In this document: one piece after another, positions 1-64,000 of the stretch
Position numbering within the stretch: position 1 is the first letter of the stretch
Layout of the letters: every line of letters begins with the position of its first letter
Origin: Alphaproteobacteria bacterium
Lineage (GTDB): Bacteria; Pseudomonadota; Alphaproteobacteria; CACIAM-22H2
Direction of reading: 5' to 3'
NCBI GenBank assembly: GCA_016793045.1
Contig: JAEUKZ010000077.1
Span: 1,497-65,496, forward strand
Length of the DNA: 64,000 nucleotides
Notes under the pieces: generated by a model
Database searches by the model: none
Seen by the model: the letters and a program-made list of their open reading frames with translations, nothing else
What the model was told of the DNA's origin: nothing
Translations under genes and position numbers: made by a program

Positions 1-2507
1 GTCCGCTCCATGTAGTCGCGGATGCCGGGATAGCGCGCGAAATAGGCGTCGATGTACTTGCGGGCCTCGCCCTGCGGAATCGACAGCTGGCGCGCGAGCC
101 CGAAGGCGCTGATGCCGTAGATGATCCCGAAATTGATCGCCTTCGCCTTGCGCCTGACCATCGGGTCCATGCCCTTGACCGGCACGCCGAAGACCTCGCT
201 CGCCGTCAGCGCGTGGATGTCGATGCCGTCGCGGAACGCGGTCTTGAGCGCGCCGATGTCGGCGACGTGCGCCAGCAGCCGCAGCTCGATCTGCGAATAG
301 TCGAACGACAGCAGCTCGTAGCCCGCCGCCGCGACGAAGGCGCGGCGGATCTTGCGGCCCTCCTCGGTGCGCACGGGGATGTTCTGGAGGTTGGGGTCAC
401 TCGACGACAGCCTCCCGGTCGACGTCGCCGCCATCGCGTAGCTGGTGTGGACGCGGTGCGTGTCGGGGTTGATCTCCTCGACCAGCGCGTCGGCGTAGGT
501 GGACTTGAGCTTGGCGAGCTGGCGCCAGTCGAGCACCAGCTGCGGCAGCGCGTGGCCGGCGGCGGCAAGGTCCTCGAGCACGTCGGCCCCGGTCGCATAG
601 GCGCCGGTCTTGGTCTTCTTCGGCTTCGATCCGTCGGGCAGCGCGACGTTCATCTCCTCGAACAGCACCTTGCCGAGCTGCGCGGGCGAACCGACGTTGA
701 ACGGGTGGCCGGCTTCCTTGTGGATCTTCTTCTCGAGCTCGTCGAGCCGCAGCGCGAAGTCGTTGGAGAGGCGCCGCAGCTCGTCGGGATCGACCGCGAT
801 CCCGGCCATCTCCATGTCGCGCACGACCGGAACCAGCGGCCGCTCGATGGTCTCGTAGACGCTCACCAGCCGCTCGGCGAGCAGCCGCGGCTTCAGCGCC
901 TGGTGCAGCGCCAGCGTGACCTCGGCATCTTCCGCCGCATAGTCGCGCGCTTTGTCGAGCGGCACCTCGGCGAAGTTGATGCGCGCCTTGCCGGTGCCCG
1001 TCACCTCGTCATAGGTGATCGTCTTGCGGCCGAGCAGCCGTTCGGCGAGCTCGTCCATGCCGTGGCCGTGGGCGCCGCCCGCCAGCACGTACGAAATCAG
1101 CATCGTGTCGTCGTGCGGCGTCACGTCGAGGCCGAGCCGCGCGAAGACCTCCATGTCGAACTTGATGTTGTGCCCGACCTTGAGCACCGAAGGATCCGCG
1201 AGCAGCGGCTTCAACGCGGCAAGCGCCGCGCCGCGCTCGATCTGGCCGCCGACCGGCTGGGCCTTGGCGGTGAAGGCCAGCCCGCCTTCGGCGAGCGAAC
1301 CCTGGGTGACGTGGCCGAGCGGCACGTAGCAGCCCTCGCCCGGCGCGACCGACAGCGAGAACCCGACGAGCTCGGCGCGCATCGCGTCGAGCGACGTCGT
1401 CTCCGTATCGATCGCGACGACGCCGGCGGCGCGCGCGCGCGCCATCCAGGCCTCGAGCGTCGCGATGTCCTGCACCAGCGTGTAGCGCATCTCGCCGGCG
1501 GCCGGCGGCGCAGCAGGCGTCGCGGCGGGTGGCGCCACGGCGGCCGGCCCGCCGCCTGCGCCCGCATCGGCCACGGCCGGCGGCGGCTCCGCCAGGTTGA
1601 CCGCGCCGTCGAGCAGCTTGCCCTCGCTCTGCAGCCGCGCGATCACGGTGCGGAAGCCCTGCGTCTGCAGGAAGGCGAGCAGGGCCTGCGGATCGAGGTC
1701 GCGGCGATGCAGGTCGTCGAACGGCGTCTCGACCGGCACGTCGTCCTTGAGCTTCACCAGCTCGCGGCTGATGCGGGCCTTGTCGGCGTTGGCGAGCAGG
1801 TTCTCCCGCCGCTTCGGCTGCTTGATCTCGCCCGCCCTCGCCAGCAGCGTCTCGACGTCGCCATAAGTGTTGATCAGCTCGGCCGCCGTCTTGACGCCGA
1901 TCCCCGGCACGCCCGGCACGTTGTCGACCGAATCGCCGGCGAGCGCCTGGACCTCGACCACCTTGTCCGGCGCCACGCCGAATTTCTCGCGCACCTCGGC
2001 CTCGCCGATCGGCTTGTACTTGATCGGGTCGAGCATGCCGACGCCGGGCCGCACGAGCTGCATCAGGTCCTTGTCGGAGGAGACGATGACGACCTCCTCG
2101 CCGGCCTGGCGCGCGAGGCGCGCATAGGTCGCGATCAGGTCGTCGGCCTCGTAGTTCACCTGCTCGACCGCCGGCAGGTTGAAGGCGCGCGTCGCCTCGC
2201 GCACCAGCGCGAATTGCGGGACGAGGTCCTCCGGCGCATCCGGCCGGTGGGCCTTGTAGTCGCCGTAGATCTCGTTGCGGAAGCTCCGGCGCGAGGTGTC
2301 GAAGATCACCGCGACATGGTCGGCCTTGGCGTCGCCGAGCAGCCGCAGCAGCATGTTGACGAAGCCGAGCACCGCGCCGACCGGCGTGCCGTCGGGCCGC
2401 GTCAGCGGCGGCAGCGCATGATAGGCGCGGAAGATGAACCCCGAACCGTCGATCAGGTAGACGCGCTTGGCGCCGTTCGCGGCCGGCTTCGTTTCGGCTC
2501 CGGCCAT
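1..2507 (-). CDS. polA: DNA polymerase I (N-terminal ~835 aa; 3' end of gene lies beyond window start)
   Basis: Minus-strand translation starts MAGAETKPAANGAKRVYLIDGSGFIFRAYHALPPLTRPDGTPVGAV (5'-3' exonuclease N-term) and continues through the 3'-5' exonuclease and polymerase motifs (RRKAKAINFGIIYG, KYIDAYFARYPGIRDYMER at the window edge). ATG is at 2507-2505. The plus-strand ORF 213..2816 is an antisense shadow. Confidence 0.92.
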   Translation of the reverse strand, partial: MAGAETKPAANGAKRVYLIDGSGFIFRAYHALPPLTRPDGTPVGAVLGFVNMLLRLLGDAKADHVAVIFDTSRRSFRNEIYGDYKAHRPDAPEDLVPQFALVREATRAFNLPAVEQVNYEADDLIATYARLARQAGEEVVIVSSDKDLMQLVRPGVGMLDPIKYKPIGEAEVREKFGVAPDKVVEVQALAGDSVDNVPGVPGIGVKTAAELINTYGDVETLLARAGEIKQPKRRENLLANADKARISRELVKLKDDVPVETPFDDLHRRDLDPQALLAFLQTQGFRTVIARLQSEGKLLDGAVNLAEPPPAVADAGAGGGPAAVAPPAATPAAPPAAGEMRYTLVQDIATLEAWMARARAAGVVAIDTETTSLDAMRAELVGFSLSVAPGEGCYVPLGHVTQGSLAEGGLAFTAKAQPVGGQIERGAALAALKPLLADPSVLKVGHNIKFDMEVFARLGLDVTPHDDTMLISYVLAGGAHGHGMDELAERLLGRKTITYDEVTGTGKARINFAEVPLDKARDYAAEDAEVTLALHQALKPRLLAERLVSVYETIERPLVPVVRDMEMAGIAVDPDELRRLSNDFALRLDELEKKIHKEAGHPFNVGSPAQLGKVLFEEMNVALPDGSKPKKTKTGAYATGADVLEDLAAAGHALPQLVLDWRQLAKLKSTYADALVEEINPDTHRVHTSYAMAATSTGRLSSSDPNLQNIPVRTEEGRKIRRAFVAAAGYELLSFDYSQIELRLLAHVADIGALKTAFRDGIDIHALTASEVFGVPVKGMDPMVRRKAKAINFGIIYGISAFGLARQLSIPQGEARKYIDAYFARYPGIRDYMER

Positions 2508-2561
2508 CTGTCGGCTCCCTGCGATCGTCATCCGGCGGACGGTTGCGACGGCGCTAGACCG

Positions 2562-2744
2562 TCAATGTCCGCCGCCGTGCTTGGCCCCGGCCTTGAGGAC
2601 ATAAAGACGGTCGCAATACGGGCATTCGACCCGGCCGTCGGGGCCGAGGCTGAGATAGACGCGGGGATGGCCGAGCGCGCCGCCGCCGTCGCAGGCGACC
2701 CGCGTCGTCTCGACTTCGATCGTTTCGGGGGGCTCGATGACCAT
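2562..2744 (-). CDS. small zinc-finger domain protein (60 aa, CPYC motif)
   Basis: C-terminal 60 codons of the 431-aa shadow ORF: MVIEPPETIEVE...GHPRVYLSLGPDGRVECPYCDRLYVLKAGAKHGGGH. ATG at 2744. The remainder of the ORF overlaps the opposite-strand ABC ATPase gene. Matches a short conserved zinc-finger protein family of alphaproteobacteria. Confidence 0.55.
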   Translation of the reverse strand: MVIEPPETIEVETTRVACDGGGALGHPRVYLSLGPDGRVECPYCDRLYVLKAGAKHGGGH

Positions 2745-2831
2745 GCTCGCTACCTCTGCCGCTGGGCTCGCGCTAGGGTGATTGCGCCGACATTGACCGC
2801 CGACGCGCGCGGATGATAGCGAAAGCCCGCC

Positions 2832-3809
2832 ATGTTGCAATCCCACCCTGCCACACCGCCTGCCGCAGCCGAACGCGTCCGCCCGGCCGCCGTCGCGGTC
2901 ACCGATCTCGTCAAGGTCTACAAGGGCGGCAAGCGCGCGCTCGACGGGGTCTCGCTGTCGATCTTCAAGGGCGAACTGTTCGGCTTGCTCGGTCCCAACG
3001 GGGCCGGCAAGTCGACCCTGATCAACATCCTGGCCGGCCTCGTCAACAAGACCTCCGGCAGCGTGTCCATCTGGGACATCGACATCGACCGCGATCCGCG
3101 CGGCAGCCGGGCGGCGATCGGCGTCGTGCCGCAGGAGCTCAACCTCGACGCCTTCTTCACCCCGCGCGAACTGCTGGAGGTCCAGGCAGGGCTCTACGGG
3201 GTACCGCCGCGCGAGCGGCGGACGGCCGAGATCCTCGCCGCGGTCGGCCTCGCCGACAAGGCGGATGCCTATGCCCGAACGCTGTCGGGCGGCATGCGCC
3301 GGCGGCTGCTGGTCGCCAAAGCGCTCGTCCACGCCCCGCCGGTCCTGGTGCTCGACGAGCCGACCGCGGGCGTCGACGTCGAGTTGCGCCGCTCGCTGTG
3401 GGCCTATGTCCGCACGCTCAACGCGCGCGGCACCACGGTGCTGCTGACCACGCACTACCTCGAGGAGGCGGAGGAATTGTGCGACCGTATCGCGATCATC
3501 GATCGCGGCAAGCTCATTGCCTGCGACACGACGACGGCGCTGGTCGGCCAGCTCGACAGCAAGGAGCTGCGCATCCTCGTCGACTGCGACCTCCTGGAGA
3601 CCCCCGCGGGGCTCGTGGGCTGGGGGGCGACGCTCGACGGCCCGCGGCATGTCGTCGTCCGCTTCCGGCCGAGCAGCACGCGGGTGGGCGAGATCATCGA
3701 AGCGGTGCGCGGCGCCGGCCTCGGCATCGTCGACCTGTCGACCGAGGAAAGCGACCTGGAAGACCTCTTCCTGCGCCTCACGCGCCGCCACGGCGACACC
3801 GCCGCATGA
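2832..3809 (+). CDS. ABC transporter ATP-binding protein (ABC-2/NodI-like), no cognate permease adjacent
   Basis: Walker A GPNGAGKST, signature LSGGMRRRL, Walker B VLVLDEPTAGVD, H-loop TTHYLEEAE. 325 aa. Confidence 0.85.
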   Translation: MLQSHPATPPAAAERVRPAAVAVTDLVKVYKGGKRALDGVSLSIFKGELFGLLGPNGAGKSTLINILAGLVNKTSGSVSIWDIDIDRDPRGSRAAIGVVPQELNLDAFFTPRELLEVQAGLYGVPPRERRTAEILAAVGLADKADAYARTLSGGMRRRLLVAKALVHAPPVLVLDEPTAGVDVELRRSLWAYVRTLNARGTTVLLTTHYLEEAEELCDRIAIIDRGKLIACDTTTALVGQLDSKELRILVDCDLLETPAGLVGWGATLDGPRHVVVRFRPSSTRVGEIIEAVRGAGLGIVDLSTEESDLEDLFLRLTRRHGDTAA

Positions 3810-3813
3810 ACGC

Positions 3814-4827
3814 ATGAATGCGGCCGGATGCGTCCGCCCGGCGCGGTCCCTGGCCATGGCGCTCGCATGCGCCGGCGCCCTGCTGACCGCCGCCTGCGCA
3901 CCGACGCTCGCACCGGCCGGGCCGCCGCATCAGCCGCCGCGGCTCGAAGACACGCGCTTCGTCATGGGCGACGGGGCCGCGCTGCCGCTGATCCGCTACC
4001 TTCCCGATTCGCCCGCGCGCGCCGCGGTCGTGGCGCTGCACGGGTTCAACGACTACGCCAACGCCTTCGCCCCGGTCGGCGCCCGGCTCGCGCGCGACGC
4101 GATCGCGACCTACGCCTATGACCAGCGCGGCTTCGGCGGCGCGCCCGACCGCGGCCTGTGGCCCGGCAGCGACTCGCTGATCGAGGATGCCGACGCGGCG
4201 CTGTCGCTCGTCGCCGCGCGCCATCCGGGCGTGCCGGTCTACATGCTCGGCGAAAGCATGGGCGGCGCCGAGATTCTCGCCGGCGTGGCCCGCGGCCGCT
4301 TCCGCGCCGCCGCGGGGTTCATCCTGCTCGCGCCCGGCCTGCGCGGCCGGAGCACGTTGCCGCCCGGCGCCGCGCCGATCCTCTGGCTCGCCAGCCGGGC
4401 AATGCCGTGGCTCGCGGGGCGGGCGCCCGATTTCGGCTTCCGGCCGACCGACAACCCCGAGGCGGTGCGCGCGCTGATCCGCGACCCGCTGGTCGTGCGC
4501 GAGACACGGATCGGCACGATCAGCGGCCTCGTCGACCTCGTCGACGAGGCCGTGGAATCGGTGTCGCACTTCGATGCGCCGGCGCTGATCTTGATGGGCC
4601 GGCGTGACGAGATCATCCCGCCGGACATGATGCGCGCCGCGCTCGCGCGCATGCCGCCGGCCGGACCGGAGCGCCGGCGGATCGCCGTCTACAATGACGG
4701 CTACCATCTCCTGACCCGGGATCGCAGGGGCCAGGTCGTCATCAATGACATCGCCGCCTGGATCCTCGCCCGGCCGGGCGCGCCGGCGACCCCCCTGCCG
4801 TCGGGCGCCGACCGCGTCGCGCCCTGA
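3814..4827 (+). CDS. alpha/beta hydrolase, lysophospholipase/monoacylglycerol-lipase-like, probable lipoprotein
   Basis: In-frame ATG at 3814 gives MNAAGCVRPARSLAMALACAGALLTAACAP (signal peptide with a lipobox-like AAC). HGFNDY and GESMGG nucleophile elbow are present. The upstream part of ORF 3517..4827 overlaps the ABC gene and is rejected. Confidence 0.75.
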   Translation: MNAAGCVRPARSLAMALACAGALLTAACAPTLAPAGPPHQPPRLEDTRFVMGDGAALPLIRYLPDSPARAAVVALHGFNDYANAFAPVGARLARDAIATYAYDQRGFGGAPDRGLWPGSDSLIEDADAALSLVAARHPGVPVYMLGESMGGAEILAGVARGRFRAAAGFILLAPGLRGRSTLPPGAAPILWLASRAMPWLAGRAPDFGFRPTDNPEAVRALIRDPLVVRETRIGTISGLVDLVDEAVESVSHFDAPALILMGRRDEIIPPDMMRAALARMPPAGPERRRIAVYNDGYHLLTRDRRGQVVINDIAAWILARPGAPATPLPSGADRVAP

Positions 4828-4900
4828 TGCGCGTTTCGGCCATGCACCGGAACCGTTTGCGCTCCCGATCGGATTTGGCTATTTTCCCGGTCCCACGAGT

Positions 4901-4977
4901 GCGCCCGTAGCTCAGTTGGATAGAGCGCTAGCCTCCGGAGCTAGAGGTCGTGAGTTCGAGTCTCGCCGGGCGCGCCA
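4901..4977 (+). tRNA. tRNA-Arg (anticodon CCG)
   Basis: Cloverleaf read by eye. Acceptor GCGCCCG/CGGGCGC, D-arm GCTC-AGTTGGATA-GAGC, anticodon stem CTAGC/GCTAG with loop CTCCGGA (anticodon CCG), T-arm GTGAG-TTCGAGT-CTCGC, discriminator G, then an encoded CCA. Confidence 0.9.
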
Positions 4978-4992
4978 CTCGGGACCAGCCCT

Positions 4993-5913
4993 TCACTGCA
5001 GGTTGACCGCGACCTTCGGCGCCAGGATGTCGGCGAGTTCGGCCATCATGGCATCGAGTTCGCGGCGATCGCCGTCGTCAAGGCGCGGTCCGGCCGCACG
5101 CACATGCGTGTGCTCGATGACGCCGCGGCGGCGCAGCACCTCCTTGGTCATCGCCATCCGGAAGACCGCCTGGAAGTTCAGCAGCGGCAGCATGCGGTTG
5201 AACAGCGCCCGGACGCCCGCCGCATCGCCGGCGCGATGGCAGGCGAACTGGCGGACATGGAGTTCCGTCAACTCCGCGGCCGGCATCGTGCCGACGGCCC
5301 CGCGTGCCAGCTCGTCCGTGATGTAGCGGCCGCCGGCGCCGCCAAACACGCCCTTTAGGCGAACCGGGGCCAGGGCGAGCAGCTGCGATATCCGCTGGCC
5401 GCACGGCATCGTCTCCTCCTTGACGTAGTCGACCCCGGGAATCGTGTCGACCAGCCGCGCGACCTTGTCCATCGTCAGCGCCGATCCGAGCGGCGGCGGC
5501 GCGTTCTGCAGCACGATCGGCAGGCCGATGGCGGCGACCGCGCGGTAGTACGCCGCAATGCCGGCGGGATCGTCGCGCAGGCTCGCCGGGTTCATCGCCA
5601 TCACCGCCGCAGCGCCGACGTCGCGCGCCTGCTGCGCCAGCGCAATCGACGCGGCAGCGTCGCCCGCCGAGACGCCGACGATCAACGGCTTGCGGCCGCC
5701 ATTCGCGCGCGCGACGAGGTCGACGAGGTTGCGGCGCTCCTCCGGCCGGAGCGTATCGAACTCGCTGGCGACGCCGGGAAAAACGAGACCGTCGGCACCG
5801 GCCTTGACGATGTAATCGACGACGCGCGCCAGATCCGCTTCGGCCGGCCGGCCGTCATCGAGGAAGGGGGTCGGGACGATCGGAAAGACTCCGGACAAGG
5901 CGTAGGCGTTCAT
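4993..5913 (-). CDS. dihydrodipicolinate synthase (DapA) family protein, probable 2-keto-3-deoxy-sugar-acid aldolase/dehydratase
   Basis: 306 aa from MNAYALSGVFPIVPTPFLDDGRPAEADLARVVDYIV (DapA-family N-term). ATG at 5913 overlaps the SDR stop (ATGA). The longer 476-aa ORF upstream is a shadow. Confidence 0.85.
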   Translation of the reverse strand: MNAYALSGVFPIVPTPFLDDGRPAEADLARVVDYIVKAGADGLVFPGVASEFDTLRPEERRNLVDLVARANGGRKPLIVGVSAGDAAASIALAQQARDVGAAAVMAMNPASLRDDPAGIAAYYRAVAAIGLPIVLQNAPPPLGSALTMDKVARLVDTIPGVDYVKEETMPCGQRISQLLALAPVRLKGVFGGAGGRYITDELARGAVGTMPAAELTELHVRQFACHRAGDAAGVRALFNRMLPLLNFQAVFRMAMTKEVLRRRGVIEHTHVRAAGPRLDDGDRRELDAMMAELADILAPKVAVNLQ

Positions 5914-6767
5914 AGCTTCTCCTGCGGATCGGGCCATGGGGCCCGGCCATACCAGCGGCGGACGCGCGGCGACACCAGCGCCGATGCCGCGACCACCGAC
6001 AATCCTCCGTCCACCGGCAAGTCCACGCCGTTGACGAAGCACGACTCGTCGGATGCCAGGAACAGCGCCGCGTAGGCGACGTCGAGCGGTGCGCCGAGCC
6101 GTCCCACCGGATAGGCCTCGACGTTCATGCGGACGTCGTAGTCCGTCATTGCCGGCGCGAGCTTTTCGGTAACGACCAGGCCGGGCGAGAGGGCGTTGCA
6201 GCGCACGCCCCGCGGGCCGTACTGCATTGCGATCTGCATCGTCAGCGCGCGCACGCCGCCCTTCGCCGCCGTGTAGGCGGGCAGGTTCGGGTTGGCGAGA
6301 ATCTGGTTGACCGAGGCGATGTTCACGATCGCGCCGCCCTGTCCGTCGGCAACCATCGCCGCAACCGCGGCACGGCTCATCGCGAAGACCTGAGTCAGGC
6401 AGGCATCGAGCGTATCCCGCCACTCCTCGTCGCTCGTCTCCAGCAGCGGCTTCACGGCGTAGGTCGCGGCGTTGTTGACCAGGATGTCGAGCCGACCGGC
6501 TGCCCTGGCCGCCCCGACCAGCCGCTTCGCCGAGTCCGGCGCGGTCATGTCCGCAGTTACGGCCACGGCAGCGCCGCCGACCGCGCGGATATCCTCGACC
6601 GTCGCCGCCAGCGTCGGCCCGTCGAGATCGGCGGCAACGACATGCGCACCCGCGGCGGCGAAAAGCCGGGCGATCCCCTTGCCGATCCCCTGCGCGGCAC
6701 CGGTGACGATCGCGGTCCGTCCGGCGAGCCGGCCACGCACGTCGCCGCGGGACGGTCGCGCGATCAC
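5910..6767 (-). CDS. SDR family oxidoreductase (candidate sugar 1-dehydrogenase or 2-keto-3-deoxy-acid dehydrogenase)
   Basis: TGAAQGIGKGIA Rossmann motif, NNAAT, YTAAKGG active-site motif. Start assigned to the GTG at 6767-6765 (VIARPSRGDVRGRLAGRTAIVTG), which overlaps the permease stop as GTGA. The in-frame ATG at 6986 would add 73 non-SDR residues and overlap the permease. Confidence 0.75.
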   Translation of the reverse strand: MIARPSRGDVRGRLAGRTAIVTGAAQGIGKGIARLFAAAGAHVVAADLDGPTLAATVEDIRAVGGAAVAVTADMTAPDSAKRLVGAARAAGRLDILVNNAATYAVKPLLETSDEEWRDTLDACLTQVFAMSRAAVAAMVADGQGGAIVNIASVNQILANPNLPAYTAAKGGVRALTMQIAMQYGPRGVRCNALSPGLVVTEKLAPAMTDYDVRMNVEAYPVGRLGAPLDVAYAALFLASDESCFVNGVDLPVDGGLSVVAASALVSPRVRRWYGRAPWPDPQEKL

Positions 6768-7603
6768 GACTTCACCGCCCCGGCCGTCAGGCCCTGGATG
6801 AAGAACCTCTGTACCAGCGCGAAGGCGACGACGACCGGCAGCGACGCGATCAGCGACGACGCCATCGCGCCACCCCAGTCGTTGCGTGACTCCCCGAGAT
6901 AGGACAGCAGAAGTCCTGGCCCGACCGTGCGCAGCGACGGGTCGGTGATCAGCGTGAGCGAATAGAGCAGGTCGTTCCACGCCCACATGAAGGCGTAGAG
7001 CCCGACCGTCACCAAGCCCGGTATCGACAGCGGCAGCACGATCACCGTGAGGATGCGCAGCTCCGATGCGCCGTCCGCCCGCGCGGCCTCGATCACCTCC
7101 GTGGGGATGTTGATGAAATAGCTGTAGAGCATGTAGGTGCCGGAGGGCAGCGCGAAGACGATGTAGGAGATGATCAGCCCGATGCGCGTATTGAGCAGGC
7201 CGGCAGCGTCCATCAACGGATAGAGCGTGATCAGCAGGACGGCAAAAGGAAACATCTGCGCCGAAATCATCAGCAGCATGAGGGCGGTACGGCCGCGATA
7301 GGCGAACTTGGCGAAGCTGTATGCCGCGCAGACGGCCAGCACCGTCGTGAGCAGCGCGCCGAGCCCGGCGGTGACGAGCGAGTTCTGGAGGTAGATCGGC
7401 AGCTCGCTGCGGGTGAGCGCGCCGACATAGTTCTGGATCGTCGGAGCGATCGGCAGCGGGGACGGAATGCGCCGAAAGACCTCGGCTTCGGGCTTGAACG
7501 AGGTCGAGATCATCCAGAACAGCGGAAAGAACAGGAAGAATCCGATCGCTGTTGCGATCGATCCGAACACGAACTGAGCGCGGCGCGAGGCGAGATCGAG
7601 CAC
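6764..7603 (-). CDS. carbohydrate ABC transporter permease (MalG/UgpE-like)
   Basis: 279 aa, 6 TM segments, EAA-like motif region IEAARADGASELRILTVIVLP. Confidence 0.9.
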   Translation of the reverse strand: MLDLASRRAQFVFGSIATAIGFFLFFPLFWMISTSFKPEAEVFRRIPSPLPIAPTIQNYVGALTRSELPIYLQNSLVTAGLGALLTTVLAVCAAYSFAKFAYRGRTALMLLMISAQMFPFAVLLITLYPLMDAAGLLNTRIGLIISYIVFALPSGTYMLYSYFINIPTEVIEAARADGASELRILTVIVLPLSIPGLVTVGLYAFMWAWNDLLYSLTLITDPSLRTVGPGLLLSYLGESRNDWGGAMASSLIASLPVVVAFALVQRFFIQGLTAGAVKS

Positions 7604-7607
7604 GTCG

Positions 7608-8516
7608 TCACCCCTGCCGGAACAGCGAGCGGAGGTAGATGTAGGCCGGCCCCGCGATGGTGAGGAACCAGATAACCCCGACCGCGGAAGCGAGGCCGAT
7701 GTTCCAGTTCTCGAACGCCTGGCGCCGCACCTCGAGCGAAAGCACCGTCGTCGCGCGCACCGGCCCGCCGCCGGTCATCGCGTAGATGACATCGAACTGC
7801 TGCAGGTTGCCCATCGCGCCGAGCACGAGCGTGACGACCATCGTGGTGCGCAGATGCGGCAGGACGACGTGGCGGATCACCTGTCCGTTCGTCGCGCCGT
7901 CGATGCGTGCCGCCTCGACCTGCTCCAGCGGCAGTGCCTGCAAACCGGCGAGGAAGAAGGCCGAGAATAGCGGGACGGAAAGCCACGTCTTTGCCAGAAC
8001 GACCCCCGACATCGCGCCTTCGGGCGTCGCCAGCCAGGCGATCGGTTCGTCGATCAGTCCCGCGACCAGCAGCGCCGCGTTGAGCACGCCGTACTGCGCA
8101 TTCAGGATCCACGCCCAGATGAACGCGGTGACGGTGCTCGGCAGCACCCACGGCAGCAGCGACGCCGAGCGAATGATGGTCCGCCCGCGGAACGGCTGAT
8201 TGAGGATGATCGCCCAGGCGAGGCCGAGCACGAAGGTCGCCGCCGTCGTCGCCACCACGAAGACGACGGTATTGACCCAGATCGGACCGATTTCCCCGTC
8301 TTCCGCCAGCCGCTCGAAGTTCCGCAGCCCGTCGAAGACCGGCTGCGGCGTCATCAGCGTGTAGCGGTAGAGCGACAGCCGCAGCGCGTCCACGAACGGA
8401 TAGAGGATCACCGCCGTGAAGGCGGCGAGCGGCAGCGCCACGAGGGCGATGCCGAAGCGCGCTTCCGCGCGCTTCAGCCCGCCCACCTGCGGTGCACGTG
8501 CGGAGAGCGGCAGCAT
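7608..8516 (-). CDS. carbohydrate ABC transporter permease (MalF/UgpA-like)
   Basis: 302 aa from MLPLSARAPQ. Motif EAARIDGATNGQVIRHVVLP. ATG at 8516 overlaps the SBP stop (TGATG). Confidence 0.9.
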   Translation of the reverse strand: MLPLSARAPQVGGLKRAEARFGIALVALPLAAFTAVILYPFVDALRLSLYRYTLMTPQPVFDGLRNFERLAEDGEIGPIWVNTVVFVVATTAATFVLGLAWAIILNQPFRGRTIIRSASLLPWVLPSTVTAFIWAWILNAQYGVLNAALLVAGLIDEPIAWLATPEGAMSGVVLAKTWLSVPLFSAFFLAGLQALPLEQVEAARIDGATNGQVIRHVVLPHLRTTMVVTLVLGAMGNLQQFDVIYAMTGGGPVRATTVLSLEVRRQAFENWNIGLASAVGVIWFLTIAGPAYIYLRSLFRQG

Positions 8517-9805
8517 CAGCCGCGGCGGACGTCGCGCATGCGCTGCTCGAGCCGGCGCGCCATGTCGGCGATCGCCTGCTGCGGCGGCTTTTGCTGGAGC
8601 AGTGCCGCCTGCACCTCTTCGCCGACGATCGTCGTGAGGTCGGCGGCGTTCGCCCATTTGGACGGCTCGTCCGCCTCGGCGAAGCTGGCATAGCGCGCCC
8701 ATTGCGTGACGTACGCATCGTCGCGTACGCGTGCGAGCGCGGTCTTGGTGACCGGGAAGAGCCCGACCGCCTCGAAATACTTCATCTGCATGTCGTCGTT
8801 GAAGGCGAGATGCTGGACGAAGCGCGCCGCGTCGCCGTCGCGCGTCGGCCGCCGCCCGCCGATGATCGGCATGACCAGCAGGTGTCCCCAGGCGACCGAC
8901 TGCGGATTGTTGCCCGCGGCGACCACCGGATACGGCGCGGCAGCGACATACTGGTCGAACGCCCGCCCCTGTCCGCTGTTGTCGCGCGCAAATCCGCGCG
9001 CGAGCGGCGCATCGGCATAGAAACCGGTCCGGTGCTGGCCGAAAAGTCGGCGCGCGTCGGGCCGGTCGATGTCGCGGGCCGCGAGATTTTCCTTCATCAG
9101 GTCGACGAGGAACGACAGCGCGCGCACGCCAGCCTCGCCATTGACCTTCACGGCGCCGTCGTTGTCGAGCAGGCGCCCGCCGAAGGTCCACAGCCAGACC
9201 TGGAAGTCGGGGCTCATCGACAGGTTGTTCTTGGTCGCAAGCGCATAGGGCACCGCTTCCGGGTTGCTGCGCTTGATCGCCCGCAGCGCACCGACGAACT
9301 GGTCGACCGTGGTCGGGATCTGGTTGACGCCGGCGTCGCCGAGGACCTTGCGGTTCGCGACCATGCCGATCGATGCGGCCGTCCACGGCAGTCCGAGCTG
9401 CTTGCCGCCCGACTGGCCGATGCGCAGCAGCCCGGCGTCGATCTTCTCTTCCAGCGCAGCACGACCGAACAACTCGTTCAGGTCGGCGAGGTTGTTCAGC
9501 GCCGCGAAGGTCGGCAGCCAGCGCTCGGCGAGCTGGGCGACGTCGAGCGGCTGACCCGCACGCATGCGCAGAATGAGGTTCTGCTGCATTTGCGCCCATG
9601 GAAACCCGATGGTTTCGAGCCGCACGGACGGGTTCGCGGTGCTGAACGCGTTGAACATCTCGGTCAGCACCGGCTTGCTCGCCGCCTCGTCATGACTCCA
9701 GCCGATATACGTCAGCGTGCGCTGTTGCGCGAAGGCAGGTCCGGCCGCGGCGCCGAAACCGAGGGCGCTGGCGGCAGCGAGAAATTCGCGTCTGGTCGTC
9801 TTCAT
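8516..9805 (-). CDS. ABC transporter substrate-binding protein (carbohydrate family 1) with twin-arginine signal
   Basis: 429 aa from MKTTRREFLAAASALGFGAAAGPAFAQQ (RREFL Tat motif). ATG at 9805 is preceded by AGGAGG. Confidence 0.9.
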   Translation of the reverse strand: MKTTRREFLAAASALGFGAAAGPAFAQQRTLTYIGWSHDEAASKPVLTEMFNAFSTANPSVRLETIGFPWAQMQQNLILRMRAGQPLDVAQLAERWLPTFAALNNLADLNELFGRAALEEKIDAGLLRIGQSGGKQLGLPWTAASIGMVANRKVLGDAGVNQIPTTVDQFVGALRAIKRSNPEAVPYALATKNNLSMSPDFQVWLWTFGGRLLDNDGAVKVNGEAGVRALSFLVDLMKENLAARDIDRPDARRLFGQHRTGFYADAPLARGFARDNSGQGRAFDQYVAAAPYPVVAAGNNPQSVAWGHLLVMPIIGGRRPTRDGDAARFVQHLAFNDDMQMKYFEAVGLFPVTKTALARVRDDAYVTQWARYASFAEADEPSKWANAADLTTIVGEEVQAALLQQKPPQQAIADMARRLEQRMRDVRRG

Positions 9806-9840
9806 GGTGCGGTTCCTCCTCTTGTGTTCGTTGTCAAAGG

Positions 9841-10668
9841 TCAGTTCGCAACGGCGCCGTGGGTCATGCCGCTCACCAGGAACGGTTCGAGCAGCAGGAA
9901 CAGGATCACGACGGGAATGAGCGAGAGCGAGCCGGCCGCCATCAGCATCGCCCAATCGACGCTGTGTTCGCCGACGAAGGACTGCAGGCCGACCGTCAGC
10001 ACCCAGTTGGCCGGCTGGGAGACCAGGGTGCGGGCGAACACGAAATCCGCCCAGGCAACGATCCCGAGATAGACCGCACTGGCCGCGATACCCGGGCGGC
10101 AAAGCGGCACCGCGATACGCCGCATCGCGCCGAGTTCGCTGCAGCCGTCGATCATCGCGGCCTGCTCGAGTTCGTAGGGAATGCCGTCGAAGAAGCCCTT
10201 CATCAGCCACGATGCGAATGGCACGCCGACGGCGGCATTGGCGAGCATGAGGCCGAAGAGCGAGTCGATCAGGCCGAAGCTCGTGAACATGATGAAGAAC
10301 GGGATCACGATCAGGGTCGGCGGCAGCATCTTGCTGAGCAGCAGCACGAAGCCCGCGGTCTGCTGGCCGCGCGTGCGAAAGCGCGACAGGCTGTAGCCGG
10401 CGAGCGTGGAGATCACGAGGGCGACGGCGACCGACCCGAGCGTGACGAACAGCGTATTGACGAGCCAGGTCAGCAGCGGCTTGCGCTCGAACACATCGGC
10501 ATAGGCCTGAAGCGAGATCGCCGAGAGCGGCGGCAGCAGAGGCGGATCACGCGACAGCACGATGTCGGTCGGCAGCAGCGACGTCACCACCATCCAGTAG
10601 ACCGGGAAAAGGATGAAGGCGGCAATCAGGGTCGCGAGGACGGTCGTGCCGACGGGGGAGCGCTGCAT
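9841..10668 (-). CDS. carbohydrate ABC transporter permease (MalG-like)
   Basis: 275 aa, EQAAMIDGCSELGAMRRIAVP motif. GGAGGG SD before the ATG at 10668. Confidence 0.9.
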   Translation of the reverse strand: MQRSPVGTTVLATLIAAFILFPVYWMVVTSLLPTDIVLSRDPPLLPPLSAISLQAYADVFERKPLLTWLVNTLFVTLGSVAVALVISTLAGYSLSRFRTRGQQTAGFVLLLSKMLPPTLIVIPFFIMFTSFGLIDSLFGLMLANAAVGVPFASWLMKGFFDGIPYELEQAAMIDGCSELGAMRRIAVPLCRPGIAASAVYLGIVAWADFVFARTLVSQPANWVLTVGLQSFVGEHSVDWAMLMAAGSLSLIPVVILFLLLEPFLVSGMTHGAVAN

Positions 10669-10677
10669 CGAGCCCTC

Positions 10678-11625
10678 CTAGAAGAAGCGCTGCCGCAAGC
10701 GCGGCAGGGCAAGCAGAACCAGGACGGCGCACAGGACCATCAACATCAGGCCGAGCGCCGAGGCCGAGCCAAGGCGGAAGTACTGAAACGCCTCGAAATA
10801 GATGCGCAGCGCCAAGGTCTCGGTGGCGCCGGCCGGCCCGCCGCCGGTCGTGACGTAGACGATGTCGAGTTCCTTGAGCGCCCAAAGCGCATTGAGGATC
10901 AGCGCCAGCAGCATCGGCCCGCGAATGCCCGGCCATGTGACGTAGCGGTGCTGCGCCAGGGCCCCTGCCCCGTCGATCCGCGCGGCTTCATAGAGAGCAA
11001 GCGGTATCGCCTGCATCGCGGCAAGGGCCGTCAGCGCGAAGAAGGGGAAAGCCTTCCACACCGTCGGGACGACGACCGCGAGCATCGCGGTGTCCTGGCG
11101 GGCGAACCACGCGATGCCTTCATCCAGCACGCCGACGCGGCGCAGCAGCGAATTGACGACGCCGTATGAACCGTCGAAAAGCCAGAGGAAGGCGATCGAC
11201 ACGACGACGCCCGGCACCGCCCAGGGCAGCATCATGACGCTGCGAAGCCAGCGCCGTCCCGGAAAAACGCGGTTGAGCAGCAGCGCGAGCAGCAGCCCGA
11301 TGACGAACGCCGGAACGATCGCGCCGCCCACGTACACGGCAGAGCGCGCGAACGCGGACCACAATGCCGGGTCGTCGAAGACGCGCGCATAGTTCCCCCA
11401 ACCGACCGGAAGCCGGTCGAGGCGCGCGAGGTTCATTGTCCGCCCTTCGCGGAAGCTGACGGCGAGCGCCAGATAGAGCGGATAGGCGATCAGGAACACG
11501 ACGGCCGCGAAGGCCGGGGCGAGCAGTCCGTAGGCCAGGACCGTGCGACGCGCCGGCCACCACGCACGACGCCGCGCCGCAGATTCCTGCGGGTCGAGCG
11601 CGGGCATCGTGGTGACAGCCGGCAT
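10678..11625 (-). CDS. carbohydrate ABC transporter permease (MalF-like)
   Basis: Start taken at the ATG at 11625 (MPAVTTMPALDPQ...), 5 nt after the SBP stop. There is a second ATG at 11607. YEAARIDGAGALAQHRYVTWP motif. The upstream 300 codons of ORF 10678..12516 are a shadow. Confidence 0.8.
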   Translation of the reverse strand: MPAVTTMPALDPQESAARRRAWWPARRTVLAYGLLAPAFAAVVFLIAYPLYLALAVSFREGRTMNLARLDRLPVGWGNYARVFDDPALWSAFARSAVYVGGAIVPAFVIGLLLALLLNRVFPGRRWLRSVMMLPWAVPGVVVSIAFLWLFDGSYGVVNSLLRRVGVLDEGIAWFARQDTAMLAVVVPTVWKAFPFFALTALAAMQAIPLALYEAARIDGAGALAQHRYVTWPGIRGPMLLALILNALWALKELDIVYVTTGGGPAGATETLALRIYFEAFQYFRLGSASALGLMLMVLCAVLVLLALPRLRQRFF

Positions 11626-11630
11626 CGCGT

Positions 11631-12890
11631 TCAGCGCAGCGGGATCTGCCGCTCGAGCGTCGCTTGCAGGGCGGCAAGGACGGGCGCCGTGGGCGTATCG
11701 GACGACTGCAGGCGCATGACTGCCTGCGCGAGGGCGCGCGCGAACTCGTTGTAGTTTTCGCGCAGCACCGGAAGGGTCGGAAACAGGTTGCGCGCCTCCT
11801 CCGCCGCGCTGTTGACGATCCGCAGATGCGGCAGGCGCTCGGCCTGCGCCGCGCTCAACGCGCCGCGCCGCGGTGCCGGCGCGCCGGAGAGCACCGTGAA
11901 CTGCTCCTGCATTTCCGGGGTGATCACGAGCTTCATGAACTCCCAGACCAGTTCCGCCTTGCGTCCCGTCAGGCGCGACGACATGTGCAGGCTGTTCGAC
12001 GTTCCGCCGCTGACATACTGGAACGGCAGGCGGGCGATCTTGAGGCTCGGCCGAAGCGCCTCGTTGGCGCGCTGCGTCGCTGCCCACACCCAGGGTCCGT
12101 CGCGCACGAAGCCGATCTTGCCGTCGACGAAAAGCTGCCGCGACGCCTCGGCAGACTGGCCGGGGGGAGCAAAGCGGATCGCGCGGCGGTACTGGTCGAA
12201 GGCAGCGACGATGCGCGGGTCGGTGAACCGGTAGCGACCGCCCTCGACCCAGTCGAGTCCGAGGCCGGTCACCCAGGTGCCGACGTCGACGAGAATCTGT
12301 GGATGCTCGACCGTGGTGGCGCCGAAGCCGAACTGGCCCTGGTCGCGCCGCGTCAGCCGCTCGATCGCCGACAGAAACTGGTCCGGCGTCGTCGGCACGG
12401 CGAGGCCCGCCTCGTTGAGCAGCCGCTCGTTGTAGAAGAGAATGCTGCCATAGCCCATCAGCAGAATGCCCTGGGTCTTGCCGTCCCAGACCATCTCTTC
12501 GCGAAGGCCGGTCCACGTCTGCGCGACGTCGGTCTGCCGCAGCCGGTCATCGAGCGGAGCCAGCCAGTCCTGCGCCGCGAAGCTCGCGAAATTGCGCGTC
12601 GGCAGATGGACGATGTCCGGCGGGTTGTTGCCGGCGAAGCGCGTCGTCATCTGGTTGATGAACTGTGCGAACGGAATCTGGAAGAGGTTGACCCTCACGC
12701 CGGGGTTCTGCTGCTCGAAGCGCGCGATGACGGCACGCCACCAGTTGCTGATGCCCGCTTCCTCGGCCTGCCAGCTCGGAAAGTCGAGCGTGACCGCCTG
12801 CTGCGCTGCGGCGCGGCGGATGGCTGGTGCCGCGAGCGCGACCGATGCGGCTGTTGCGGCGAGGATACGGCGTCTCGATGTCGTCATCAT
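11631..12890 (-). CDS. ABC transporter substrate-binding protein (carbohydrate family 1) with twin-arginine signal
   Basis: 419 aa from MMTTSRRRILAATAASVALAAPAIRRAAAQQ. ATG at 12890 is preceded by GAGGGA. Confidence 0.9.
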   Translation of the reverse strand: MMTTSRRRILAATAASVALAAPAIRRAAAQQAVTLDFPSWQAEEAGISNWWRAVIARFEQQNPGVRVNLFQIPFAQFINQMTTRFAGNNPPDIVHLPTRNFASFAAQDWLAPLDDRLRQTDVAQTWTGLREEMVWDGKTQGILLMGYGSILFYNERLLNEAGLAVPTTPDQFLSAIERLTRRDQGQFGFGATTVEHPQILVDVGTWVTGLGLDWVEGGRYRFTDPRIVAAFDQYRRAIRFAPPGQSAEASRQLFVDGKIGFVRDGPWVWAATQRANEALRPSLKIARLPFQYVSGGTSNSLHMSSRLTGRKAELVWEFMKLVITPEMQEQFTVLSGAPAPRRGALSAAQAERLPHLRIVNSAAEEARNLFPTLPVLRENYNEFARALAQAVMRLQSSDTPTAPVLAALQATLERQIPLR

Positions 12891-13042
12891 GGCGTCCCTC
12901 ACTGGTTCTGGTTTGTCGTTCGCTGTTCGTGCGCGGCCGTGTGCGAACGCCATGCCGGTCCATGCGGATCGGCAGGCGCGGCAATGAACGTCCCGGTGGC
13001 ATGCACCATGACGGCCCGGCGTAAGGTGCCCCTGGTCATGGC

Positions 13043-14215
13043 TCAGTGCTTCACGACGTGCTTCCAGACGTCGTCGGTCGGCGCGACGCCGTGCCCGACT
13101 CCGCCCGGCAGATGGAAGAAGCCCCGCTCGCACCGCATGTCGCCGGTTACGTAGCGCAGGTTCTTGTCGAAGATCGAATGCTGGTATTCGTGGTAGGGCA
13201 CGTTCTGCAGCGCCGCAGCCGCGTGCAGGCTTGCCGCCTGGAACACCCCGATGCCGATGCTGGCGTGCGGGATGATCCGGCAATGGAATGTCTCCGCCAT
13301 CCGGCCGATTTTCATGAACTCGGTGACGCCGGTGTGGCCCATCTCGGGCTGGATGATGTCCATGCAGCGCCGGATGAATCGCGGCCGATACTCGAATGCC
13401 GTGCGCCACTCCTCGCCCAGCGCGACCGAGCAGCGCACCGCGGCAGCCACATGCGCCTGACCGTCGATATCCTCGGGCTGGCATGCGGCTTCGGCAAAAT
13501 AGAGATCGTGAAGATTGAGGCGATCGATCAGCTTGATCGCCTCCAGCGCCGTATAGCGCCAGTGCAGGTCGACCATGATCTTCGGCGCGGCGCCCAGGCC
13601 CGCCCGCAGCGCCGCCATCTCTGCGATCTCGCCGTCATCGGCCACCGCAGCGGCGAACTTGACCGCATCGAACCCCTTGGCAACCCATTCCTGTGCAAGC
13701 GCGACACGCTCGGCCAGCGTCGGCTTGGGCAGCCCCGAGACATAGGCCGGAATACGCTCGTGACGCATGCCACCGAGTAGCCTGACCAGCGGCATACCGG
13801 CGAGCCTGGCGGCAAGATCCCAGACCGCAATGTCGACGCCCGCCAACGCATCGACGTAGTAGCCGCCGAAGAAGCCGCGCACGCGCATCAGGTCGTACTG
13901 GTCTTCATGGAGAACGACCGGATCGCGCGGATCGCGACCGATCAGAAGCGGCCCGAGCAGGTCGTCGATGATCTCGGCAACCGCTCGCGGCGCCACGATC
14001 CCGTAGGTTTCGCCCCAGCCGACCGCGCCGGACTTCGTCGTGACCTTGACCAGGACAGACGTATCGGTGCGCGGATAGACGGTGCGATTGCCCTTGCGCA
14101 CGAAGTAGCCGCGCTCGTTCGCACTTTCGCCCGCCCTCAGCGCGCCGAGGTACGGCACGTCGCGCGGAATTGAGACGATGAAGGTTTCGACGCGTTCGAT
14201 CGTCTCGGCGCTCAT
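13043..14215 (-). CDS. enolase-superfamily (mandelate racemase/muconate lactonizing enzyme family) sugar-acid dehydratase
   Basis: 390 aa. N-terminal capping domain plus a barrel with KxK-like and metal-ligand regions (DLHWRYT, EEW, HEYQH). ATG at 14215 overlaps the upstream DapA-like stop (ATGA). Confidence 0.88.
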   Translation of the reverse strand: MSAETIERVETFIVSIPRDVPYLGALRAGESANERGYFVRKGNRTVYPRTDTSVLVKVTTKSGAVGWGETYGIVAPRAVAEIIDDLLGPLLIGRDPRDPVVLHEDQYDLMRVRGFFGGYYVDALAGVDIAVWDLAARLAGMPLVRLLGGMRHERIPAYVSGLPKPTLAERVALAQEWVAKGFDAVKFAAAVADDGEIAEMAALRAGLGAAPKIMVDLHWRYTALEAIKLIDRLNLHDLYFAEAACQPEDIDGQAHVAAAVRCSVALGEEWRTAFEYRPRFIRRCMDIIQPEMGHTGVTEFMKIGRMAETFHCRIIPHASIGIGVFQAASLHAAAALQNVPYHEYQHSIFDKNLRYVTGDMRCERGFFHLPGGVGHGVAPTDDVWKHVVKH

Positions 14216-15165
14216 GCTTCGGCTCGCATCGCTGCTGTGGCAAACGGGCCGAGGGATCGACTCATGCGCTCGACCTCGGCAAGGCCGAACGCGGTCGTCG
14301 GGAGGTCGGGCACGCGCTGGTGTACCGCGCCCAGGCCGAGGCGTCTCGCAGTCAGCCGCTTGCCGTAGGCCAGCAGGATAGGGATCGACTGCAGCATGAA
14401 CGTCACGAGCGGCAGGATCGAGGCGTGCAATGCTTCGGCCTGCACTTCGTCGTCGGGACGACTGGAGGTCAGCAACGCCATCAGCCGGACCTGAATGTCG
14501 AACACATCCGGCGCCGGAATCAATCCGACGCAGCCGCTGCGGACGTTGGTGATCAGTTCCTTGCCGCCATGGCCGCAGAAGACGTCGAAGGCGCCGTCCG
14601 ACTCCTCGATCAGACGCGCGACATTTATCGCCGGGCCTTCACCCTTGAGCAGCCGGACGTTCGCATGGTTGCGATGGAGCGCAATCAGGCCCGCGTTGGT
14701 CAGCGCGACGTCGAGATTGGTCGGGTTGTTCTGAATTGCGACCGGCACGCCGGCCTTGTCCGCCACGGCACCGAGGAAGCGCAGATACTCGCCTTCCGCG
14801 TAGCCTTTCGTCGAAGGCGGCTGCAGGATCACCCACGCTGCTCCCGCCGCCTCCGCACCGCGCACGAAGTCGACCTGGCCGCGAACGCTTTGCTCCGCGA
14901 CGGTCACCGCAAGCGGGACGCGGCCGGCGATCGCTTCGGCGACGATATCGACGATCTCGCGGCGCTCGACCGTGTCGAGCTTGTGCACCTCGGTCACCAA
15001 CCCGAGCACCGCAATGCCGGCAGCACCGCCGGCGATGCACGCTTCGACCTGCCGGCGCATCGCGGTGCGATCGATCCGGCCGTCGGCATCGAAGAATGCG
15101 TAGAGGATCGGATAGACGCCGGCAAAACCCGTGCGCGATGACGGAACGGTGACGTTTGGCGGCAT
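14212..15165 (-). CDS. dihydrodipicolinate synthase (DapA) family protein (second copy; KdgD/2-keto-3-deoxy-acid dehydratase-aldolase-like)
   Basis: 317 aa, MPPNVTVPSSRTGFAGVYPILYAFF...GIAVLGLVTEVHKL. AGGAGA SD lies 11 nt before the ATG at 15165. Confidence 0.85.
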   Translation of the reverse strand: MPPNVTVPSSRTGFAGVYPILYAFFDADGRIDRTAMRRQVEACIAGGAAGIAVLGLVTEVHKLDTVERREIVDIVAEAIAGRVPLAVTVAEQSVRGQVDFVRGAEAAGAAWVILQPPSTKGYAEGEYLRFLGAVADKAGVPVAIQNNPTNLDVALTNAGLIALHRNHANVRLLKGEGPAINVARLIEESDGAFDVFCGHGGKELITNVRSGCVGLIPAPDVFDIQVRLMALLTSSRPDDEVQAEALHASILPLVTFMLQSIPILLAYGKRLTARRLGLGAVHQRVPDLPTTAFGLAEVERMSRSLGPFATAAMRAEA

Positions 15166-15190
15166 CGGCCCAGCGTCTCCTCGATTTTCT

Positions 15191-15222
15191 ACATTGTGGA
15201 ACTTACGTCGATATTGTGGAAC
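15191..15222. promoter_or_regulatory. direct repeat aYATTGTGGAAC x2 (20-bp phasing) in the promoter region of the sugar-acid operon; candidate operator
   Basis: acattgtggaac at 15191-15202 and atattgtggaac at 15211-15222. The repeat sits 26 bp upstream of the DapA-like ATG, between it and the IclR::SMP30 gene stop. Confidence 0.35.
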
Positions 15223-15273
15223 ACGATAGGCGGTTCCCGTCGGCCTGTCAAACCGTCGGCGGGCACCGGAACA

Positions 15274-17025
15274 TCAGCCGGCGAAGGGCGTTTCGGGCTG
15301 GCCGCGGACCGTACCCGCGAGCGCAAAGATCGACCCCGACAGCGGCGCCTCCTGCAGCCGTTCGCGCGACAGGCGCGTGCGCGCCGTCGTGACATAGAGC
15401 GTCGTCAGCCCGCGCCCGCCGAAGGCGCAGCTCGTCGGCCGCGGCACTGGCAGGCGCACCACGCGATCGACCCGGCCCTTCGGATCGAACCGCTTCACCG
15501 ACCAGCCGTCCCAGATCGCACTCCAGACGAATCCCTCGCAATCGACGGCGAGCCCGGCCGGATTGCCGGCCTCGCCGGTCAGGTCGACGAACACCTCGCG
15601 GCCCTCCGCGACGCCGGAGGCGAGATCGAAGCGGTAGCGGTAGATCGTGCGTACGCGCGAATCGACGAAATACATCCAGCGATCGTCGGGGCTCCAGGCG
15701 ATGCCGTTCGACACACCGAAACCGCTGTCGATGCGGGTAACGCGGCGATCGGCATCGACGCGATAGAGCGCTCCCTGCGCTGCGGCTCCACCCATAGCCA
15801 TCGTGCCGACCCAGAAGCGACCAGCGCGATCGCAGCGGCCATCATTCGGTCGGTTGCGTGGGCGGTCCGCTTCGATTTCCGCAATCGGGCTCAGTTTGCC
15901 CGTCTCGGGATCGAGGGCCGAAAGACCGCGACGGGTCGCTGCGATCAGGCCGCCGGACTGCCGCAACGCGATGCAGGACACGAGTTCGTGCAGCGGCAGC
16001 ATCGGTCCGGGATTGCGCCCCGCCTTGACAGATCCCATGTGCGGATCAAGCAGGTCGACCCAATAGAGCGTCGACTGCCGCGCATTCCAGATCGGCGATT
16101 CGGGATTGAGGCCAGCATCCGGCGCGGCGCGTACGAGGTCTCGCGGTGGATCGCCGGCGGGTCGTGGCGGCGTCGAGATCGAGAACACCGGCGTCGCGCC
16201 GGCGTTTCCGGCGATCTGCCGCGCCGCATCCATGACGTCGCGCGCAGCGACGTGCATATCGGGTTTGGAAAGGCGAAAAGCAGGCAGCGAGACGCTGATC
16301 GCGCCGGTTGGCGCACCCGTGTGATCGAGAATCGGCGCGGCAACGCAACGTATCCCGGTCTCCAGTTCCTCGTCGTCGAGGGCGTAGCCACGAACGATGG
16401 TCAGATCGAGCTCGAGTTCGAGCGCCGTGCGATCGACGATCGTCCGTTGCGTCATCGCCTCCGGTTGCAGCCTGCTCACCGCATCTCCGCGCGCATCCGG
16501 CGTCGCGAAGGCAAGCAGCGCCTTGCCGAGTGCACTCGCATAGAGCGGCAGACGACGGCCGACACCGAATGGCAGCCGGAACGGCTGCGGCGCCTCGGCG
16601 AGGTCGATGATCAGGGCTTCAGTGCCGTCGGGAACTGCAAGATGGACCGACCCGCGCCACAGATCTGCGAGGCGCTGCATTTCCGCGGCGGCTGCATCGC
16701 GCAGATCGAAGTTGGCCCAGACACGGTGGGCGAGTTCGAACAGGCGCGACCCGAGCCGGTATGTCTGGTCGCGCGCCTGGAGCCGCACCAGGCGCTGGTC
16801 GATCAGCGCGCTGAGAATGCGGTGCAGAGTGCCTTTGGGCAGGCCGGACGCAGCCATGAGATCGGTGAAGCGAGGCGGCCGCGGGGCATCCGCGATCAGA
16901 TTGAGGACGCTGATCGCCTTCCCGAACGCCTGCGCGCCCTTGATGCCGTCGCCTCCCAAGTTCATCGCCATCGCATTCCGTCGCTCCGCGGCCATAGCAG
17001 CCACTTCATTGGAACTTTGTTTCAT
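15274..17025 (-). CDS. IclR-family transcriptional regulator fused to an SMP-30/gluconolactonase/LRE-like beta-propeller domain
   Basis: Single uninterrupted frame. The N-terminal ~270 aa form an IclR HTH plus effector domain (GIKGAQAFGKAISVLNLIAD...TLHRILSALIDQRLV...RGYALDDEELETGIRCVAAPI). The C-terminal ~300 aa form SMP-30/gluconolactonase (PESPIWNARQSTLYWVDLL...NDGRCDRAGRFWVGTM...SNGIAWSPDDRWMYFVDS...PDGLAVDCEGFVWSAIWDG). The 5' end is uncertain: ATGs at 17025, 16995 and 16971, and a TATAAT directly abuts the 17025 ATG. Confidence 0.72.
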   Translation of the reverse strand: MKQSSNEVAAMAAERRNAMAMNLGGDGIKGAQAFGKAISVLNLIADAPRPPRFTDLMAASGLPKGTLHRILSALIDQRLVRLQARDQTYRLGSRLFELAHRVWANFDLRDAAAAEMQRLADLWRGSVHLAVPDGTEALIIDLAEAPQPFRLPFGVGRRLPLYASALGKALLAFATPDARGDAVSRLQPEAMTQRTIVDRTALELELDLTIVRGYALDDEELETGIRCVAAPILDHTGAPTGAISVSLPAFRLSKPDMHVAARDVMDAARQIAGNAGATPVFSISTPPRPAGDPPRDLVRAAPDAGLNPESPIWNARQSTLYWVDLLDPHMGSVKAGRNPGPMLPLHELVSCIALRQSGGLIAATRRGLSALDPETGKLSPIAEIEADRPRNRPNDGRCDRAGRFWVGTMAMGGAAAQGALYRVDADRRVTRIDSGFGVSNGIAWSPDDRWMYFVDSRVRTIYRYRFDLASGVAEGREVFVDLTGEAGNPAGLAVDCEGFVWSAIWDGWSVKRFDPKGRVDRVVRLPVPRPTSCAFGGRGLTTLYVTTARTRLSRERLQEAPLSGSIFALAGTVRGQPETPFAG

Positions 17026-17220
17026 ATTATAGAACTCGGGGCAACACCTTGTGATCCGCGACCGCGGGCCATGTAGCGACGCCACGCGGCATCCGGCCAT
17101 TCTGTTTTCGCATGCGACCTGAGCGACCAAACGACGTATCGTCACGCCGCTCGGCCGCGACGTAAGCGATCACCGGTCGGTCGCCGGATCCCGCATTCAA
17201 GGACTCGACGTGAACACCTG

Positions 17221-18489
17221 ATGGACGGCCCCGCCTCAAATCGTCCGGGCGATGCGACGTCCTTTCGGCTCGGCACGTGGCTGTGGCCTCTCGTCGCCAC
17301 GCTGGCGATCCAAACGACCACCGCTTTCCTTTCCCGACTGGTGCCGACGATCGCACCGGTGCTGACGGCGGAGTTCGGCATGGCGCCGTCGGCGATCGGC
17401 CATCTCTCCGCGGTCTCGACGGTCGGCTCGATCATCTTCCTCGTCGCCGGCGCACCGCTGCTGCGGCGCGGCGGTCCCATTCGCGCCCTGCAGATCGGCC
17501 TCGCCTTCGGCGCCATCGGCGCTGCACTGCTCGCCATTCCCTTCATCGCCATCCCGGCGATCGCCAGCCTGCTGATCGGCCTCGGCTATGGGCCGTCGCC
17601 TTCCGCGGGCAGCGAGGTCCTTCAGCGCTACGCACCGAAGCGTCATCGCAGCCTGGTCTTCTCGATCAAGCAGGCCGGCGTTCCGCTCGGTGGCGTTTTG
17701 GCCGGCCTCATTCTGCCGGCGCTCGTCGAAGCGTTCGGCTGGCATTCGACGCTGATCTTCAGCGTCGCCGCGGCACTGACGACGATCGCCGCCGTCCAGC
17801 TGCTGCGCGAGCGCGTCGACGTCGACCGCGACCGCCGCCAGCGTCTCGACGTCGGAACCTTTTTCGCGATCGACAATCTCCTGCGGCCGTTGCGCGCGCT
17901 TGCGGCAGTTCCCACCCTGCCGCCGCTGATGCTCGTCGGCGCGTGCTTCGCGCTCAACCAGGGTGTGTGGATGGCGTTCCTGGTGACGATCGGCGTGACC
18001 GATCTCGGCCTGAGCCTCCCGGCCGCCGGTGCGGTCTATGCCGTTATGCAAGTCACCGGCATCTTCGGGCGCATCGTACTCGGCTGGGTGTCCGACCGGC
18101 TTGGGTCGGGCATTCCGGTCCTGCGATGCGTCGCCGTCGCGTCGGCTGCTACCTCCGCGGTCCTGTCGTTCGCCACCGCGGAGTGGCCGTACTGGATGCT
18201 CTGCGCCCTTGCCGGTGTCGCCGGCATAACAGTGTCGAGCTGGAACGGCGTCCAACTGTCTGAGATCGCCAGGCTGGTGCCGCGCAGCCTGATCGGCGAG
18301 ACGACCGCAGGGGCGACGATCCTGATCTTCCTCGGTTACGTCGTCGGCCCCGCAGGCTTCGCACTGCTGGTGGCCGCGACCGGCCGCTTCGACATCGGCT
18401 ATCTCACCGTCGCCGCGGTCTCCCTGCTTGCCTTCGGCGCGCTGCTGCGCTTCCCCCCGCGCCCGCCGGCGCCGGCCGGCGACGACTGA
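17221..18489 (+). CDS. MFS transporter
   Basis: 422 aa, about 12 predicted TM helices. It is divergent from the IclR fusion gene. Confidence 0.85.
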   Translation: MDGPASNRPGDATSFRLGTWLWPLVATLAIQTTTAFLSRLVPTIAPVLTAEFGMAPSAIGHLSAVSTVGSIIFLVAGAPLLRRGGPIRALQIGLAFGAIGAALLAIPFIAIPAIASLLIGLGYGPSPSAGSEVLQRYAPKRHRSLVFSIKQAGVPLGGVLAGLILPALVEAFGWHSTLIFSVAAALTTIAAVQLLRERVDVDRDRRQRLDVGTFFAIDNLLRPLRALAAVPTLPPLMLVGACFALNQGVWMAFLVTIGVTDLGLSLPAAGAVYAVMQVTGIFGRIVLGWVSDRLGSGIPVLRCVAVASAATSAVLSFATAEWPYWMLCALAGVAGITVSSWNGVQLSEIARLVPRSLIGETTAGATILIFLGYVVGPAGFALLVAATGRFDIGYLTVAAVSLLAFGALLRFPPRPPAPAGDD

Positions 18490-18507
18490 CGCCGGCCACT
18501 GGCGGAA

Positions 18508-18825
18508 TCAGGGAACGCGCACGTCGAAGAGCGGCGGATATTGCTGCGAGCCGAAGACGTCGTGCTCGCCCGGCCCGCCGCTCGGCCGCAGCCGGCGGAT
18601 CGTAAACTTGATCGCATTGGCGGGTTCGAACACGACGAAGTCGGTGATCCGCGCCGGCTCGATGCGAAACAGCGCCGCGACCGTGTCGCGCGTCAGCACC
18701 TTGGCATCGCGCACCCGCTCGAAGTTGGCGCGTTCGCGGAAGATGATGTCGAAGGTGATGTGGTCGACTCCTGCATTCTTGCTGCGGATCGTCGACGCCA
18801 GGTCCCGAAGGGTCGTTGCGCTCAT
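18508..18825 (-). CDS. DUF4387-like small protein (partner of the AtuA-like protein)
   Basis: 105 aa, MSATTLRDLASTIRSKNAGVDHITFDIIFRER...FVVFEPANAIKFTIRR. AGGAG SD. The ATG is 1 nt after the AtuA-like stop (TGAtATG). Confidence 0.75.
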   Translation of the reverse strand: MSATTLRDLASTIRSKNAGVDHITFDIIFRERANFERVRDAKVLTRDTVAALFRIEPARITDFVVFEPANAIKFTIRRLRPSGGPGEHDVFGSQQYPPLFDVRVP

Positions 18826-18826
18826 A

Positions 18827-20215
18827 TCAGACCGTCTCCTTCGCGCCGGCCGGCGCGACGTCGTGAAAGCGTGTCCGGAAAAGTTCCTCCGGGTTCGCGG
18901 CGGCGATGATGTGATTGAGCGTCCACTCATAGCCCGCCTTGCCGATCAGGACTTCATCGGACATCAGCGCAGCCGTTCCGGCCGTTCCCTTGACGTCCGG
19001 CAGGCGCGCATAGAACAAGTTGCGCGCAGCGAGCGCGCAGATCTCCTCGGCCCGCTTGCCGTCGGCGCAGACGACCTCGACGACGATCCCCAATTCGTGC
19101 GGCGCCATCTCCGGATTCGGGTCGAGCCCCTCCATGACCGCGTTGCGTCCGTAGAGATGGTAGTAGACCTGGTACGCGCCGCCGATCGGCCCAAACCGCT
19201 CGCCCAGGCGATCTTTCGCCCACACGATCGCGCGGTCGATATTGGCGATGGTGTAGGGGTCGCGCACGCCGACAACGGACAGCCGACGCTCGCCGACCTT
19301 CCCGGCACCCTCGAGCTTGACCATGCAGACCGGACTCTTGACGAAGCGCGCGCCCGTCGCCCGCGTCGTCTTGGGGTCGACCTGTTCGTAGCGGCATTCG
19401 GTCATGTCGACATAGCCGCCGGCGACGTACTCGCGATCGGGCGACGACCGCTCGTACATCGCGTGGCTGGCCAGCGAGGCCGGCGTGCAGCGCTGGCCGG
19501 GATGCATGGCGGTGACGAACACGTCGTCGCCTTCGATGCGGCCGAGGATCGACTCCTTGCCCATGAACGGCTCGCAGCAGAACGACGCGCATTCCATGAG
19601 CTTGCCGGCGTAGTAGGCTGTGGCCGGGGAGCTTCCCGCATTCATCAGCGGCGCCGCGAAGATCGCGCAGTCGCTGGAGCGCCCGGCAATCACGACATCG
19701 GCGCCCGCGCGCAGCGCCGCCTGGATCGGCTCGGCGCCCATCACCGCTACGGCACGAGACGTCCGCGACAGCACGTCGTCGTCCGCATCGGGGCGACCGT
19801 CGAGCCCTTCGATCCGGGTGCCGCGCGCCGCACGGCTGCGCAGATCGGACACCGCGATTTCCGAATAGATCGCGGCGAGCTTGAACGGCGCCATGCGGTG
19901 GGCCGCGGCGATCTCACGGATCAGCGCGACGAACTGGTCGACGCCGCGATCGGTCCCGGTGTCCGACGCTGAGCCGATGATCATCGGCACGCCGAGCTTG
20001 CGCGCCTCGACGAGCATGACTTCGAGATCGTGCCGCTGCCAGGCCGGCGGGCTCGCCTGTCCGTCGGCGCCAAGCGGATAGGGACCGATGTCACAACTGC
20101 CGGAATCGGCGATGATGAAGTCGGGCTTCAGCGCACATCCCGCTCGAAAGCTTGCCGGCTCCAACGGCGTGAAACCGAGATGACCGGTCGGACATAGAAT
20201 CTTGATTGCCGCCAT
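18827..20215 (-). CDS. acyclic terpene utilisation AtuA-like (DUF1446) family protein
   Basis: 462 aa. MAAIKILCPTGHLGFTPLEPASFRAGCALKPDFIIADSGSCDIGPYPLG is the typical N-terminus of the DUF1446/AtuA family. GGAG SD precedes the ATG at 20215. Confidence 0.85.
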   Translation of the reverse strand: MAAIKILCPTGHLGFTPLEPASFRAGCALKPDFIIADSGSCDIGPYPLGADGQASPPAWQRHDLEVMLVEARKLGVPMIIGSASDTGTDRGVDQFVALIREIAAAHRMAPFKLAAIYSEIAVSDLRSRAARGTRIEGLDGRPDADDDVLSRTSRAVAVMGAEPIQAALRAGADVVIAGRSSDCAIFAAPLMNAGSSPATAYYAGKLMECASFCCEPFMGKESILGRIEGDDVFVTAMHPGQRCTPASLASHAMYERSSPDREYVAGGYVDMTECRYEQVDPKTTRATGARFVKSPVCMVKLEGAGKVGERRLSVVGVRDPYTIANIDRAIVWAKDRLGERFGPIGGAYQVYYHLYGRNAVMEGLDPNPEMAPHELGIVVEVVCADGKRAEEICALAARNLFYARLPDVKGTAGTAALMSDEVLIGKAGYEWTLNHIIAAANPEELFRTRFHDVAPAGAKETV

Positions 20216-20288
20216 TGCTGATCTCCGTCGTCAATTTGCGTCCGCGCCCCGGGACCGGCGCCATGTGCGCCCCTCGGGGGAATCCACT

Positions 20289-20304
20289 AGCATCGCCCGT
20301 GCCA
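20289..20304 (-). promoter_or_regulatory. candidate sigma-54 (RpoN) promoter for atuA-like/DUF4387
   Basis: The minus strand reads TGGCACGGGCGATGCT. That is TGGCACG-N4-ATGCT against the consensus TGGCACG-N4-TTGCW, with canonical GG/GC spacing. The -12 element is about 75 nt upstream of the ATG at 20215, and a sigma-54 activator gene lies immediately upstream. Confidence 0.45.
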
Positions 20305-20331
20305 CGCCGAAGACGGCGCGCCACGCCCGCT

Positions 20332-21474
20332 TTACATGCCGTTCTCGTCGTCCTCGTCGCCACCAATAGGAGCGGGACGCGCGGGATCCGCGCCGGTATG
20401 CGTGACCTGCACGCCCAGCGACATGCCGAGCTTGACCATCTGATGACGCAGGGCGTGGCGCGAGAGCCCGAGCTCGCGCGCTGCCCTGCCGAGCCGCCCG
20501 CGCGAGCGATCGAGCGCATGGGCAATGATCCTGCGTTGGAAGGTCCGCGTCGCCTCGTGGAAGCCGCCCGCCGATTCCGGCGCCGGCTGGGCAACCGTGG
20601 CAACGGGCTCCGGAATTCCGCCTTCAGCCGCCAGAAAGCGCCGGCCGATCTCGGTCTCCCTGAGGAACCGCGTCGGCAGATGCCGGAGGCGGATGACGTC
20701 GTCGTCCTCGAGGATGCAGATCCGCTCCAGCAGGTTTTCGAGTTCGCGGACGTTTCCGGGCCAGGAATACGCGCGAAAGAGCGCCGCCACATCGGGCTCC
20801 AGCCCGCGCATCGCGCGTCCGTGGCGGTAGTTGAGCGTTTCGATGAACGAGTTCGCGAGCACCATCACGTCGTCGCCGCGCTCGCGCAGTGGCGGAATGT
20901 TGATGGCGACGACCTGAAGCCGATAGTACAGATCCTCGCGGAAGTTGCCGGCCTTCACCTCGCTGAGGAGGATCTTGTTCGTCGACGCGACGAAGCGCAC
21001 GTCGACTTCGATCTCTTTGACCGCGCCGAGCCGCCGGAAGCGCTGGGTATCGAGCAAGGTCAGCAGCTTCGCCTGCAGCGTGAGGTCCATCTCGCGGACC
21101 TCGTCAAGGAATAGGGTGCCGCCATTCGCGACTTCGATCAGTCCGGACTTGGCCGAGATCGCGCCGGTGAACGCGCCGCGCTCGTGTCCGAACAGTTCGG
21201 ATTCGAGGAGATTGGCCGGAATGGCGGCGCAATTGACGTCGACGAACTCGCGATCACCCCGCGTCGAAAGGCGATGCAGCATCCGCGCGACGACTCCCTT
21301 GCCGGTGCCGGTCTCGCCGTAGATGAGGATGTTGCGCGCCTTGCTGGTCGCGACCTTGCGGACGAGCTGGCGCAGGCGGACGATCGATGGATGATCGCCG
21401 ATCAGGTTGCGCGCGAACTCGTCCCATGCGGTACCGGTCTTCGGCGCGTCCTGCATGCGCTCAGGGGTGGACAT
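20332..21474 (-). CDS. sigma-54-dependent transcriptional activator (bEBP), PspF-like: AAA+ sigma-54 interaction domain plus C-terminal Fis-type HTH, no N-terminal sensor/receiver domain
   Basis: Walker A GETGTGKG, GAFTGA motif (ESELFGHERGAFTGA), Walker B LFLDEV, arginine finger. C-terminal HTH RIIAHALDRSRGRLGRAARELGLSRHALRHQM. ATG at 21474 (MSTPERMQDAPKTGTAWDEF). The track's earlier TTG start is rejected. Confidence 0.85.
   Translation of the reverse strand: MSTPERMQDAPKTGTAWDEFARNLIGDHPSIVRLRQLVRKVATSKARNILIYGETGTGKGVVARMLHRLSTRGDREFVDVNCAAIPANLLESELFGHERGAFTGAISAKSGLIEVANGGTLFLDEVREMDLTLQAKLLTLLDTQRFRRLGAVKEIEVDVRFVASTNKILLSEVKAGNFREDLYYRLQVVAINIPPLRERGDDVMVLANSFIETLNYRHGRAMRGLEPDVAALFRAYSWPGNVRELENLLERICILEDDDVIRLRHLPTRFLRETEIGRRFLAAEGGIPEPVATVAQPAPESAGGFHEATRTFQRRIIAHALDRSRGRLGRAARELGLSRHALRHQMVKLGMSLGVQVTHTGADPARPAPIGGDEDDENGM
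20399..20415. promoter_or_regulatory. candidate enhancer/UAS palindrome TGCGTG-N5-CACGCC about 105-130 bp upstream of the atuA sigma-54 promoter (inside the 3' end of the activator gene)
   Basis: tgcgtgacctgcacgcc. The same 17-bp pattern with identical arms recurs at 28190-28206, upstream of the second sigma-54 promoter candidate. Confidence 0.3.
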
Positions 21475-22573
21475 CGTCAGCCCCCACTGGCGGCGCGAAA
21501 TCAAGCTGGTAGCGGTCCCATGGCGACGAACACGGCGTTCCGTCGGCGACTGTCATCGCCCGCAGCTGGGGTCGGAAGATCGCACTGGAGATTGTCCGGG
21601 ATTCCGGCGTGTCACCGTGCCGACATAGGCCCATCCCCGCCGGCCCATCGTGGCCTGACATCACGACGCGCGCGGACGCATCGGTCACCGCATTGCCTTC
21701 GAGCCACGTCCGCACCGTCCGCAGCCGCGCCAGCGAATTTGCCTGCCCGCGCGCATCGTCGCGGGTCTTGTCGGCCAAGGCGCCGTCAGTGAAGTGATTG
21801 GTCCGTGCAACCCAACGACCGTTGCCGCGATCGACGGCAATCGTCGAATGCCCCAGCTCGACCGCCGCCATCGCCCCGTGCCGATCCGCCAGGACGAGAC
21901 TGCCGCCGCCGCAATGGGGCATCGCACGCATGCGCGCGAGTGCCGCATCGACGTCGACGCAATTCGCCAGTATGTCCGTCATCACGAAATAGCGCAGCAG
22001 CCCCACGCCGTTGTCGAGCGAGCCGATCTGCGTATCCGCGAGCGCGAGCCCGTCGTCGTTGATGCCGCTCGAATAGGCGCCCGGCGCACCGAAGGAGCCG
22101 ACGCAGAGCAGCGTCCGCCCGCCCCACGCGGGATCGGCAATGCGAAACACCGCCGGTGGAAGCGGCCACCGACCGCCGTAGTCGCGGTTTTTTGCCAGAA
22201 TCGCGCCGGCTTCGGAATCCAGGGCCGCCCACGCCGTACATCCGTCGCCCGGACCGTCGACCACCGTGCAATGATCTGCGACTACGGCCAGATGCAGGGC
22301 GTCAAACAGATCTTTGTAGGAGAGTCCGTATCCGTCCGCCAGGACGGCGACCTCGGCGGCAGCAGCCGGATCGCGCTCGCTCAGAACTTCACGCATCCGC
22401 GTCAGATAGCGCCGCGCATCGTCGCGGGCGAGCAACGCGCGCGAATCGCCCAGGCGCCCTAGCATCGCAGCCCTGACCGTGTCGATCCGCGGACCCGCGG
22501 CGCGGATCTGCGCACGCGCGCGCTCGATCGGCCCGCCGTCCAGCCGCACGATGGACGTCGACGGGCTCGTCAT
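21461..22573 (-). CDS. C45-family peptidase / acyl-CoA:6-aminopenicillanic-acid acyltransferase-like autoproteolytic Ntn hydrolase
   Basis: 370 aa from MTSPSTSIVRLDGGPIERARAQI. It has a DG-CTAW self-cleavage/nucleophile motif (GPGDGCTAWAALD) followed by KNRDY. The ATG overlaps the DppF-like stop (ATGA) and the 3' end overlaps the activator start by 14 nt. Confidence 0.72.
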   Translation of the reverse strand: MTSPSTSIVRLDGGPIERARAQIRAAGPRIDTVRAAMLGRLGDSRALLARDDARRYLTRMREVLSERDPAAAAEVAVLADGYGLSYKDLFDALHLAVVADHCTVVDGPGDGCTAWAALDSEAGAILAKNRDYGGRWPLPPAVFRIADPAWGGRTLLCVGSFGAPGAYSSGINDDGLALADTQIGSLDNGVGLLRYFVMTDILANCVDVDAALARMRAMPHCGGGSLVLADRHGAMAAVELGHSTIAVDRGNGRWVARTNHFTDGALADKTRDDARGQANSLARLRTVRTWLEGNAVTDASARVVMSGHDGPAGMGLCRHGDTPESRTISSAIFRPQLRAMTVADGTPCSSPWDRYQLDFAPPVGADDVHP

Positions 22574-23565
22574 GCAGCGCCTCCGTAGAGATGACAGGCG
22601 ACGTGGTGGTCCGGCGCGACCCGCGTCGGCCGCGGCGCGATCGTGCGGCATTCCGGCATCGCCCGGGGGCAACGCGTGTGGAACTTGCACCCCGGAGGCG
22701 GCGCGAGCGGCGACGGCGGATCGCCGCCGAGGTGGGCAGCACGTGGGCCGGACCGATCGAGGCGGGGCGCGGCGGCGAGCAGCGCCTGCGTGTAGGGGTG
22801 ACGCGGCTCGTTGATCAGCCGCCGACAATCCGCGATCTCGACGATCTCGCCGAGATACATCACGGCAATCCGGTCGCTGAGATGCCCGACGACCGCGAGG
22901 TCGTGCGAGATGAAGAGATAGGTGAGGCTGAATTCGCGCCGCAGCTCGCGCAGCAGCTCGATGATCTGCGCCTGGATCGACACGTCCAATGCCGACACCG
23001 GCTCGTCGCAGACGACGAAGTCCGGACGCAGCGCCAGCGCGCGCGCGATGCCGATCCGCTGCCGCTGCCCGCCGGAGAACTGGTGCGGGTAGCGGTCGCG
23101 TTGCGAAGGCAGCAGCCCGACCCGCTCGATGATCGTCGCGGTCCGGTCCCGGAGCTCCCCCCTGCTCAGGCGCTCATGGATTCGAAGCGGCAGTGAGACG
23201 ATCTCCTCCACCGTGCGCCGCGGGTTCAGCGACGCATACGGGTCCTGGAAGATCATCTGCATCCGCTTGCGCATGCGGCGCAGCGCATGATGATCGAGCG
23301 TCGCCAGATCGGTGCCGTCGAAGCGGACCGTCCCTGCGGTGGGACTCTGGAGAAGCAGGACGCAGCGGCCCAGCGTACTCTTGCCGCAGCCGCTCTCGCC
23401 GATCAGACCAAGCGTCTCGCCGCGACGAACGGCGAAGCTGACGTCGTTGACCGCCTGGACGTGTCGCGTCGGTGCGCCGAACAGTCGCGCAGCAAGACTG
23501 GGCCGCTGCACGAACGACTTGACCAGACCTGCCACCTCGAGAAGGGGCGCCGCGATTTGGCTCAC
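22570..23565 (-). CDS. peptide ABC transporter ATP-binding protein (DppF/OppF-like)
   Basis: GTG start at 23565 is preceded by GGAAGGAG and overlaps the DppD-like stop (GTGA). [17 protein letters not shown] and a C-terminal oligopeptide-transporter extension are present. An upstream ATG at 23592 would overlap the preceding gene by 30 nt. Confidence 0.85.
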   Translation of the reverse strand: MSQIAAPLLEVAGLVKSFVQRPSLAARLFGAPTRHVQAVNDVSFAVRRGETLGLIGESGCGKSTLGRCVLLLQSPTAGTVRFDGTDLATLDHHALRRMRKRMQMIFQDPYASLNPRRTVEEIVSLPLRIHERLSRGELRDRTATIIERVGLLPSQRDRYPHQFSGGQRQRIGIARALALRPDFVVCDEPVSALDVSIQAQIIELLRELRREFSLTYLFISHDLAVVGHLSDRIAVMYLGEIVEIADCRRLINEPRHPYTQALLAAAPRLDRSGPRAAHLGGDPPSPLAPPPGCKFHTRCPRAMPECRTIAPRPTRVAPDHHVACHLYGGAA

Positions 23566-24572
23566 GGCGCGGCTCCTTCCGCCAGAACGCATCGCACCTG
23601 GCGTCCGGGCGAAACGTGCCGCATCGCGACCGCCGCAGCGCAGGAGTCGCGACGGTGCGGACAGCGCGCCGCGAACCGGCAGCCCTCGGGCGCCGAGATC
23701 AGATCGGGCACCTGCCCCACGATCGGTTCGATCGGGTGGTCCAGATCCTCCAGCTTCGGCAATGATCGCAAGAGTCCCTCGGTATAGGGGTGGCGTGGCG
23801 CGGCGATCACCTCGGCGGTCGGCCCCAGCTCGACGACTTGGCCGGCATACAACACCGCGACGCGATCGCAATAGGCCGCGACGACGCCTAGGTTGTGCGT
23901 GATCAGCACGACGCTCATGCCCAGCTTGGCACGCAGGCCGGCGATTAGATCGAGCACCTGCGCCTGGATCGTGACGTCGAGTGCGGTCGTCGGCTCGTCG
24001 GCGATGAGGAGGCGCGGGCGGCATGCCAGCGCGATCGCGATCATGATGCGCTGCCGCATCCCGCCTGAAAACTGGTGCGGATAGTCCGCGATGCGCGACT
24101 CCGCAGCGGGAATACCGACGAGCTGCATCAATTCGATGGCACGTGCGGTCGCGGCCGAGCGGCTCGCCGCCTGGTCATGTGCCCGCAGCACCTCGATGAT
24201 CTGGGTGCCGACCCGCAGAGCGGGATTCAGGGCCGTCAGCGCATCCTGCATCGTCATCGCGAGATCGCGCCCGCGCATTGCGCGGCGCGCGCGATCGTCG
24301 AGCGACGTCAGCTCGGTTCCGTCGAACCGGATCGATCCCTCGACGATCCGTCCAGGCTTCCGAATGAGTCCCATCACGCTGGCAAAGGTCGCGCTCTTGC
24401 CGGAGCCGGATTCACCGACGACGCCCAGGCATTCGCCGCGCCGAACGTCGAGATCGATCCCGTCGACCGCGCGCACGATGCCGCGATCGGTCTCGAACCA
24501 TGTTCGCAGCCCCTGGATCGCCAGGAGCGGCGTTCCCGCATCGCCGGACGCGTTTTGGACCTGCTCCTTCAT
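23562..24572 (-). CDS. peptide ABC transporter ATP-binding protein (DppD/OppD-like)
   Basis: 336 aa from [25 protein letters not shown]. The ATG overlaps the permease stop (ATGA). Confidence 0.9.
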   Translation of the reverse strand: MKEQVQNASGDAGTPLLAIQGLRTWFETDRGIVRAVDGIDLDVRRGECLGVVGESGSGKSATFASVMGLIRKPGRIVEGSIRFDGTELTSLDDRARRAMRGRDLAMTMQDALTALNPALRVGTQIIEVLRAHDQAASRSAATARAIELMQLVGIPAAESRIADYPHQFSGGMRQRIMIAIALACRPRLLIADEPTTALDVTIQAQVLDLIAGLRAKLGMSVVLITHNLGVVAAYCDRVAVLYAGQVVELGPTAEVIAAPRHPYTEGLLRSLPKLEDLDHPIEPIVGQVPDLISAPEGCRFAARCPHRRDSCAAAVAMRHVSPGRQVRCVLAEGAAP

Positions 24573-25444
24573 GTCCGCATCCGCGGATCGAACGCGTCGC
24601 GGAACCCCTGGCTGGCGACGTTGATCGAAAGCACCAGCGCCAGGATGGCGAGACCGGGGATCGTGCTGACCCACCACGCGTCGAGCAGGAAGTCGCGCCC
24701 GTCCGCGACCATCGCCCCCCACGATGCCGTCGGCGACTGAACCCCGAGTCCGAGGAAGGACAGGCTCGCCTCGAGCATGATCACGGTCGCCATGCGCACG
24801 GTCCCGACAACCAGGATCGGCGAGAGGATGTTTGGCAGGATTTCGCGGGTCATGATGTGCAGTCGCGACGCGCCCAAGGCGCGCGCGGCCTCGACATACT
24901 CGATCTCGCGTGCCGCCAGCGTTTCGCCGCGGACGACACGGAATGACACCACCCATTCGCGATAGACCAACGCCAGCACGAGATTGTGGAGCCCGGGCCC
25001 GGTCATCGCCATCAACCCGACCGCAAAGATCAGATAGGGAAAGGCGAGCAAGATCTCTGCAAGGCGGGACAGCAGCGTATCGGCCGTGCCGCGCAGGTAC
25101 CCGGCCGTCAGTCCGGCGATCGTGCCGATGCCGACAGCCAACGCCACAACCAGCAGGCCGATCGAGATCGATACGCGGGCGCCAAAGATCAGCCGCGAGA
25201 GGATGTCGCGTCCAAGCCCGTCACAACCGAGCGGAAAGGCCCACTCCCCGCCGTCCATCCAGGCCGGGGGCTGGAGGCGCCGCAGCAGGTCCGTATCGTC
25301 GACGGCGTGCGGGGCAATCCACGGCGCGAAGATGGCGGCAAGCGCCACGACGACGATGACCGCGGCCGCGCCCACCGCGCTGCGGTTGCGCAGGGCGCGC
25401 CGCCAAGCGAACGCGGTCGGAGACGTGACGGCTGCGGCACTCAC
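24569..25444 (-). CDS. peptide ABC transporter permease (DppC-like)
   Basis: GTG start at 25444 overlaps the DppB-like stop (GTGA). 291 aa, EAA-loop region YVEAARALGASRLHIMTREILPN. Confidence 0.85.
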   Translation of the reverse strand: MSAAAVTSPTAFAWRRALRNRSAVGAAAVIVVVALAAIFAPWIAPHAVDDTDLLRRLQPPAWMDGGEWAFPLGCDGLGRDILSRLIFGARVSISIGLLVVALAVGIGTIAGLTAGYLRGTADTLLSRLAEILLAFPYLIFAVGLMAMTGPGLHNLVLALVYREWVVSFRVVRGETLAAREIEYVEAARALGASRLHIMTREILPNILSPILVVGTVRMATVIMLEASLSFLGLGVQSPTASWGAMVADGRDFLLDAWWVSTIPGLAILALVLSINVASQGFRDAFDPRMRT

Positions 25445-26448
25445 AGCCGCACCCTTGGATTCAGCACGGTGTAGAGCAGGTCGGCCGCGAAATTCAGCGC
25501 CACATAGGTTACTGCGTAGAGCAGGACCGCGGCCTGCACGAGGGGGTAGTTGCGCGCGAAGATGCTTTCGACGACGAGGCGGCCGAGGCCCGGCCAGCCG
25601 AAGACCGTTTCGACGACCATGTTGCCGCCGAGGAGCGTCCCCGTCTCCAGCGCTGCTACGCTCACGGCGGGAATCAGCGCGTTCTTGAGCGCGTGGAGGC
25701 CGATGATGCGGGCCCGCGAAAGCCCCTTCGCCTCGGCGAACGTGATGTAGTCGGCCCGAAGCACCTCGATCATTGCGCTTCGCGTCACGCGCATGAGGAT
25801 CGCCGCCGACGGCAGGCCGAGCGTGAAGGCCGGCAAGGCGAGATGGCGGAGGACCTCCCAAAAGCTGTCCATGCGCCCGGCGATCAGGCTATCGACCAGC
25901 GCAAATCCTGTGACTGCCGGCACTTCCATCGCATAACCGAGCCGGCCAGCCACAGGCAGGATCTGAAGTTGAACGGCGAAGAAGAGAATCAGCAGGATCC
26001 CGAACCAGAACCCGGGAAGGGAGACGCCGAAAAGCGAGCCTACGGTCGCGATGCGATCGAGGATCGTATCGCGTCGCACCGCGGCGAGAACGCCGAGCGG
26101 GATCGCAAGACCGATCGCGATCAGCATCGCGGCAACCGTCAATTCGATCGTCGCCGGCAGGCGTTCGGAAATGACTGCCGAAACCGGCCGGCGGTGGAAG
26201 AAGCTCTGGCCGAAATCGCCCCGTATGGCGTTGGTTACGAAGACGAAGTAGCGCTCCACCGCCGGCCGATCGAGCCCCATGTCGCGCCGCATCGACGCGA
26301 CCTGCTCAGGCGTCGCGCGCTGGTCCCCCAGCATGATCTCCACCGGGTCCCCGGGCGTCAGCGAGATCATCAGGAAGACGATGACGCTGACGCCCGCGAG
26401 AACCGGGATCAGATGGAGGATCCGTTCAACGAAGCGCGCGATGGGCAT
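25441..26448 (-). CDS. peptide ABC transporter permease (DppB-like)
   Basis: 335 aa, MPIARFVERILHLIPVLAGVSVIVFLMISLTPGDP. Confidence 0.9.
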   Translation of the reverse strand: MPIARFVERILHLIPVLAGVSVIVFLMISLTPGDPVEIMLGDQRATPEQVASMRRDMGLDRPAVERYFVFVTNAIRGDFGQSFFHRRPVSAVISERLPATIELTVAAMLIAIGLAIPLGVLAAVRRDTILDRIATVGSLFGVSLPGFWFGILLILFFAVQLQILPVAGRLGYAMEVPAVTGFALVDSLIAGRMDSFWEVLRHLALPAFTLGLPSAAILMRVTRSAMIEVLRADYITFAEAKGLSRARIIGLHALKNALIPAVSVAALETGTLLGGNMVVETVFGWPGLGRLVVESIFARNYPLVQAAVLLYAVTYVALNFAADLLYTVLNPRVRL

Positions 26449-26460
26449 GCGTCGCGTCGA

Positions 26461-27990
26461 TCAGCGCATCGTCGCGCGCTGCAGGTTTATCCGGCTGTCG
26501 GCATTCGGCTCCCAGCCCTGCAGTCGACGCGAAACGCCGTAGAGGTCCTGTGGCAGCCAAAGGAAAAGCCACGGCGCCTCCCGATTCACGATCGCCTGAG
26601 CGCGCATGTACATGTCGCGCCGCTTGTTGACGTCGACTTCAGTCTCCGCCGCATCGAGCAGCTGATCGACTTCGGCGTTCGAGAAGCCGGCGGAATTGCC
26701 ACGCCCGCCGGTGCGGAGCGTGGGTACCATGATGTCCGACGGATCGAGCGCCCCGTTCCCCCACGATGTGAAGAACATGTCGCGTTCGCGGCGACGCTCA
26801 GCGTTCTGCCAGATCGGCGTCAGCACCGACCCTTCCCAGACCTGCACTCGGATCCGCAGCCCGACGCGGTTGAGCATCGAGGCGATCGCCTCGCTGATCT
26901 CGCGATAGGCGCTCTGGGTGTCGATCACCGCCTCGAAGCCGTTGGCATGGCCCGCTTCGGCCAGAAGGCGGCGCGCCAGCGCCTGGTCGAAGGTGAACTC
27001 AGGCAGGTCGCGATTGAACGCGAAGGCGTCGGGACTCATCACGCCGTTGAGCGGAACCGCCGCATCCGCAAGGATGCGCTGGATGATGAGGTTGCGGTCG
27101 ATCGCGTGGTTCATCGCACGGCGAACGCGCGGGTCATTGAATGGCGCGCGGTCATTGTTGAACGCGATGAAGAACGTACGCGTCCCGTTGACCCGTGCGA
27201 CGCGCGTGTTCGGGTTGGCTTCGACCTGCCGGATCGCCGACGCGGGCAGTTCGTTGATGATCTCGACGCTGCCGGAAAGCAGCGCCGCGACCCGCGCGGC
27301 ATTCTCCGGGATCACGCGAATGATCACGCGGTCGACGTTGGCCGGTCCGACCGGGGGGATCGAGCGCGCGCCGCCGAAATAGTCGTTGAATCGTTCGAGG
27401 ATCAGCGAGTCGCCGCGCCGCCATTCGACCAGGCGGAAAGCGCCGGTGCCGTTCGCCTGGGTCGCCATGCCGGCGGTCCCCACCCGCTCGACGAAGCGGC
27501 GGCTGACGACCTCCTGGAACGGCAGCATGGCCGTGAGGATCGGCCACGGCTCGCGCAGGATGAAACGCACCGCGTAGGGCCCGATGACCTCAACCGCCCG
27601 GAGCGGCCCGAGCAGGCTCTGGCGCGGGCTCGTCTGGCCGTCCATCGCGTTCGTCTGCGTCAGACGGTCGAAGGTGAACTTGATGTCTTCGGCGGTCAGT
27701 TCGTCGCCGCTGTGGAAGCGCACGCCGCGATGGATCGTGAACTCGTAGGTGACGGGGTCGACCTGCCGCCAGGTGTCGATCAGTTCGGGCACGACCTCCA
27801 TACGCGAATTGCGCGTGAAGAGCCCGTCATACATCTGCCTGATGATGGTCTCGGTCTCGCGCGAACGGTGGTTGCCGGGGTCGAGGGTCAGCGCATCCTG
27901 CGTGAACCCGATTCGGATCTCGGCCGCTTGTGCGCCGGCTGTGCCAAGCATGACAGCCCCAACCAGCGCCCGCAAAAACTTGGTTCGCAT
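26461..27990 (-). CDS. peptide/nickel ABC transporter substrate-binding protein (family 5, DppA-like)
   Basis: 509 aa from MRTKFLRALVGAVMLGTAGAQA (Sec signal). GGAGG lies 7 nt before the ATG at 27990. Another ATG 6 nt upstream sits too close to the SD. Confidence 0.9.
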   Translation of the reverse strand: MRTKFLRALVGAVMLGTAGAQAAEIRIGFTQDALTLDPGNHRSRETETIIRQMYDGLFTRNSRMEVVPELIDTWRQVDPVTYEFTIHRGVRFHSGDELTAEDIKFTFDRLTQTNAMDGQTSPRQSLLGPLRAVEVIGPYAVRFILREPWPILTAMLPFQEVVSRRFVERVGTAGMATQANGTGAFRLVEWRRGDSLILERFNDYFGGARSIPPVGPANVDRVIIRVIPENAARVAALLSGSVEIINELPASAIRQVEANPNTRVARVNGTRTFFIAFNNDRAPFNDPRVRRAMNHAIDRNLIIQRILADAAVPLNGVMSPDAFAFNRDLPEFTFDQALARRLLAEAGHANGFEAVIDTQSAYREISEAIASMLNRVGLRIRVQVWEGSVLTPIWQNAERRRERDMFFTSWGNGALDPSDIMVPTLRTGGRGNSAGFSNAEVDQLLDAAETEVDVNKRRDMYMRAQAIVNREAPWLFLWLPQDLYGVSRRLQGWEPNADSRINLQRATMR

Positions 27991-28058
27991 CGGCATGCCT
28001 CCCGTTCCACCCTGTTGAACACAACCAGCGCGCTTCGCGCGCAATGCCACCGTTCAGC

Positions 28059-28074
28059 AGCAAAACCCAAGCCA
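28059..28074 (-). promoter_or_regulatory. candidate sigma-54 promoter for the dpp-C45-activator operon
   Basis: The minus strand reads TGGCTTGGGTTTTGCT. This gives TGGC at -24 and TTGCT at -12 with canonical spacing; the two positions after TGGC deviate from the consensus. The -12 element is about 70 nt upstream of the SBP ATG. Confidence 0.35.
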
Positions 28075-28114
28075 GCCCGGACCGGCAACCCGAAAATCTT
28101 TAATTACAAATTTA

Positions 28115-28127
28115 TATCAATAGTTTA
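28115..28127. promoter_or_regulatory. IHF consensus site (WATCAANNNNTTR) inside a ~45-bp AT-rich island
   Basis: tatcaatagttta matches the consensus exactly. The surrounding 28093-28136 (aaaatctttaattacaaatttatatcaatagtttatagaatatc) stands out in a ~67% GC background. It is centred about 48 bp upstream of the candidate -24. Confidence 0.3.
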
Positions 28128-28189
28128 TAGAATATCTCTCGCGGCGGCATGGTGAACTGCCGTGCCGCGATGTTTGTATATCACGCCAG

Positions 28190-28206
28190 TGCGTGTAACG
28201 CACGCC
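28190..28206. promoter_or_regulatory. candidate enhancer/UAS palindrome TGCGTG-N5-CACGCC upstream of the dpp sigma-54 promoter
   Basis: tgcgtgtaacgcacgcc. It is the second copy of the motif at 20399-20415 and lies about 120 bp upstream of the candidate -24 element. Confidence 0.3.
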
Positions 28207-28356
28207 ACCGTATTGGGTATGGTTCGGCGTGGGCCGGAGCGGCGCTTCCCCGGCCGCTTGTCGCGACTCCCTACGCTCGTCAATATGCGCCATGCGACCT
28301 GTTCCCGACATTGCGGCGCAGCACGCGGACGCGCACCCTCCGTTCACGCCGGCGCG

Positions 28357-29754
28357 ATGACACCCGCCGGACCGCGATCCGACCCGCGACCACTCGACGT
28401 CGCCGTCATCGGCGCCGGGGTCGTCGGCTGTGCGGTCTTCCGCGAGTTCGCAATCGCCGGTGCGCGTTGCGCCTTGATCGAACGCGATGCGGATCTCCTG
28501 GCCGGCGCCAGCAAGGGCAATAGTGCGATCCTGCACACCGGCTTCGATGCCACGCCAGGAACGCTGGAGGCGCGCTGCGTTGGCGACGGCTATCGGCGCT
28601 ACCGCGAGATCCACGCAAAGTTGAACCTGCCCGTTCTCGACACCGGTGCCGTCGTCGTGGCCTGGACGGCCCAAGAGGAGGCTGCACTGCCTGCCATCGT
28701 CGCGCGCGCGCATGAAAATGGCGTCCGTGACGTGCGCCTGATGGGCGCAGCGGAATTGCGTGTTCGCGAACCGAGGCTCGCGGCGGATGCTCGCGCGGCC
28801 GTGCTCGTTCCGGGGGAAGCGATCATCGATCCATGGTCGGCCCCGCTGGCCTACGCGCTGCAGGGGCTCGCTCATGGCGGCACCGTCCATCGCAATACCC
28901 TGGTCAAGGGCGGCACGCGTACGCCCGAAGGCTGGAAACTCGCAACGGATGCCGGCGTGATTCACGCGCGAGTGGTGGTCAACTGCGCCGGCAATTTCGG
29001 CGATCACGTCGAAGCGATCGCCCGCCCAAGTCCGTTCCGCATCCGGCCCCGCAAGGGCCAGTTCGTCGTGTTCGACAAATCTGCCAGCGCGATCGCCAGC
29101 TCGATCGTCCTGCCCGTGCCGACGGAACGGACGAAGGGCGTCGTCGTCTGCAGGACCATTTTCGGCAACCTGATCGTCGGGCCGACGGCTGAGGACCAGG
29201 ACGATCGCACGGCCGCAACGGTCGATCAGGCCGCGCTGCGTGCCCTCATCGACACGGGAACACGCATTCTACCCGCGCTCGCTGATCATCCGGTGACCGC
29301 GACCTATGCCGGACTGCGGCCGGCGACGGAGCACAAGGACTACCAGATCGAGGCGCTGCCTTCAGCGAACTGGATCACGGTCGCCGGCATACGCTCGACC
29401 GGCCTTACCGGATCGCTTGGAATCGCCGCCCACGTGCGCGACCTCCATGAGGAACACTTCGGCCGCTTCGACCCCCCCGCCACGATCATCTGGACTCCTG
29501 TCGACAATCTTGCAGAGCATCGCCCGCGGGGCCACATGGCGTGCGACCGCAGCCGGATCGTCTGCCACTGCGAGCTGGTGACCGAGCGCGAGATCGCCGC
29601 CGCATTTGAAGGCCCACTGCCGGTCGCGAGCCTCGGCGGGCTCAAGCGCAGGACGCGTTGCATGATGGGCCGCTGCCAGGGCTTCTATTGCACGCGCAGG
29701 GTCATGGAGATCGCTTCCGGCCGCTGCGGCGACCTCGTCGAGCATATCGCATGA
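28357..29754 (+). CDS. FAD-dependent oxidoreductase with C-terminal BFD-like [2Fe-2S] domain (GlpA/LhgO-like; probable glycerol-3-phosphate dehydrogenase component)
   Basis: DVAVIGAGVVGC dinucleotide fold. C-terminal CHCELVTEREI...CMMGRCQGFYC. Start uncertain: ATG at 28357 (MTPAGPRSDPRPLDVAVIG) is preferred over 28285. Confidence 0.78.
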   Translation: MTPAGPRSDPRPLDVAVIGAGVVGCAVFREFAIAGARCALIERDADLLAGASKGNSAILHTGFDATPGTLEARCVGDGYRRYREIHAKLNLPVLDTGAVVVAWTAQEEAALPAIVARAHENGVRDVRLMGAAELRVREPRLAADARAAVLVPGEAIIDPWSAPLAYALQGLAHGGTVHRNTLVKGGTRTPEGWKLATDAGVIHARVVVNCAGNFGDHVEAIARPSPFRIRPRKGQFVVFDKSASAIASSIVLPVPTERTKGVVVCRTIFGNLIVGPTAEDQDDRTAATVDQAALRALIDTGTRILPALADHPVTATYAGLRPATEHKDYQIEALPSANWITVAGIRSTGLTGSLGIAAHVRDLHEEHFGRFDPPATIIWTPVDNLAEHRPRGHMACDRSRIVCHCELVTEREIAAAFEGPLPVASLGGLKRRTRCMMGRCQGFYCTRRVMEIASGRCGDLVEHIA

Positions 29755-30968
29755 CGGACAAGGCGATCATCGATCGCCCCGTCGTGATCATCGGCGCCGG
29801 CCCGGCCGGATTGACTGCCGCGCGCCGGTTGCGCGATCTGGGCACACAAGGCGTGCTCGTGGTCGAGCGCAATCCGGAGGCCGGAGGTCTACCGCGCTTC
29901 TGCGGCCATCCCGGCTGGGGCCTTCTCGACTTCGGGCGTGTCTGGCGCGGCCCAGTCTACGCCCGCAAGCTGGTCGCAGCCGCCAGCGGCGTCGAGATTC
30001 TCACCGACGCCACGGTGACGGCGCTACATCCAGGCGGCAGGATCGAGGTCAGCAGCAGATCGGGCCCGATGACCGTCCATGCGCATGCAGCCCTGATCGC
30101 CACCGGTATCCGCGAGGCTCCGCGCAGCGCCAGACTGGTCGGCGGAAGCCGGCCGTGGGGCGTGACCACAACCGGCGCATTCCAGGAGATGGTCTACGCC
30201 GGCAGCCTACGGCCGTTCCGGCGGCCCGTCATCGTCGGCAGCGAACTTGTGAGCTTTTCCGCGCTGCTCACCGCACGCCACGCCGGGATCAGACCCGTTG
30301 CGATGATCGAGGAAGGCCCACGGATCGTCGCCTATCGTCCGGGCGACTGGATCGCACGCTGGGCGTTCGGCGTTCCTGTGATGACGAACGCCCACGTCGT
30401 CGAGATCTGCGGCACCGATCGTGTCGAAGCCGTTCTGGTGGAGCGTGCTGGCCACCGCGAGCGCATCGCCTGCGACGGCGTGATCTTCACGGGGCAGTTC
30501 ACGCCCGAGGCCACGCTCGCCCGCCTCGGCCACCTTCATGTCGATCCGCGCACCGGCGGTCCGTCGATCGACGATCGCTGGCGCTGCTCCGATCCCGCAT
30601 ACTTCGCAGCAGGAAACGTTCTTCGTCCCGTCGAGCATTCCGGCTTCGTCGCCGCCGAGGCCCGCAGGGCGGCGGACTCGATCGCCACGGCTCTGACCTC
30701 GCAGGACGCGAGCGGTGACGCCGCGGTCGCGGTCATGCCCGGCGGCGCTGCCCGGTACGTCTACCCCCAGCGGATCGTCTCCCGCGAGGCGCGCGTGATG
30801 CTCTACGGACGCGCCGACCGGGAACACCGCGGTCATCTTCGGGTCGCGGTCGACGGACGGATCATCGCCGAACGGCGAGTTCATGCACGCCCGGAACGCC
30901 GTCTCGCCATCGCGATCGACGCGGGAGGCCTGCGCGGCGCCGCGGCACTCTCATTCATTCTGGACTAG
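29751..30968 (+). CDS. NAD(P)/FAD-dependent (pyridine nucleotide-disulfide family) oxidoreductase
   Basis: MTDKAIIDRPVVIIGAGPAGLTAARRL. ATGA overlap with the preceding stop. Confidence 0.8.
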   Translation: MTDKAIIDRPVVIIGAGPAGLTAARRLRDLGTQGVLVVERNPEAGGLPRFCGHPGWGLLDFGRVWRGPVYARKLVAAASGVEILTDATVTALHPGGRIEVSSRSGPMTVHAHAALIATGIREAPRSARLVGGSRPWGVTTTGAFQEMVYAGSLRPFRRPVIVGSELVSFSALLTARHAGIRPVAMIEEGPRIVAYRPGDWIARWAFGVPVMTNAHVVEICGTDRVEAVLVERAGHRERIACDGVIFTGQFTPEATLARLGHLHVDPRTGGPSIDDRWRCSDPAYFAAGNVLRPVEHSGFVAAEARRAADSIATALTSQDASGDAAVAVMPGGAARYVYPQRIVSREARVMLYGRADREHRGHLRVAVDGRIIAERRVHARPERRLAIAIDAGGLRGAAALSFILD

Positions 30969-30979
30969 AACACCGATCC

Positions 30980-32419
30980 ATGGCCGCCATTCTCGCCATC
31001 GACCAGGGCACGACGTCGACCAAGGCCTATCGCCTCGAACCGGACGGCGCGTTCAATCCGGTCGGTTCAATCCGCCATCGCCAGATCATGCCGCGTCCGG
31101 GGTGGGTCGAGCACGATCCGCTCGAACTGCTCGCAGCGATCCGCACGCTGATCGCTTCGGCGGGCCCCGTTTCGTCCGTCGGCCTTGCCAACCAGGGCGA
31201 GACCGTCGTCGCATGGGACGCGCAATCCAAGCGGCCGCTTCACAACGCGATCGTCTGGCAGGACGAGCGGACGACGGCGGCAATCGACGCGCTTCGCAGC
31301 CAGGGCGTCGAGGCGTTGACGCGCGCGCGCGCCGGTTTGCCGCTCGATGCCTACTTTTCCGCGTCCAAGCTGCGCTGGCTCCTCGAACACGGCGACGGAG
31401 CGGCAACCCTCCGGCGCGCGGGGCGTCTTCGCCTCGGGACGAGCGACGCCTTCTTCCTCGACTGCCTCACCGGCAGCTTCGCGACCGACGTCTCGACCGC
31501 CTCGCGGACAAGCCTGATGGACCTGAACACTCGCCGGTGGGATGCGGATCTCTGCGCCGCATTCGGCGTCCCGATGGAATGCCTGCCGGATATCCGCCCC
31601 ACCGTCGCCGACTTCGGAATGCTCGACGGCGGCACGAGGGTCAAGGCGTCCATTGTCGACCAGCAGGCCGCGCTGTTCGGCCACGCTTGCGACGCCGCCG
31701 GCGACATCAAGATCACCTTCGGCACCGGTGCATTTGCCCTTGGACTCACTGGGGCCGCACCGCCGCGCGGCAATACCGCGGAACTTCTGCCGACATGCGC
31801 CTGGCAGATTGGCGACGATCCGCCGCGCTACGCGCTCGACGGAGGCATCTTCACCGCCGGCGCCGCCCGGGATTGGCTCGACAGACTCGGTCTTCGCCAC
31901 GAAGCGCCCGGCGACGGCCTGCCGTCCGGCAGCCGGGCGATCGACAAGGGCATCGTGTTCGTGCCGGCCCAGGCCGGCCTCGCCTGTCCGTACTGGGACC
32001 GTACCGCACGCGGAGCATGGTTCGGTCTCGACCTCGCAACCTCCCCTGCGGACCTGCGTCATGCCGTCCTCGAAGGCATCGCCCTGCGTGCGGCGCAACT
32101 CGTTCGCGCGCTCGATGCGGCGATCGGCACGATCGGCAGGATCTGCATCGACGGCGGCCTCGTGCGCGACGACGATTTCCGCCAGGTCCTCGCCGATGCA
32201 CTCGGTCGCACGATCGAGGTCGCGACGATCGGCGACGTGACGGCCTTCGGGGTGGCCCGGCTTTGCGCGACGGCGCTAGACCGCGACCGTGGTCGCGCGC
32301 TGCAGCCGGAACGGCTGCGCATCGCGCCGCTCAGGCCACTGAGTCCAGCGCACCACGCGCTGTTCGCCGAAGCCATTGAGCGCGCCCGCGGCTGGACCAC
32401 CTTGTCGGCGCGCGCCTAA
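30980..32419 (+). CDS. glpK: glycerol kinase (FGGY family)
   Basis: MAAILAIDQGTTSTKAYRL (the DQGTTS FGGY N-terminal motif) and GLANQGETVVAWD. 479 aa. Confidence 0.88.
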   Translation: MAAILAIDQGTTSTKAYRLEPDGAFNPVGSIRHRQIMPRPGWVEHDPLELLAAIRTLIASAGPVSSVGLANQGETVVAWDAQSKRPLHNAIVWQDERTTAAIDALRSQGVEALTRARAGLPLDAYFSASKLRWLLEHGDGAATLRRAGRLRLGTSDAFFLDCLTGSFATDVSTASRTSLMDLNTRRWDADLCAAFGVPMECLPDIRPTVADFGMLDGGTRVKASIVDQQAALFGHACDAAGDIKITFGTGAFALGLTGAAPPRGNTAELLPTCAWQIGDDPPRYALDGGIFTAGAARDWLDRLGLRHEAPGDGLPSGSRAIDKGIVFVPAQAGLACPYWDRTARGAWFGLDLATSPADLRHAVLEGIALRAAQLVRALDAAIGTIGRICIDGGLVRDDDFRQVLADALGRTIEVATIGDVTAFGVARLCATALDRDRGRALQPERLRIAPLRPLSPAHHALFAEAIERARGWTTLSARA

Positions 32420-33132
32420 CCGTCCCCCATCGCCGCACGCCGCCACAAGTCCCAGGCGCGGTGCATCGCCCCGTCATTGGTCCGGGCCGAGTTTTCCGCC
32501 TCCGCCGGCGTCAGCACGGTCGGCGTGCCCAGCCGCATCGCCTCGGACTGCAGCCGCGCATTGACCTCGGTGTAGATCGCGCGGAAGACGACCTGCCGGA
32601 TGCCGGTTCCAACCACGGTCGAGCCGTGCCCGCGCATGAGGACGACGCTCGACGATCCAAGGCTCGCCGCCAGAGCCGCCCCGAGCGTCCGGTCGCGCAC
32701 GAGCATGTCGCTCGCGTCGCCTGCCGTTTCGCGGATCTCGAAGACGGGTGCTGCCGCTCCGATGAAGCCGCTCATATGGCAGACCGGCTGAAGCTTCACC
32801 GTCTTGACGATGCCGAAGGGGATGACGTTCGGCGAATGGCTGTGCACCACCGCCATCACGTCAGGACGCGTTCGATAGATCTCGCTGTGAATGAACCGCT
32901 CGAGATAGGCCGGCCGGTCATCGCCGTCGAGCGGCACGGCGTCGAAGTCGAACGCCATGATGTCGCCGGCCGTGACCAAGGCGGGCGCCATGCTCCGGGC
33001 GAGCAGGAAAGCGTCCGACCGCGCGGGATGACGCACGCTGACATGGCCGAAACCGTCGACCACACCCTGCTGGAACAGAATGCGGTTTGCGGCGACGAGA
33101 TCGTCGATGAGCGCCGGATCGCCGGTTCCCAC
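32416..33132 (-). CDS. class II aldolase/adducin family protein
   Basis: DLVAANRILFQQGVVDGFGHVSVRHP, HSHSP metal-binding motif. Start assigned to the GTG at 33132 so that it does not overlap the next gene. There is an in-frame ATG at 33219, and the track's outer start at 33252 is a TTG. Confidence 0.7.
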   Translation of the reverse strand: MGTGDPALIDDLVAANRILFQQGVVDGFGHVSVRHPARSDAFLLARSMAPALVTAGDIMAFDFDAVPLDGDDRPAYLERFIHSEIYRTRPDVMAVVHSHSPNVIPFGIVKTVKLQPVCHMSGFIGAAAPVFEIRETAGDASDMLVRDRTLGAALAASLGSSSVVLMRGHGSTVVGTGIRQVVFRAIYTEVNARLQSEAMRLGTPTVLTPAEAENSARTNDGAMHRAWDLWRRAAMGDG

Positions 33133-33160
33133 GGCACTCGCCGCGCGTCGCCCGCTCAGG

Positions 33161-33517
33161 TCACTTGGACGGCGCCGTCCCGGCCGGACGCTCAACGGCG
33201 TCGCGCACCGCACGAGCATACTGGCTCGCCTGGTTGGACTGCGGGCCGGCAACGGAAATGAAGAACACGGTCGGCTGGGCGGGCACGCAGCTGATCAAGG
33301 CGAGGTAGTCGCCCTGCGTGGCGTACTGCCAGTAGGTCCCGGTCTCTGCGAGCCTGAACTGCGTGCCCACCAGCGACGTGCGCGCCCGCGTCATGCATTC
33401 GTTGGTTTGAACGCCCTGCAAGAGGACATAGTGGAACGACATGCTTGGCTCGGCCGCCTGGGCACCAACCGCCGCCGCCACAGCCAACACCGCGCCTGAG
33501 ATCATCGAACGCATCAC
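33161..33517 (-). CDS. small secreted hypothetical protein (118 aa, two Cys)
   Basis: Signal peptide MMRSMISGAVLAVAAAVGAQAAEP. AGGGAGG SD lies 6-9 nt before GTG/ATG at 33517/33514. Confidence 0.55.
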   Translation of the reverse strand: MMRSMISGAVLAVAAAVGAQAAEPSMSFHYVLLQGVQTNECMTRARTSLVGTQFRLAETGTYWQYATQGDYLALISCVPAQPTVFFISVAGPQSNQASQYARAVRDAVERPAGTAPSK

Positions 33518-33644
33518 GACCGACCTCCCTTGTTAGACGGTTCGCTCGGACCGACTCGAACTGGAGCCTAATCTAACGAAAATGCAATGAACAGGGTGTG
33601 TGGGAACCACAAGGCCATGGGCGGCGGCACGCCATAGACCGAAG

Positions 33645-34424
33645 TTAGATCCGCCGCGGCAGCACCGTTTCGATCTTTGCTGCAGCTTCCCGCAAGGGCG
33701 GCAGGAAGCGGCGCTGGAGCTCGTCGATCGTCACGCGGGTCGCGTGCGCGCTAAGATTGATCGCCGCAACCACCCGGCCGGCAGCGTCGCGGATCGCGAC
33801 CGCGACCGACCGCACGCCCTCCTCCAGTTCCTGGTCGACGATCGCCCAGCCCCTGCCTTGGACCTGCCGAATTTCGGTACGCAGGCGGTCGGAATCGGTG
33901 ATCGTCGACCGCGTGAGCGGCTTCAGATTCACGCGATCGAGGTACGCATCGAGCGCCGCCGCCGGCAGTCCCGAGAGCAGCACGCGGCCCATCGACGTCG
34001 CATAGGCGGGAAGCCGGGTCCCGACGGTCAGGGCGATCGTCATGATCCGCTTCGAGGGAACGCGCGCCACGTAGACGATGTCGTCGCCGTCGAGCACCGA
34101 CAGCGAGCAGCTCTCATGGAGATGCTCGGCGAGGCGACGCATATGGTCTTCGGCAACGTCGCGAAGATCCAGAGTCGAGAGATATGCGTAGCCGAGGCCG
34201 AGCACGCGCGGCTTCAGCGAGAAGAACTTTCCGTCCACGCTGCCGACATAGCCGAGGTCGCACAGCGTATGGAGCATCCGGCGCGCCGCCGCCCGGCTGA
34301 TCGCAGCGCCGCGCGCGACGTCGCTCAAGGTCAGCGGCCGGCGGGCCTCGGTGAAGGCCTCGATCACCGCCAGTCCCCGCGCAAGCGACTGCACGTAGTC
34401 CGGATCGGTCGGTTGGGTCGTCAT
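33645..34424 (-). CDS. pcaR: IclR-family regulator of the pca operon (PcaR-like)
   Basis: 259 aa. HTH SLARGLAVIEAFTEARRPLTLSDVARGAAISRAAARRML. The ATG overlaps the pcaB stop (ATGA). Confidence 0.85.
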   Translation of the reverse strand: MTTQPTDPDYVQSLARGLAVIEAFTEARRPLTLSDVARGAAISRAAARRMLHTLCDLGYVGSVDGKFFSLKPRVLGLGYAYLSTLDLRDVAEDHMRRLAEHLHESCSLSVLDGDDIVYVARVPSKRIMTIALTVGTRLPAYATSMGRVLLSGLPAAALDAYLDRVNLKPLTRSTITDSDRLRTEIRQVQGRGWAIVDQELEEGVRSVAVAIRDAAGRVVAAINLSAHATRVTIDELQRRFLPPLREAAAKIETVLPRRI

Positions 34425-35785
34425 GATTCTCCCATGGCCGCGCGCGCGCGCGCGACAACGCGGTCGACGACCGCCTGCGCCTCGCCGAGATACGAAGCCG
34501 GTTCCATCAACTTCTGGAGGGATGCTCGATCAAGATGCGCGGCCACCTGCGCGTCTTCCGCGAGCACATCGACCAAGGGCCGGCGGGCCGCAATCGCGGC
34601 GGCGCAGGCGTGCTCGACCACGTCATGCGCGACCGCTCGACCCAGATGCGGGGCGAGCGCCATCATCGCCGCCTCGGCGAGGATAAGGCCGCCCGTCGCA
34701 TCGAGATTGCGGCGCATGCGCTTGGCATCGATCGTCATCTCGGCGGCGATCGTCGAGGCATGCATCAGGGCGCCCGACGTGAGGACGAAGATCTGTGGCA
34801 GGGCAAGCTGCTCGCTCTGCCAAGGGCCTGTCGCGCGCTCATGATCCTGCACCATTGCGCTCAGCATCAACGGTACGAGGGCATGAACGCCGCGTGCGGC
34901 GGCGAGAACGTACTCGCTGGCTATCGGATTGCGCTTCTGCGGCATCGTGCTGGAACCGCCGCGCCCCTGCTGGTGGGGCTCGAACGCCTCGCCCACTTCC
35001 GTCTGCATCAACAGGACGATATCGGTCGCGAACTTCGCCAGCGAGCCGCAGATCAGCCCAAGCACCGCAGCGACCTCGGCGAGCGTCTCGCGTGCCACGT
35101 GCCACGGGGCATCCGGTGACGCGAGCCCGAGTTCCTCGGCCAGACCAACGGTGACGCTTCGGCCGCTGTCCCCGAGCGAGGCCAGCGTGCCGACCGCGCC
35201 GCCGAACTGCACGCGCAGGGCGCGCCGCCGCAGATCTTCGAGCCGCTGGCGATGGTCGATCAGCGGGGCGAGCCAGACCGCACACTTGTAACCGAAGGTG
35301 ACCGGCAGCGCATGCTGCAGGTGGGTGCGCCCTGCCATCACGTCGTCGCGATGCGCCACGGCCTTGTCCGCCAGGGCGCGCGCCATGGCGGCAAGCGCGT
35401 TGCCGATCAGGTCGAGCCCGGCGCGCATCTGCAGCACCAGCGCAGTGTCGAGAATGTCCTGGGTGGTTGCGCCCCAGTGAACGTACCGCGCAGCGTCCGC
35501 GCCCGCAGCCCTGGCCAATGCCTTGGTCAGGGCCACGACCGGATAGCCGACCAGCCTGGTGCTCGCGCCGAGCGACGTGACGTCGAGCAAGTCGACCTTG
35601 GCGGCCTTTGAGATCGCCGTGGCGGCCCCGGCCGGGATGAGCCCCAGCCGCGCTTCTACGCGCGCGAGCGCCGCCTCGACGTCGAGCATCGCCTGGAGCC
35701 AGGCGCGATCCGAGAACAGATCGCGCATCGCGTCCGTGCCGAACAATCCGCCGAGGATCGGCGAATCGATGGGATTTACGGCCAT
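34421..35785 (-). CDS. pcaB: 3-carboxy-cis,cis-muconate cycloisomerase
   Basis: Fumarase/aspartase-family signature GSSTMPQKRNP. 454 aa. Sits within a pca gene context. Confidence 0.9.
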   Translation of the reverse strand: MAVNPIDSPILGGLFGTDAMRDLFSDRAWLQAMLDVEAALARVEARLGLIPAGAATAISKAAKVDLLDVTSLGASTRLVGYPVVALTKALARAAGADAARYVHWGATTQDILDTALVLQMRAGLDLIGNALAAMARALADKAVAHRDDVMAGRTHLQHALPVTFGYKCAVWLAPLIDHRQRLEDLRRRALRVQFGGAVGTLASLGDSGRSVTVGLAEELGLASPDAPWHVARETLAEVAAVLGLICGSLAKFATDIVLLMQTEVGEAFEPHQQGRGGSSTMPQKRNPIASEYVLAAARGVHALVPLMLSAMVQDHERATGPWQSEQLALPQIFVLTSGALMHASTIAAEMTIDAKRMRRNLDATGGLILAEAAMMALAPHLGRAVAHDVVEHACAAAIAARRPLVDVLAEDAQVAAHLDRASLQKLMEPASYLGEAQAVVDRVVARARAAMGES

Positions 35786-35804
35786 TCCGGTCGTCCGATC
35801 GCCA

Positions 35805-36389
35805 TCACGCCTCGAAGAACACCGTCTCGCCGTCGCCCTGAAGGATGATGTCGAAGCGATAGGTGGTCACGCCGCCTTCCGTCGCTCCCGCCGACGCCAG
35901 GAGCGTCCGCCGCGCGACCGGATCGTCGATCGTCGCCAGGACCGGATCGCTCTCGTTCGCGGCGGACCGATCGGCGAAGTAGACCCGCGTCACGAGGTGC
36001 TTGAGCAGTCCACGGGCGAAGATCGTCATGTTGACGTGCGGCGCCTGCAACGTGTTGCCCCGACCCGGCACCCGTCCGGGCCTGACGGTCGTAAATGCGT
36101 AGCGCCCCTGTGCGTCCGTCGCGCAGCGGCCGAAGCCGCGAAAGCCTGGGTCGACGGGCTTTTCCTGTTCATCTTCGGGATGGTCGTACTTGCCGGCCGC
36201 ATTGGCCTGCCAGATCTCCAGCAGCGCATCCTGGACCGGCGCGCCGTCGCCGTCGCGGACCTGGCCTTCGATGCGGATGCGATCGCCGATCGCCTTGCCG
36301 CCGCCGGTGAGATCCGCCCACGCGGGTCGCTCGAGCCCGAAATGAAAGAACGGTCCGACGGTCTGCGAAGCGGTGGGAATTAGCTTCAT
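35805..36389 (-). CDS. pcaG: protocatechuate 3,4-dioxygenase alpha subunit
   Basis: 194 aa, MKLIPTASQTVGPFF, intradiol dioxygenase fold. Adjacent to pcaH. Confidence 0.9.
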   Translation of the reverse strand: MKLIPTASQTVGPFFHFGLERPAWADLTGGGKAIGDRIRIEGQVRDGDGAPVQDALLEIWQANAAGKYDHPEDEQEKPVDPGFRGFGRCATDAQGRYAFTTVRPGRVPGRGNTLQAPHVNMTIFARGLLKHLVTRVYFADRSAANESDPVLATIDDPVARRTLLASAGATEGGVTTYRFDIILQGDGETVFFEA

Positions 36390-36390
36390 C

Positions 36391-37098
36391 TCAGCTCTCC
36401 GTCGGCGTCGCCAGACGGCCGCGCAGCACGATGTCGAAGCGATAGCCCAGCGCGAACTCGGCCTCGCTCAGACCGGGATCGTAGGCCGAGATCAGCCGCT
36501 CGCGCGCCGCGCCGTCGGCGATGCTGTGATAGATTGGATCGAAGGCCAGCAGTGGATCGCCGGGAAAGTACATCTGCGTAACGATGCGCGTGACGAAGCC
36601 CGGGCCGAATACCGAGAAATGCAGGTGCTGCGCGCGCCAAGCGTTGTGGGTGTTCCGCCAGGGATAGGCACCCGGCTTGATCGTGAGAAAGCGCCATTCG
36701 CCGCGCTCGTTGGTCAGGACCTGACCAGCCCCGGTGAAGTTCGGGTCGAGAGGAGCCGGATGCTGATCGCGCGGATGGATGTAGCGGCCGGCCGAGTTCG
36801 CCTGCCACATTTCGAGGAGCGTACCGGCGACCGGGCGACCATCCTCGTCGAGCACGCGACCGGCGACAATGATGCGCTCACCGATCGGTTCGCCGCTGTG
36901 CTGGCGCGTCAGGTCCGCCATTTCCGGACCGGCCCAGCCGCTGGTGAAGGTCGGACCGGTCACCTCGCTCAAGGTATGCTCAAGCCGGATCTGGCCGCGC
37001 TTCGGCGCCCGCTTCACCGTGCTGCCATAGTCGGAATGCAGGTAGGGCGGTTGGCCGCCCTTGTACTCGCGCGCATATGGGCGCGGGTCGTTCGTCAT
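36391..37098 (-). CDS. pcaH: protocatechuate 3,4-dioxygenase beta subunit
   Basis: Start at the ATG at 37098 (MTNDPRPYAREYKGGQPPYLHSDY), preceded by AGGAGG. Intradiol Fe ligands are present (Y...Y...H...H context: HLHFSV). The ATG overlaps the pcaC stop (ATGA). Confidence 0.9.
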   Translation of the reverse strand: MTNDPRPYAREYKGGQPPYLHSDYGSTVKRAPKRGQIRLEHTLSEVTGPTFTSGWAGPEMADLTRQHSGEPIGERIIVAGRVLDEDGRPVAGTLLEMWQANSAGRYIHPRDQHPAPLDPNFTGAGQVLTNERGEWRFLTIKPGAYPWRNTHNAWRAQHLHFSVFGPGFVTRIVTQMYFPGDPLLAFDPIYHSIADGAARERLISAYDPGLSEAEFALGYRFDIVLRGRLATPTES

Positions 37099-37484
37099 GG
37101 CGAGTCCTCCTTGTCCATCTGATCGTAGGCCGCGCGCGCGTGGTGAAACGCCGAATTCGCCGCCGGCACGCCAGCATAGACTGCGACCTGAAGCAGAACC
37201 TCGCGCACTTCGTCGCGGGTCACGCCGGTGTTGCGTGTCGCCCGGATATGCAGCTTGAGTTCTTCGGTGTGGCCGAGCGCCGCAAGCATGGCGATCGTCA
37301 ACAAGCTCCGCGTCTTGCGGTCGAGCCCCGGCCGCGTCCAAACGCCCCCCCAAGCAAATCGCGTGATGAAGGTCTGGAAATCCCGGTCGAAGTCGGTCGC
37401 GTTCGCGCGCGACCGTTCGACGTGCGCTTCACCGAGGACCGACTTGCGGACCTCGAGGCCTCGATCGAAGAGGTCGTCAGCCAT
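37095..37484 (-). CDS. pcaC: 4-carboxymuconolactone decarboxylase
   Basis: 129 aa, MADDLFDRGLEVRKSVLGEAHVERS, CMD-family. The upstream 137 codons of the track ORF are a shadow. Confidence 0.88.
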   Translation of the reverse strand: MADDLFDRGLEVRKSVLGEAHVERSRANATDFDRDFQTFITRFAWGGVWTRPGLDRKTRSLLTIAMLAALGHTEELKLHIRATRNTGVTRDEVREVLLQVAVYAGVPAANSAFHHARAAYDQMDKEDSP

Positions 37485-37489
37485 CGCGC

Positions 37490-38290
37490 CTACCTCGCAA
37501 CCGAACCGAGGAATGACAGGAGCGTGCGATTGAGCTCCTCGGGGCGCTCGATCGTCGGGATATGTGCGGCCTGCTCGATCACCACCAGCCGGGCACCGGC
37601 AATCGAATCGCGCAGGGCCGCTGCCGCTTCGGGCGGTGTCGCGCGATCCTGGTCGCCGACGACGACGAGCGTCGGGCACGCGATGCGCGGGCCGTCCGCG
37701 GCAAGATCGGCATCGCGAATGGCAAGGCACGCAGCCGCATAGGCTTCGACCGGCGTGCGCGCCAGCATCACCGCGAAACCCCGCGCCGTCGCTTGCGCGC
37801 GCTCGCGAAATGCGTCCGTGAACCAGCGTGCCAGCACGCCTTCGACGATCACCGCCATCCCGCCGCGGCGCACCGCGGCAACGCGATCGTCCCATAGGGT
37901 CGGTGGCCCGATGCGGTTTGCCGTGTCGCAGAGCACCAGCGAGGACACGCGCGACGGCGCCTTCGCCGCCAGGCGCTGGCCGATCATGCCGCCGATCGAC
38001 AGCCCGCAGAAATTGACCTGCGCGATCCCCAAGGCGTCCATAAGGGCGATCGCATCGTCCGCATAGCGATCGATGTCCGGCGGCGCATCGGTCGGCGCAG
38101 GCAGTTCAGTGAGCCCGTGGCCGCGCTTGTCGTAGCGGAGCACGCGAAAGCGCGCCGCGAGTGCGGACGCCTGCGGGTCCCAGACGTGGAAGTTGGTGCC
38201 CAGCGAGTTCGCAAGCATCACGACCGGCGCACCCGCCGGCCCGCTGAGGTCGTAGTGGACGGCGAGCCCACCCGCGGCAATGAACGGCAT
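37490..38290 (-). CDS. pcaD: 3-oxoadipate enol-lactonase (alpha/beta hydrolase)
   Basis: 266 aa, HGLTELP...GLSIGGMIG nucleophile elbow. Sits within a pca gene context. Confidence 0.85.
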   Translation of the reverse strand: MPFIAAGGLAVHYDLSGPAGAPVVMLANSLGTNFHVWDPQASALAARFRVLRYDKRGHGLTELPAPTDAPPDIDRYADDAIALMDALGIAQVNFCGLSIGGMIGQRLAAKAPSRVSSLVLCDTANRIGPPTLWDDRVAAVRRGGMAVIVEGVLARWFTDAFRERAQATARGFAVMLARTPVEAYAAACLAIRDADLAADGPRIACPTLVVVGDQDRATPPEAAAALRDSIAGARLVVIEQAAHIPTIERPEELNRTLLSFLGSVAR

Positions 38291-38300
38291 GTCTCGCGTC

Positions 38301-39092
38301 CTAGCTCGCGGTCGACGCTGTGCCGTGCGCCGCGGCGGTCCGGCGCTTGAGCGCGCGGAGCGCCTCCAGGCTCGGCACGTCCGGCGCAGGCGTCATTCGT
38401 AGACTGTCCGACACCTTCAGCGCCCACCCTGTGGCGGCGCGAACCTGGTCGACCGTCGTGCCGGGATGGAGTTGCGTCAACGTGAGTTCCTTCGTTTCCG
38501 GATGCGGTTCGAGCACGCCGAGATCGGTGATGACGCGGGTGGGGCCCTTCGTCGCGACGCCGCGCCGTGCGCGATCAATGCCCCCGGTGCCGTGGCCGAT
38601 CGATGTCACGAAATCGAGCTGGTCGACGAAAGCACGCTTGTTCTGGCGCAGGATGATGAATACCTCCTTCGCCGACAGGGCAATTTCAGGCGCACCGCCC
38701 GCACCCGGCAGGCGGGTCTTCGGCTTGTCGTAGTCGCCGATGACGGTCGTGTTGATGTTGGCGAAACGGTCGATCTGCGCCGCACCGAGGAAGCCGACAT
38801 CGATGCGGCCGCCCTGAAGCCAGTAGGCAAAGATCTCCGGTACCGAGACGACCGCATCCGCCGTTTCCGCGAGTTCCCCGTCTCCGATCGACAGCGGCAG
38901 GACCGTCGGCTTGGCACCGATCGTGCCGCTTTCGTAGATCAGCACCAGCTCGGGCGCATGGGTCAGGCGCGCCAGATTCGCCGCAGTCGACGGCAATCCG
39001 ATGCCGACGAAACACACGACGCCACCCTTAAGCTGTCGCGCCGCTTCGACGGCCATCAACTCCTCGTTGGTGAAGGCGAGGGCGTCAGACAT
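38301..39092 (-). CDS. pcaJ: 3-oxoadipate CoA-transferase subunit B
   Basis: Starts MSDALAFTNEELMAVEAARQL. It has CoA-transferase beta motifs. The ATG at 39092 overlaps the pcaI 3' end by 8 nt. Confidence 0.88.
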   Translation of the reverse strand: MSDALAFTNEELMAVEAARQLKGGVVCFVGIGLPSTAANLARLTHAPELVLIYESGTIGAKPTVLPLSIGDGELAETADAVVSVPEIFAYWLQGGRIDVGFLGAAQIDRFANINTTVIGDYDKPKTRLPGAGGAPEIALSAKEVFIILRQNKRAFVDQLDFVTSIGHGTGGIDRARRGVATKGPTRVITDLGVLEPHPETKELTLTQLHPGTTVDQVRAATGWALKVSDSLRMTPAPDVPSLEALRALKRRTAAAHGTASTAS

Positions 39093-39933
39093 GGGGCTTC
39101 GCCGGCGTGCCATGGACAGACGCCTTTTCGAGTACATTTGCCTTCATCCAAGCCTCGAATCCGATGCGATCGCGGGCGATGCCGTCCCACGTGCCATAGA
39201 AGGCGTTGTCGCGCGGGTAATAGCCCTGGGCGTAGGAGGGGCGCGCTCCTCCCGGCGCAGGGCATACCGCGGCAATCACCCAATTGGGGATGACGACCGC
39301 CTGCGGCGGCGGCCGTAGTTCATCGACAACCTCCTCGACCGTGACGATCGCAGCGCGCCGCGCCGCGAGCACGGCCTCCTTCTGGACCCCGACGATGCCC
39401 CAGATCAGCACGTTGCCGCGCCGGTCTGCCTGCTGAGCGTGAACGATCGAGACGTCGGGCCGCAATGCGGGGACGGCCGCCAGTTTCTCGCCGGTGAACG
39501 GGCAGGTCACCGACCGTACGTTCGAATTGTGCGTCGGCAGGTCGGTGCCGACGAACCCGCGCAATGTGGCGAACGGCAGGTTCGCAGCACCGGCCGCATA
39601 GGCCGCGGCCATTGCCGCGTGGCTGTATTCCTCGATTGCGAGCGCCGCCGGCCAGCCATTCTCGATCGCGTCGCGAAAGCGATGGAGCGATCCCACGCCC
39701 GGATTGCCGCCCCAGGAGAACACCAACCGCTTCGCGCACCCCATGCCGATGAGTTGGTCGTAGATGACGTCCGGTGTCATGCGGATGAGCGTCAGGCCTC
39801 GCCGCCCCTGCCGGATGATCTCGTGGCCAGCTTCATGGGGGATGAGATGGGTGAAACCTTCGAGCGCAACGCTGTCGCCATCTCGCACATGCGCGGCAAT
39901 GGCTTCGCTCAGTGCGACGATCCGACCAGCCAA
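39085..39933 (-). CDS. pcaI: 3-oxoadipate CoA-transferase subunit A
   Basis: Start assigned to the TTG at 39933 (LAGRIVALSEAIAAHVRDGDSVALEGF), 5 nt downstream of GGGAGGAG. The upstream ATG at 40047 has no SD and would place the start inside a lower-GC operator-like region. Confidence 0.8.
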   Translation of the reverse strand: MAGRIVALSEAIAAHVRDGDSVALEGFTHLIPHEAGHEIIRQGRRGLTLIRMTPDVIYDQLIGMGCAKRLVFSWGGNPGVGSLHRFRDAIENGWPAALAIEEYSHAAMAAAYAAGAANLPFATLRGFVGTDLPTHNSNVRSVTCPFTGEKLAAVPALRPDVSIVHAQQADRRGNVLIWGIVGVQKEAVLAARRAAIVTVEEVVDELRPPPQAVVIPNWVIAAVCPAPGGARPSYAQGYYPRDNAFYGTWDGIARDRIGFEAWMKANVLEKASVHGTPAKPHV

Positions 39934-39967
39934 AGTCTCCTCCCGTATCGGCGGCGCCGATTGTGCG

Positions 39968-39996
39968 ATAACCGAACAAGCATTCGCTATGAGAAC
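39968..39996 (-). promoter_or_regulatory. candidate PcaR operator: two GTTCnnnTAT-type 10-mers (GTTCTCATAG, GTTCGGTTAT) in the pcaI upstream region
   Basis: The minus strand reads GTTCTCATAGcgaatgcttGTTCGGTTATcgcac. GTTCGGTTATCGCAC resembles the GTTCGATAATCGCAC PcaR box described for Pseudomonas putida, as I recall it from the literature. The local GC content is lower than its surroundings. Confidence 0.3.
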
Positions 39997-40081
39997 ATAC
40001 GAAGTTTGAGCGCGGTCGGCAATCCGTCGGACGGCGCGGCACAACATGCTGATTAAAAAGCGAGAAACGGATATCGGCGCG

Positions 40082-40963
40082 CTACTCGGGCTGGGGGATC
40101 AGGTCGACGGCGACGGTCAGGCTGTGCGCCCCCCCGCCGAGGATGACTCCGCGGACCGGGCTGACGTCGCCATAGTCCCGCCCCCAGGCCGCGACCACAT
40201 GCTCATCGCCGACGACCAGATCGTTGGTGGGATCGAGATCGATCCAGCCGTTCTCCGCGCCGCACCACAACGAGGCCCAGGCATGACTGGCATCGGCGCC
40301 GCGCAACGCGTCGTCGTGTGCCGGGCGATGCGTTGCGATGTAGCCGGACACGTAACGCGCCGCGAGCCCGAGCGAGCGCAGCGCGGCGACCTGGAGATGC
40401 GCGAAGTCCTGGCAGACCCCGGCGCGCTTCTCCAGCACCTCCGCCAGCGGCGTCGACAGATCGGTCGCCGTCGGATCGTAGCGGAACTCACGGTTGATCC
40501 GATGCGTAAGGTCGACCGCGGCGGCGAGGACCGGCCGTCCTTCGGGGAACGAGGCACGGGCGAAGTCGGCGACGGCGGCGCTCGCCGTCGCCAGCGGCGA
40601 GTCGAGCACGAACTCGCTTTCCCCGGCCGCCTCCGGCAGTCCGTCGCCAGCCAGTGCATCGCGAATTGCCTCCCACGTCGGGGTGGCATCGGACCGCGGG
40701 ACGGCGCGTGGCGCGACGTCGACTTCCGCATCGAGCAGGACGGAAAACCGATCGTGCGGCGCTTCGATCGCGAGAAATGTCACGCGGTTGCCGAAGTGAT
40801 CGACGAACTTCGACCGGCGCTCGGCCGCCGGCGTGCAGTCTACGACGACGCGCGTCGCGCGCTGCCACGGCAATGTACGCACGTCGAGCCGGAGCACATG
40901 ATGCGACAGGTCGACCGTCGCCCCGTAGTCGTAGGTCGTCTCGTGGCGCAGGCGATAGCGCAT
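40082..40963 (-). CDS. transglutaminase-like family protein (small; N-terminal bacterial TGase-like domain plus Cys-protease core)
   Basis: 293 aa from MRYRLRHETTYDYG (typical N-terminus). AGVCQDFAHL catalytic-Cys region. The ATG overlaps the upstream stop (TGATG). Confidence 0.85.
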   Translation of the reverse strand: MRYRLRHETTYDYGATVDLSHHVLRLDVRTLPWQRATRVVVDCTPAAERRSKFVDHFGNRVTFLAIEAPHDRFSVLLDAEVDVAPRAVPRSDATPTWEAIRDALAGDGLPEAAGESEFVLDSPLATASAAVADFARASFPEGRPVLAAAVDLTHRINREFRYDPTATDLSTPLAEVLEKRAGVCQDFAHLQVAALRSLGLAARYVSGYIATHRPAHDDALRGADASHAWASLWCGAENGWIDLDPTNDLVVGDEHVVAAWGRDYGDVSPVRGVILGGGAHSLTVAVDLIPQPE

Positions 40964-43524
40964 CAGCCGTAACCCACGGCGCGCGCGGCCTGCACATGAG
41001 AGAAGTACGACCGCGTGATCTCGTCCGACAGTCCCAACATGGCCTGCTCGACATCCGCGACGCGCTGCCTCAGCGAGGCCATCGCCGATGCAACCACCGT
41101 GTCGTCCAGGTCGTCGCGGTCGAAGGCGACGACCACCTCCACCAGCGTCTCGAACGGGGCAAGCATGTCCCGGCCGACGGCCCCGGCGCCGCGCGCCGGC
41201 AGGGCGGCGAGATGCCAGCGGATTGCGGCGGCTTGAAAGGCCAGCGACTGCGGGTTGCTGTCGTCGAGCAGCAGCAGGTCGAGGACCGGCGCGGGCTGGA
41301 GGGCGGCGAGATAGCGTGTGCGATAGGTGATCGTCGAGTCGCAGAGTTCGAGCGCCAGGTGCAACGCCGACTCCCAGTTCGGCCGCGGCGTCTCCTGCAC
41401 GCCGAGGATGACCCGCGCGACGTAGACCGCACGCTCCAGCCGATGGCCGAGGTCGAGGAATCGCCACCCACTGCCGCGCGTCATGTTCTCGGATGCCATT
41501 CCCGCCAGCGCGGCTGACACGCGCACGAGGTCGTCTAGCAGGTCGAGCATGCGGTCGGCATTCCCGGTCGCCCAGTCGAGACGGCCGCGCAGATCCCCAA
41601 GGAGATGATTGACCGTTCGCCACATGTCGACGGAGAAGCGATCGCGCGCCGATGCGGCAAGCCGGTCCATCGCCTGCAGAGTCTGATCCATCAGCCGCCC
41701 CGGCGCGAAGGCATGCACCAGCGCATGCGACAACAGCATTCCGTCGGGCGGCGCAGCAGCCACGGCCGGATCGACGATGCCGCACCGCGCGAGGACCCGC
41801 GTTATCGCCGCCATCTCGACGAAGTCGCGCGCGCCGGCGAAGCCCGACACGACGCGCTGCAGTGCCGCGCGCAGCAGCCGCCCGCCGTTGTCGAGCCGCT
41901 CGGCATTGCGCCCCAGCCAATAGAGGTTGTCGGCAGCCCGGCTGGGTAGCTCTCCGACCGTCCGCCGGATGACGATGCGGTTGCGTGCCGGCCGTGCGAC
42001 CGATCCACCGTCCGCCGGCTCGTCGGCCTCCACCCAGACGTCCTTGTTGACGCCCCCGCGCTGCAGCGAGGCCCGCAGCGGGTCGTTTCCCGCCGGCACG
42101 CGCGCGATTCCGCCCGGCATCACCGCGTAACCGCCGCGATCGGCGGTGGCGAAGACACGCAGCACGATCGACTGCGGTTCGAGGCCGGCGGCACCGAGGC
42201 CCGGCGCGACCGATGCCACGATGGCTTCCTGGGCCACGAACCCGTCGGGACGGTTGCGAAGCCGCGCGACCAGCGCCGCGCGAGCCTCCGCATCGAGCGC
42301 CGCGACATGCACGGGCTCGCCGCCGGCGGAGAATGCCGGGCGCAGCGCAAGCTCCGGCAGCCGGTCCATCACTTCGTTGAGCGCGTAGGACTGGCCGCAC
42401 CACCAGGTTGCCACCGATGGCAGCCGCAACGCTTCGCCCAGCAGCTGCTCGGCGAGGCGCGGCAGGAACGCGGCAAGCGCGGGCGTGTCGACAAGGCCGC
42501 TGCCAAGCGCGTTGGCGAGCGACACGTTGCCGGCGCGGACCGCGTCGAGCAGACCCACGACACCGAGTGCGGAATCGCCGCGCAGTTCGAGTGGATCGCA
42601 CCAGTTGCCGTCGACGCGCCGCAGGATGACGTCGACAGGCTGGAGACCGCCCAGCGTCTTAAGGAAGATCCGGCCGCCGCGCGCCGTCAGATCGGCGCCC
42701 TCGACCATCGTCGCCCCAAGTTGGCGAGCGAGGTATACGTGTTCGAAGTAGGCTTCGTTGAAGGGCCCTGGCGTCAGCAGCACGATGCGCGGGTTGTCGC
42801 GGTCGCCGCGTGAGCGCGCCTGGAGGTCCGCCTGCCAGGCGTCGAAAAAGGATGCGATCGGCCGCACCCTGCTCGCCCGGAACGCCTCGCCCATCACCCG
42901 CGTCATGACGCGCCGGTTCTGCAGCGCATAGGCTGCACCAGCCGGTCCCTGGGCGCGATCGGCGACGACCCGCCAGATTCCGTCCGGGGAGCGCGTCAGG
43001 TCCACGGCATAGTGCTGGAGATGGGCCGTCGGCGCGCCATGCACTGCGTTACGGCATGGCCGCAGAAAATCCGCACTGCCGAAGACGAGCGCCGGCGGGT
43101 AGCGGTGCGCCGTGAGAAGCGTTTGCGGGCCGTAGAGGTCCGCAAGCACGCGGTCAAGCAGGTGCGCCCGCTGGATGACGCCGGCTTCGATCGTCGCCCA
43201 TTCCTCGGTACAGATCACCAGGGGCAGCGGATCGAGCGCCCACGGGCGCTGAAGTCCTGGCGCGCGCGCGCTGCCGCGACCGCGTATCGGCGCATCCGCG
43301 GCGGCGTAAAGGTTGAAGGTGACTCCGTCTTCCTCGAGATGCTGGCGCGCGCGTTCGGCGCGATCGGCGATACCGCCGTCGCCAAGCTGGCTCAACGACC
43401 CGAACAGCGGCTGCCAGTGCTTACGAATGGCGCCCTGGCCGGTGACCATCTCGTCATAGCCGGCAGGCGCCGTGGGCGCATCGGCGCCAGCACCGTTCGA
43501 TCGGGCGAGCAATGACGAAACCAT
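40963..43524 (-). CDS. circularly permuted type-2 ATP-grasp protein fused to an alpha-E domain (853 aa)
   Basis: The N-terminal half carries GYDEM...IRKHW and the ATP-grasp region (PRIVLLTPGPFNEAYFEHVYLARQLG). The C-terminal ~300 aa form an alpha-E-like helical domain. It is normally found as two separate genes next to transglutaminases. Confidence 0.85.
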   Translation of the reverse strand: MVSSLLARSNGAGADAPTAPAGYDEMVTGQGAIRKHWQPLFGSLSQLGDGGIADRAERARQHLEEDGVTFNLYAAADAPIRGRGSARAPGLQRPWALDPLPLVICTEEWATIEAGVIQRAHLLDRVLADLYGPQTLLTAHRYPPALVFGSADFLRPCRNAVHGAPTAHLQHYAVDLTRSPDGIWRVVADRAQGPAGAAYALQNRRVMTRVMGEAFRASRVRPIASFFDAWQADLQARSRGDRDNPRIVLLTPGPFNEAYFEHVYLARQLGATMVEGADLTARGGRIFLKTLGGLQPVDVILRRVDGNWCDPLELRGDSALGVVGLLDAVRAGNVSLANALGSGLVDTPALAAFLPRLAEQLLGEALRLPSVATWWCGQSYALNEVMDRLPELALRPAFSAGGEPVHVAALDAEARAALVARLRNRPDGFVAQEAIVASVAPGLGAAGLEPQSIVLRVFATADRGGYAVMPGGIARVPAGNDPLRASLQRGGVNKDVWVEADEPADGGSVARPARNRIVIRRTVGELPSRAADNLYWLGRNAERLDNGGRLLRAALQRVVSGFAGARDFVEMAAITRVLARCGIVDPAVAAAPPDGMLLSHALVHAFAPGRLMDQTLQAMDRLAASARDRFSVDMWRTVNHLLGDLRGRLDWATGNADRMLDLLDDLVRVSAALAGMASENMTRGSGWRFLDLGHRLERAVYVARVILGVQETPRPNWESALHLALELCDSTITYRTRYLAALQPAPVLDLLLLDDSNPQSLAFQAAAIRWHLAALPARGAGAVGRDMLAPFETLVEVVVAFDRDDLDDTVVASAMASLRQRVADVEQAMLGLSDEITRSYFSHVQAARAVGYG

Positions 43525-43557
43525 GAGCGGCCGGAGCGATCCCTACGGGGGCGAATC

Positions 43558-46500
43558 TCACCCCGTGCGGAGATCGAGTGTAAGGGGCATTTCCCGGGTT
43601 GCAACCCTCGCCGGCGCGGGCCTGGGGCCCGGGGTATGGCCGATGGCGAAAAATCGCGCCCGTCGCCGTGCCTCGGCCTCGTTGGCGTTGACCGGGAAGC
43701 GGTCGAAGTTGCGCCCGCCGGGATGTGAGACGTGATAGGTGCAGCCAGCGAGGGAGCGGCCGCTCCACGAATCGAAGACGTCGAAGACCAACGGCGTGTG
43801 GACGGGCACCGTCGGGTGGAGCGCATTGGGAGGCGCCCAGGCCTTGAAACGGACGCCGGCGACATATTCGCCGGCGACGCCGGTGGCACGCATCGGCACG
43901 GCGCGTCCGTTGCACGCAATCACAAAGCGCTCGTCGGTGAAGCCGTTCATCTTGACCTGGAGACGTTCGACGGAGGAATCGACGAACCGCACGGTGCCGC
44001 CCGCAGACGAGTCCTCGCCCAGGACATGCCATGGCTCCAGCGCGTGCCGCAGCTCGAGCTCCATGCCGCGGCACGCGATCGCGCCGATCTGAGGGAAGCG
44101 GAACTCGTGATGCGGTGCGAACCAGGCCGGATCGATCGGATAGCCTGACCGGCGCACGTCGTCGATGACGTCGGCGAAATCCTGGGCGCAGAAATGCGGC
44201 AGCAGGAATTCGTCATGCAGCCGCGTCCCCCAGCGCACCGCCGCACGATCATATGGCTCGCGCCAAAATGCGGCGATGAGGCTGCGCAGCAGGAGCTGCT
44301 GCGCCAGGCTCATTCGCGCGTGCGGCGGCATTTCGAACGCACGCAGCTCGAGCAGGCCGAGGCGCCCGCTTGGCCCGTCCGGCGAATAGAGCTTGTCGAT
44401 GCAGAACTCGGTGCGGTGGGTATTGCCCGTGACGTCGATCAGGACGTTGCGGAATATGCGGTCGACGATCCAGGGCGGCGGCTCCTTCGCCGCGGCGATC
44501 GCACGAAATGCGATGTCGAGTTCGAGCAGCGCGTCATCGCGCGCCTCGTCGACGCGCGGATGCTGGCTGGTGGGCCCGATGAACAGGCCCGAGAACAGAT
44601 ACGACAGCGACGGATGGTTCTGCCAGTAGGCGATCAGGCTGCGCAAAAGGTCGGGACGGCGCAGCAGCGGGCTGTCGGCCGCCGCCGCCGCGCCGAGCAC
44701 GAAGTGGTTACCGCCGCCGGTCCCGACATGGCGGCCGTCGAGCATGAACTTCTCGGTCGCAAGCCGCGCCGAACGCGCCTCGTCGTACAGTACGGTCGTC
44801 CGCTCGACGAGCTGGTCCCAGGACTCGGCAGGGTGGATGTTCACCTCGATGACGCCGGGATCGGGCGTGACGCTGAAATGCTGCAGGCGCGGATCGCGCG
44901 GCGGCGGATACCCCTCGATGACAACCGGACGGCCGAGCGAGTCGGCGGTGTCTTCGATCGCGGCGACGAGATCGAGATAGTCCTCGGTCTCCGCGAGCGG
45001 CGGCATGAAGACATAGAGGAGTCCGCCGCGCGGCTCGACGCAGAGCGCCATACGCACCACCCATGCCGCCGATTGCTGGGCGCCAGGAACCGGCGGCAGC
45101 GGTGGACGCGCGCCCTCGACCGACCGCAGGCCGCGCGCGCCGTGCGCGCTGCCATCGCGCGTTCGGCCGCGCATCCCCTCGGCGACGGCGAGGTAGGGCT
45201 GACGCATCTCGTCGAGCCGCAGCAGCGGACCGCGCACCTCAAATGGATCGACCTCGACCTGGTAGGGATAGTCGCGCTCGCTGACCCAGGGAAGGCTGTC
45301 GAGCGGCAGCCGCAGTCCCATCGGCGAGTCGCCCGGCAACAGGAACATCCTCTCCGGCCGCAGGAACCACGGGCCGGACACCCAGCGCCGCGCCGTGCCT
45401 GCCGCATCGCGCCGCAATGGCAGTGCATAGCCGATGACGGACTCGAGCCCCTGTTCGAAGATGCGCGCCAGCCGCGCGCGCTCCTCGGGCTCGGCGAGAT
45501 TCGACTGCAGCGGATCGACGTTCACCGGCAGGCGGCGCTCCCGCCACAGGTAGTACCAGACGTCCTCGTAGGCCGGAACGCGGAAGGCCGGATCGACCTG
45601 AAGGCGCTCGGCGAGTGCGGCGGCGAATTCATCGGCGTGCGCCGCAGTGGCACTGCCGCGATCCTCGTCGGAGGCGAGCAGCGCGCGATTGCGCCAGATC
45701 GGTTCCCCATCGCGACGCCAATGGCAGGACAGCGCCCAGCGCGGCAAGGACTCGCCCGGGTACCACTTGCCCTGCCCGTAGTGCAGCAAGGCGCCCGACG
45801 TGAAACGGTCGGCGAGCCGACGCAGCAGAATGCCGGCGCGCCGCCGCTTCGTCGGCCCAAGTGCCGCCGTGTTCCATTCGGCCCCGTCGACGTCGTCGAC
45901 CGATACGAATGTCGGCTCTCCGCCCATCGTCAGCCGCACGTCGGACGCCTGAAGATCCGCGTCGACCGCGCGGCCAGCGGCAAGGATCGCCGCCCATTGC
46001 TCCTCGGTATATGGCTTGGTCACTCGCGGCGTTTCGCGGATCCGCGCAACCTTCATGTCGAAGCCGAATTCGACCTCGGCCTTCTCGACGAGGCCGGAGA
46101 TCGGCGCGGCGCTGCTCGGCTCGGGCGTTGCGGCTAGCGGGATGTGCCCTTCGCCGGCCATCAGCCCGGAGGTCGGGTCGAGCCCAATCCAGCCCGCGCC
46201 GGGAAGATAGACCTCGCACCATGCATGCAGGTCGGTGAAGTCGTGCGCTGGGCCGGACGGTCCGTCGAGGGCCTTCTGATCGGCGGTCAGCTGAATCAGG
46301 TAGCCGGAGACGAAACGGGCGGCGAAACCAAGGTTGCGCAACAGCTGCACCATCAGCCAGCCGCTGTCACGGCACGACCCGCTCTTGAGCGCCAGCGTCT
46401 CTTCGGGCGACTGGACGCCCGGCTCCATCCTGATCAGGTAGCGGACATCGCGCGACAGGCGCTGGTTGATCTCGACCAGGACATCGATCGTGCGCCTGCG

Positions 46501-46911
46501 CGTGCGATCGACCGAGGCGATCAGTGCCGCGAACAGCGGACCGGCCGGTTCGATCCTGCGGAACGGCGCGATCTCCTGGGCAAGGCCCGGGTCGTATTCA
46601 AACGGCCAGGTCTCGGCCTCGGGCTCGAGGAAGAAGTCGAAGGGATTGATCACCGCCATGTCGGCGACGAGATCGACCCTCACCTCGAAGTGGCGCGTCT
46701 TCTCTGGAAACACGAGCCGCGCAAGGAAGTTTCCCTGCGGATCCTGCTGCCAATTGAGAAAGTGCTGCTTCGGCTCGATGGTCAGCGAATAGGACAGGAT
46801 CGGCGTGCGTGCATGCGGCGCGGGCCGCAGGCGGACCATCTGCGGGCCGAGGCTGATCAGCCGATCATAGCGGTAGCTCGTGCGATGCTGGAGCGCGACG
46901 TGGATGCTCAT
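43558..46911 (-). CDS. large transglutaminase family protein (N-terminal TGase-like domains plus C-terminal DUF2126-like region), 1117 aa
   Basis: MSIHVALQHRTSYRYDRLI N-terminus. SGSCRDSGWLMVQLLRNLG (TGase core Cys). Long conserved C-terminal extension. AGGGG SD. Confidence 0.88.
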   Translation of the reverse strand: MSIHVALQHRTSYRYDRLISLGPQMVRLRPAPHARTPILSYSLTIEPKQHFLNWQQDPQGNFLARLVFPEKTRHFEVRVDLVADMAVINPFDFFLEPEAETWPFEYDPGLAQEIAPFRRIEPAGPLFAALIASVDRTRRRTIDVLVEINQRLSRDVRYLIRMEPGVQSPEETLALKSGSCRDSGWLMVQLLRNLGFAARFVSGYLIQLTADQKALDGPSGPAHDFTDLHAWCEVYLPGAGWIGLDPTSGLMAGEGHIPLAATPEPSSAAPISGLVEKAEVEFGFDMKVARIRETPRVTKPYTEEQWAAILAAGRAVDADLQASDVRLTMGGEPTFVSVDDVDGAEWNTAALGPTKRRRAGILLRRLADRFTSGALLHYGQGKWYPGESLPRWALSCHWRRDGEPIWRNRALLASDEDRGSATAAHADEFAAALAERLQVDPAFRVPAYEDVWYYLWRERRLPVNVDPLQSNLAEPEERARLARIFEQGLESVIGYALPLRRDAAGTARRWVSGPWFLRPERMFLLPGDSPMGLRLPLDSLPWVSERDYPYQVEVDPFEVRGPLLRLDEMRQPYLAVAEGMRGRTRDGSAHGARGLRSVEGARPPLPPVPGAQQSAAWVVRMALCVEPRGGLLYVFMPPLAETEDYLDLVAAIEDTADSLGRPVVIEGYPPPRDPRLQHFSVTPDPGVIEVNIHPAESWDQLVERTTVLYDEARSARLATEKFMLDGRHVGTGGGNHFVLGAAAAADSPLLRRPDLLRSLIAYWQNHPSLSYLFSGLFIGPTSQHPRVDEARDDALLELDIAFRAIAAAKEPPPWIVDRIFRNVLIDVTGNTHRTEFCIDKLYSPDGPSGRLGLLELRAFEMPPHARMSLAQQLLLRSLIAAFWREPYDRAAVRWGTRLHDEFLLPHFCAQDFADVIDDVRRSGYPIDPAWFAPHHEFRFPQIGAIACRGMELELRHALEPWHVLGEDSSAGGTVRFVDSSVERLQVKMNGFTDERFVIACNGRAVPMRATGVAGEYVAGVRFKAWAPPNALHPTVPVHTPLVFDVFDSWSGRSLAGCTYHVSHPGGRNFDRFPVNANEAEARRRARFFAIGHTPGPRPAPARVATREMPLTLDLRTG

Positions 46912-47026
46912 CGGTTGACCCCTGCAGTTTCCGCCCTGCGCCGAATGACGCTCCGAACCGCCGCATGTCGATGCGTGGCTGAGATCCGCCTGCCCTTACG
47001 CGCCTTTGGCTTGCAAGTCAGATGCC

Positions 47027-47060
47027 AAAAAAGCGCCGAGGCGGCGGCCGCAGCGCCATG
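47027..47060 (-). terminator. possible intrinsic terminator after the SBP gene (GC-rich imperfect stem plus T6 on the minus strand)
   Basis: The minus strand reads GGCGCTGCGGCCGCCGCCTCGGCGCTTTTTTGG and begins 4 nt after the SBP stop at 47064. The stem is imperfect. Confidence 0.25.
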
Positions 47061-47063
47061 CCG

Positions 47064-48611
47064 TCACCGGATCGATGTCGCTTCGGTGATCGGCGGGGCC
47101 AGATTGAGCGATCCATCCAGCTGATAACCCAGATCCAGTGCATCGCGCCGGACCCAGACCTGGAGCAGATCATAGAGCGGCACCGAACAGACCTGCGTCA
47201 TGATCCTGCGCTGCGCATCGGCCCACAGGGCCAGCTGGCGTTCGCGGTTCGGCTCCGCGCGCGCGGCATCGATCTCCGCATCCGCCACGTCGCAATGCGC
47301 GAAGTTGAGCGCGGCGGTCGGCGTGCCGATCCGCGAACGCGAGTGGTAGAACTGCGTCAGGTAGCTGTCGGCAATGGGAAAGCGGGCCGCGCCGTAGAAC
47401 GTGAGCGCGCTGAGATCCTGGCGTATCTTCGCATGATAGGTCGAGTGGTCGACGACCTCCATCTCCAGGTTGATGCCGACGCGCCGGAGTTGCGCCTGGA
47501 CCTGCTCCATGATCGGCAGCTGCGCCGAGATGTTGGAGACGACCGCGCGGATCGTGAAGCCGTTCGGATGGCCGGCCTCCGCGAGCAGCGCGCGCGCGCG
47601 CGCGAGGTCGGGCGCATAACGCGGCACTTCGGGAGTCTCGCCGAGATAGCCCTGCGGTACGACCGAGCGTCCTGGAACAACGACGTCGGCGCCGACGAAG
47701 CGGACGATTGCGTTGACGTCGATCGCATGCGCGATCGCACGGCGCACGCGGACGTCGTCGAGCGGGCGCATCCGCGTGTTGATCAGCAGCGTTCGGAACT
47801 CGCCCGGCCGGAAGACGTCGACGACGACGCCGCGCTGGCTGCGCATCCGTTCGACCCAGCGCTGCTCGCGCCGGCCGGCGAACAGGTCGATCTCGCCCGA
47901 CGTGAAGGCAAGTTCGCGCGTCGCATCGGACGTGATGTAGCGCACCTCGATCCGCGGAACGCGCGGCGCCCCCCGAAAATACTCGCGATGCGCCACCAGG
48001 GTCGTGACCGTCTGCGGCCGGTATTCACCGAACGCGAACGGGCCCGTCCCAATCGGGCGACGTCGGAAGTCGTCGCCCATCTCCTCTGCTGCGCGGCGGC
48101 TGATGATCAGTCCGCCATGATAGTCCGACACGAGGCCGAGCAGGCTCGGGACGGTGTTGGCGAGAGTGATCCGCACCGTGTAGGGATCGACCGCATCGAC
48201 CGTGCGAAAATCCGTGAAGTCGCTCGCGAAGGATGATCGCCGCGTATCGGCGGCGCGGCGCAGCGAGAACACCACGTCATCGGCCGTCAGCTCGCCATAC
48301 CCGTGGTGGAACTTCACGCCGCGCCGGAGGTGGAACGTCCAGACCAGACCGTCAGGCGAACTTTCCCACCGCTCGGCGAGGTCGGCTTCGAGCCGCGCGG
48401 GGTCCGCCGATCCGGGCGGGAACCGTACGAGGCCGTTGAACATCCAGCCGAACAGCGCCACATCCTGCGACGCCGACGAACGATGCGGATCGAGATTGCC
48501 GGCATCTCCCGCCGGCACCGCAACGCGCAATGGCCGCTCCTGGGCGCCAGCCGGACCTGACGAGATAAGGAATGCGGTCAGCATGACCGCAACTACGAAA
48601 CGAAGTCGCAT
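47064..48611 (-). CDS. ABC transporter substrate-binding protein, family 5 (peptide/opine/nickel type); paralog of the SBP at 57998
   Basis: 515 aa from MRLRFVVAVMLTAFLISSGPAGAQE. Shares GWMFNGLVRF, LAERWESSPDG, VPSLLGLV and PIGTGPF blocks with the 57998 SBP. Confidence 0.85.
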   Translation of the reverse strand: MRLRFVVAVMLTAFLISSGPAGAQERPLRVAVPAGDAGNLDPHRSSASQDVALFGWMFNGLVRFPPGSADPARLEADLAERWESSPDGLVWTFHLRRGVKFHHGYGELTADDVVFSLRRAADTRRSSFASDFTDFRTVDAVDPYTVRITLANTVPSLLGLVSDYHGGLIISRRAAEEMGDDFRRRPIGTGPFAFGEYRPQTVTTLVAHREYFRGAPRVPRIEVRYITSDATRELAFTSGEIDLFAGRREQRWVERMRSQRGVVVDVFRPGEFRTLLINTRMRPLDDVRVRRAIAHAIDVNAIVRFVGADVVVPGRSVVPQGYLGETPEVPRYAPDLARARALLAEAGHPNGFTIRAVVSNISAQLPIMEQVQAQLRRVGINLEMEVVDHSTYHAKIRQDLSALTFYGAARFPIADSYLTQFYHSRSRIGTPTAALNFAHCDVADAEIDAARAEPNRERQLALWADAQRRIMTQVCSVPLYDLLQVWVRRDALDLGYQLDGSLNLAPPITEATSIR

Positions 48612-48671
48612 GGCACCCCCGCACGGTTTGGCTTTGAATTCTGCGCCAGCGGACTGCATCCTAGCAATCGA

Positions 48672-49838
48672 ATGTCGGAGCCCACATCCGTGAGCGATAC
48701 AAGTCGCGACAAAGTAACCGAAGCGGGCGTCGCCGTGATCGGCGGCGGCATGGTCGGCAGCGCTCTTGCCTATGGCCTCGCGAAGCGCGGGGCGAACGTC
48801 GTACTGCTCGACGAAGGCGACATCGCCTATCGCGCCGCACGCGGAAACTTCGGGCTAGTCTGGACGCAGAGCAAGGGCGACGGCATGCCGGCCTATGCGG
48901 CGTGGAGTCTCGCCAGTGCCGCCGCTTGGCCGGATTTCGCCGAGGCGATGGCAAGCGCTGCGGGCCGCTCGATCGGATACGAACAGCGCGGTGGACTGGT
49001 GTTCTGCGTCGGCGACGCCGAACGCGACCAGCGTGCAGCGCAGCTGCGCCGCCTGCACAATCAGCGCGACGATGCCGCTCCCGTCGCAACGATGCTCGAT
49101 CGCAAGGCTCTGCACGATCTGATGCCGCGCACGCCGCTTGGCCCGCAGGTCGTGGCGGCGTCCTACGCGCCAGGCGACGGTCACGTGAACCCGCTCTACC
49201 TGCTGCGCGGCCTGCATGCCGCCATCCGTCGGCACGGCGGGCGTCACGCGCCCGGCGCCGCTGTGACGCAGATCGTCCCGACCGGCGGCGGGTTCACGCT
49301 GACGCGCGCCGACGGCGCGATGCTGCGCGCCGACAGGATCGTGATCGCCGCCGGCGTCGCGACCACGAGACTTGCCGCGATGGTCGACATCGCCGCACCG
49401 GTGCGCCCGCAGCGCGGCCAGATCATGGTCACCGAGCGCCTTGCGCCGCTCCTGCCGCTGCCGGCCAGTGCGCTGCGTCAGAGCGCAGAAGGCTCCGTGA
49501 TGATAGGCGTATCGGTCGAGGAGGTCGGGCTCGACACCGGCACCACGGTCAAGGAACTCGCCCGCATGGCCGCACGCGCCCTGACCGTGCTGCCGGTGCT
49601 TGCCGAAGCGCGCATGACCCGGGCCTGGGGCGCGCTGCGCCCGATGACTCCCGATGGTTTTCCGGCCTATGCCCAGTCCTCGACATATCCAGGCGCCTTT
49701 GTCGCGACCTGCCATTCCGGCGTCACACTCGCGGCGATCCATGCCGAAGCGCTGGCGCCCGCGATCCTCGCCGGCCGCCTGCCGGACGGTTTCGAACCCT
49801 TTCACCCGAGACGCTTCGATGTTCGCACGGCCGCATAG
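48672..49838 (+). CDS. FAD-dependent oxidoreductase (DadA/HcnC/opine-oxidase subunit B/sarcosine-oxidase beta-like)
   Basis: VAVIGGGMVGSALAYGLAKRGANVVLLDEG dinucleotide fold. 388 aa. Confidence 0.85.
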   Translation: MSEPTSVSDTSRDKVTEAGVAVIGGGMVGSALAYGLAKRGANVVLLDEGDIAYRAARGNFGLVWTQSKGDGMPAYAAWSLASAAAWPDFAEAMASAAGRSIGYEQRGGLVFCVGDAERDQRAAQLRRLHNQRDDAAPVATMLDRKALHDLMPRTPLGPQVVAASYAPGDGHVNPLYLLRGLHAAIRRHGGRHAPGAAVTQIVPTGGGFTLTRADGAMLRADRIVIAAGVATTRLAAMVDIAAPVRPQRGQIMVTERLAPLLPLPASALRQSAEGSVMIGVSVEEVGLDTGTTVKELARMAARALTVLPVLAEARMTRAWGALRPMTPDGFPAYAQSSTYPGAFVATCHSGVTLAAIHAEALAPAILAGRLPDGFEPFHPRRFDVRTAA

Positions 49839-50130
49839 CGATACGCCGCACCTCACCATCACCGTCGATGGCCAACCGGTCGGTGCACGCGAAGGCGACA
49901 GTGTCGCCGCAGCACTGCTCGCCGCCGGCGTCGTCGCGATGCGGTCGACCCCCGTCTCGCAGAGCAAGCGCGGGCCCTATTGCATGATGGGCGTCTGTTT
50001 CGACTGCCTCATGATCATCGACGGCGTACCAAGCCGGCAGGCCTGCATGGTGAGCGTGCGCGACGGCATGCGGATCGAGCGCCAGCGTGGCCCGCGTCCG
50101 CTCGAGGTCGATACGGAGGACTCGCCGTGA
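49819..50130 (+). CDS. (2Fe-2S)-binding small subunit (HcnA/opine-oxidase subunit C-like)
   Basis: 103 aa, MFARPHSDTPHLTITVDGQPVGAREGDSVAAALLAAG...CMMGVCFDC. Overlaps the previous gene by 20 nt. Confidence 0.7.
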   Translation: MFARPHSDTPHLTITVDGQPVGAREGDSVAAALLAAGVVAMRSTPVSQSKRGPYCMMGVCFDCLMIIDGVPSRQACMVSVRDGMRIERQRGPRPLEVDTEDSP

Positions 50131-51560
50131 GCGCCGAGCGCATCGCAACCGACGTGCCGGCGCGCGCCGACATCGTCGTCATCGGCGGCGGGCCCGCCGG
50201 GCTGGCTGCCGCGACCGAGGCTGCGCGGCGCGGGGCGGCGGTCGTCCTGCTCGACGAGCAGCCGGCGCTTGGCGGCCAGGTCTATCGCGCCGTCGAGGCC
50301 AATCGCGCCCGCGGCAAGACCCTCGACGCCGACTATGCCGAAGGCGGGAGGCTCGTCGACGCGTTCCGCGCGTCGGGCGCGCTTGCGATCCACGAGGCGA
50401 GCGTGTGGCTGGTCGAACCCGACGGCACCGTCGGCTTCAGTCGCGCCGGAGCGGCGACGCTGATGAAGGCCGAACGCGTGATCGTCGCCACCGGGGCCGT
50501 CGAGCGTGCGATGCCGATCCCCGGCTGGACGCTGCCGGGGGTCATGACCGTCGGCGCCGCGCAGATCCTGCTCAAGACGGCCGGCCTGGTGCCGCAGGGC
50601 CGCGTCTGGATCGCCGGTAGCGGGCCCTTGCTGCGACTCTATGCGGTGCAGGCACTCGCGGCGGGCGGGCAGCTTGCCGGCATCATCGACACGACTCCGC
50701 CGGGCAATCGGCGTGCGGCCTTGCGCCATATGGGCGGCGCAATGGGCGCGCTCGGCGAACTGCGCAAGGGCCTCGCCTGGACGCAGGCAATCAGGCAGGC
50801 GGGTGTGCCATGGATCACCGGCGCGCACGATCTGCGGGCGGAGGCCGACGACGACGGTGCGCTCGGTACGATCTCGTTCACCGCCGACGGCGCGCGGCGC
50901 AGCGAACCAGCGGATACGTTGCTCCTGCACAACGGCGTTGTGCCGAACGTGCAGATCACGCGCGCACTCGACATTGAACACGATTGGAATCAGACGCAGC
51001 GCGCATTCCGGCCGCGCTGCGACGCCTGGGGATCGACGTCGGTGCCGGCAGTGATGATCGCAGGCGACGGCGCCGGCATTGTCGGCGCCGCCGCATCGGC
51101 GATCGCCGGGCGGCTTGCGGCGCTCGAGTCCCTGCGCGCGCTCGGCAGACTCGACCAGGCAGCGCGTGATGACGCCGCCGCTCCGCTGCGGCGCGCCCTC
51201 GCGCGAGCGTTGGCGATCAGGCCGTTCCTCGATGCGCTGTTTGCCCCGTCGCCGGAGTACCTCGTACCGGCCGGGGAGACGATCGTTTGCCGTTGCGAAG
51301 AAGTGACTGCAAGCGCGCTGCGCCAGGCCGTGTCGCTCGGCTGCCTCGGACCGAACCAGCTCAAGTCGTTCACGCGCTGCGGCATGGGCCCATGCCAAGG
51401 CCGGATTTGCGGCCTGACCGTCGCGGAAGTCATCGCGTCGGCACGCGGCGCATCGGTCGCCGATGTCGGCTACTATCGGCTGCGCTTTCCGATCAAGCCG
51501 CTGACGCTTGGCGAGTTGGCGGCGGTGCACGCGCCGGCAGACCCGACCGCGCCGCGATGA
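50127..51560 (+). CDS. NAD(P)/FAD-dependent oxidoreductase with C-terminal BFD-like [2Fe-2S] domain (HcnB/opine-oxidase subunit A-like)
   Basis: GTG start is preceded by GGAGGA and overlaps the stop (GTGA). IVVIGGGPAGLAAA. C-terminal CRCEEVT...CGMGPCQGRICG. Confidence 0.85.
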   Translation: MSAERIATDVPARADIVVIGGGPAGLAAATEAARRGAAVVLLDEQPALGGQVYRAVEANRARGKTLDADYAEGGRLVDAFRASGALAIHEASVWLVEPDGTVGFSRAGAATLMKAERVIVATGAVERAMPIPGWTLPGVMTVGAAQILLKTAGLVPQGRVWIAGSGPLLRLYAVQALAAGGQLAGIIDTTPPGNRRAALRHMGGAMGALGELRKGLAWTQAIRQAGVPWITGAHDLRAEADDDGALGTISFTADGARRSEPADTLLLHNGVVPNVQITRALDIEHDWNQTQRAFRPRCDAWGSTSVPAVMIAGDGAGIVGAAASAIAGRLAALESLRALGRLDQAARDDAAAPLRRALARALAIRPFLDALFAPSPEYLVPAGETIVCRCEEVTASALRQAVSLGCLGPNQLKSFTRCGMGPCQGRICGLTVAEVIASARGASVADVGYYRLRFPIKPLTLGELAAVHAPADPTAPR

Positions 51561-52684
51561 GCGCAGCCGGCTACGACGCGATCGTCATCGGCGGCGGTCT
51601 TCACGGCCTGTCGGTCGCCCTTCATCTGGCTCGTCGCCGCAAGCGTGTGATCGTCCTGGAACGGCGCTACGCCGGACGACATTCGTCGGGGATCAACGCC
51701 GGCGGCGTGCGGCGCCTCGGCCGCGACATCCGCGAAATCGCACTCTCCGTCATCGCCATGGAGATGTGGCACTCGATCGAGTCACTGGTCGGCGACGACT
51801 GCGGCTTCGTCGCCGGCGGCCAGGTCAAGGTCGCCGAGAGCGACGCCGACATGGCGAAGCTCGCCCGCCGCGAAGCGGAAGTGCGCGCGCTCGGCTACGA
51901 TCACGAGGAGCTCGTCGACCAGGCCGAACTGCGGCGTATCGTGCCGGCGATTGCCGAGCACTGCGTCGGCGCGCTGGTCTCGCGCACCGACGGCGCCGCC
52001 GACCCCTACCGCACGACGACGGCCTTCCGCCGGGCGGCGGTCGCCGCCGGCGCTGAAATTCGCGAGGATGACGGCGTGACCGGCCTCGAACGCGCTAACG
52101 ATCTCTGGCAGGTTACCTGCGCATCCGGGACGATCGAAGCGCCGGCCGTCGTCAATTGCGCCGGTGCCTGGGCGACTCGCATCGCCGCGATGGTCGGCGA
52201 GACCATTCCCTGCGGCGTCAAGGCGAGCATGATGATCGTGACCGAGCGGATGCCGACCTTCGTCGAGCCGACCGTCGGCGCGACAAGCCGGTCGCTGTCG
52301 TTCAAGCAGACCGCCGCGGGCACCGTCGTCATCGGCGGCGGGCATCAGGGCCGATGCGACGTCGCCGCCGAGCGGTCGGTCGTCGACTTCGGCAACCTGG
52401 CGCACGCGGCCCGCATCGCCACCGAGCTGTTTCCGGTCATGCGCGGCGTCCGGATCGTCCGTACGTGGTGCGGCATAGAGGCGCGGACCGCCGACGAGAT
52501 CCCTTTCATCGGGCCGAGCGCTGTCGCGCCGGGCCTGTTCCACTCGTTCGGCTATTCGGGCCACGGTTTCCAACTGGCGCCCGCAGCCGGCGCGGCGCTC
52601 GCCGGCCTCATCGCAACGGGCTCGACAAACCTGCCGATCGCGCCCTTTGGCGTCACGCGCACCAGCGCGGCCGCCGTGCGGTAG
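51557..52684 (+). CDS. FAD-dependent oxidoreductase (HcnC/opine-oxidase subunit B-like), second copy
   Basis: MSAAGYDAIVIGGGLHGLSVALHLARR. ATGA overlap. Confidence 0.85.
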   Translation: MSAAGYDAIVIGGGLHGLSVALHLARRRKRVIVLERRYAGRHSSGINAGGVRRLGRDIREIALSVIAMEMWHSIESLVGDDCGFVAGGQVKVAESDADMAKLARREAEVRALGYDHEELVDQAELRRIVPAIAEHCVGALVSRTDGAADPYRTTTAFRRAAVAAGAEIREDDGVTGLERANDLWQVTCASGTIEAPAVVNCAGAWATRIAAMVGETIPCGVKASMMIVTERMPTFVEPTVGATSRSLSFKQTAAGTVVIGGGHQGRCDVAAERSVVDFGNLAHAARIATELFPVMRGVRIVRTWCGIEARTADEIPFIGPSAVAPGLFHSFGYSGHGFQLAPAAGAALAGLIATGSTNLPIAPFGVTRTSAAAVR

Positions 52685-52768
52685 CACACGCCCGCCGCTC
52701 TGCTGCGGTGCAGTGAAAATTTCAGCTTGGTGGAATCAGCGAGCGGGGCTTATCGTCACGCGTTGGTC

Positions 52769-53406
52769 ATGGCTGCCCCCCGCCCCCATTCCGCCGGCCT
52801 GCTGTCGCGAACCGTTCACCTGCGCGCAGCCCACCCCGCCGATATCTGGCTCGGCGAGCGGCTGCGTCGCCGCCGCAAGGAGCGCGGCCTGTCGTTGACC
52901 GAGGTGGCGCGGCGCAGCGGGCTCTCCATCGGCCTCATCAGCCAGGTCGAGCGCGGAATTTCCGCGCCGTCCGCGCGCGCACTGCGTGCCATGTCGAAGG
53001 CGCTCGGTCTGTCGAGCAAGGCCCTGCTGGCCTATGCGGAGTCGCCCGTCGCGACGGAGCGCGGGCTCGTGACACGCGCCGGCCGCCACCGTCGTATCGA
53101 CGCACCGGAAAAAGGCATCCGCAAGGAGGCGCTGACCCCCGAACCCTCGCAGGGCGTGAACGTGTATCGCGCCGAGATCGCGCCGGGCGGTTCGTCGGGC
53201 GAGACGCTGTTCACGATCGATCGTGGCGAGCAGGTCGGCGTCGTCTTGCGCGGCCGCCTCGAGCTCTGGATCGAAGAGAAGGTCTTCGTCCTCAAGGCCG
53301 GCGACAGCTTCCGCTACCACAGCAAGCAGGGCCATCGCTGGCGCAACCCCGGCACCGACGAGGCCGAGGTGATCTGGGTCGTCGCCGCCGGGACCGGCGG
53401 TACGTC

Positions 53407-53410
<4 letters not shown>
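52769..53410 (+). CDS. XRE-family transcriptional regulator with C-terminal cupin domain
   Basis: HTH LGERLRRRRKERGLSLTEVARRSGLSIGLISQVERG plus a cupin domain (GETLFTIDRGEQVGVVLRGRLELWI). ATG at 52769. The track's outer start is a TTG. Confidence 0.75.
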
Positions 53411-54417
<1,007 letters not shown>

Positions 54418-54425
54418 GAGCGCCG

Positions 54426-55133
54426 ATGCTGTCGCCCCACGGACGCGTGGTCATGATCTCGGGCGCAAGCCGCGGCATCGGCCGCGCGATCGCCGAACGT
54501 CTGCTCGCGAGCGGATTCACGGTGAGTGCGGGCGTGCGCCAGCCGGGGGCCTTCGCGATCCCCGGCGTCGACCCGGCAAGGCTGCTCGTCCATCGCTACG
54601 ACGCCAAGGATCGTGCCGCCGCGCCGGCGTGGGTCGCGGCGACCGCCGAGCGCTTCGGCCGCATCGACGGGCTCGTCAACGCCGCCGGCATCAACACGAT
54701 GACCAAGGTGATCGACGAGGACGAAGGCCCGCTCGACGAGATCTGGGAGGTCAACGTCAAGGGCCCGCTGCGCGTCATCCGCGCCGCCCTGCCGCATCTC
54801 GAGGCGAGCGGCACCGGCCGCGTCATCAATGTGTCGTCGCTGTCGGGCAAGCGCGTACGCAACCCCAACAACGGCTACGCGATGACCAAGTTCGCGCTGG
54901 TGGCCCTTACCCATTCGGTGCGCCAGCTCGGCTGGGACAAGGGCGTGCGCGCGACCGCGGTGTGCCCGAGTTTCGTGAGCACCGACATGAGCGGTCCCAG
55001 CCCGAAGATCCCGCGCGACCAGATGACCCAGCCGGAGGACCTCGCGGTCCTCGTCGAGACGCTGCTGCAGCTCCCCAACACCGCGCAGATCGCCGAACTG
55101 CTGGTCAACTGCCGGCTCGAGGACATGCTGTGA
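54426..55133 (+). CDS. SDR family oxidoreductase
   Basis: [41 protein letters not shown] lies 5 nt upstream. Confidence 0.85.
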
Positions 55134-55429
55134 GCGCGACACCGGCCCAGTTCCGGCGTGTCGCCGAAACGGCGCGGCCGCGCGTCGCGATCACGATCGA
55201 CGGCGCGCCGGCATCGGCGCTGGCCGGCGATACGGTTCTGACCGCGCTGCTGGTCAATGGCCGTCGCGTCCGGCATTCGGATTTCGGCGACGGCCCCCGT
55301 GCCGGGTTCTGCCTGATGGGAGCGTGCCAGGATTGCTGGGTGTGGACCGAAGCCGGCGAGCGGCTGCGTGCCTGTACGACATACGTCGCGGACGGCCTCG
55401 CCATCCGCACGACGCCGGAGGCGCCGTGA
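55130..55429 (+). CDS. (2Fe-2S)-binding small subunit (HcnA-like), second module
   Basis: GTG start overlaps the SDR stop (GTGA). [29 protein letters not shown]...CLMGACQDC. 99 aa. Confidence 0.68.
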
Positions 55430-56802
55430 GCGCCGCGCCGCCGCCCGTCATCGTCGGCGCTGGCCCGGCGGGCGTGCGCGCCGCCTCCGTTCTGGTCGCG
55501 GCCGGGCTGCGCCCGATCGTCATCGACGAGGCGCCGGCGAGCGGCGGGCAGATCTATCGCCGCGCGCCCGCCGGCTTTATGCGCGGCGCCGCGGTCTACG
55601 GCAGCGAGGCGGCGAAGGCGACCGCCATTCACCGCACATTCGACAGCCTCGTCGACCGGATCGACTACCGGCCGCAGACGACGGTATGGAACCTGCGGCC
55701 CGGCCGGCTCTACACGGTTCGCGACGGCGTCTGCGACGAGCTGACCTTCGGCGACATCGTGCTCGCCACCGGCGCCATGGATCGCATCGTGCCGATCCCG
55801 GGCTGGACGATCCCCGGCGTCTACGCGCTGGGCGGCGCGCAGATCTCGCTCAAGGCGCAGGGCTGCGTCGTCGGCGCGCGCACCGCGTTCGTCGGCACCG
55901 GTCCGCTGCTGTGGCTCGTTGCCTATCAGTATCTCAAGGCTGGCGGCACCGTCGCGGCGGTCGTCGACACGACACCCTTCGCAACCAAGGCGCGGCAGCT
56001 TTTCGGACTTCTGCGCGGCGGCAAAACCTTCATCAATGGTCTGCGCTATGTCGCGACGCTGCGGCTGAAGGGCGTGCGAATCACCGAAGGCGCGATCCCG
56101 GTGACGATCGTCGGCAGTACGCACGTGACCGCACTGCGCTGGCGCGAAGCGAGCGGGCGCGAGGGATCGGTCGACTGCGACGCGGTCGCGATCGGCTTCG
56201 GGCTCAAGCCGGAATCACAGCTCGCCGATCTCGCCGGCGTCGCGATGCGCTGGAACGACGGCCAGCGCGTCTGGGAGGCAGCGCGCGACCGCGACGGCCG
56301 CACCGCGGTCGAGGGTGTCTACCTGGCAGGCGACGGCAGCGCGATCGCCGGCGCCGATGCGGCGGAAATCGACGGCGCGCTCGCGGCCTATGCGCTGCTT
56401 GCCGATCGTCGGGTGACGGTTCCTGAAGCGGCCGTGGCGGAACTGCGCACGCGCCGCGCCAGGCTGACGCGGTTCCGCGAAGCGCTTGATGCCGCCTTCC
56501 CCTTCCCCGCTGCTCTTGCCGCAGCCACGGCGGACGACACATTGGTCTGCCGTTGCGAGGCCGTGAATGCCGGCGAGCTCCGCGCGGCCGCACGCGACCT
56601 CGATGCGCGCGAGGTCAATCGCGCCAAGGCATTCAGCCGCGTCGGCATGGGCCGGTGCCAGGGCCGCGTCTGCGGCCCCGTCGCCGTCGAGATCCTGGCG
56701 GCGGCCCTTGGGATGCCGACGCAAGCGCTCGGCGCCCTGCGCGCGCAGCCGCCGATCAAGCCGCTGCCGATGACGGCGGCGGTCAGGCTGGCCGCCGAAT
56801 GA
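55426..56802 (+). CDS. NAD(P)/FAD-dependent oxidoreductase with BFD-like domain (HcnB-like), second module
   Basis: GTG start with GGAG SD and GTGA overlap. VIVGAGPAGVRAA. C-terminal CRCEAV...VGMGRCQGRVCG. Confidence 0.85.
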   Translation: MSAAPPPVIVGAGPAGVRAASVLVAAGLRPIVIDEAPASGGQIYRRAPAGFMRGAAVYGSEAAKATAIHRTFDSLVDRIDYRPQTTVWNLRPGRLYTVRDGVCDELTFGDIVLATGAMDRIVPIPGWTIPGVYALGGAQISLKAQGCVVGARTAFVGTGPLLWLVAYQYLKAGGTVAAVVDTTPFATKARQLFGLLRGGKTFINGLRYVATLRLKGVRITEGAIPVTIVGSTHVTALRWREASGREGSVDCDAVAIGFGLKPESQLADLAGVAMRWNDGQRVWEAARDRDGRTAVEGVYLAGDGSAIAGADAAEIDGALAAYALLADRRVTVPEAAVAELRTRRARLTRFREALDAAFPFPAALAAATADDTLVCRCEAVNAGELRAAARDLDAREVNRAKAFSRVGMGRCQGRVCGPVAVEILAAALGMPTQALGALRAQPPIKPLPMTAAVRLAAE

Positions 56803-57959
56803 GCACGACCACCACCGACGTCGCGATCATCGGCGGCGGCGGCGCCGGCTGCGCCACCGCGCTGCATCTCGCGTGGCGCAAGGCGCGCTGCGTCCTGCTC
56901 GAGCGCGGCTTCGTCGGCGGCCAGGCGAGCGGCGTCAACTATGGCGGCGTGCGTCAGCAGGGCCGCGACCCTGCTGAACTGCCGATCGCGCGACGCGCGC
57001 GAGAGATATGGGGCCGCCTGCCCGAGCTGATCGGCACCGATTGCGAGTTCAGCGTATCCGGCCATCTCAAGCTCGCGCGCGACCACGCGGAGGAGGCCGA
57101 ACTCGTCGCCTACGCGGAGACCGCCCGCGAGTACGGCATCGAGCTCCGCGTGATCGGCCGCAATGCGATTCGCGCCGAATATCCGTGGCTGAGCGACCAG
57201 GTCGTCGCAGGGTCGTTCTGCGCCGATGACGGCCAGGCCAATCCGCGGCTGCTCTGCCCCGCACTCGCCCGCGCGGCGCGCCGCGCCGGTGCCGACATCC
57301 GCGAGAACGCGCGCGTCAGCGACATTGCGCGCGACGGCGACGGGTTCGTCATCCGCACCGCCGACGGCAACGAGGTTCGCTCGTCGATCCTCGTCAACGC
57401 GGCGGGCGCCTGGGGCGGCGAGATCAGCGCGCGCTTCGGCGAGCCCGTGCCGATTGAGACGATCGCGCCGAATATGGCGGTGACGGAGCCCATTCCCTAT
57501 TTCATCAAGCCCAATCTTGGCGTCTGCGGCGGCAACGTCTATTGCCGGCAGATCCCGCGCGGCAACGTCATCCTCGGCGGCGGCCGCGGCGAGGCTGATG
57601 CCGTCGCGATGCGCGCGCGCGCTCTGCCGGAAATCACGCTCGCCGCCCTGCGCCGCGCCGTGGCGCTGGTGCCGCGGCTCGCCAGCGCCACCATCATACG
57701 GACCTGGACGGGGATCGAGGGCTATCTGCCCGACGACATTCCCGTCGTCGGCCCGAGCCGGACGACCCCCGGCCTTTTTCACGCATTCGGCTTCTCGGGT
57801 CACGGATTTGCCATCGGACCAGCAATCGGTGCGATCATGAGCGAACTCGTGCTCGATGGACGCAGCACCACGCCGATCGGCGCCTTGACGATCGATCGCT
57901 TCGGCGGCTGCGACAAAGTGGGAGAATTGCCAGACCGGGCGCGATCGCGGAACCATTGA
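56799..57959 (+). CDS. FAD-dependent oxidoreductase (HcnC-like), second module
   Basis: MSTTTTDVAIIGGGGAGCATALHLA. ATGA overlap. Confidence 0.85.
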   Translation: MSTTTTDVAIIGGGGAGCATALHLAWRKARCVLLERGFVGGQASGVNYGGVRQQGRDPAELPIARRAREIWGRLPELIGTDCEFSVSGHLKLARDHAEEAELVAYAETAREYGIELRVIGRNAIRAEYPWLSDQVVAGSFCADDGQANPRLLCPALARAARRAGADIRENARVSDIARDGDGFVIRTADGNEVRSSILVNAAGAWGGEISARFGEPVPIETIAPNMAVTEPIPYFIKPNLGVCGGNVYCRQIPRGNVILGGGRGEADAVAMRARALPEITLAALRRAVALVPRLASATIIRTWTGIEGYLPDDIPVVGPSRTTPGLFHAFGFSGHGFAIGPAIGAIMSELVLDGRSTTPIGALTIDRFGGCDKVGELPDRARSRNH

Positions 57960-57997
57960 ACCAGGCACCCCCAAGACCACAAAACCAGGAGGCTCAG

Positions 57998-59551
57998 ATG
58001 CGCATTTCACGACGGGCATTCACGGCAGGCGCCGCGGCGATCCTCGCCAGCACGGGCGCTTCGGCACAGCAGCAGCCGAAGAAGGTGCTCAATGTCGGCA
58101 TGGCTGCCCAGGATATCGGCCGTCTCGACCCGAACTACGCGACGACGACGATCGATCTCGTCGTCGTCGGCTGGATGTTCAACGGCCTGGTGCGCTTCCG
58201 CCCCGGCAGCATGAACCCCGAGACGATCGAGCCGGACCTGGCGGAACGCTGGCAGTCCTCGCCCGACGGCAAGACCTGGACCTTCCAGCTCCGCCGCGGC
58301 GTGCAGTTCCACGGCGGCTACGGCGAGATGAAGGCCGGCGACGTCGTCTTCTCCCTGCTGCGCGCGGCCGACCCGCAGCGCTCGGGCTTCGCCGCCGACT
58401 TCCGCGCCTTCGACGCCGTCGAGGCAGTCGACGACTACACCGTGCGGCTCCGCCTCAAGGAGAACGTGCCCAGCCTGCTTGGCCTGGTCACGAACTATCA
58501 CGGCGGGATGATCGTCAGCAAACGCGCGGTGGAGGAGCGCGGCGAGCGCTTCCAGCGCGAACCGATCGGCACGGGCCCGTTCGCCTACGGCGAACTGCGC
58601 GCACGCCAATCGCTCGAACTCGTCGCGCATGAGCAGTATTTCCGCGGTCGCCCGAAGCTCGACCGCATCAGCTACCGCTTCATCCAGTCCGACGCGAGCC
58701 GCGACCTCGCCTTCCAGAACGGCGAAATCGATCTGATGCTCGGCCGCCAGGAGCAGACCTGGGCCGACCGCGTGAAGCAGATTCCCAACGCCGCGGTCGA
58801 CGTGTTCGAGCCGGGCGAGCTGTCGATGCTTCACATCAACGTCACCCAGGCGCCGTTCAACGACATCCGCGTGCGTCAGGCGGTTGCGCACGCGATCAAC
58901 CGCGAGGAGTTGGTCCGCTTCAAGGGTGCCGACGTCTCGCGCATGCCGCAGTCGGTCATCCCGATGGGCTATCTCGGCTCCGCCCAGGCGCCGCTTCTGC
59001 CGTTCAACCAGGAGCGCGCCCGCGCACTGCTGCGTGAAGCTGGACATCCCAACGGCCTGACCGTCCGCGTCATCCACACGCAACTCCCCAGCATGCTCGC
59101 CGGCATGCAGGTGGTGCAGTCTCAGCTCAGGCGGGTCGGCATCAACATGGAGATGGAGGTCGTCGAGCACGCGACCTTCCACGCCCAGATCCGCCGCAAT
59201 CTGAGCCCGATCGTCCACTACGCCGCGGCGCGCTTCCCGATCGCAGACACGTACCTGACGCAGTTCTTCCACTCGCGCTCGATCGTCGGCACGCCGACTG
59301 CGGTGACGAATTTCTGCCACACCAACATCGCCGATGCGGAGATCGACGCCGCGCGCGTTTCGACCGACGCCAATGAACAGCGCCGGCTGTGGGGCGAGGC
59401 ACAGCGCAAGCTTGCCGAGCAGGTCTGCGCCGTGCCGATGTACGAGGGCCTGCAGGTATGGGGCCGCCGCGCCAATCTGGAATACGGCCATCCGCTCCAG
59501 GGCAGCCTCAGCCTCGGGCCGATGATCACCGAACTCACCCACTTCAAGTGA
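57998..59551 (+). CDS. ABC transporter substrate-binding protein, family 5 (peptide/opine type)
   Basis: AGGAGG lies 6 nt before the ATG. MRISRRAFTAGAAAILASTGASAQQ signal. 517 aa. Confidence 0.9.
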   Translation: MRISRRAFTAGAAAILASTGASAQQQPKKVLNVGMAAQDIGRLDPNYATTTIDLVVVGWMFNGLVRFRPGSMNPETIEPDLAERWQSSPDGKTWTFQLRRGVQFHGGYGEMKAGDVVFSLLRAADPQRSGFAADFRAFDAVEAVDDYTVRLRLKENVPSLLGLVTNYHGGMIVSKRAVEERGERFQREPIGTGPFAYGELRARQSLELVAHEQYFRGRPKLDRISYRFIQSDASRDLAFQNGEIDLMLGRQEQTWADRVKQIPNAAVDVFEPGELSMLHINVTQAPFNDIRVRQAVAHAINREELVRFKGADVSRMPQSVIPMGYLGSAQAPLLPFNQERARALLREAGHPNGLTVRVIHTQLPSMLAGMQVVQSQLRRVGINMEMEVVEHATFHAQIRRNLSPIVHYAAARFPIADTYLTQFFHSRSIVGTPTAVTNFCHTNIADAEIDAARVSTDANEQRRLWGEAQRKLAEQVCAVPMYEGLQVWGRRANLEYGHPLQGSLSLGPMITELTHFK

Positions 59552-59576
59552 GCTCGTAGGACCGGGGGAGACGACC

Positions 59577-60518
59577 GTGGGCCGCTATATCCTGAAACGG
59601 CTCGCCGCGGCGGTGCCGACGCTGCTCGCGGTGCTCACGGTCGTCTTCCTGCTGGTCCGGGTCGTCCCCGGCGACCCGGCCCAGACCATCCTCGGCGATC
59701 AGGCGACGGCCGAGGCGCTCGCCGCCCTGCGCGCGCGCCTCGGCCTCGACCGCCCGCTGCACGTCCAGTATTTCGAGTTCGTGTTCGCGGCGCTGCGCGG
59801 CGACCTCGGCAACTCGCTGGTATCCGGCCGGCCGATCATCGACGAGGTCGTGGCGGTGCTGCCGCACACGATCGACCTCACGCTGGCCGCGCTGGTCATC
59901 GGATCGATCTTCGGCATCCCGCTCGGCATCTGGGCGGCGATGCACCGCAACCGCTTCATCGACTACGTGACGCGGATCGGCTCGCTGCTCGGCCTCTCCT
60001 TCCCGGTGTTCGTGTCCGGCATCTTCCTGCTGCTCGTCTTCGCGCTGCACTGGCGCTGGTTCCCGGTCATCGGCACCAGCAGTTCGGCCGATTTCGGCGA
60101 CCGCATGCACCGGCTCGTCCTTCCTGCCGTCAATCTCGGCCTCATCATGGCCGCCTACATCACCCGCGTGACGCGCTCGGCGATGCTCCAGGTCCTCGGC
60201 GAGGACTACGTGCGCACGGCGCGCGCCAAGGGCGTGCCGCGGCGCGTCGTCGTGTGGCGCCACGCGCTGCGCAACGCGCTGATCCCGGTGGTGACCGTGA
60301 TCGGCCTCTATCTCGGAATCCTGATCGGCAACTCGGTGCTGACCGAGATCGTCTTCAACCGTCCGGGGCTCGGCAAGGTGATCGTCGGCGCGCTCAACCA
60401 GCGCGACTATCCGATGCTGCAAGGCCTGCTCGTGATCTACTGCTTCCTCATCGTCGTCGTGAACATCGCCACCGACCTGACCTATGGCCTCATCGACCCG
60501 CGGGTGAAACACGCATGA
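59577..60518 (+). CDS. peptide/opine ABC transporter permease (DppB-like)
   Basis: GTG start is preceded by GGGGGAG. 313 aa, 6 TM. Confidence 0.85.
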   Translation: MGRYILKRLAAAVPTLLAVLTVVFLLVRVVPGDPAQTILGDQATAEALAALRARLGLDRPLHVQYFEFVFAALRGDLGNSLVSGRPIIDEVVAVLPHTIDLTLAALVIGSIFGIPLGIWAAMHRNRFIDYVTRIGSLLGLSFPVFVSGIFLLLVFALHWRWFPVIGTSSSADFGDRMHRLVLPAVNLGLIMAAYITRVTRSAMLQVLGEDYVRTARAKGVPRRVVVWRHALRNALIPVVTVIGLYLGILIGNSVLTEIVFNRPGLGKVIVGALNQRDYPMLQGLLVIYCFLIVVVNIATDLTYGLIDPRVKHA

Positions 60519-61408
60519 AGCCGGCCGAAGCCATCGACGACATCGCCGACGCGCCGCCCGAGCCGCGCAGCGCGCTCGTCCGCGCCTTCGCCGTCTTCAA
60601 TGCCAACAAGACCTCGTGGGTCGGCGTCATCGTGTTCGGCGCGATCGTCGCCATGGCGGCGCTGGCGCCGCTCATCTCGCCCTACGATCCGATCGAGCAG
60701 GACATCATCGCGCGACTCCAGCCGCCCTCCGCCGAGCACTGGTTCGGTACGGACATGTTCGGGCGCGACGTGCTGTCGCGCGTCATCTGGGGCTCGCAGA
60801 TCTCGCTGATCGTGTCGATCGCGTCGATCGCGGTGGCGCTGCTGGTCGGCGGCACGATCGGGCTCGTGTCGGGCTACATCGGCGGGCGCACCGACCTGCT
60901 GATCATGCAGGCGATGGACGTGCTGCTGTCATTCCCATCGCTGATCATGGGCCTGATCGTCGTCGCCATGCTCGGGCCCGACCTGATCAATCTGATCATC
61001 GCCATCGCGCTGACCGCGGTGGCCCCGTTCGCGCGCATCGCCCGCGCGCCGACGATCGTGCTCAAGGAACGCGCCTTCGTCGAGGCGGGCCGCGCGCTCG
61101 GCTTCTCGCACATCCGCATCGTGCTGGTGCACATCCTGCCGAATCTGCTCGCCGAGGTCCTGGTGATGGGCTCGCTGTGGATGGCGACCGCGGTGCGTGT
61201 CGAGGCCAGCCTGAGCTTCATCGGCCTGGGCGTGCGGCCGCCGACGCCGACCTGGGGCGGCATGATCAACGAGGGCTTCGAGAACATCCTCGACGCGCCA
61301 TGGCTGTCGATCTATCCGGGCCTCGCGATCCTGATCCTCGTCTTCGCGCTGAACATGCTTGGCGACGGCCTGCGCGACGCCACCGACCCCAAGCTGCGCG
61401 GCGAGTGA
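60515..61408 (+). CDS. peptide/opine ABC transporter permease (DppC-like)
   Basis: [13 protein letters not shown] overlap. 297 aa. Confidence 0.85.
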
Positions 61409-61410
61409 CC

Positions 61411-62406
<996 letters not shown>

Positions 62407-62432
62407 CGAGCAGCGCAGGGCGCGGGGGCATC

Positions 62433-64000
62433 ATGTATCGGGTCGGTTTCGATGTCGGCGGCACGTTCACCGATTTCACGCTGTTGCGCGAGGAGGACGG
62501 CGCGGTCAGCTATCACAAGGTCCCCTCGACGCCCGACGATCCGTCGCGCGCGATCGAGACCGGCCTCGCCGCGCTGATCGCCCGCCACGCCATATCGCCA
62601 AGCGATTTCGCCCATGTCGGCCACGGCACCACGGTCGCGACCAACCTGACGATCGAGCGCAAGGGCGCGGTCACCGGCCTGCTGACGACGAAGGGGTTCC
62701 GTGACGCGCTCGAGATCGGCCGTCAGACCCGCCCGCATCTCTACGACTATTCGGTGCGCAAGCCGCCGCCGCTGGTGCCGCGCGAGTTGCGCGTCGAGGT
62801 CGCAGAGCGCGTGCTCGCGGACGGAACGGTGATGATGCCGCTCGACGATGAGGCCGTCGAAGCCGCCGCGAGGAGGTTTGCCGCGGCGGGCTGCAAGGCC
62901 GTCGCGATCTGCTTCATCCATGCCTATCGCCGGCCGGACCACGAGCGCCGCGCACGCGAGATCGTCCGGCGGGTCATGCCCGACGTCTACGTGACGCTGT
63001 CGTCGGACGTGCTGCCGGAATTCCGCGAGTACGAGCGCATGTCGACGACGGTGCTCAACGCCTATATGGGCCCGCGCATGGGCGGCTACCTCGCGAGGTT
63101 CCTCGAGCGCGTGCGCGGCCTGGCGATCCCCGTCGAGCCCTACACGATCCATTCCAACGGCGGGCTGATGTCGGTCGAGACGGTGCGCGCGGTGCCGGTG
63201 CGCACCTGCCTGTCCGGCCCCGCCGCGGGCGTGATCGGTGCCGCCAATGTCGGCCGCGCTTCGGGCTTTCCCAATCTCGTCACCTTCGACGTCGGCGGCA
63301 CCTCGACCGACGTGTCGCTGGTGCACGACGGCCAGCCGCTCTTCGCCTCCAACCGCCTCGTCGCCGACTATCCGATCAAGACGCCGATGATCGACATCCA
63401 CGTCATCGGCGCCGGCGGCGGGTCGATCGCTGCGATCGACGATGCCGGCGCGCTCAAGGTCGGCCCGCGCAGCGCAGGGGCAGCACCCGGGCCGATCGCC
63501 TACGGCAAGGGCGGCACGCAGGTGACGATCACCGACGCCAACATCGTGCTCGGCCGGCTCAACCCGGTGGCGCTGCTCGACGGCGCCATGCCGGTCGACG
63601 CGGCCGCCGCGCGCGCGGCGATCGATGCGCAGATCGCGCGGCCGCTCGGCCTCACCACCGAGGAGGCGGCGCACGGCATCGTGCGCATCGCCAACGCCAA
63701 CATGGCGCGTGCCATCCGCTCGGTATCGACCGAGCGCGGCTACGACGTACGCGAGTTCGCGCTCTTCGCCTATGGCGGTGCCGGACCGCTGCACGCGGTC
63801 GAGCTTGCCGCCGACTGCGGGATCGCGACGGTGCTGATTCCGCAGGAGCCGGGCACGCTGTGCGCGCGGGGCATCCTTCTGTCGGACATCTCGCTCGACT
63901 TCGTGCGCACGATGATCGTCGAGCTCGGCGAGGCGAGCTGGCGCGAGGCGATCGGCGTGTTCGAGGCGATGCGTGCCGACGCGACGCGCTGGCTCGAAGG
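62433..64000 (+). CDS. hydantoinase/oxoprolinase family protein, A subunit (HyuA-like), 5' partial (continues past window end)
   Basis: Hand translation of the open frame from the ATG at 62433: MYRVGFDVGGTFTDFTLLREEDG...TFDVGGTSTDVSLV. There is no stop within the window, which is why it is absent from the ORF track. Confidence 0.85.
   Translation, partial: MYRVGFDVGGTFTDFTLLREEDGAVSYHKVPSTPDDPSRAIETGLAALIARHAISPSDFAHVGHGTTVATNLTIERKGAVTGLLTTKGFRDALEIGRQTRPHLYDYSVRKPPPLVPRELRVEVAERVLADGTVMMPLDDEAVEAAARRFAAAGCKAVAICFIHAYRRPDHERRAREIVRRVMPDVYVTLSSDVLPEFREYERMSTTVLNAYMGPRMGGYLARFLERVRGLAIPVEPYTIHSNGGLMSVETVRAVPVRTCLSGPAAGVIGAANVGRASGFPNLVTFDVGGTSTDVSLVHDGQPLFASNRLVADYPIKTPMIDIHVIGAGGGSIAAIDDAGALKVGPRSAGAAPGPIAYGKGGTQVTITDANIVLGRLNPVALLDGAMPVDAAAARAAIDAQIARPLGLTTEEAAHGIVRIANANMARAIRSVSTERGYDVREFALFAYGGAGPLHAVELAADCGIATVLIPQEPGTLCARGILLSDISLDFVRTMIVELGEASWREAIGVFEAMRADATRWLE

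Follow-up and report, generated by a model that had tools for sequence, protein, structure and literature searches.

An IclR-type regulator fused in frame to a gluconolactonase-like propeller without its metal-ligand Asp: a candidate enzyme-derived sensor beside a sugar-acid operon

Regulators of the IclR family are regarded as two-domain proteins, in which effectors are sensed through the pocket of the IclR_C domain. Enzyme-derived and often inactivated sensors are found in other regulators: NrtR consists of a winged helix-turn-helix (wHTH) and a Nudix domain, MocR/GabR of a GntR-type HTH and an aminotransferase fold, and RpiR of an HTH and a SIS domain. Trigger enzymes, such as PutA, BirA and NadR, are bifunctional enzyme-repressors, with operator binding and a pathway enzyme in one polypeptide.

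The gene described here lies in the window, that is, the whole 64-kb stretch of DNA that was analysed. Like canonical IclR regulators (E. coli IclR, AllR and KdgR, Pseudomonas PcaR, TM-IclR 1mkm and BhcR), its product has a wHTH and an IclR_C domain, but it adds a complete C-terminal SMP-30/gluconolactonase/LRE (SGL) propeller of 280 aa, which those regulators do not have. Stand-alone SGL lactonases have no transcription factor attached and possess a metal-ligand Asp, and the fusion differs from them in both respects. It resembles NrtR, MocR and RpiR in joining a DNA-binding module to a pathway-enzyme fold that in many lineages has lost catalytic residues and kept its ligand-binding scaffold. 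It differs from them in that the enzyme fold is a six-bladed β-propeller, in that the regulator already has an effector domain, which makes three modules, and in that forms of every degree, from intact through partly to fully degenerate, occur side by side in one family.

The fusion is encoded by one open frame (15274..17145, minus strand; 623 aa from a GTG), with a single stop at 15274 and possible starts at 17145, 17025, 16995, 16971 and 16965. The protein has 583 aa counted from ATG 17025, the numbering used below, 565 aa from 16971 and 563 aa from 16965. The initial annotation had described a single continuous frame, an IclR module followed by an SMP-30 propeller without stop or frameshift, and both the open frame and Pfam agreed with it. 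The gene and its parts are:

15274..16971, minus strand: coding sequence of the IclR-SGL fusion from its likeliest start (open frame, family lengths and N-terminal conservation)
16783..16920, minus strand: winged helix-turn-helix, HTH_IclR (PF09339), residues 36–81, Pfam 1.4e-11, above the gathering score
16213..16719, minus strand: effector-binding domain, IclR_C (PF01614), residues 103–271, 7.8e-40, profile positions 4–172 of 174
16105..16212, minus strand: Pro-rich linker of ~30 aa from IclR_C to the propeller, conserved in length in the family
15277..16104, minus strand: six-bladed SMP-30/gluconolactonase/LRE propeller, residues 308–583, PF08450 5.7e-82

The IclR and SGL profiles both matched, the latter over its full length (residues 308–549, profile positions 2–246 of 246), and profile and predicted fold together confirmed that both modules are complete. 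Foldseek comparison placed the predicted HTH close to Thermotoga IclR (1mkm, TMt 0.87), and the IclR part of the model matched the solved structures 1mkm, 3mq0 and 8ejv in predicted fold; none of the solved IclR structures has a propeller, and the highest TM-score for the full-length query was 0.48. The best NCBIfam match of the fusion was BhcR at 162 bits, under the cutoff of 350, and no equivalog model matched. Among PDB sequences the propeller matched XylC (7plb, 3.6e-45) and regucalcin (3.8e-44), and its predicted fold was close to SMP30 3g4e (TMt 0.93, rmsd 1.6). It shares 33–34% identity and a TM of 0.93 with human and mouse SMP30/regucalcin, Caulobacter XylC 7plb and Agrobacterium AGR_C_1268 (2ghs). 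In the AF2 model, pLDDT was ~95 in the propeller half and below 50 at residues 1–28; the linker, 27–31 aa long across 121 family members, was mostly ordered, falling below 50 only at residues 278–281. With a pTM of 0.83, the model points to domains that are arranged in a defined way. Comparison with a 90% identical relative (L084) gave dN/dS values of 0.049 for the IclR half and 0.077 for the SGL half, and both are thus under purifying selection.

Such a frame could also be an assembly or annotation artefact, in which neighbouring iclR and lactonase genes had been joined by a sequencing frameshift. The best 120 protein clusters, however, all show the identical in-frame fusion (120 of 120), with all three domains, 92–100% coverage and 41–90% identity. 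Both halves always form one frame in 33 species-representative genome loci, complete chromosomes included, and fusions make up about 48 of the 150 highest-ranked representatives at 50% identity. Loci with stand-alone SGL genes gave no split IclR and SGL gene pair; in L034–L080 no IclR homologue adjoined the SGL gene, the only case, in L051, lying 6 kb off. A frameshift merged by assembly was rejected on this family-wide evidence, and we consider an artefact of any such kind exceedingly improbable.

The in-frame fusion recurs in over 120 protein clusters and in some 35 genomes at species level, from Alpha-, Beta- and Gammaproteobacteria, so that the view of the initial annotation that such a fusion is uncommon was not borne out. 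The IclR-SGL fusion is a large, old family, uncharacterised though already present in public databases. There its members are named either 'SMP-30/gluconolactonase/LRE family protein' or 'IclR family regulator', each name hiding one half, and the enzyme name is probably wrong for many of them. Literature searches combining IclR with gluconolactonase, SMP-30, lactonase, regucalcin or beta-propeller found no paper on the fusion; a preprint by Price et al. mentions an iclR-like regulator only with regard to xylose.

The metal triad of SMP-30-type lactonases is Glu/Asn/Asp (Glu18, Asn154 and Asp204 of SMP30), and the residue of the Asp204 type, which coordinates the metal in SMP30, XylC and LRE, is also the proposed catalytic base (PMC3551927, PMC8820113). 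In three PDB alignments, this position is taken in the window protein by alanine:

15556..15558, minus strand: codon GCC, Ala490, at the metal-ligand Asp position

Ala490 lies opposite Asp204 of human SMP30 and Asp196 of XylC, in the motif NPAGLAVD versus xPDGxxxD. Glu309 and Asn440 are kept, and the triad is thus incomplete by its third ligand. The equivalents of Glu18, Arg101, Asn103 and Asn154 of SMP30 are all retained, and the substrate-recognition residues Arg392 and Asn394 (SMP30 Arg101 and Asn103) are invariant in the 121-member alignment, in which the Asp column reads D in 106, A in 10, G in 3 and N in 2 members. Alanine is fixed in a clade of eight clusters spanning 67–100% identity, in which E309, R392, N394 and N440 are invariant and which also has a clade-specific change, L307N, two residues before Glu309. 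We predict that the lactonase activity of the window protein is weak or absent; a single Asp-to-Ala change may reduce rather than abolish activity, and L307N could partly compensate for the loss of Asp.

Loss of the triad is not confined to this clade. Among representatives at 50% identity, the triad is degenerate in 36 of 43 fusions versus 2 of 97 stand-alone homologues, and intact in the other 7 and 95, respectively; some fusions lack all three metal ligands, and Arg101 is kept in most degenerate ones. In the near family, where D is the ancestral state, Asp was lost independently five times, and at least six independent transitions to triad loss were counted across the fusions. Loss of the metal triad is therefore strongly associated with fusion to IclR, with the proviso that, as the sequences share ancestry, a Fisher p-value for this association makes the support look stronger than it is. 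The gene context of fully degenerate fusions was read from one locus, L092 (P0139), where the gene has sugar ABC transporters and a dehydratase of the enolase type as neighbours. The loci of the N-type L091 and of a second G-type, L090, were uninformative or truncated. A metagenome scan for degenerate fusions returned mostly members resembling the window family.

Downstream of the fusion lies a tightly packed block of genes, annotated with Pfam and NCBIfam:

4993..15165, minus strand: putative regulated operon
14212..15165, minus strand: DHDPS1, next to the fusion
13043..14215, minus strand: enolase-superfamily dehydratase
11631..12890, minus strand: SBP1
10678..11631 and 9841..10668, minus strand: permeases
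8516..9805, minus strand: SBP2
7608..~8516 and 6764..7603, minus strand: permeases
5910..~6770, minus strand: SDR
4993..5913, minus strand: DHDPS2

The neighbourhood of fusion genes almost always includes genes for an acid-sugar dehydratase of the enolase type, an enzyme of the DHDPS family, a sugar ABC transporter and an SDR. In most related loci the dehydratase (49–66% identity), DHDPS2 (40–70%), the SDR and sets of SBP and permeases lie beside the fusion, and it is DHDPS2 (4993..5913) that is the conserved partner of the family; DHDPS1 was considered for this role and rejected. A sugar-oxidation gene context is shared with XylC. Solved structures are available for the family of the operon dehydratase (2nql, 2ppg, 4h1z and 4dn1), deposited under generic names only, and no relevant paper was found in the literature on its PDB and UniProt codes. 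The route encoded would be import of a sugar by the ABC transporters, oxidation by the SDR to a lactone, conversion to the aldonate, and then the dehydratase and a DHDPS-family aldolase/dehydratase; the propeller would derive from the SMP-30-type lactonase of this pathway.

The initial annotation had noted that the fusion heads a sugar-acid catabolic block without a separate lactonase gene, and Pfam and tblastn agreed: no second lactonase was recognisable in the downstream block, and no second SGL gene was found in the window. The relatives of the Ala clade likewise yielded no alternative lactonase. An alpha/beta-hydrolase gene at 3967..4824 on the plus strand was considered as a substitute and rejected, being conserved in no related locus. 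The pathway of the window would therefore have to rely on spontaneous or residual hydrolysis.

These data bear on whether the polypeptide is a bifunctional trigger enzyme, with a propeller that is still a working lactonase despite Ala490 in a protein that also represses the operon, regulation depending on either the IclR_C pocket or catalytic turnover. The window of 64 kb and its cluster hold no other lactonase gene, the remaining active-site residues are kept in a propeller under purifying selection, the clade-specific L307N by Glu309 might compensate, and most near relatives retain all of the triad and are the sole lactonase candidates of their own clusters. Against this, Asp coordinates the metal in all members that have been characterised, nearly all stand-alone homologues retain it (95/97), and triad loss is recurrent, fusion-specific and in some lineages complete. 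Some clusters of the non-Asp type also contain candidates for a replacement lactonase, namely an MBL-fold gene (L089, L001) or a separate intact SGL gene (L025); no such extra candidate was found in any Asp-type locus examined. For the window protein, which has DNA-binding features and an incomplete catalytic site, we therefore regard a trigger enzyme as rather unlikely. The Asp-type relatives, 106 of 121 in the near family, are a different matter: two of them (L087 and the Microvirga locus L088) have no other lactonase, so in this type the propeller is quite possibly the pathway's active lactonase, and judged by their residues these proteins may resemble trigger enzymes.

Promoter scanning of 15100–17300 found two promoter-like sites versus 0.2 expected, one before the fusion gene and one in the 108-bp gap past its stop, and each was accompanied by IclR group-1 palindromes (GTTCCAY-W3-RTGGAAC):

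17026..17055, minus strand: sigma-70-like promoter of the fusion gene, ATCACA-18-TATAAT
17019..17035, minus strand: IclR group-1 operator palindrome GTTCTATAATATGAAAC, over the -10 box and the first ATG
15223..15251, minus strand: sigma-70-like promoter of the catabolic operon, TTGACA-17-TATCGT
15186..15222, minus strand: tandem operator, GTTCCACAATATCGACG and GTTCCACAATGTAGAAA, 20 bp apart, directly after the -10 box

Nowhere else in the window is the published consensus GKTYCRY-W3-RYGRAMC matched as closely as at 17019–17035, which has one mismatch, and another GTTCCA half-site begins 20 bp downstream, at 17015. The corresponding position reads GTTCCAATTTCTGGAAC in the relative L082 and GTTCTATTATTTGGAAC in the relative L081, and the upstream regions of fusion genes, compared over 32 loci, show an enrichment of the palindrome of about 35-fold; the GTTCCA palindrome was absent upstream of the fusion in Rhizobium and Agrobacterium loci. 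The block with the operon promoter is conserved in L084, L085 and L081. Within its tandem operator, the 10-mer GTTCCACAAT occurs as a direct repeat 20 bp apart, with exactly two copies in the 64 kb, and the repeats reported at 15191–15222 in the initial annotation are thus real and exact. The sites at 15186–15202 and 15206–15222 have two mismatches each to the published consensus, and L081 has a perfect palindrome, GTTCCATATGTTGGAAC, at this position. A simple scan of the window for GTTCCA-N5-TGGAAC, allowing up to three mismatches, gave 17 hits against 12.3 expected, which does not stand out from chance, and a scan with the published degenerate consensus gave an excess of matches, with the three operator sites ranked at the top. 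The group-1 palindrome and a tandem spacing of about 20 bp are common to canonical IclR regulators and the predicted operators of the fusion, and a spacing of 19–21 nt is typical of IclR tetramers (PMC8222616). The predicted operator overlaps the promoter of the regulator itself, which implies autoregulation.

The position of this operator also bears on the start of the gene. The ambiguity described earlier is real, with a TATAAT abutting ATG 17025 and further ATGs at 16995 and 16971. The first ATG is probably not the start, since both it and the TATAAT lie inside the operator palindrome, which is conserved; with a -10 box at 17031–17026, transcription would begin downstream of 17025. The first 18 residues from ATG 17025 are not conserved in L084, and the relatives, 539–600 aa long, in most cases start about 20 residues past it. 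Because ATG 17025 lies inside the palindrome and the residues that follow are unconserved, translation probably begins at 16971 or 16965.

Taken together, the fusion is best read as an autoregulated IclR repressor of a non-phosphorylative sugar-oxidation operon, in which a crippled, lactonase-derived propeller most likely serves as the ligand sensor; we give this reading a probability of roughly 55%. We infer that a dimer of dimers would bind the tandem 17-bp palindromes over the -10/+1 regions of its own and the operon promoters and repress both. A sugar lactone, or a close analogue of it (the sugar or aldonate, for example), would dock in the propeller cavity, which retains Arg392, Asn394, Glu309 and Asn440 and has lost the third ligand and catalytic base (Ala490). 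As these are missing, the docked ligand would be held and not turned over, and the signal would pass through the ordered linker of fixed length to the IclR core, with release of the DNA. The propeller had earlier been proposed to be the lactonase of the pathway, a ligand sensor or both. Of these options the sensor is favoured, and the lactonase is the weakest for the window protein because Ala replaces the Asp that is both metal ligand and base, and because triad loss is associated with the fusion.

The intact IclR_C domain could instead be the only effector site, and the propeller would then be an appendage with a role in structure or oligomerisation, or a relic in decay. IclR_C is indeed complete and highly conserved, and distant fusions include strongly degenerate propellers. 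A mere appendage is however difficult to reconcile with the purifying selection on the propeller (omega 0.077), with a recognition Arg and Asn and two metal ligands that are invariant in the clade, with the retention of Arg101 in most degenerate fusions, and with the maintenance of the fusion and its linker length across three proteobacterial classes. We therefore consider this explanation improbable.

The preferred reading, a repressor with an enzyme-derived sensor, fits the finding of degenerate catalytic residues on a conserved scaffold, as in the enzyme-derived sensor type. For the family as a whole we propose, tentatively and at slightly less than even odds, that the lactonase of a pathway was captured by the regulator of that pathway and was then repeatedly turned into a non-hydrolysing lactone or sugar receptor. 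A sensor does poorly if it breaks down the ligand that it detects, so selection should favour loss of catalysis in an enzyme captured by a regulator, and the repeated decay of the metal site, specific to fusions, is an evolutionary pattern open to testing. Living lineages hold forms with an intact triad, with one ligand lost, as in the window protein, and with all ligands lost; if the proposal is true, they would form a natural series for studying the origin of pseudoenzyme sensors. The IclR family would gain a three-domain form with a second, enzyme-derived input, and thereby a new sensor module, and the fusion would be a beta-propeller example of the enzyme-to-sensor route taken by NrtR, MocR and RpiR. 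The fusion family marks a conserved sugar-oxidation operon and is a possible source of transcriptional biosensors responsive to sugar lactones.

The IclR–SGL fusion forms one open frame of 623 codons from its first GTG, or 583 from the ATG at 17025, whose numbering is used for residues. Three Pfam domains were matched in it above gathering score, with the SMP-30/gluconolactonase (SGL) match covering profile positions 2-246 of 246:

15274..17145, minus strand: IclR-SGL fusion open frame
residues 36-81: HTH_IclR (1.4e-11)
residues 103-271: IclR_C (7.8e-40)
residues 308-549: SGL propeller (5.7e-82)

No stop or frameshift was found inside the frame in the raw window sequence. Open frame, profiles and raw sequence thus agree on the single continuous IclR plus SGL gene proposed by the initial annotation, which had suggested the domain search. 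The nearest NCBIfam models of the N-terminal half were BhcR, PcaR, KdgR and IclR, all below the equivalog cutoff. An AlphaFold2 model built from an alignment of 46 sequences reached pLDDT 90.5 and pTM 0.83, with disorder restricted to residues 1-28 and 278-281. Foldseek matched the propeller half to SMP30 (3g4e, TMt 0.93) and the IclR half to Thermotoga IclR (1mkm, TMt 0.87), and found no solved chain spanning both halves (top TM-score over the query, 0.48).

The ATG at 17025 lies inside a predicted operator, and, judged by the −10 box, transcription would begin 3′ of it. The 18 residues encoded after this ATG are disordered in the model and unconserved against a 90%-identical relative, in which the remaining IclR half is 95% identical. 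Translation most likely starts at ATG 16971 (565 aa) or 16965 (563 aa), in keeping with the family lengths; the first start of the initial annotation is therefore disfavoured, and its later candidate at 16971 is retained alongside 16965.

A search of a 5.8-billion-protein collection found the same three domains in all of the 120 best matches (coverage 92-100%, identity 41-90%), among them isolates of Acuticoccus, Microvirga, Bosea, Devosia, Sphingomonas and Aliiruegeria. Of the 80 best loci in a scan of species-representative genomes, about 35 carried the fusion at full length; these represent Alphaproteobacteria (Microvirga, Rhizobium, Agrobacterium, Ensifer, Roseibium, Chelatococcus), Betaproteobacteria (Burkholderia, Paraburkholderia, Variovorax, Roseateles, Limnohabitans), Gammaproteobacteria (Granulosicoccus, Steroidobacter) and one Desulfarculaceae MAG, and in every one both halves share one frame. 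The fusion is therefore not unique to this window. HMMER, run exhaustively over 1.84 billion representatives at 50% identity, placed about 48 full-length fusions in its best 150, with identity down to 31%. The linker between IclR_C and propeller is kept at 27-31 residues, and no split iclR-SGL pair was seen beside the stand-alone SGL genes examined; the survey of relatives proposed earlier thus found in-frame fusions and no split genes. That the fusion is an artefact and not a real single gene is extremely improbable.

In a 77% relative (L081), the genes 3′ of an intact fusion (9820-19531) were called as many short fragments, probably owing to frameshifts from a low-quality assembly. Five proteins from the 50%-representative search (P0153, P0195, P0262, P0224 and P0164) showed other SGL or IclR architectures: three SGL stretches in a 970-aa protein, a 697-aa protein, a 630-aa protein with an unrelated N-terminus followed by SGL at 353-630, a 538-aa protein with SGL at 239-533 and no IclR half detected, and a 665-aa IclR protein with another kind of C-terminal extension.

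The genes 3′ of the fusion are tightly packed on the same strand:

14212-15165, minus strand: DHDPS-family gene 1 (DHDPS1)
13043-14215, minus strand: enolase-superfamily acid-sugar dehydratase
within 4993-15165, minus strand: two CUT1 transporter sets, each a solute-binding protein (SBP) and two permeases
5910 to about 6770, minus strand: SDR
4993-5913, minus strand: DHDPS-family gene 2 (DHDPS2)

Judged by gene content, this is a putative non-phosphorylative route of sugar oxidation, leading from the sugar by way of lactone, aldonate and 2-keto-3-deoxy acid to cleavage. The nearest solved dehydratases (4h1z, 2ppg, 2nql and 4dn1; E about 1e-125 to 1e-146) carry generic names only. Most related loci keep the dehydratase (49-66% identity), DHDPS2 (40-70%), an SDR and one transporter set with the fusion. 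As initially annotated, the block lacks a separate lactonase gene: no further candidate was found in the operon, and no other SGL gene in the whole 64-kb window. The region 4993-15165 (minus strand) looks composite, with two full SBP plus two-permease sets and two DHDPS-family genes of just 28% identity; DHDPS1, adjoining the fusion, is common only to the closest relatives, and the partner found family-wide is DHDPS2, at the opposite end. Beyond a divergent MFS transporter (17221-18489) lie an AtuA-family gene, a DUF4387 gene and a sigma-54 activator (AAA+ with Fis-type HTH; 18508-21504, minus strand); the MFS-AtuA-DUF4387 order is kept in a 90% relative.

In SMP30 and XylC the metal ligands are Glu18, Asn154 (XylC Asn146) and Asp204 (XylC Asp196), Asp204 being also the proposed catalytic base, and the substrate is recognised by Arg101 and Asn103 (PMC3551927, PMC8820113). 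In three independent alignments to solved structures, NPAGLAVD of the window protein lines up with the xPDGxxxD motif of regucalcin and XylC; Glu309, Arg392, Asn394 and Asn440 are kept, and Ala490 replaces the Asp. Asp occupies this column in 106 of 121 near-family sequences, Ala in 10, Gly in 3 and Asn in 2, and a neighbour-joining tree gave Asp as the ancestral state with five independent losses. The window protein sits in an eight-member all-Ala clade (identity 67-100%). Omega against one member (L084) is 0.049 for the IclR half and 0.077 for the SGL half, indicating purifying selection on both, so the Asp-less propeller is maintained and not decaying. That it is a structural appendage, with IclR_C alone sensing, appears improbable. 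That it is still an active lactonase, making the fusion a trigger enzyme, is a somewhat better but still unlikely alternative; it is favoured by the lack of another lactonase and by L307N, which may compensate, and disfavoured by Ala490. Alongside D490A the Ala clade has further substitutions of its own: the IclR half shows L34F and E125G, and the propeller shows K397R and L307N, the latter two positions ahead of the metal ligand E309. The second Ala lineage (P0018, P0044) shares F34 and G125. These co-substitutions may reflect inter-domain coupling or merely common ancestry.

Loss of the metal site is associated with fusion. In species-representative loci the Asp was lost in 4/35 fusions versus 0/47 stand-alone SGL proteins (p = 0.03). 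Among profile-aligned 50% representatives the Glu/Asn/Asp triad was intact in 7/43 fusions versus 95/97 stand-alone proteins, a nominal Fisher p of 6e-24 that overstates the support because the sequences are related; the two stand-alone exceptions resemble fragments of fusions. In many of these fusions two ligands or all three are gone (e.g. A/I/A, F/P/M, Q/A/I), while the scaffold motifs persist, as Arg101 usually does. At least six independent intact-to-degenerate transitions, every one in fusion lineages, were required by parsimony on a neighbour-joining tree. One fully degenerate fusion (P0139) is still flanked by two sugar ABC transporters and an enolase-type dehydratase. Two loci, L089 (6890-7669) and L001 (16113-16850), carry an MBL-fold (Lactamase_B) gene between dehydratase and SDR, the copies being 53% identical; this gene is confined to clusters in which Gly replaces the catalytic Asp of the fused propeller, and is a candidate replacement lactonase. 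A Silicimonas MAG has a separate stand-alone SGL gene with intact Asp (7191-7973), 2 kb upstream of a fusion with Gly at that position. No extra lactonase candidate was found in the Asp-type loci examined, and the candidates in some non-Asp clusters would be consistent with a dead propeller. For relatives that keep the Asp, a bifunctional protein is plausible.

Only two sigma-70-like promoters were found in 15100-17300, versus 0.2 expected:

17055-17026: ATCACA-18-TATAAT, fusion promoter, upstream of the fusion
15251-15223: TTGACA-17-TATCGT, operon promoter, in the gap before DHDPS1

When relatives at 71-90% identity were used for footprinting, a conserved block, GTTCTATAATATGAAAC, was seen on the −10 box of the fusion promoter, where one relative (L082) has the perfect palindrome GTTCCAATTTCTGGAAC. 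Immediately 3′ of the operon −10 box a second conserved block holds GTTCCACAATATCGACG and GTTCCACAATGTAGAAA in tandem at a 20-bp spacing (GTTCCATATGTTGGAAC at this position in L081). These predicted operators fit the IclR group-1 consensus GKTYCRY-W3-4-RYGRAMC and its common tandem spacing of 19-21 nt (PMC8222616). In a consensus scan of the window, 17019-17035 ranked first (1 mismatch) and the tandem pair was among the four next-best matches (2 mismatches); 19 matches were observed versus 10.7 expected, and 0/100 shuffles gave as many as 19. In 32 fusion loci, palindrome density around the fusion start is about 35-fold that found elsewhere; the Rhizobium and Agrobacterium loci have no copy there. 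The overlap of the predicted sites with the −10/+1 region argues for repression and autoregulation.

Similar palindromes were seen elsewhere. GTTCGAGCAGCAGGAAC (9885-9901; 2 mismatches to GTTCCA-N5-TGGAAC) occurs where a permease gene ends, about 80 bp before SBP2 begins (9805); it could serve the second transporter set as an internal operator or have arisen by chance. GTTCCACCCTGTTGAAC (28004-28020), which differs from the simple palindrome at 1 position, falls at the 5′ end of an SBP_bac_5 gene that diverges from a DAO/FAD oxidoreductase gene, and may belong to an ordinary IclR paralogue (33729-34391, minus strand; 30% identity to the fusion's IclR half). Paraburkholderia sp. C35 has two fusion paralogues divergent head to head (7942-9606, minus; 10001-11668, plus), with GTTCCA-N5-TGGAAC palindromes, exact or nearly so, around them at positions 7606 and 7826 and 186 bp ahead of the second gene.

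Public annotation names the fusion proteins for one half or the other, and no description of the fusion was found in full-text literature searches. In concept it groups with regulators that have enzyme-derived sensors, such as NrtR, MocR and RpiR, and with the trigger enzymes PutA and BirA; it differs from them in its propeller scaffold, in the addition of that propeller to an already complete one-component regulator, and in the coexistence of intact and degenerate forms in one family. Between the initially proposed roles of lactonase, ligand sensor or both, Ala490 favours the sensor. We consider it somewhat probable (roughly 55%) that the protein is an autoregulated IclR repressor of the sugar-oxidation operon, whose propeller, descended from the pathway lactonase, would now work mainly as a ligand-binding sensor. 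Since the recognition residues and two metal ligands are kept and the catalytic base is gone, the propeller could hold a lactone or sugar analogue without destroying it, which would explain the repeated loss of the metal site in regulators that captured a lactonase.

Follow-up and report, generated by a model that had tools for sequence, protein, structure and literature searches.

An AtuA/DUF4387 gene pair related to citramalate lyase CmlAB lies behind a peptide-type importer, a C45 amidohydrolase and a sigma-54 activator in an alphaproteobacterium

What reaction could be catalyzed by the products of an AtuA-like gene and a DUF4387 gene encoded behind a peptide-type transporter in an alphaproteobacterial genome? 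The window, i.e. the whole stretch of 64 kb of DNA that was analysed (GC content of 68%), carries this pair on the (-) strand, with a large subunit of 462 aa (18827-20215) whose N-terminus reads MAAIKILCPTGHLGF..ADSGSCDIGPYPLG and a small subunit of 105 aa (18508-18825). Both genes, taken as real in an earlier note made without database searches, are genuine, with GC3 values of 0.85 and 0.81 for the 462-aa and the 105-aa ORF respectively and matches over nearly whole profile models. The domain assignments of that note are upheld by the profile search: PF07287 (AtuA/DUF1446) was aligned with the large protein over profile positions 1-408 of 437 (E 6.8e-28, 98 bits for a cutoff of 22.8) and PF14330 (DUF4387) with the small one over positions 1-97 of 98 (E 2.6e-35); NCBIfam holds no model for either subunit. 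The translational link described earlier was also found, the stop codon of the large subunit (18829-18827) and the ATG of the small subunit (18825-18823) forming a TGAtATG junction with a GGAGA ribosome-binding site, and the sequence of this junction indicates that the two genes are translationally coupled. The co-occurrence of both families, proposed as a check, was inspected in 85 loci: the pairing was present in every assessable locus, always with the DUF4387 gene 3' of the AtuA-like gene. The two genes are adjacent and co-directional and encode proteins of about 460 and 105 aa, as in the CmlAB-type family.

The description of this pair as being of unknown biochemistry is outdated for the family, a homologous pair having been deposited as citramalate lyase CmlA/CmlB (PDB 9ERQ, 9EVF). 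The function of CmlAB is taken here from the molecule names and titles of the PDB entries and from a preprint, in which it is employed as an enzyme splitting citramalate directly into pyruvate and acetate (bioRxiv 10.64898/2026.01.16.699985). The large subunit was aligned with CmlA (9ERQ_A) over residues 3-457, i.e. the full length (E 2.5e-65, 33% identity), and the small subunit with CmlB (9ERQ_B) over residues 5-102, also the full length (E 4.1e-20), with 41% identity to ECs_0759 of E. coli. The AF2 model of the large subunit (pLDDT 87) superposed on 9EVF_A with a TM of 0.85/0.86 (Foldseek, E 2e-46), and no fold other than that of CmlA was retrieved from the PDB with E<1e-3. In the alignment, 63 positions are conserved across all clades, used here as a proxy for the residues that contact pyruvate and ADP in 9EVF; among them are D37, S40, D42, K205, E208, C209, H251, Y254 and E255, together with K300, E302, R318, D319 and E374. 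Homology and predicted fold both indicate that the pair of the window belongs to the CmlAB-type two-subunit enzyme family, and the two-gene layout is common to this pair and to CmlAB of Raoultella planticola and E. coli O157:H7 (ECs_0760/ECs_0759).

Membership of the family does not imply the same substrate, and several data suggest that the pair is a separate branch rather than a CmlAB orthologue. The deepest split of the neighbour-joining tree parts a CmlAB clade, which contains 9ERQ_A and whose genes share 34-37% identity with the window protein, from the clade of the window (52-77%). A literature search by DUF, Pfam and InterPro identifiers returned nothing on the latter. In the alignment, 23 positions are conserved within each clade yet different between clades and many of these changes involve charged or polar residues (H12I, D51G, D85G, Q241R, E262L, R404G, D420P, E421S), the D85G change being located in the glycine-rich loop, which reads GSASDTG in the window protein and GTAGGSG in CmlA. 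The genomic contexts differ as well. The CmlAB genes are found in glmS-glmL-glmE-mal-cmlA-cmlB-transporter-fumD clusters (PMC4682846), and the neighbours of their clade belong to the methylaspartate pathway (MAAL/MutE/MutL/fumarase), with genes for methylaspartate ammonia-lyase, glutamate mutase and mesaconase recurring beside its members (34-37% identity) and also in E. coli Sakai. In contrast, the neighbours of the window's clade are ABC importers, and what precedes the pair in the window is a Dpp-type importer followed by the genes of a C45 hydrolase and of a sigma-54 activator; no gene for methylaspartate ammonia-lyase, glutamate mutase (GlmS/E/L) or mesaconase was found in the window or in 60 loci of its clade. 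These data bear on the possibility that the pair is orthologous to CmlAB in the strict sense, an (S)-citramalate lyase of identical function yielding pyruvate and acetate. In that case, either citramalate would be set free by the C45 enzyme from a citramalyl amide taken up by the importer, or the pair would have a general role in C5-dicarboxylate metabolism and only an incidental adjacency to the importer. The full-length homology, the shared fold and the 63 core positions would agree with this possibility, as would the fact that pyruvate and acetate need no extra enzymes in a self-contained module; nevertheless, the identity of only 32-33% to CmlA of R. planticola and E. coli, the deep split of the tree, the clade-specific substitutions and the lack of the methylaspartate-pathway genes in the loci inspected make it unlikely. 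With an identity of only 33% for the large subunit, the chemistry of CmlA is not safely transferable to this pair.

The genes located upstream of the pair on the same strand were identified by profile search and correspond to the Dpp-type transporter and C45/AAT genes announced in the earlier note. A C45-family Ntn amidohydrolase/acyltransferase, putatively autoproteolytic, is encoded at 21461-22573 (PF03417, E 1.3e-16; NF040521, E 1.4e-41, 142.9 bits for a cutoff of 85); its alignment shows the invariant cysteine in DGC(T/S)A as well as AKNRDY, and from a reading of its N-terminus it has no signal peptide. It is preceded by two ABC ATPases with an oligo_HPY C-terminus, one DppF-like (22570-23565, GTGA start overlap) and one DppD-like (23562-24572, ATGA start overlap), by two permeases (24569-25444, OppC_N and BPD_transp_1; 25441-26448, BPD_transp_1_N and BPD_transp_1) and by a periplasmic family-5 solute-binding protein (26461-27996; PF00496, E 5.5e-77) with a Sec signal peptide (..GTAGAQA/AEIRIG), all of them on the (-) strand. 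Overlaps of 4 bp join six genes of the module, the start of the C45 gene overlapping the stop of the gene upstream by this length. Among the named NCBIfam models, the binding protein comes closest to GsiB, Opp and NikA, every one below cutoff, GsiB scoring highest (E 7.5e-48); its PDB relatives are 5U4O, then GsiB/YliB, HbpA and AccA, and the sole PDB relative of the C45 protein is the uncharacterised 3GVZ, neither set indicating a substrate. A comparable arrangement exists in E. coli, where the gene of the Ntn-hydrolase isoaspartyl peptidase precedes those of the glutathione Dpp-type importer (iaaA-gsiABCD). In both cases a family-5 binding protein and a Dpp-type importer are co-transcribed with an Ntn amidohydrolase, but the nucleophile is a C45 cysteine in the window and a T2 threonine in E. 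coli, and the E. coli operon has neither the lyase pair nor the sigma-54 control found in the window.

The relative importance of this association was assessed from the gene neighbourhood of relatives, another check that had been suggested. The Dpp-type importer and the C45 hydrolase lie upstream of the pair in 28 of 35 close relatives, from several alphaproteobacterial families, and are co-conserved with it there; the seven others, which lack both, come from Rokuibacteriota, Methylomirabilota, Acidoferrum and Burkholderiales MAGs. An identical order of the nine genes recurs, between flanks that are unrelated, in Neoroseomonas, in Elioraea and in a JGI genome; culturable carriers are Neoroseomonas eburnea LMG 31228, Elioraea tepidiphila and Neoroseomonas lacus. 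Where the activator is absent, the C45 gene directly abuts the pair (30-250 bp). In a sister clade (52-59% identity) of Bacillota, Actinomycetota and Dormiibacterota, a Dpp-type importer is linked as well, and in four loci the C45 enzyme is replaced by a C26 amidase; part of this clade has a different ABC importer, of the SBP_6/1 type, without amidase, so that the amidase is not essential for the pair. Among the recurrent neighbours of the 85 loci, no further enzyme genes were found beyond those named. Three sets of adjacent genes were also considered and set aside: the convergent MFS gene (17221-18489) and the divergent flavoprotein/FGGY genes (28162-32419) are not conserved with the module, and the IF-2B/MtnA-like and GluRS genes downstream of the pair in the sister clade look like unrelated housekeeping genes.

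Since a peptide-type importer and a cysteine amidase accompany this branch, the pair most likely degrades an imported amide compound. We consider it somewhat probable that it forms a CmlAB-type heteromeric enzyme that carries out the final step in a self-contained catabolic module for an imported amide-linked compound, and we propose the following order of steps: (i) the family-5 binding protein and the Dpp-type ABC importer would take up a small peptide-like, amide-linked compound; (ii) the cytoplasmic C45 Ntn hydrolase would cut the amide bond by means of its cysteine nucleophile; and (iii) the CmlAB-like enzyme would split a C-C bond of the citramalate-like 2-hydroxy-acid product, presumably one other than citramalate. 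By analogy with the cleavage of citramalate into pyruvate and acetate, the products could be central metabolites, in which case no more dedicated enzymes would be required; central metabolism would then be reached in three steps, namely uptake, a single amide hydrolysis and a single C-C cleavage. A broader proposal, which we put forward tentatively and would not yet favor, is that the clade of the window is an unrecognised branch of the CmlAB superfamily with a non-citramalate substrate. It would represent a catabolic route that is widespread among Alphaproteobacteria of soil and freshwater and has relatives in Bacillota and Actinomycetota, and its substrate would be a hydroxy-polycarboxylic acid that occurs in the environment as an amide conjugate. 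Possible compounds under this proposal are citryl, malyl and citramalyl amides, among them pieces of citrate-amide siderophores, as well as conjugates of the gamma-glutamyl type. This second, larger clade is tied to importers and amidases, which would mean that the new fold serves more than glutamate fermentation, and implies an abundant environmental substrate.

The pair could also catalyze a non-lyase reaction within the same module, such as a nucleotide-dependent modification of the amide taken up, either preceding or following its hydrolysis by the C45 enzyme. The entry 9EVF, released on 2025-10-08, is an ADP-pyruvate complex of citramalate lyase, and given the ADP in this structure nucleotide-dependent chemistry may exist in the family; the different glycine-rich loop and the absence of the amidase in part of the sister clade point in the same direction. 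However, the sole characterised member of the family is a lyase and the core polar residues are conserved, and we regard such a non-lyase role as quite improbable.

The expression of the module would be under sigma-54 control. Directly upstream of the pair, the window encodes on the (-) strand a sigma-54 enhancer-binding protein absent from the text of the earlier note (20332-21456, alternative start 21474), composed of an AAA+ domain (PF00158, E 4.6e-65) and an HTH_8 domain (PF02954) without any N-terminal sensor domain; the Walker A (GETGTGKG), GAFTGA and Walker B motifs are present in the alignment, and its orthologues begin about 6 aa ahead of the AAA+ core. This gene is inserted into the module in the window and in Acetobacteraceae. 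A -24/-12 promoter of the lyase pair, TGGCACGGGCGATGCT, is predicted by motif scan at 20289-20304 (-), with one mismatch to TGGCAC-N5-TTGCW, and a second one, TGGCTTGGGTTTTGCT, at 28059-28074 (-) before the transporter/C45/activator operon. Taken alone, the promoter of the pair is not above chance, because 17 motifs with up to two mismatches were found in the window for 19.7 expected. Comparison makes this candidate, already noticed earlier, convincing, its co-occurrence with an in-cluster activator being perfect: the equivalent site scores 13.5 or more (of 14.5) in each of the ten loci with the activator and no more than 10.5 in any of the 26 relatives without it, and sigma-54 promoters before both the pair and the binding-protein gene are found only in the loci that carry the activator (10 vs 26). 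In addition, wherever the contig of an activator-containing locus extends far enough, a conserved TGGCnnG-N4-TTGCT lies 5' of the gene of the binding protein.

A motif family, GCGYG-N5-CRCGC, was derived from related loci, at the promoters of their binding-protein genes, and is enriched 19-fold (8.5 vs 0.45 per kb) in the 200 nt 5' of these promoters in activator-containing loci, mostly as two copies 19-21 bp apart. From this enrichment, the inverted repeat GCGTG-CGTTA-CACGC at 28191-28205 (-) is a candidate activator-binding site, and the 3' end of the activator gene contains two further candidates of the same family, spaced by 21 bp (20400-20414 and 20379-20393, (-)). An IHF consensus site, TATCAATAGTTTA, is located at 28115-28127 (+), between the inverted repeat and the promoter and within a dip to 30-38% GC; it is the only match to WATCAANNNNTTR on both strands of the 64-kb window. 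Judged from these motifs, the predicted sigma-54 system appears complete, with the -24 GG/-12 GC spacing, a GAFTGA activator, a candidate activator-binding site further upstream and an IHF site; the 64-kb window contains no rpoN gene. Both here and in Acetobacteraceae, the sensor-less activator encoded within the transporter operon would drive expression by acting on both promoters, before the binding-protein gene and before the lyase pair, and the location of its gene inside the operon that it drives, together with its two target promoters, suggests a positive autoregulation.

The activator has the architecture of PspF and HrpR/S-type proteins (AAA+ with GAFTGA and a C-terminal HTH only), and the PspF model aligns with it end to end, below cutoff. 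Unlike these proteins, it has no evident PspA- or HrpV-like anti-activator gene and its predicted targets are catabolic promoters. The pair, which is the direct predicted target of an activator devoid of sensor domain, could in principle serve as its regulatory partner or anti-activator, as PspA does for PspF, instead of being a catabolic enzyme, but it occurs without any activator in 26 of 36 close relatives and in all more distant ones except one locus (L035), and shares an enzyme-like core with CmlA, which makes this function very improbable. The module, read as catabolic, is a clean natural case of a sensor-less sigma-54 activator governing catabolic genes through two predicted promoters.

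Finally, that the large subunit is a genuine AtuA of acyclic terpene (citronellol/geraniol) utilisation is hardly tenable and was rejected on genomic context: the likeness to AtuA of the Pseudomonas atu cluster is at the level of the Pfam family of this name (PF07287), with a modest score for a full-length match (98 bits), whereas no atuABCDEFGH-like cluster (geranyl-CoA carboxylase, acyl-CoA dehydrogenase, hydratase) accompanies the pair, the atu/liu genes (biotin carboxylase, acyl-CoA dehydrogenase, enoyl-CoA hydratase) being absent from the scanned ORFs of the 64-kb window, as anticipated in the earlier note, and from the recurrent neighbours in the 85 loci. We know of no demonstrated activity for AtuA itself and, if the clade of the window is indeed an unrecognised CmlAB branch with a non-citramalate substrate, canonical AtuA could be suggested as the lyase, still lacking in the terpene pathway, that releases acetate. 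The AtuA/DUF1446 and DUF4387 families are still annotated as unknown or wrongly, and the link to CmlAB supplies a concrete and testable chemistry for them. In E. coli Sakai, the AtuA/DUF4387 pair is misannotated as "3-methylaspartate ammonia-lyase" and "acyl-CoA synthetase".

The two genes of the lyase pair are located on the minus strand, the large-subunit gene (462 aa) at 18827-20215 and the small-subunit gene (105 aa) at 18508-18825, with a TGAtATG junction between them and GGAGA ribosome-binding sites in their sequence. Both ORFs are as the earlier note described them, and its AtuA/DUF1446 and DUF4387 assignments were upheld by Pfam, nearly the whole PF07287 profile being covered by the large subunit (E 6.8e-28) and PF14330 being matched end to end by the small one (E 2.6e-35). 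The third-position GC of the pair genes is 0.81-0.85, for a window GC of 68%. Pfam also places upstream, on the same strand, the Dpp-type transporter and C45 genes reported before: a family-5 solute-binding protein with a Sec signal peptide (26461-27996), two permeases and two oligo_HPY ATPases between it and C45, and the C45 Ntn hydrolase itself (21461-22573). These are joined by a sigma-54 enhancer-binding protein (20332-21456, minus strand), which had not been named. With refined starts, six genes of this upstream run overlap the preceding stop by 4 bp. The C45 protein retains the invariant DGC(T/S)A cysteine and AKNRDY, and no signal peptide was found in it.

A locus scan, limited to one genome for each species, gave 80 loci in three identity tiers; the loci were compared with the window proteins by tblastn, and all neighbouring ORFs were clustered and their representatives named by Pfam. 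The AtuA-like gene is followed by DUF4387 in every assessable locus. Nine genes are found in identical order (SBP5, permease, permease, ATPase, ATPase, C45, sigma-54 activator, AtuA-like, DUF4387) with unrelated flanks in Neoroseomonas eburnea, Elioraea tepidiphila and one JGI genome. Relatives at 65-77% identity could be assessed in 35 cases, and 28 of them (including Acetobacteraceae, Geminicoccaceae, Rhodospirillaceae, Paracoccaceae and one Burkholderiaceae MAG) carry C45 directly upstream, and the Dpp-type importer as well where the contig reaches far enough; both are missing in the other seven (Rokuibacteriota, Methylomirabilota, Acidoferrum and Burkholderiales MAGs). This co-conservation of transporter and hydrolase with the pair is the outcome of the neighbourhood check that the earlier note had proposed, and the role in processing an imported amide or peptide-like compound that it had drawn from the context holds up well. 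The activator is present only in an Acetobacteraceae subset and the window; in activator-free relatives 30-250 bp separate C45 from the pair, and the operon is preceded by a LysR or GntR gene. In the 52-59% sister tier, the Dpp-type importer is linked in Bacillota, Actinomycetota, Dormiibacterota and Devosia, a C26 (PuuD-type) amidase occupies the position of C45 in four loci, and in another subgroup a GntR regulator goes with an SBP_6/1-type importer whose permease is fused, with no amidase. No further enzyme gene recurs beside the pair among the clustered ORFs. Because of these neighbours across close relatives and the sister clade, the minimal conserved unit is the lyase pair together with an ABC importer and a regulator, a cysteine amidase being added in most lineages.

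Two relatives deviate locally. In the Acetobacteraceae MAG locus L054, C45 is apparently truncated (8192-8884, a 230-aa ORF with no full-length tblastn match), the transporter, activator and lyase pair being intact. The Burkholderiales MAG locus L030 lacks the Dpp and C45 genes, yet a peptide-uptake neighbour is found again, since a divergent gene beside the pair (8119-9873) encodes an SbmA/BacA-type peptide transporter with a fused ABC ATPase.

The interpretation of the earlier note is supported in part, its premise of unknown biochemistry being outdated. One clear solved-structure relative of both proteins exists, the citramalate lyase CmlA/CmlB (PDB 9ERQ/9EVF): 9ERQ chain A ("AtuA family protein", "Citramalate lyase, subunit A (cmlA)") matches residues 3-457 of the large subunit at E 2.5e-65, and chain B ("DUF4387", "Citramalate lyase, subunit B (cmlB)") matches the small subunit at E 4.1e-20. 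The AlphaFold2 model of the large subunit (mean pLDDT 87) superposes on 9EVF_A with a TM of 0.85, and no other PDB fold was matched at E<1e-3; 9EVF, released 2025-10-08, is a "Citramalate lyase - ADP - pyruvate complex". In 2015, the DUF1446 gene that follows mal in the glutamate-fermentation clusters of enterobacteria had been flagged, no citramalate lyase activity being found under the conditions tried (PMC4682846). The order in E. coli O157:H7 Sakai is glmS-glmL-glmE-mal-ECs_0760-ECs_0759-transporter-fumarase, and 9ERQ_A matches ECs_0760 almost perfectly (E 1e-291). This homology and the Sakai context together take the family out of unknown biochemistry. At this Sakai locus (L086, NC_002695.2, 31934-33618), ECs_0760 and ECs_0759 are the CmlA and CmlB orthologues, and their RefSeq names, "3-methylaspartate ammonia-lyase" and "acyl-CoA synthetase", are both wrong given 9ERQ.

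Sequence comparison nevertheless indicates that the window pair is not a CmlAB orthologue, with an identity of 32-33% for the large subunit and ~41% for the small one. The 34-37% tier (25 loci, mostly Bacillota) is the CmlAB clade: methylaspartate ammonia-lyase is immediately upstream in 11 loci, and MutE (9 loci), MutL (9), the B12-binding subunit (7) and fumarase/mesaconase subunits (7 and 5) recur. All of these are absent from the window and from beside all 60 loci of the 52-77% tiers. CmlAB has glm/mal/fumarase-type neighbours in Sakai and in the 34-37% tier, whereas the window pair has the importer, C45 and the activator. In the neighbour-joining tree, 9ERQ_A falls within the methylaspartate-linked clade, and the deepest split parts that clade from the window's. 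At E<=1e-30, a library of 1.84 billion representatives contains no more than 306 clusters of the superfamily, and the window's clade is essentially one full-length 50% cluster. The alignment has 63 positions conserved in all clades, with many polar residues including D37, S40, D42, K205, E208, C209, H251, Y254, E255, K300, E302, R318, D319 and E374, and 23 positions fixed per clade but different between clades (e.g. H12I, D51G, D85G, Q241R, E262L, R404G, D420P, E421S), a pattern that is expected where the catalytic core is common and the substrate differs, but that does not prove it.

The same citramalate lyase activity as CmlAB is unlikely for the window pair, and a different reaction in the same module, possibly nucleotide-dependent, is somewhat less likely again. 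A regulatory role is highly improbable and a terpene role even more so, both being contradicted by the context. We hold as moderately probable a scheme in which a small amide-linked compound would enter through the importer of the module, C45 would split the amide in the cytoplasm, and the CmlAB-like enzyme would cleave a C-C bond of a citramalate-like hydroxy-acid to give central metabolites. Import and amide cleavage follow from well-established family functions and localisation signals, C-C cleavage is proposed by analogy with one relative that has been characterised and is 33% identical, and we infer the order of the steps and the identity of the compound. The module is coherent, widespread and experimentally tractable, and its kind was defined very recently.

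The activator carries Walker A, GAFTGA, Walker B and HTH motifs, and has no sensor domain, since its orthologues begin ~6 residues ahead of the AAA+ core in the alignment. The sigma-54 promoter candidate of the earlier note, TGGCACGGGCGATGCT (20289-20304, minus strand), is alone not above chance but is backed by the locus comparison: in 10/10 activator-containing loci the pair is preceded by a site with a score of 13.5 or more out of 14.5, and no site exceeds 10.5 in any of the 26 activator-free relatives. A second conserved sigma-54 promoter, TGGCnnG-N4-TTGCT, lies ahead of the binding-protein gene (in the window at 28059-28074, minus strand). The inverted repeat GCGYG-N5-CRCGC is enriched 19-fold upstream of binding-protein promoters, where it mostly occurs twice with a spacing of 19-21 bp; in the window, a single copy is located at 28191-28205 and a further two at 20379-20414. 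The 64-kb window contains one IHF consensus only (28115-28127), within an AT-rich dip exactly between the former repeat and its promoter. As the activator is encoded by the very operon that it switches on, the circuit should be positively autoregulated. The window activator has a C-terminal extension of ~25 aa (20332-20420), absent in orthologues, and the two inverted repeats that precede the lyase promoter lie in the DNA encoding it. In the Rhodospirillales MAG locus L029, a good sigma-54-like site, TGGCGCGGGAATTGCT (score 13.5), is found upstream of the binding-protein gene, and the activator gene is absent from the cluster.

Divergent from the binding-protein promoter (28162-32419, plus strand) are a DAO+BFD flavoprotein, whose best model, type 2 glycerol-3-phosphate oxidase, stays below its cutoff, together with a Pyr_redox_2 protein and an FGGY kinase; in the neighbourhood comparison these genes are not conserved alongside the module. 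The true start of the DAO+BFD gene is probably downstream of the listed GTG at 28162, because that start would overlap the candidate activator-binding repeat. On the other side of the pair, a 623-aa ORF (15274-17145, minus strand) comprises a complete IclR regulator (HTH_IclR and IclR_C) then an SMP-30/gluconolactonase domain; it represents a fusion or, alternatively, two genes that no in-frame stop separates. A protocatechuate-branch beta-ketoadipate cluster (33645-40047, minus strand) holds an IclR regulator, a 3-carboxymuconate cycloisomerase-like Lyase_1, a dioxygenase subunit, an alpha/beta hydrolase and two CoA-transferase subunits. At 40963-46911 (minus strand), a circularly permuted ATP-grasp/Alpha-E protein (853 aa) adjoins a 1117-aa transglutaminase-N/core and DUF2126 "putative amidoligase" protein, the two genes being a conserved pair. 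Two more family-5 binding-protein/Dpp-type sets (47064-62400), bringing the window to three Dpp-type systems, are interleaved with opine or sarcosine oxidase-like DAO, Pyr_redox_2 and BFD-[2Fe-2S] flavoproteins.

Follow-up and report, generated by a model that had tools for sequence, protein, structure and literature searches.

A conserved three-gene operon combining transglutaminase-like and predicted ATP-dependent ligase domains, with a predicted sigma-54 promoter, in an alphaproteobacterium

The window analysed here, a 64,000-nucleotide stretch of alphaproteobacterial DNA, contains three adjacent genes on the minus strand, g1 (43558..46911, 1117 aa), g2 (40963..43524, 853 aa) and g3 (40082..40963, 293 aa), each defined by its ORF translation and Pfam matches. 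Together they span positions 40082-46911, exactly the extent given in a first-pass annotation of this DNA, which left the strand unstated. That annotation described three co-directional, tightly joined genes, and the junctions bear this out: 33 nt separate the g1 stop TGA (43560-43558) from the g2 ATG (43524), and the g2 stop and g3 start form TGATG, with a 1-nt overlap at 40963. The closest genome, in which g1 is 90% identical, carries the same three genes in unchanged order, and no paralogues of g1, g2 or g3 are found elsewhere within the 64-kb window.

Such an arrangement could in principle arise from chance ORFs, from pseudogenes or from two frameshifted genes mistaken for a fusion, but we consider the likelihood of any such artefact negligible. 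GC3 in g1 and g2 is 0.83-0.84, above the GC2 of ~0.5, which indicates that they are coding genes rather than chance ORFs. The g2 ORF runs unbroken across both of its domains, and the best 120 g2 database relatives all carry both domains and measure 828-872 aa, bar one 636-aa fragment, so that the fusion conceals no frameshift of the kind the first-pass annotation had allowed for. An artefact is further ruled out by full-length and high-scoring Pfam domain matches, by same-size full-length relatives in thousands, and by the fused g2 ORF present in 64 of 64 syntenic loci; no evidence in support of it was found.

The domain assignments made in the first pass (CP_ATPgrasp_2, Alpha-E, Transglut_core and DUF2126) are all recovered by Pfam profile search, and all the domains lie on the minus strand. 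In g1, a Bact_transglu_N domain (PF08379; aa 6-83; 46663..46896; 2.9e-25) is followed by Transglut_core (aa 134-246; 46174..46512; 7.4e-16), which holds the triad Cys180-His229-Asp245, and then by DUF2126 (PF09899; aa 276-1115; 43567..46086), which covers profile positions 1-826 of 826 (E=0, 1338 bits); the C-terminal region is beta-rich. The Cys-His-Asp triads of the transglutaminase-like domains of g1 and g3 are conserved. More than 8000 database relatives of g1 are found at E<=1e-10, and each of the 120 top-scoring ones is ~1100 aa long and has all three domains. Among representatives of 50%-identity clusters, 3198 match at E<=1e-30. Relatives with 59-68% identity occur in Alpha-, Beta- and Gammaproteobacteria, Acidobacteriota, Verrucomicrobiota and Planctomycetota.

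A fold search with the g1 model, which is of low confidence (pLDDT 52), matches DUF2126 to the GS/GCL/PafA fold of glutamine-synthetase-type ligases, an assignment also stated in the 2008 description of the Rv2566 family. Pfam scans of DUF2126 sub-segments that admitted weak hits gave no link to GS-type families, and PDB sequence and profile searches returned no solved relative of DUF2126. Our literature search found no paper that names DUF2126 and no published enzyme activity for any Rv2566-type family member. The fold match suggests that DUF2126 may be an ATP-dependent carboxylate-amine ligase of the glutamine-synthetase type, and g1 is thus putatively a transglutaminase-like thiol hydrolase/transferase fused to a predicted DUF2126 ligase.

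The second gene, g2, joins a circularly permuted ATP-grasp ligase domain (CP_ATPgrasp_2; aa 101-476; 42097..43224; 8e-135) to an all-helical Alpha-E domain (PF04168; aa 526-841; 41002..41949; 5.5e-59) through a disordered linker (aa 503-527), confirming the ATP-grasp::Alpha-E fusion proposed in the first pass. In a comparison of 63 fused orthologues drawn from several phyla, 62 positions reach at least 97% invariance; R539, R543 and E697-R698 in the Arg and Glu-Arg motifs of Alpha-E are at least 97% conserved, and E542-R543 and E697-R698 are invariant in the g2 alignment. A fold search with the AF2 model of g2 (pLDDT 74) places the ATP-grasp half beside glutathione and glutathionylspermidine synthetases, its nearest relatives all being small-molecule ligases, and returns generic helical bundles only for the Alpha-E half. 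PDB sequence and profile searches found no solved Alpha-E relative. Release of phosphate from ATP has been published for a homologous ATP-grasp protein.

The third gene, g3, encodes a stand-alone transglutaminase-like protein with Bact_transglu_N and Transglut_core (5.6e-20) domains. Its triad, Cys184-His227-Asp244, is held across 59 orthologues (C in 59 of 59, H in 56 of 59 and D in 59 of 59), and Rv2569c of M. tuberculosis, a small transglutaminase-like protein, is presumably the orthologue of g3. The median g2-g3 spacing across 65 loci is 7 nt, and we propose that g3 is translationally coupled to g2.

We further note that the order g1, fused g2, g3 is kept in 64 of the 71 related loci with enough downstream sequence (80 related loci in all), in at least four phyla, and that a split g2 occurs in none of them. 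In six loci heterogeneous genes lie between g1 and g2, encoding a porin, a TPR protein, hybrid histidine kinases, a cyclase and an alpha/beta hydrolase. When all ORFs of the 80 loci are clustered, no co-conserved substrate, tag, transporter or regulator gene emerges, and the sole recurrent co-conserved family is a second ATP-grasp/Alpha-E pair; an unfused ATP-grasp paralogue, 32-36% identical to the ATP-grasp half of g2, adjoins g1 in 25 of the 80. Other recurrent neighbours are lineage-specific, such as a radical-SAM gene in Pseudomonas, ComEC in Burkholderiales, azurin and LysR. No Anbu or proteasome-type domain is found in the ~30 flanking ORFs scanned in the window, nor does such a family recur in the 80 loci, and neither NCBIfam nor the PADLOC anti-phage defence models match g1, g2 or g3. 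Plasmid-database records match at ~70% nucleotide identity, without usable annotation.

The operon is an unremarkable example of a known and very widespread bacterial type, described in 2008-2009. Its three-gene form is the minimal core, to which other genomes add an unfused ATP-grasp/Alpha-E set, in some cases with a transglutaminase. The fused g2 and the giant leading gene to which the first-pass annotation drew attention are real, but they are not peculiar to this window, since 64 of 71 loci are alike and the g1 architecture was published in 2008.

Protocatechuate/beta-ketoadipate (pca) genes lie downstream of the operon, and opine-type oxidase and peptide-binding transporter genes lie upstream. 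The three genes might be accessory parts of these neighbouring catabolic islands: the flanks are the same in the closest relative, only ~35 nt separate g3 from the longest possible pcaI-type ORF, and the stretch from g3 to the downstream pca genes yielded no intrinsic terminator. None of the flanking families recurs across the 80 loci, however, pcaI starts 142 nt past g3 in the closest relative, and an IclR regulator of their own accompanies the pca genes. We consider such membership very improbable and reject it because the flanks are not conserved beyond the closest relative.

Upstream of g1 lies a -24/-12 box of the sigma-54 type, TGGCATCTGACTTGCA (47012..47027, minus strand; TGGCAT-N5-TTGCA, with GG at 47026-47025 and GC at 47014-47013), placed ~100 nt from g1, oriented toward it and canonically spaced. 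The corresponding transcription start is predicted near 47001, ~90 nt upstream of the g1 ATG. This is the sole exact match to TGGCAYN5TTGCW on both strands of the window, with 0.06 expected by chance, and both promoter boxes are identical in the closest relative, in which spacer and flanks have diverged. In 33 of the 80 related loci a similar box (scoring at least 10 out of 11) lies no more than 250 nt upstream of g1, as against 0.8% of control windows, an enrichment of ~50-fold. These boxes fall in 33 of the 64 loci in which g1 comes first and in none of the 16 in which another gene pair stands ahead of it (p = 9e-5). The operon promoter is therefore predicted from these motif patterns to be sigma-54-dependent. 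The first-pass statement that the window provides no regulator holds insofar as no regulator or activator gene is linked to the operon, but it overlooked the predicted sigma-54 promoter upstream of g1, whose motif is exact and phylogenetically conserved.

The window's single activator gene (20332-21504) lies 26 kb off and adjoins its own candidate target. Just past the stop of the upstream SBP_bac_5 gene, a GC hairpin (47046-47034) with a U-run (47028..47046, minus strand) forms the only terminator-like site in 39500-47400. It folds at -17.8 kcal/mol, and since this stability is no better than that of shuffles of the GC-rich stretch (z = 0.19), it is a weak marker of the operon's upstream boundary.

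Because the operon has its own predicted sigma-54 promoter, activator-driven induction under nitrogen limitation appears most likely. A search for an NtrC-consensus site found none near the promoter and no activator gene is linked, so that nitrogen control in this organism would be an extrapolation from others. In Burkholderia cenocepacia H111, expression of the cluster I35_5080-5083 (BCAM1233-1236) under nitrogen limitation depends strongly on NtrC and on sigma-54, and it drops by 6 to 9.4 log2 units when ntrC is mutated (PMC5491218). The annotations of I35_5080-5083 match the layout of a Burkholderia locus (L009) among our related loci, and we infer from this annotation and locus, rather than from the I35_5083 sequence, that I35_5083 is the g1 orthologue. 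The Burkholderia cluster is a six-gene form in which the unfused set comes first, whereas the window holds the minimal three genes with the promoter directly upstream of g1; its sigma-54 dependence agrees with the promoter box found here. In nitrogen-limited P. putida, the related Anbu-type operon ranks with the most strongly induced genes, and marine metagenomes show these domains co-varying with those of urea metabolism. The conserved predicted sigma-54 promoter, which would tie the operon to nitrogen starvation, is the main addition of this analysis.

One way to read this tie is as bulk proteolysis for nitrogen salvage, in which the transglutaminase-fold proteins would be mainly proteases or protein-glutamine deamidases, freeing amino acids or ammonia during starvation, and the ligase domains would be regulatory or ATP-sensing. 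The Anbu operon has prompted similar suggestions, and a cluster of matching layout belongs to the Burkholderia NtrC regulon (PMC5491218). This leaves unexplained, however, why two large ATP-dependent ligases should always be co-encoded and be held at ~60% identity across phyla. The activity reported for Rv2569c, insensitive to cysteine-protease inhibitors and claimed as that of a serine protease, is also at odds with the conserved Cys-His-Asp triad, and we regard the proteolytic reading as improbable.

We tentatively prefer, with somewhat less than even confidence, to read the operon as two ligase/thiol-amidase modules that are induced by nitrogen limitation and act on small amides. Under this proposal, a cytoplasmic three-gene operon would be transcribed from its own sigma-54 promoter through an enhancer-binding activator when nitrogen is limiting. 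The first module, g1 alone, would pair a glutamine-synthetase-type carboxylate-amine ligase (DUF2126) with a papain-like Cys-His-Asp domain of the transglutaminase fold. The second, g2 with g3, would couple a glutathione-synthetase-like ATP-grasp and its obligatory Alpha-E partner to a second Cys-His-Asp protein. Each ligase would convert a carboxylate to an acyl-phosphate and then join it to an amine, and each thiol domain would hydrolyse or transfer the resulting amide. The substrates would probably be low-molecular-weight amines or short peptides (gamma-glutamyl-type amides), and the role may be nitrogen capture, storage or recycling, as in the bifunctional glutathionylspermidine synthetase/amidase and gamma-glutamylation pathways. 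We count for this proposal the kept gene order and short g2-g3 spacing, the promoter motif and its conservation, the published links to nitrogen limitation, the DUF2126 fold match and the phosphate release by a homologous ATP-grasp, the conserved triads, and the absence of a tag or target gene and of defence matches. Against it we count the low pLDDT of the g1 model, the missing NtrC-consensus site and linked activator gene, the missing intrinsic terminator after g3, the frequent linkage of the unfused set to the proteasome-like Anbu, and two sets of published experiments. In the Yersinia four-gene Anbu-type set, no specific interaction with the co-expressed operon proteins could be detected when Anbu served as pull-down bait, and lysates containing Rv2567 and Rv2411c lacked the single activity assayed.

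The first-pass annotation instead followed the prediction of Iyer and Aravind, in which the system tags and de-tags proteins or peptides: the ATP-grasp, and perhaps the GS-like domain, would add amino-acid or peptide tags to the carboxylates of target proteins, Alpha-E would aid target recognition, and the transglutaminase-fold domains would take the tags off, by analogy with tubulin tyrosination/glutamylation or with pupylation. This prediction is repeated across several papers, and the Anbu linkage of the unfused paralogous set suggests peptide or protein substrates. Induction on nitrogen limitation would suit regulated protein turnover, and a housekeeping target need not be encoded nearby. 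Set against this, neither a conserved small tag ORF nor a conserved target gene is present in the 80 loci, and Iyer et al. likewise noted their absence for the Rv2566 family. The small-molecule ligases that surround the ATP-grasp half of g2 in the fold search and the lack of an Anbu gene among the flanking ORFs scanned in the window also count against tagging, as do the Yersinia pull-downs and the finding that Yersinia Anbu had no peptidase activity on the substrates tested. We see tagging as possible but rather doubtful, and prefer low-molecular-weight substrates over a dedicated protein-tagging system. Structural neighbours reflect ancestry and leave the substrate unfixed; PafA, a protein ligase, is itself among the DUF2126 fold matches, and TTL and RimK are protein ligases within these ligase superfamilies.

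The locus is ordinary, but its family is one of the more conspicuous conserved bacterial systems lacking an assigned function: g1, at ~1100 aa, holds ~60% identity across phyla, and the family is present in M. tuberculosis according to the 2008 description. To this the present analysis adds a regulatory handle, the conserved predicted sigma-54 promoter, consistent with the published NtrC-dependence in Burkholderia; model-based, fold-level support for two distinct predicted ATP-dependent ligases; and the statement of the three-gene form as the minimal core of larger systems elsewhere. These results point the experimenter to nitrogen starvation as the growth condition, and to C180, C184 and the ligase sites as targets for mutation. 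More speculatively, and on balance we think it unlikely, the operon may make and trim an undescribed amide in nitrogen starvation, either a new gamma-glutamyl-type metabolite that captures or banks nitrogen or a new ATP-dependent protein modification. If this reading is true, the sigma-54 promoter would give the condition for finding the product, and a function would follow for a family found in thousands of bacterial genomes, including Rv2566 of M. tuberculosis and presumably extending to Rv2567.

Among known systems, the closest counterpart of g1 is the Rv2566 family of M. tuberculosis, whose architecture was published in 2008 and differs from that of g1 in nothing: g1 likewise has a full-length C-terminal DUF2126, with a GS-type ligase fold suggested by the model. 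Both g1 and Rv2566 are without a Pup-like small ORF nearby; the hosts differ, that of g1 being a high-GC alphaproteobacterium whose best g1 and g2 matches are Rhodospirillales-like. Rv2567, which adjoins Rv2566, is presumably a fused CP-ATP-grasp::Alpha-E protein as well.

The operon also corresponds to the published neighbourhood of CP-ATP-grasp, Alpha-E and transglutaminase, with or without Anbu (Valas and Bourne, 2008; Iyer et al., 2009; Fuchs et al., 2017; Piasecka et al., 2018). The first-pass account of this neighbourhood as one predicted to carry out peptide ligation and removal, with no confirmed function, agrees with that literature. The three domain families occur in both in the order ligase, Alpha-E, transglutaminase, and both are linked to nitrogen limitation. 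The window supplies a circularly permuted ATP-grasp ligase and an Alpha-E with conserved Glu-Arg motifs, both in g2, and a co-directional transglutaminase-like gene directly downstream, g3, kept in 64 loci. It differs in that ligase and Alpha-E form one polypeptide, in that a DUF2126 ligase gene leads, and in the absence of the Anbu gene, which is frequent but optional in the neighbourhood.

Pupylation, with the GS-like protein ligase and deamidase PafA and Dop, is more distant: there is no Pup-like gene, proteasome gene or sequence-level similarity, and no small conserved tag ORF or proteasome gene lies nearby in the 80 loci. E. coli GspSA, a functional parallel to the operon rather than a family member, combines a papain-like thiol amidase with an ATP-dependent carboxylate-amine ligase, and the amidase cleaves the bond that the ligase makes. 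In GspSA a CHAP domain serves as the amidase and is fused to the ATP-grasp, whereas g1 joins a transglutaminase-fold thiol domain to a predicted GS-type ligase, and in the proposed second module (g2 with g3), unlike in GspSA, the thiol domain is a separate protein.

Three genes with tight junctions occupy 40082-46911, as the first-pass annotation had claimed, and their reading frames and Pfam domains bear this out; all three are on the minus strand. The leading gene, g1 (43558..46911; 1117 aa by ORF and translation), matches Bact_transglu_N at aa 6-83, Transglut_core at aa 134-246 and, over the full length of the profile, DUF2126 at aa 276-1115 (826/826 profile positions, E=0). The second, g2 (40963..43524, 853 aa), joins CP_ATPgrasp_2 (aa 101-476, 8e-135) to Alpha-E (aa 526-841, 5.5e-59), and the third, g3 (40082..40963, 293 aa), carries Bact_transglu_N and Transglut_core; all four families named in that annotation (CP_ATPgrasp_2, Alpha-E, Transglut_core and DUF2126) are thus matched by profile search. 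Between g1 and g2, 33 nt separate stop from start, and the g2 stop shares 1 nt with the g3 start in TGATG. In the closest relative, g2 (7467-10067 of its locus, L082) is called as 866 aa, with a 4-nt overlap between its start and the g1 stop. The first ATG, GTG or TTG in the window frame (40963-43524) is the ATG at 43524, so g2 is at most 853 aa and the 33-nt gap stays.

The proposed ATP-grasp::Alpha-E fusion is genuine. The ORF is uninterrupted, and both domains are found in all of the best 120 database relatives, which measure 828-872 aa except for one 636-aa fragment; the continuous ORF and these same-size two-domain relatives rule out a missed frameshift. The same evidence, together with the coding GC3 of g1 and g2 (0.83-0.84), makes it extremely improbable that the genes are an artefact. 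In the AF2 model of g2 (pLDDT 74) the N-terminal half is alpha/beta and the C-terminal half all-helical, the two being joined by a disordered linker (aa 503-527). The Cys-His-Asp triad of g1 is intact, with C180, H229 and D245 invariant, and that of g3 is retained across orthologues (C184 in 59/59, H227 in 56/59, D244 in 59/59). Rv2569c, a COG1305-type protein and putative g3 orthologue, is a reported protease unaffected by cysteine-protease inhibitors; bulk proteolysis is an unlikely role for the operon.

More than 8000 relatives of g1 are found at E<=1e-10 in a word-indexed database, and each of the best 120 has the three g1 domains in a protein of about 1100 aa. Scanning 50%-identity cluster representatives exhaustively yields 3198 matches at E<=1e-30. 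Among these, P0245 (844 aa) aligns with g1 residues 279-1115 only, so that it has no N-terminal transglutaminase domain; judged from this sequence the DUF2126 ligase domain may also occur alone, with the caveat that many other short matches among the same representatives are clear fragments. A genome scan listed more than 590 confirmed g1 loci, and the best 80, used here as related loci, encode proteins 59-68% identical to g1 over the full length and span Alpha-, Beta- and Gammaproteobacteria (including Pseudomonas, Marinobacter and Burkholderia), Acidobacteriota, Verrucomicrobiota and Planctomycetota. Where at least 3.6 kb of downstream sequence is available, the fused ORF and then a g3 homologue follow in 64 of 71 loci (median g2-g3 spacing in the related loci, 7 nt), and a split pair takes the g2 position in none of the 71. 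Fusion is the rule for the three-gene core, and the recurrent gene order indicates that the window holds the minimal form of a very widespread system.

In 25/80 loci g1 has beside it an extra unfused pair, an ATP-grasp gene (product about 500 aa) and an Alpha-E gene (product about 330 aa), and these five- and six-gene clusters suggest that two paralogous sets work together; beyond this pair, no other co-conserved family is found in the 80 loci. In Marinobacter (L054) the pair lies directly beside g1 (6520-8968), and the six-gene Burkholderia form adds a small transglutaminase-like gene to it (L009, 6471-10006). The same Marinobacter locus carries a MarC-family membrane protein and a ChaC-like gamma-glutamylcyclotransferase after g3 (15957-17222). 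These are probably lineage-specific, since the 25 ORF clusters found most widely in the 80 loci include no such family; the ChaC-like neighbor fits gamma-glutamyl chemistry. Two Burkholderiales loci insert a PAS/histidine-kinase/receiver hybrid sensor gene between g1 and g2 (L050, 14282-16246; L066, 12684-14660), and unrelated insertions elsewhere encode a porin, a TPR protein, a cyclase or an alpha/beta hydrolase.

The gene next upstream of g1 is a same-strand SBP_bac_5 solute-binding gene (47064..48659, -), beyond which is a divergent FAD-oxidase pair. A protocatechuate/beta-ketoadipate set (33645-40047, -) directly follows g3. It encodes two subunits each of a CoA-transferase and a dioxygenase, as well as an alpha/beta hydrolase, a cycloisomerase-type lyase and an IclR regulator; the search for terminators detected none in the interval from g3 to the first CoA-transferase gene. 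This context is shared in full by the closest genome, GCA_044223295.1 (g1 90% identical), its first CoA-transferase gene beginning 142 nt past g3. Conservation of these flanks was found in no other related locus among the 80, which indicates neighbors by descent rather than partners and makes it very unlikely that the three genes belong to the flanking catabolic islands. Opine/sarcosine-oxidase-like flavoproteins (DAO, Pyr_redox_2, Fer2_BFD and SO_alpha_A3 domains) occur in several paralogous sets, at 28162-30968, 48672-52684 and 55324-56802 (all +), each adjoining a family-5 peptide/opine-binding ABC transporter gene (SBP_bac_5; 26461-28050, 47064-48659 and 57956-59551). The window contains no second copy of g1, g2 or g3, and no proteasome-like Anbu gene among the ORFs scanned.

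The 152-nt gap upstream of g1 contains a sigma-54 -24/-12 box, TGGCATCTGACTTGCA (47027-47012, -), that matches the consensus TGGCAY-N5-TTGCW exactly and is the sole exact match on either strand of the window (chance expectation 0.06). It comes directly after a terminator-like hairpin and U-run at the end of the upstream gene; the hairpin does not exceed shuffled sequence in stability. Both boxes are unchanged in the closest relative, whose spacer and flanks differ. A box scoring at least 10/11 is present within 250 nt upstream of g1 in 33/80 related loci (41%), against 0.8% of random control windows from the same loci. These are 33 of the 64 loci with g1 as first gene and none of the 16 in which an unfused pair precedes g1 on the same strand (Fisher p = 9e-5); weaker boxes (score at least 9) lie upstream of that pair in 11 of the 16. 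No NtrC-consensus site was found near TGGCATCTGACTTGCA. This conserved promoter offers a direct entry point for experiments.

We further note a 390-aa sigma-54 enhancer-binding activator (20332-21504, -; Sigma54_activat and HTH_8, without receiver or sensor domain) adjoining an AtuA-like gene (18827-20215, -), just upstream of which lies the one-mismatch box TGGCACGGGCGATGCT (20289-20304, -). From sequence this looks like a separate sigma-54 unit, showing that the organism uses RpoN. A second one-mismatch box, TGGCTTGGGTTTTGCT (28059-28074, -), precedes the SBP_bac_5 transporter gene at 26461-28050 (-), 9-24 nt from its longest-ORF start (28050). All three window boxes with at most one mismatch are immediately 5' of a gene in the correct orientation.

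The operon is conserved, has a sigma-54 promoter of its own, and encodes two folds of ATP-dependent ligases and two of thiol hydrolases, the latter intact. We propose that nitrogen limitation would induce it via an enhancer-binding activator, that each ligase would join a carboxylate to an amine via an acyl-phosphate, and that the partnered thiol domain (in cis within g1; g3 for g2) would hydrolyze or transfer the resulting amide. Our tentative preference is for substrates that are small amines or short peptides, serving nitrogen capture, banking or recycling, because of the structural neighbors of the ATP-grasp half, a formal parallel with glutathionylspermidine synthetase/amidase, the membership of matching clusters in nitrogen-scavenging regulons and the absence of a tag or target gene. 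This absence also speaks against the main rival, protein or peptide tagging as originally predicted, which we regard as only somewhat less likely, since protein ligases occur in both ligase superfamilies and the sister operon is linked to Anbu. In nitrogen-limited P. putida the Anbu-type operon ranks with the most strongly induced genes, and in marine metagenomes the operon domains co-vary with urea-metabolism domains.

Previous work has shown phosphate release from ATP by one ATP-grasp homologue. Anbu-bait pull-downs detected no specific interaction with other operon proteins, and their authors describe hypotheses on the operon's role as still unconfirmed; Rv2567 and Rv2411c were expressed in 2026 solely as negative candidates for a different activity. 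We rejected the locus as a defence system, none of the three proteins matching a PADLOC model, and also as a pupylation-like system, there being no co-conserved tag-type family in the 80 loci. The architecture of the locus departs in no respect from that published in 2008-2009, which automatic annotation records in thousands of genomes; this instance is ordinary. Rv2566 exemplifies a family of large proteins, transglutaminase-like at the N terminus and ending in a carboxylate-amine ligase domain, that was reported without a Pup-like ORF nearby (Iyer, Burroughs and Aravind, 2008), and the window locus shares every tested defining feature of this family. It likewise shares all tested defining features, except the optional Anbu gene, of the ATP-grasp/Alpha-E/transglutaminase(/Anbu) neighborhood, which was described earlier (Valas and Bourne, 2008; Iyer et al., 2009) and is predicted to carry out peptide ligation and removal.
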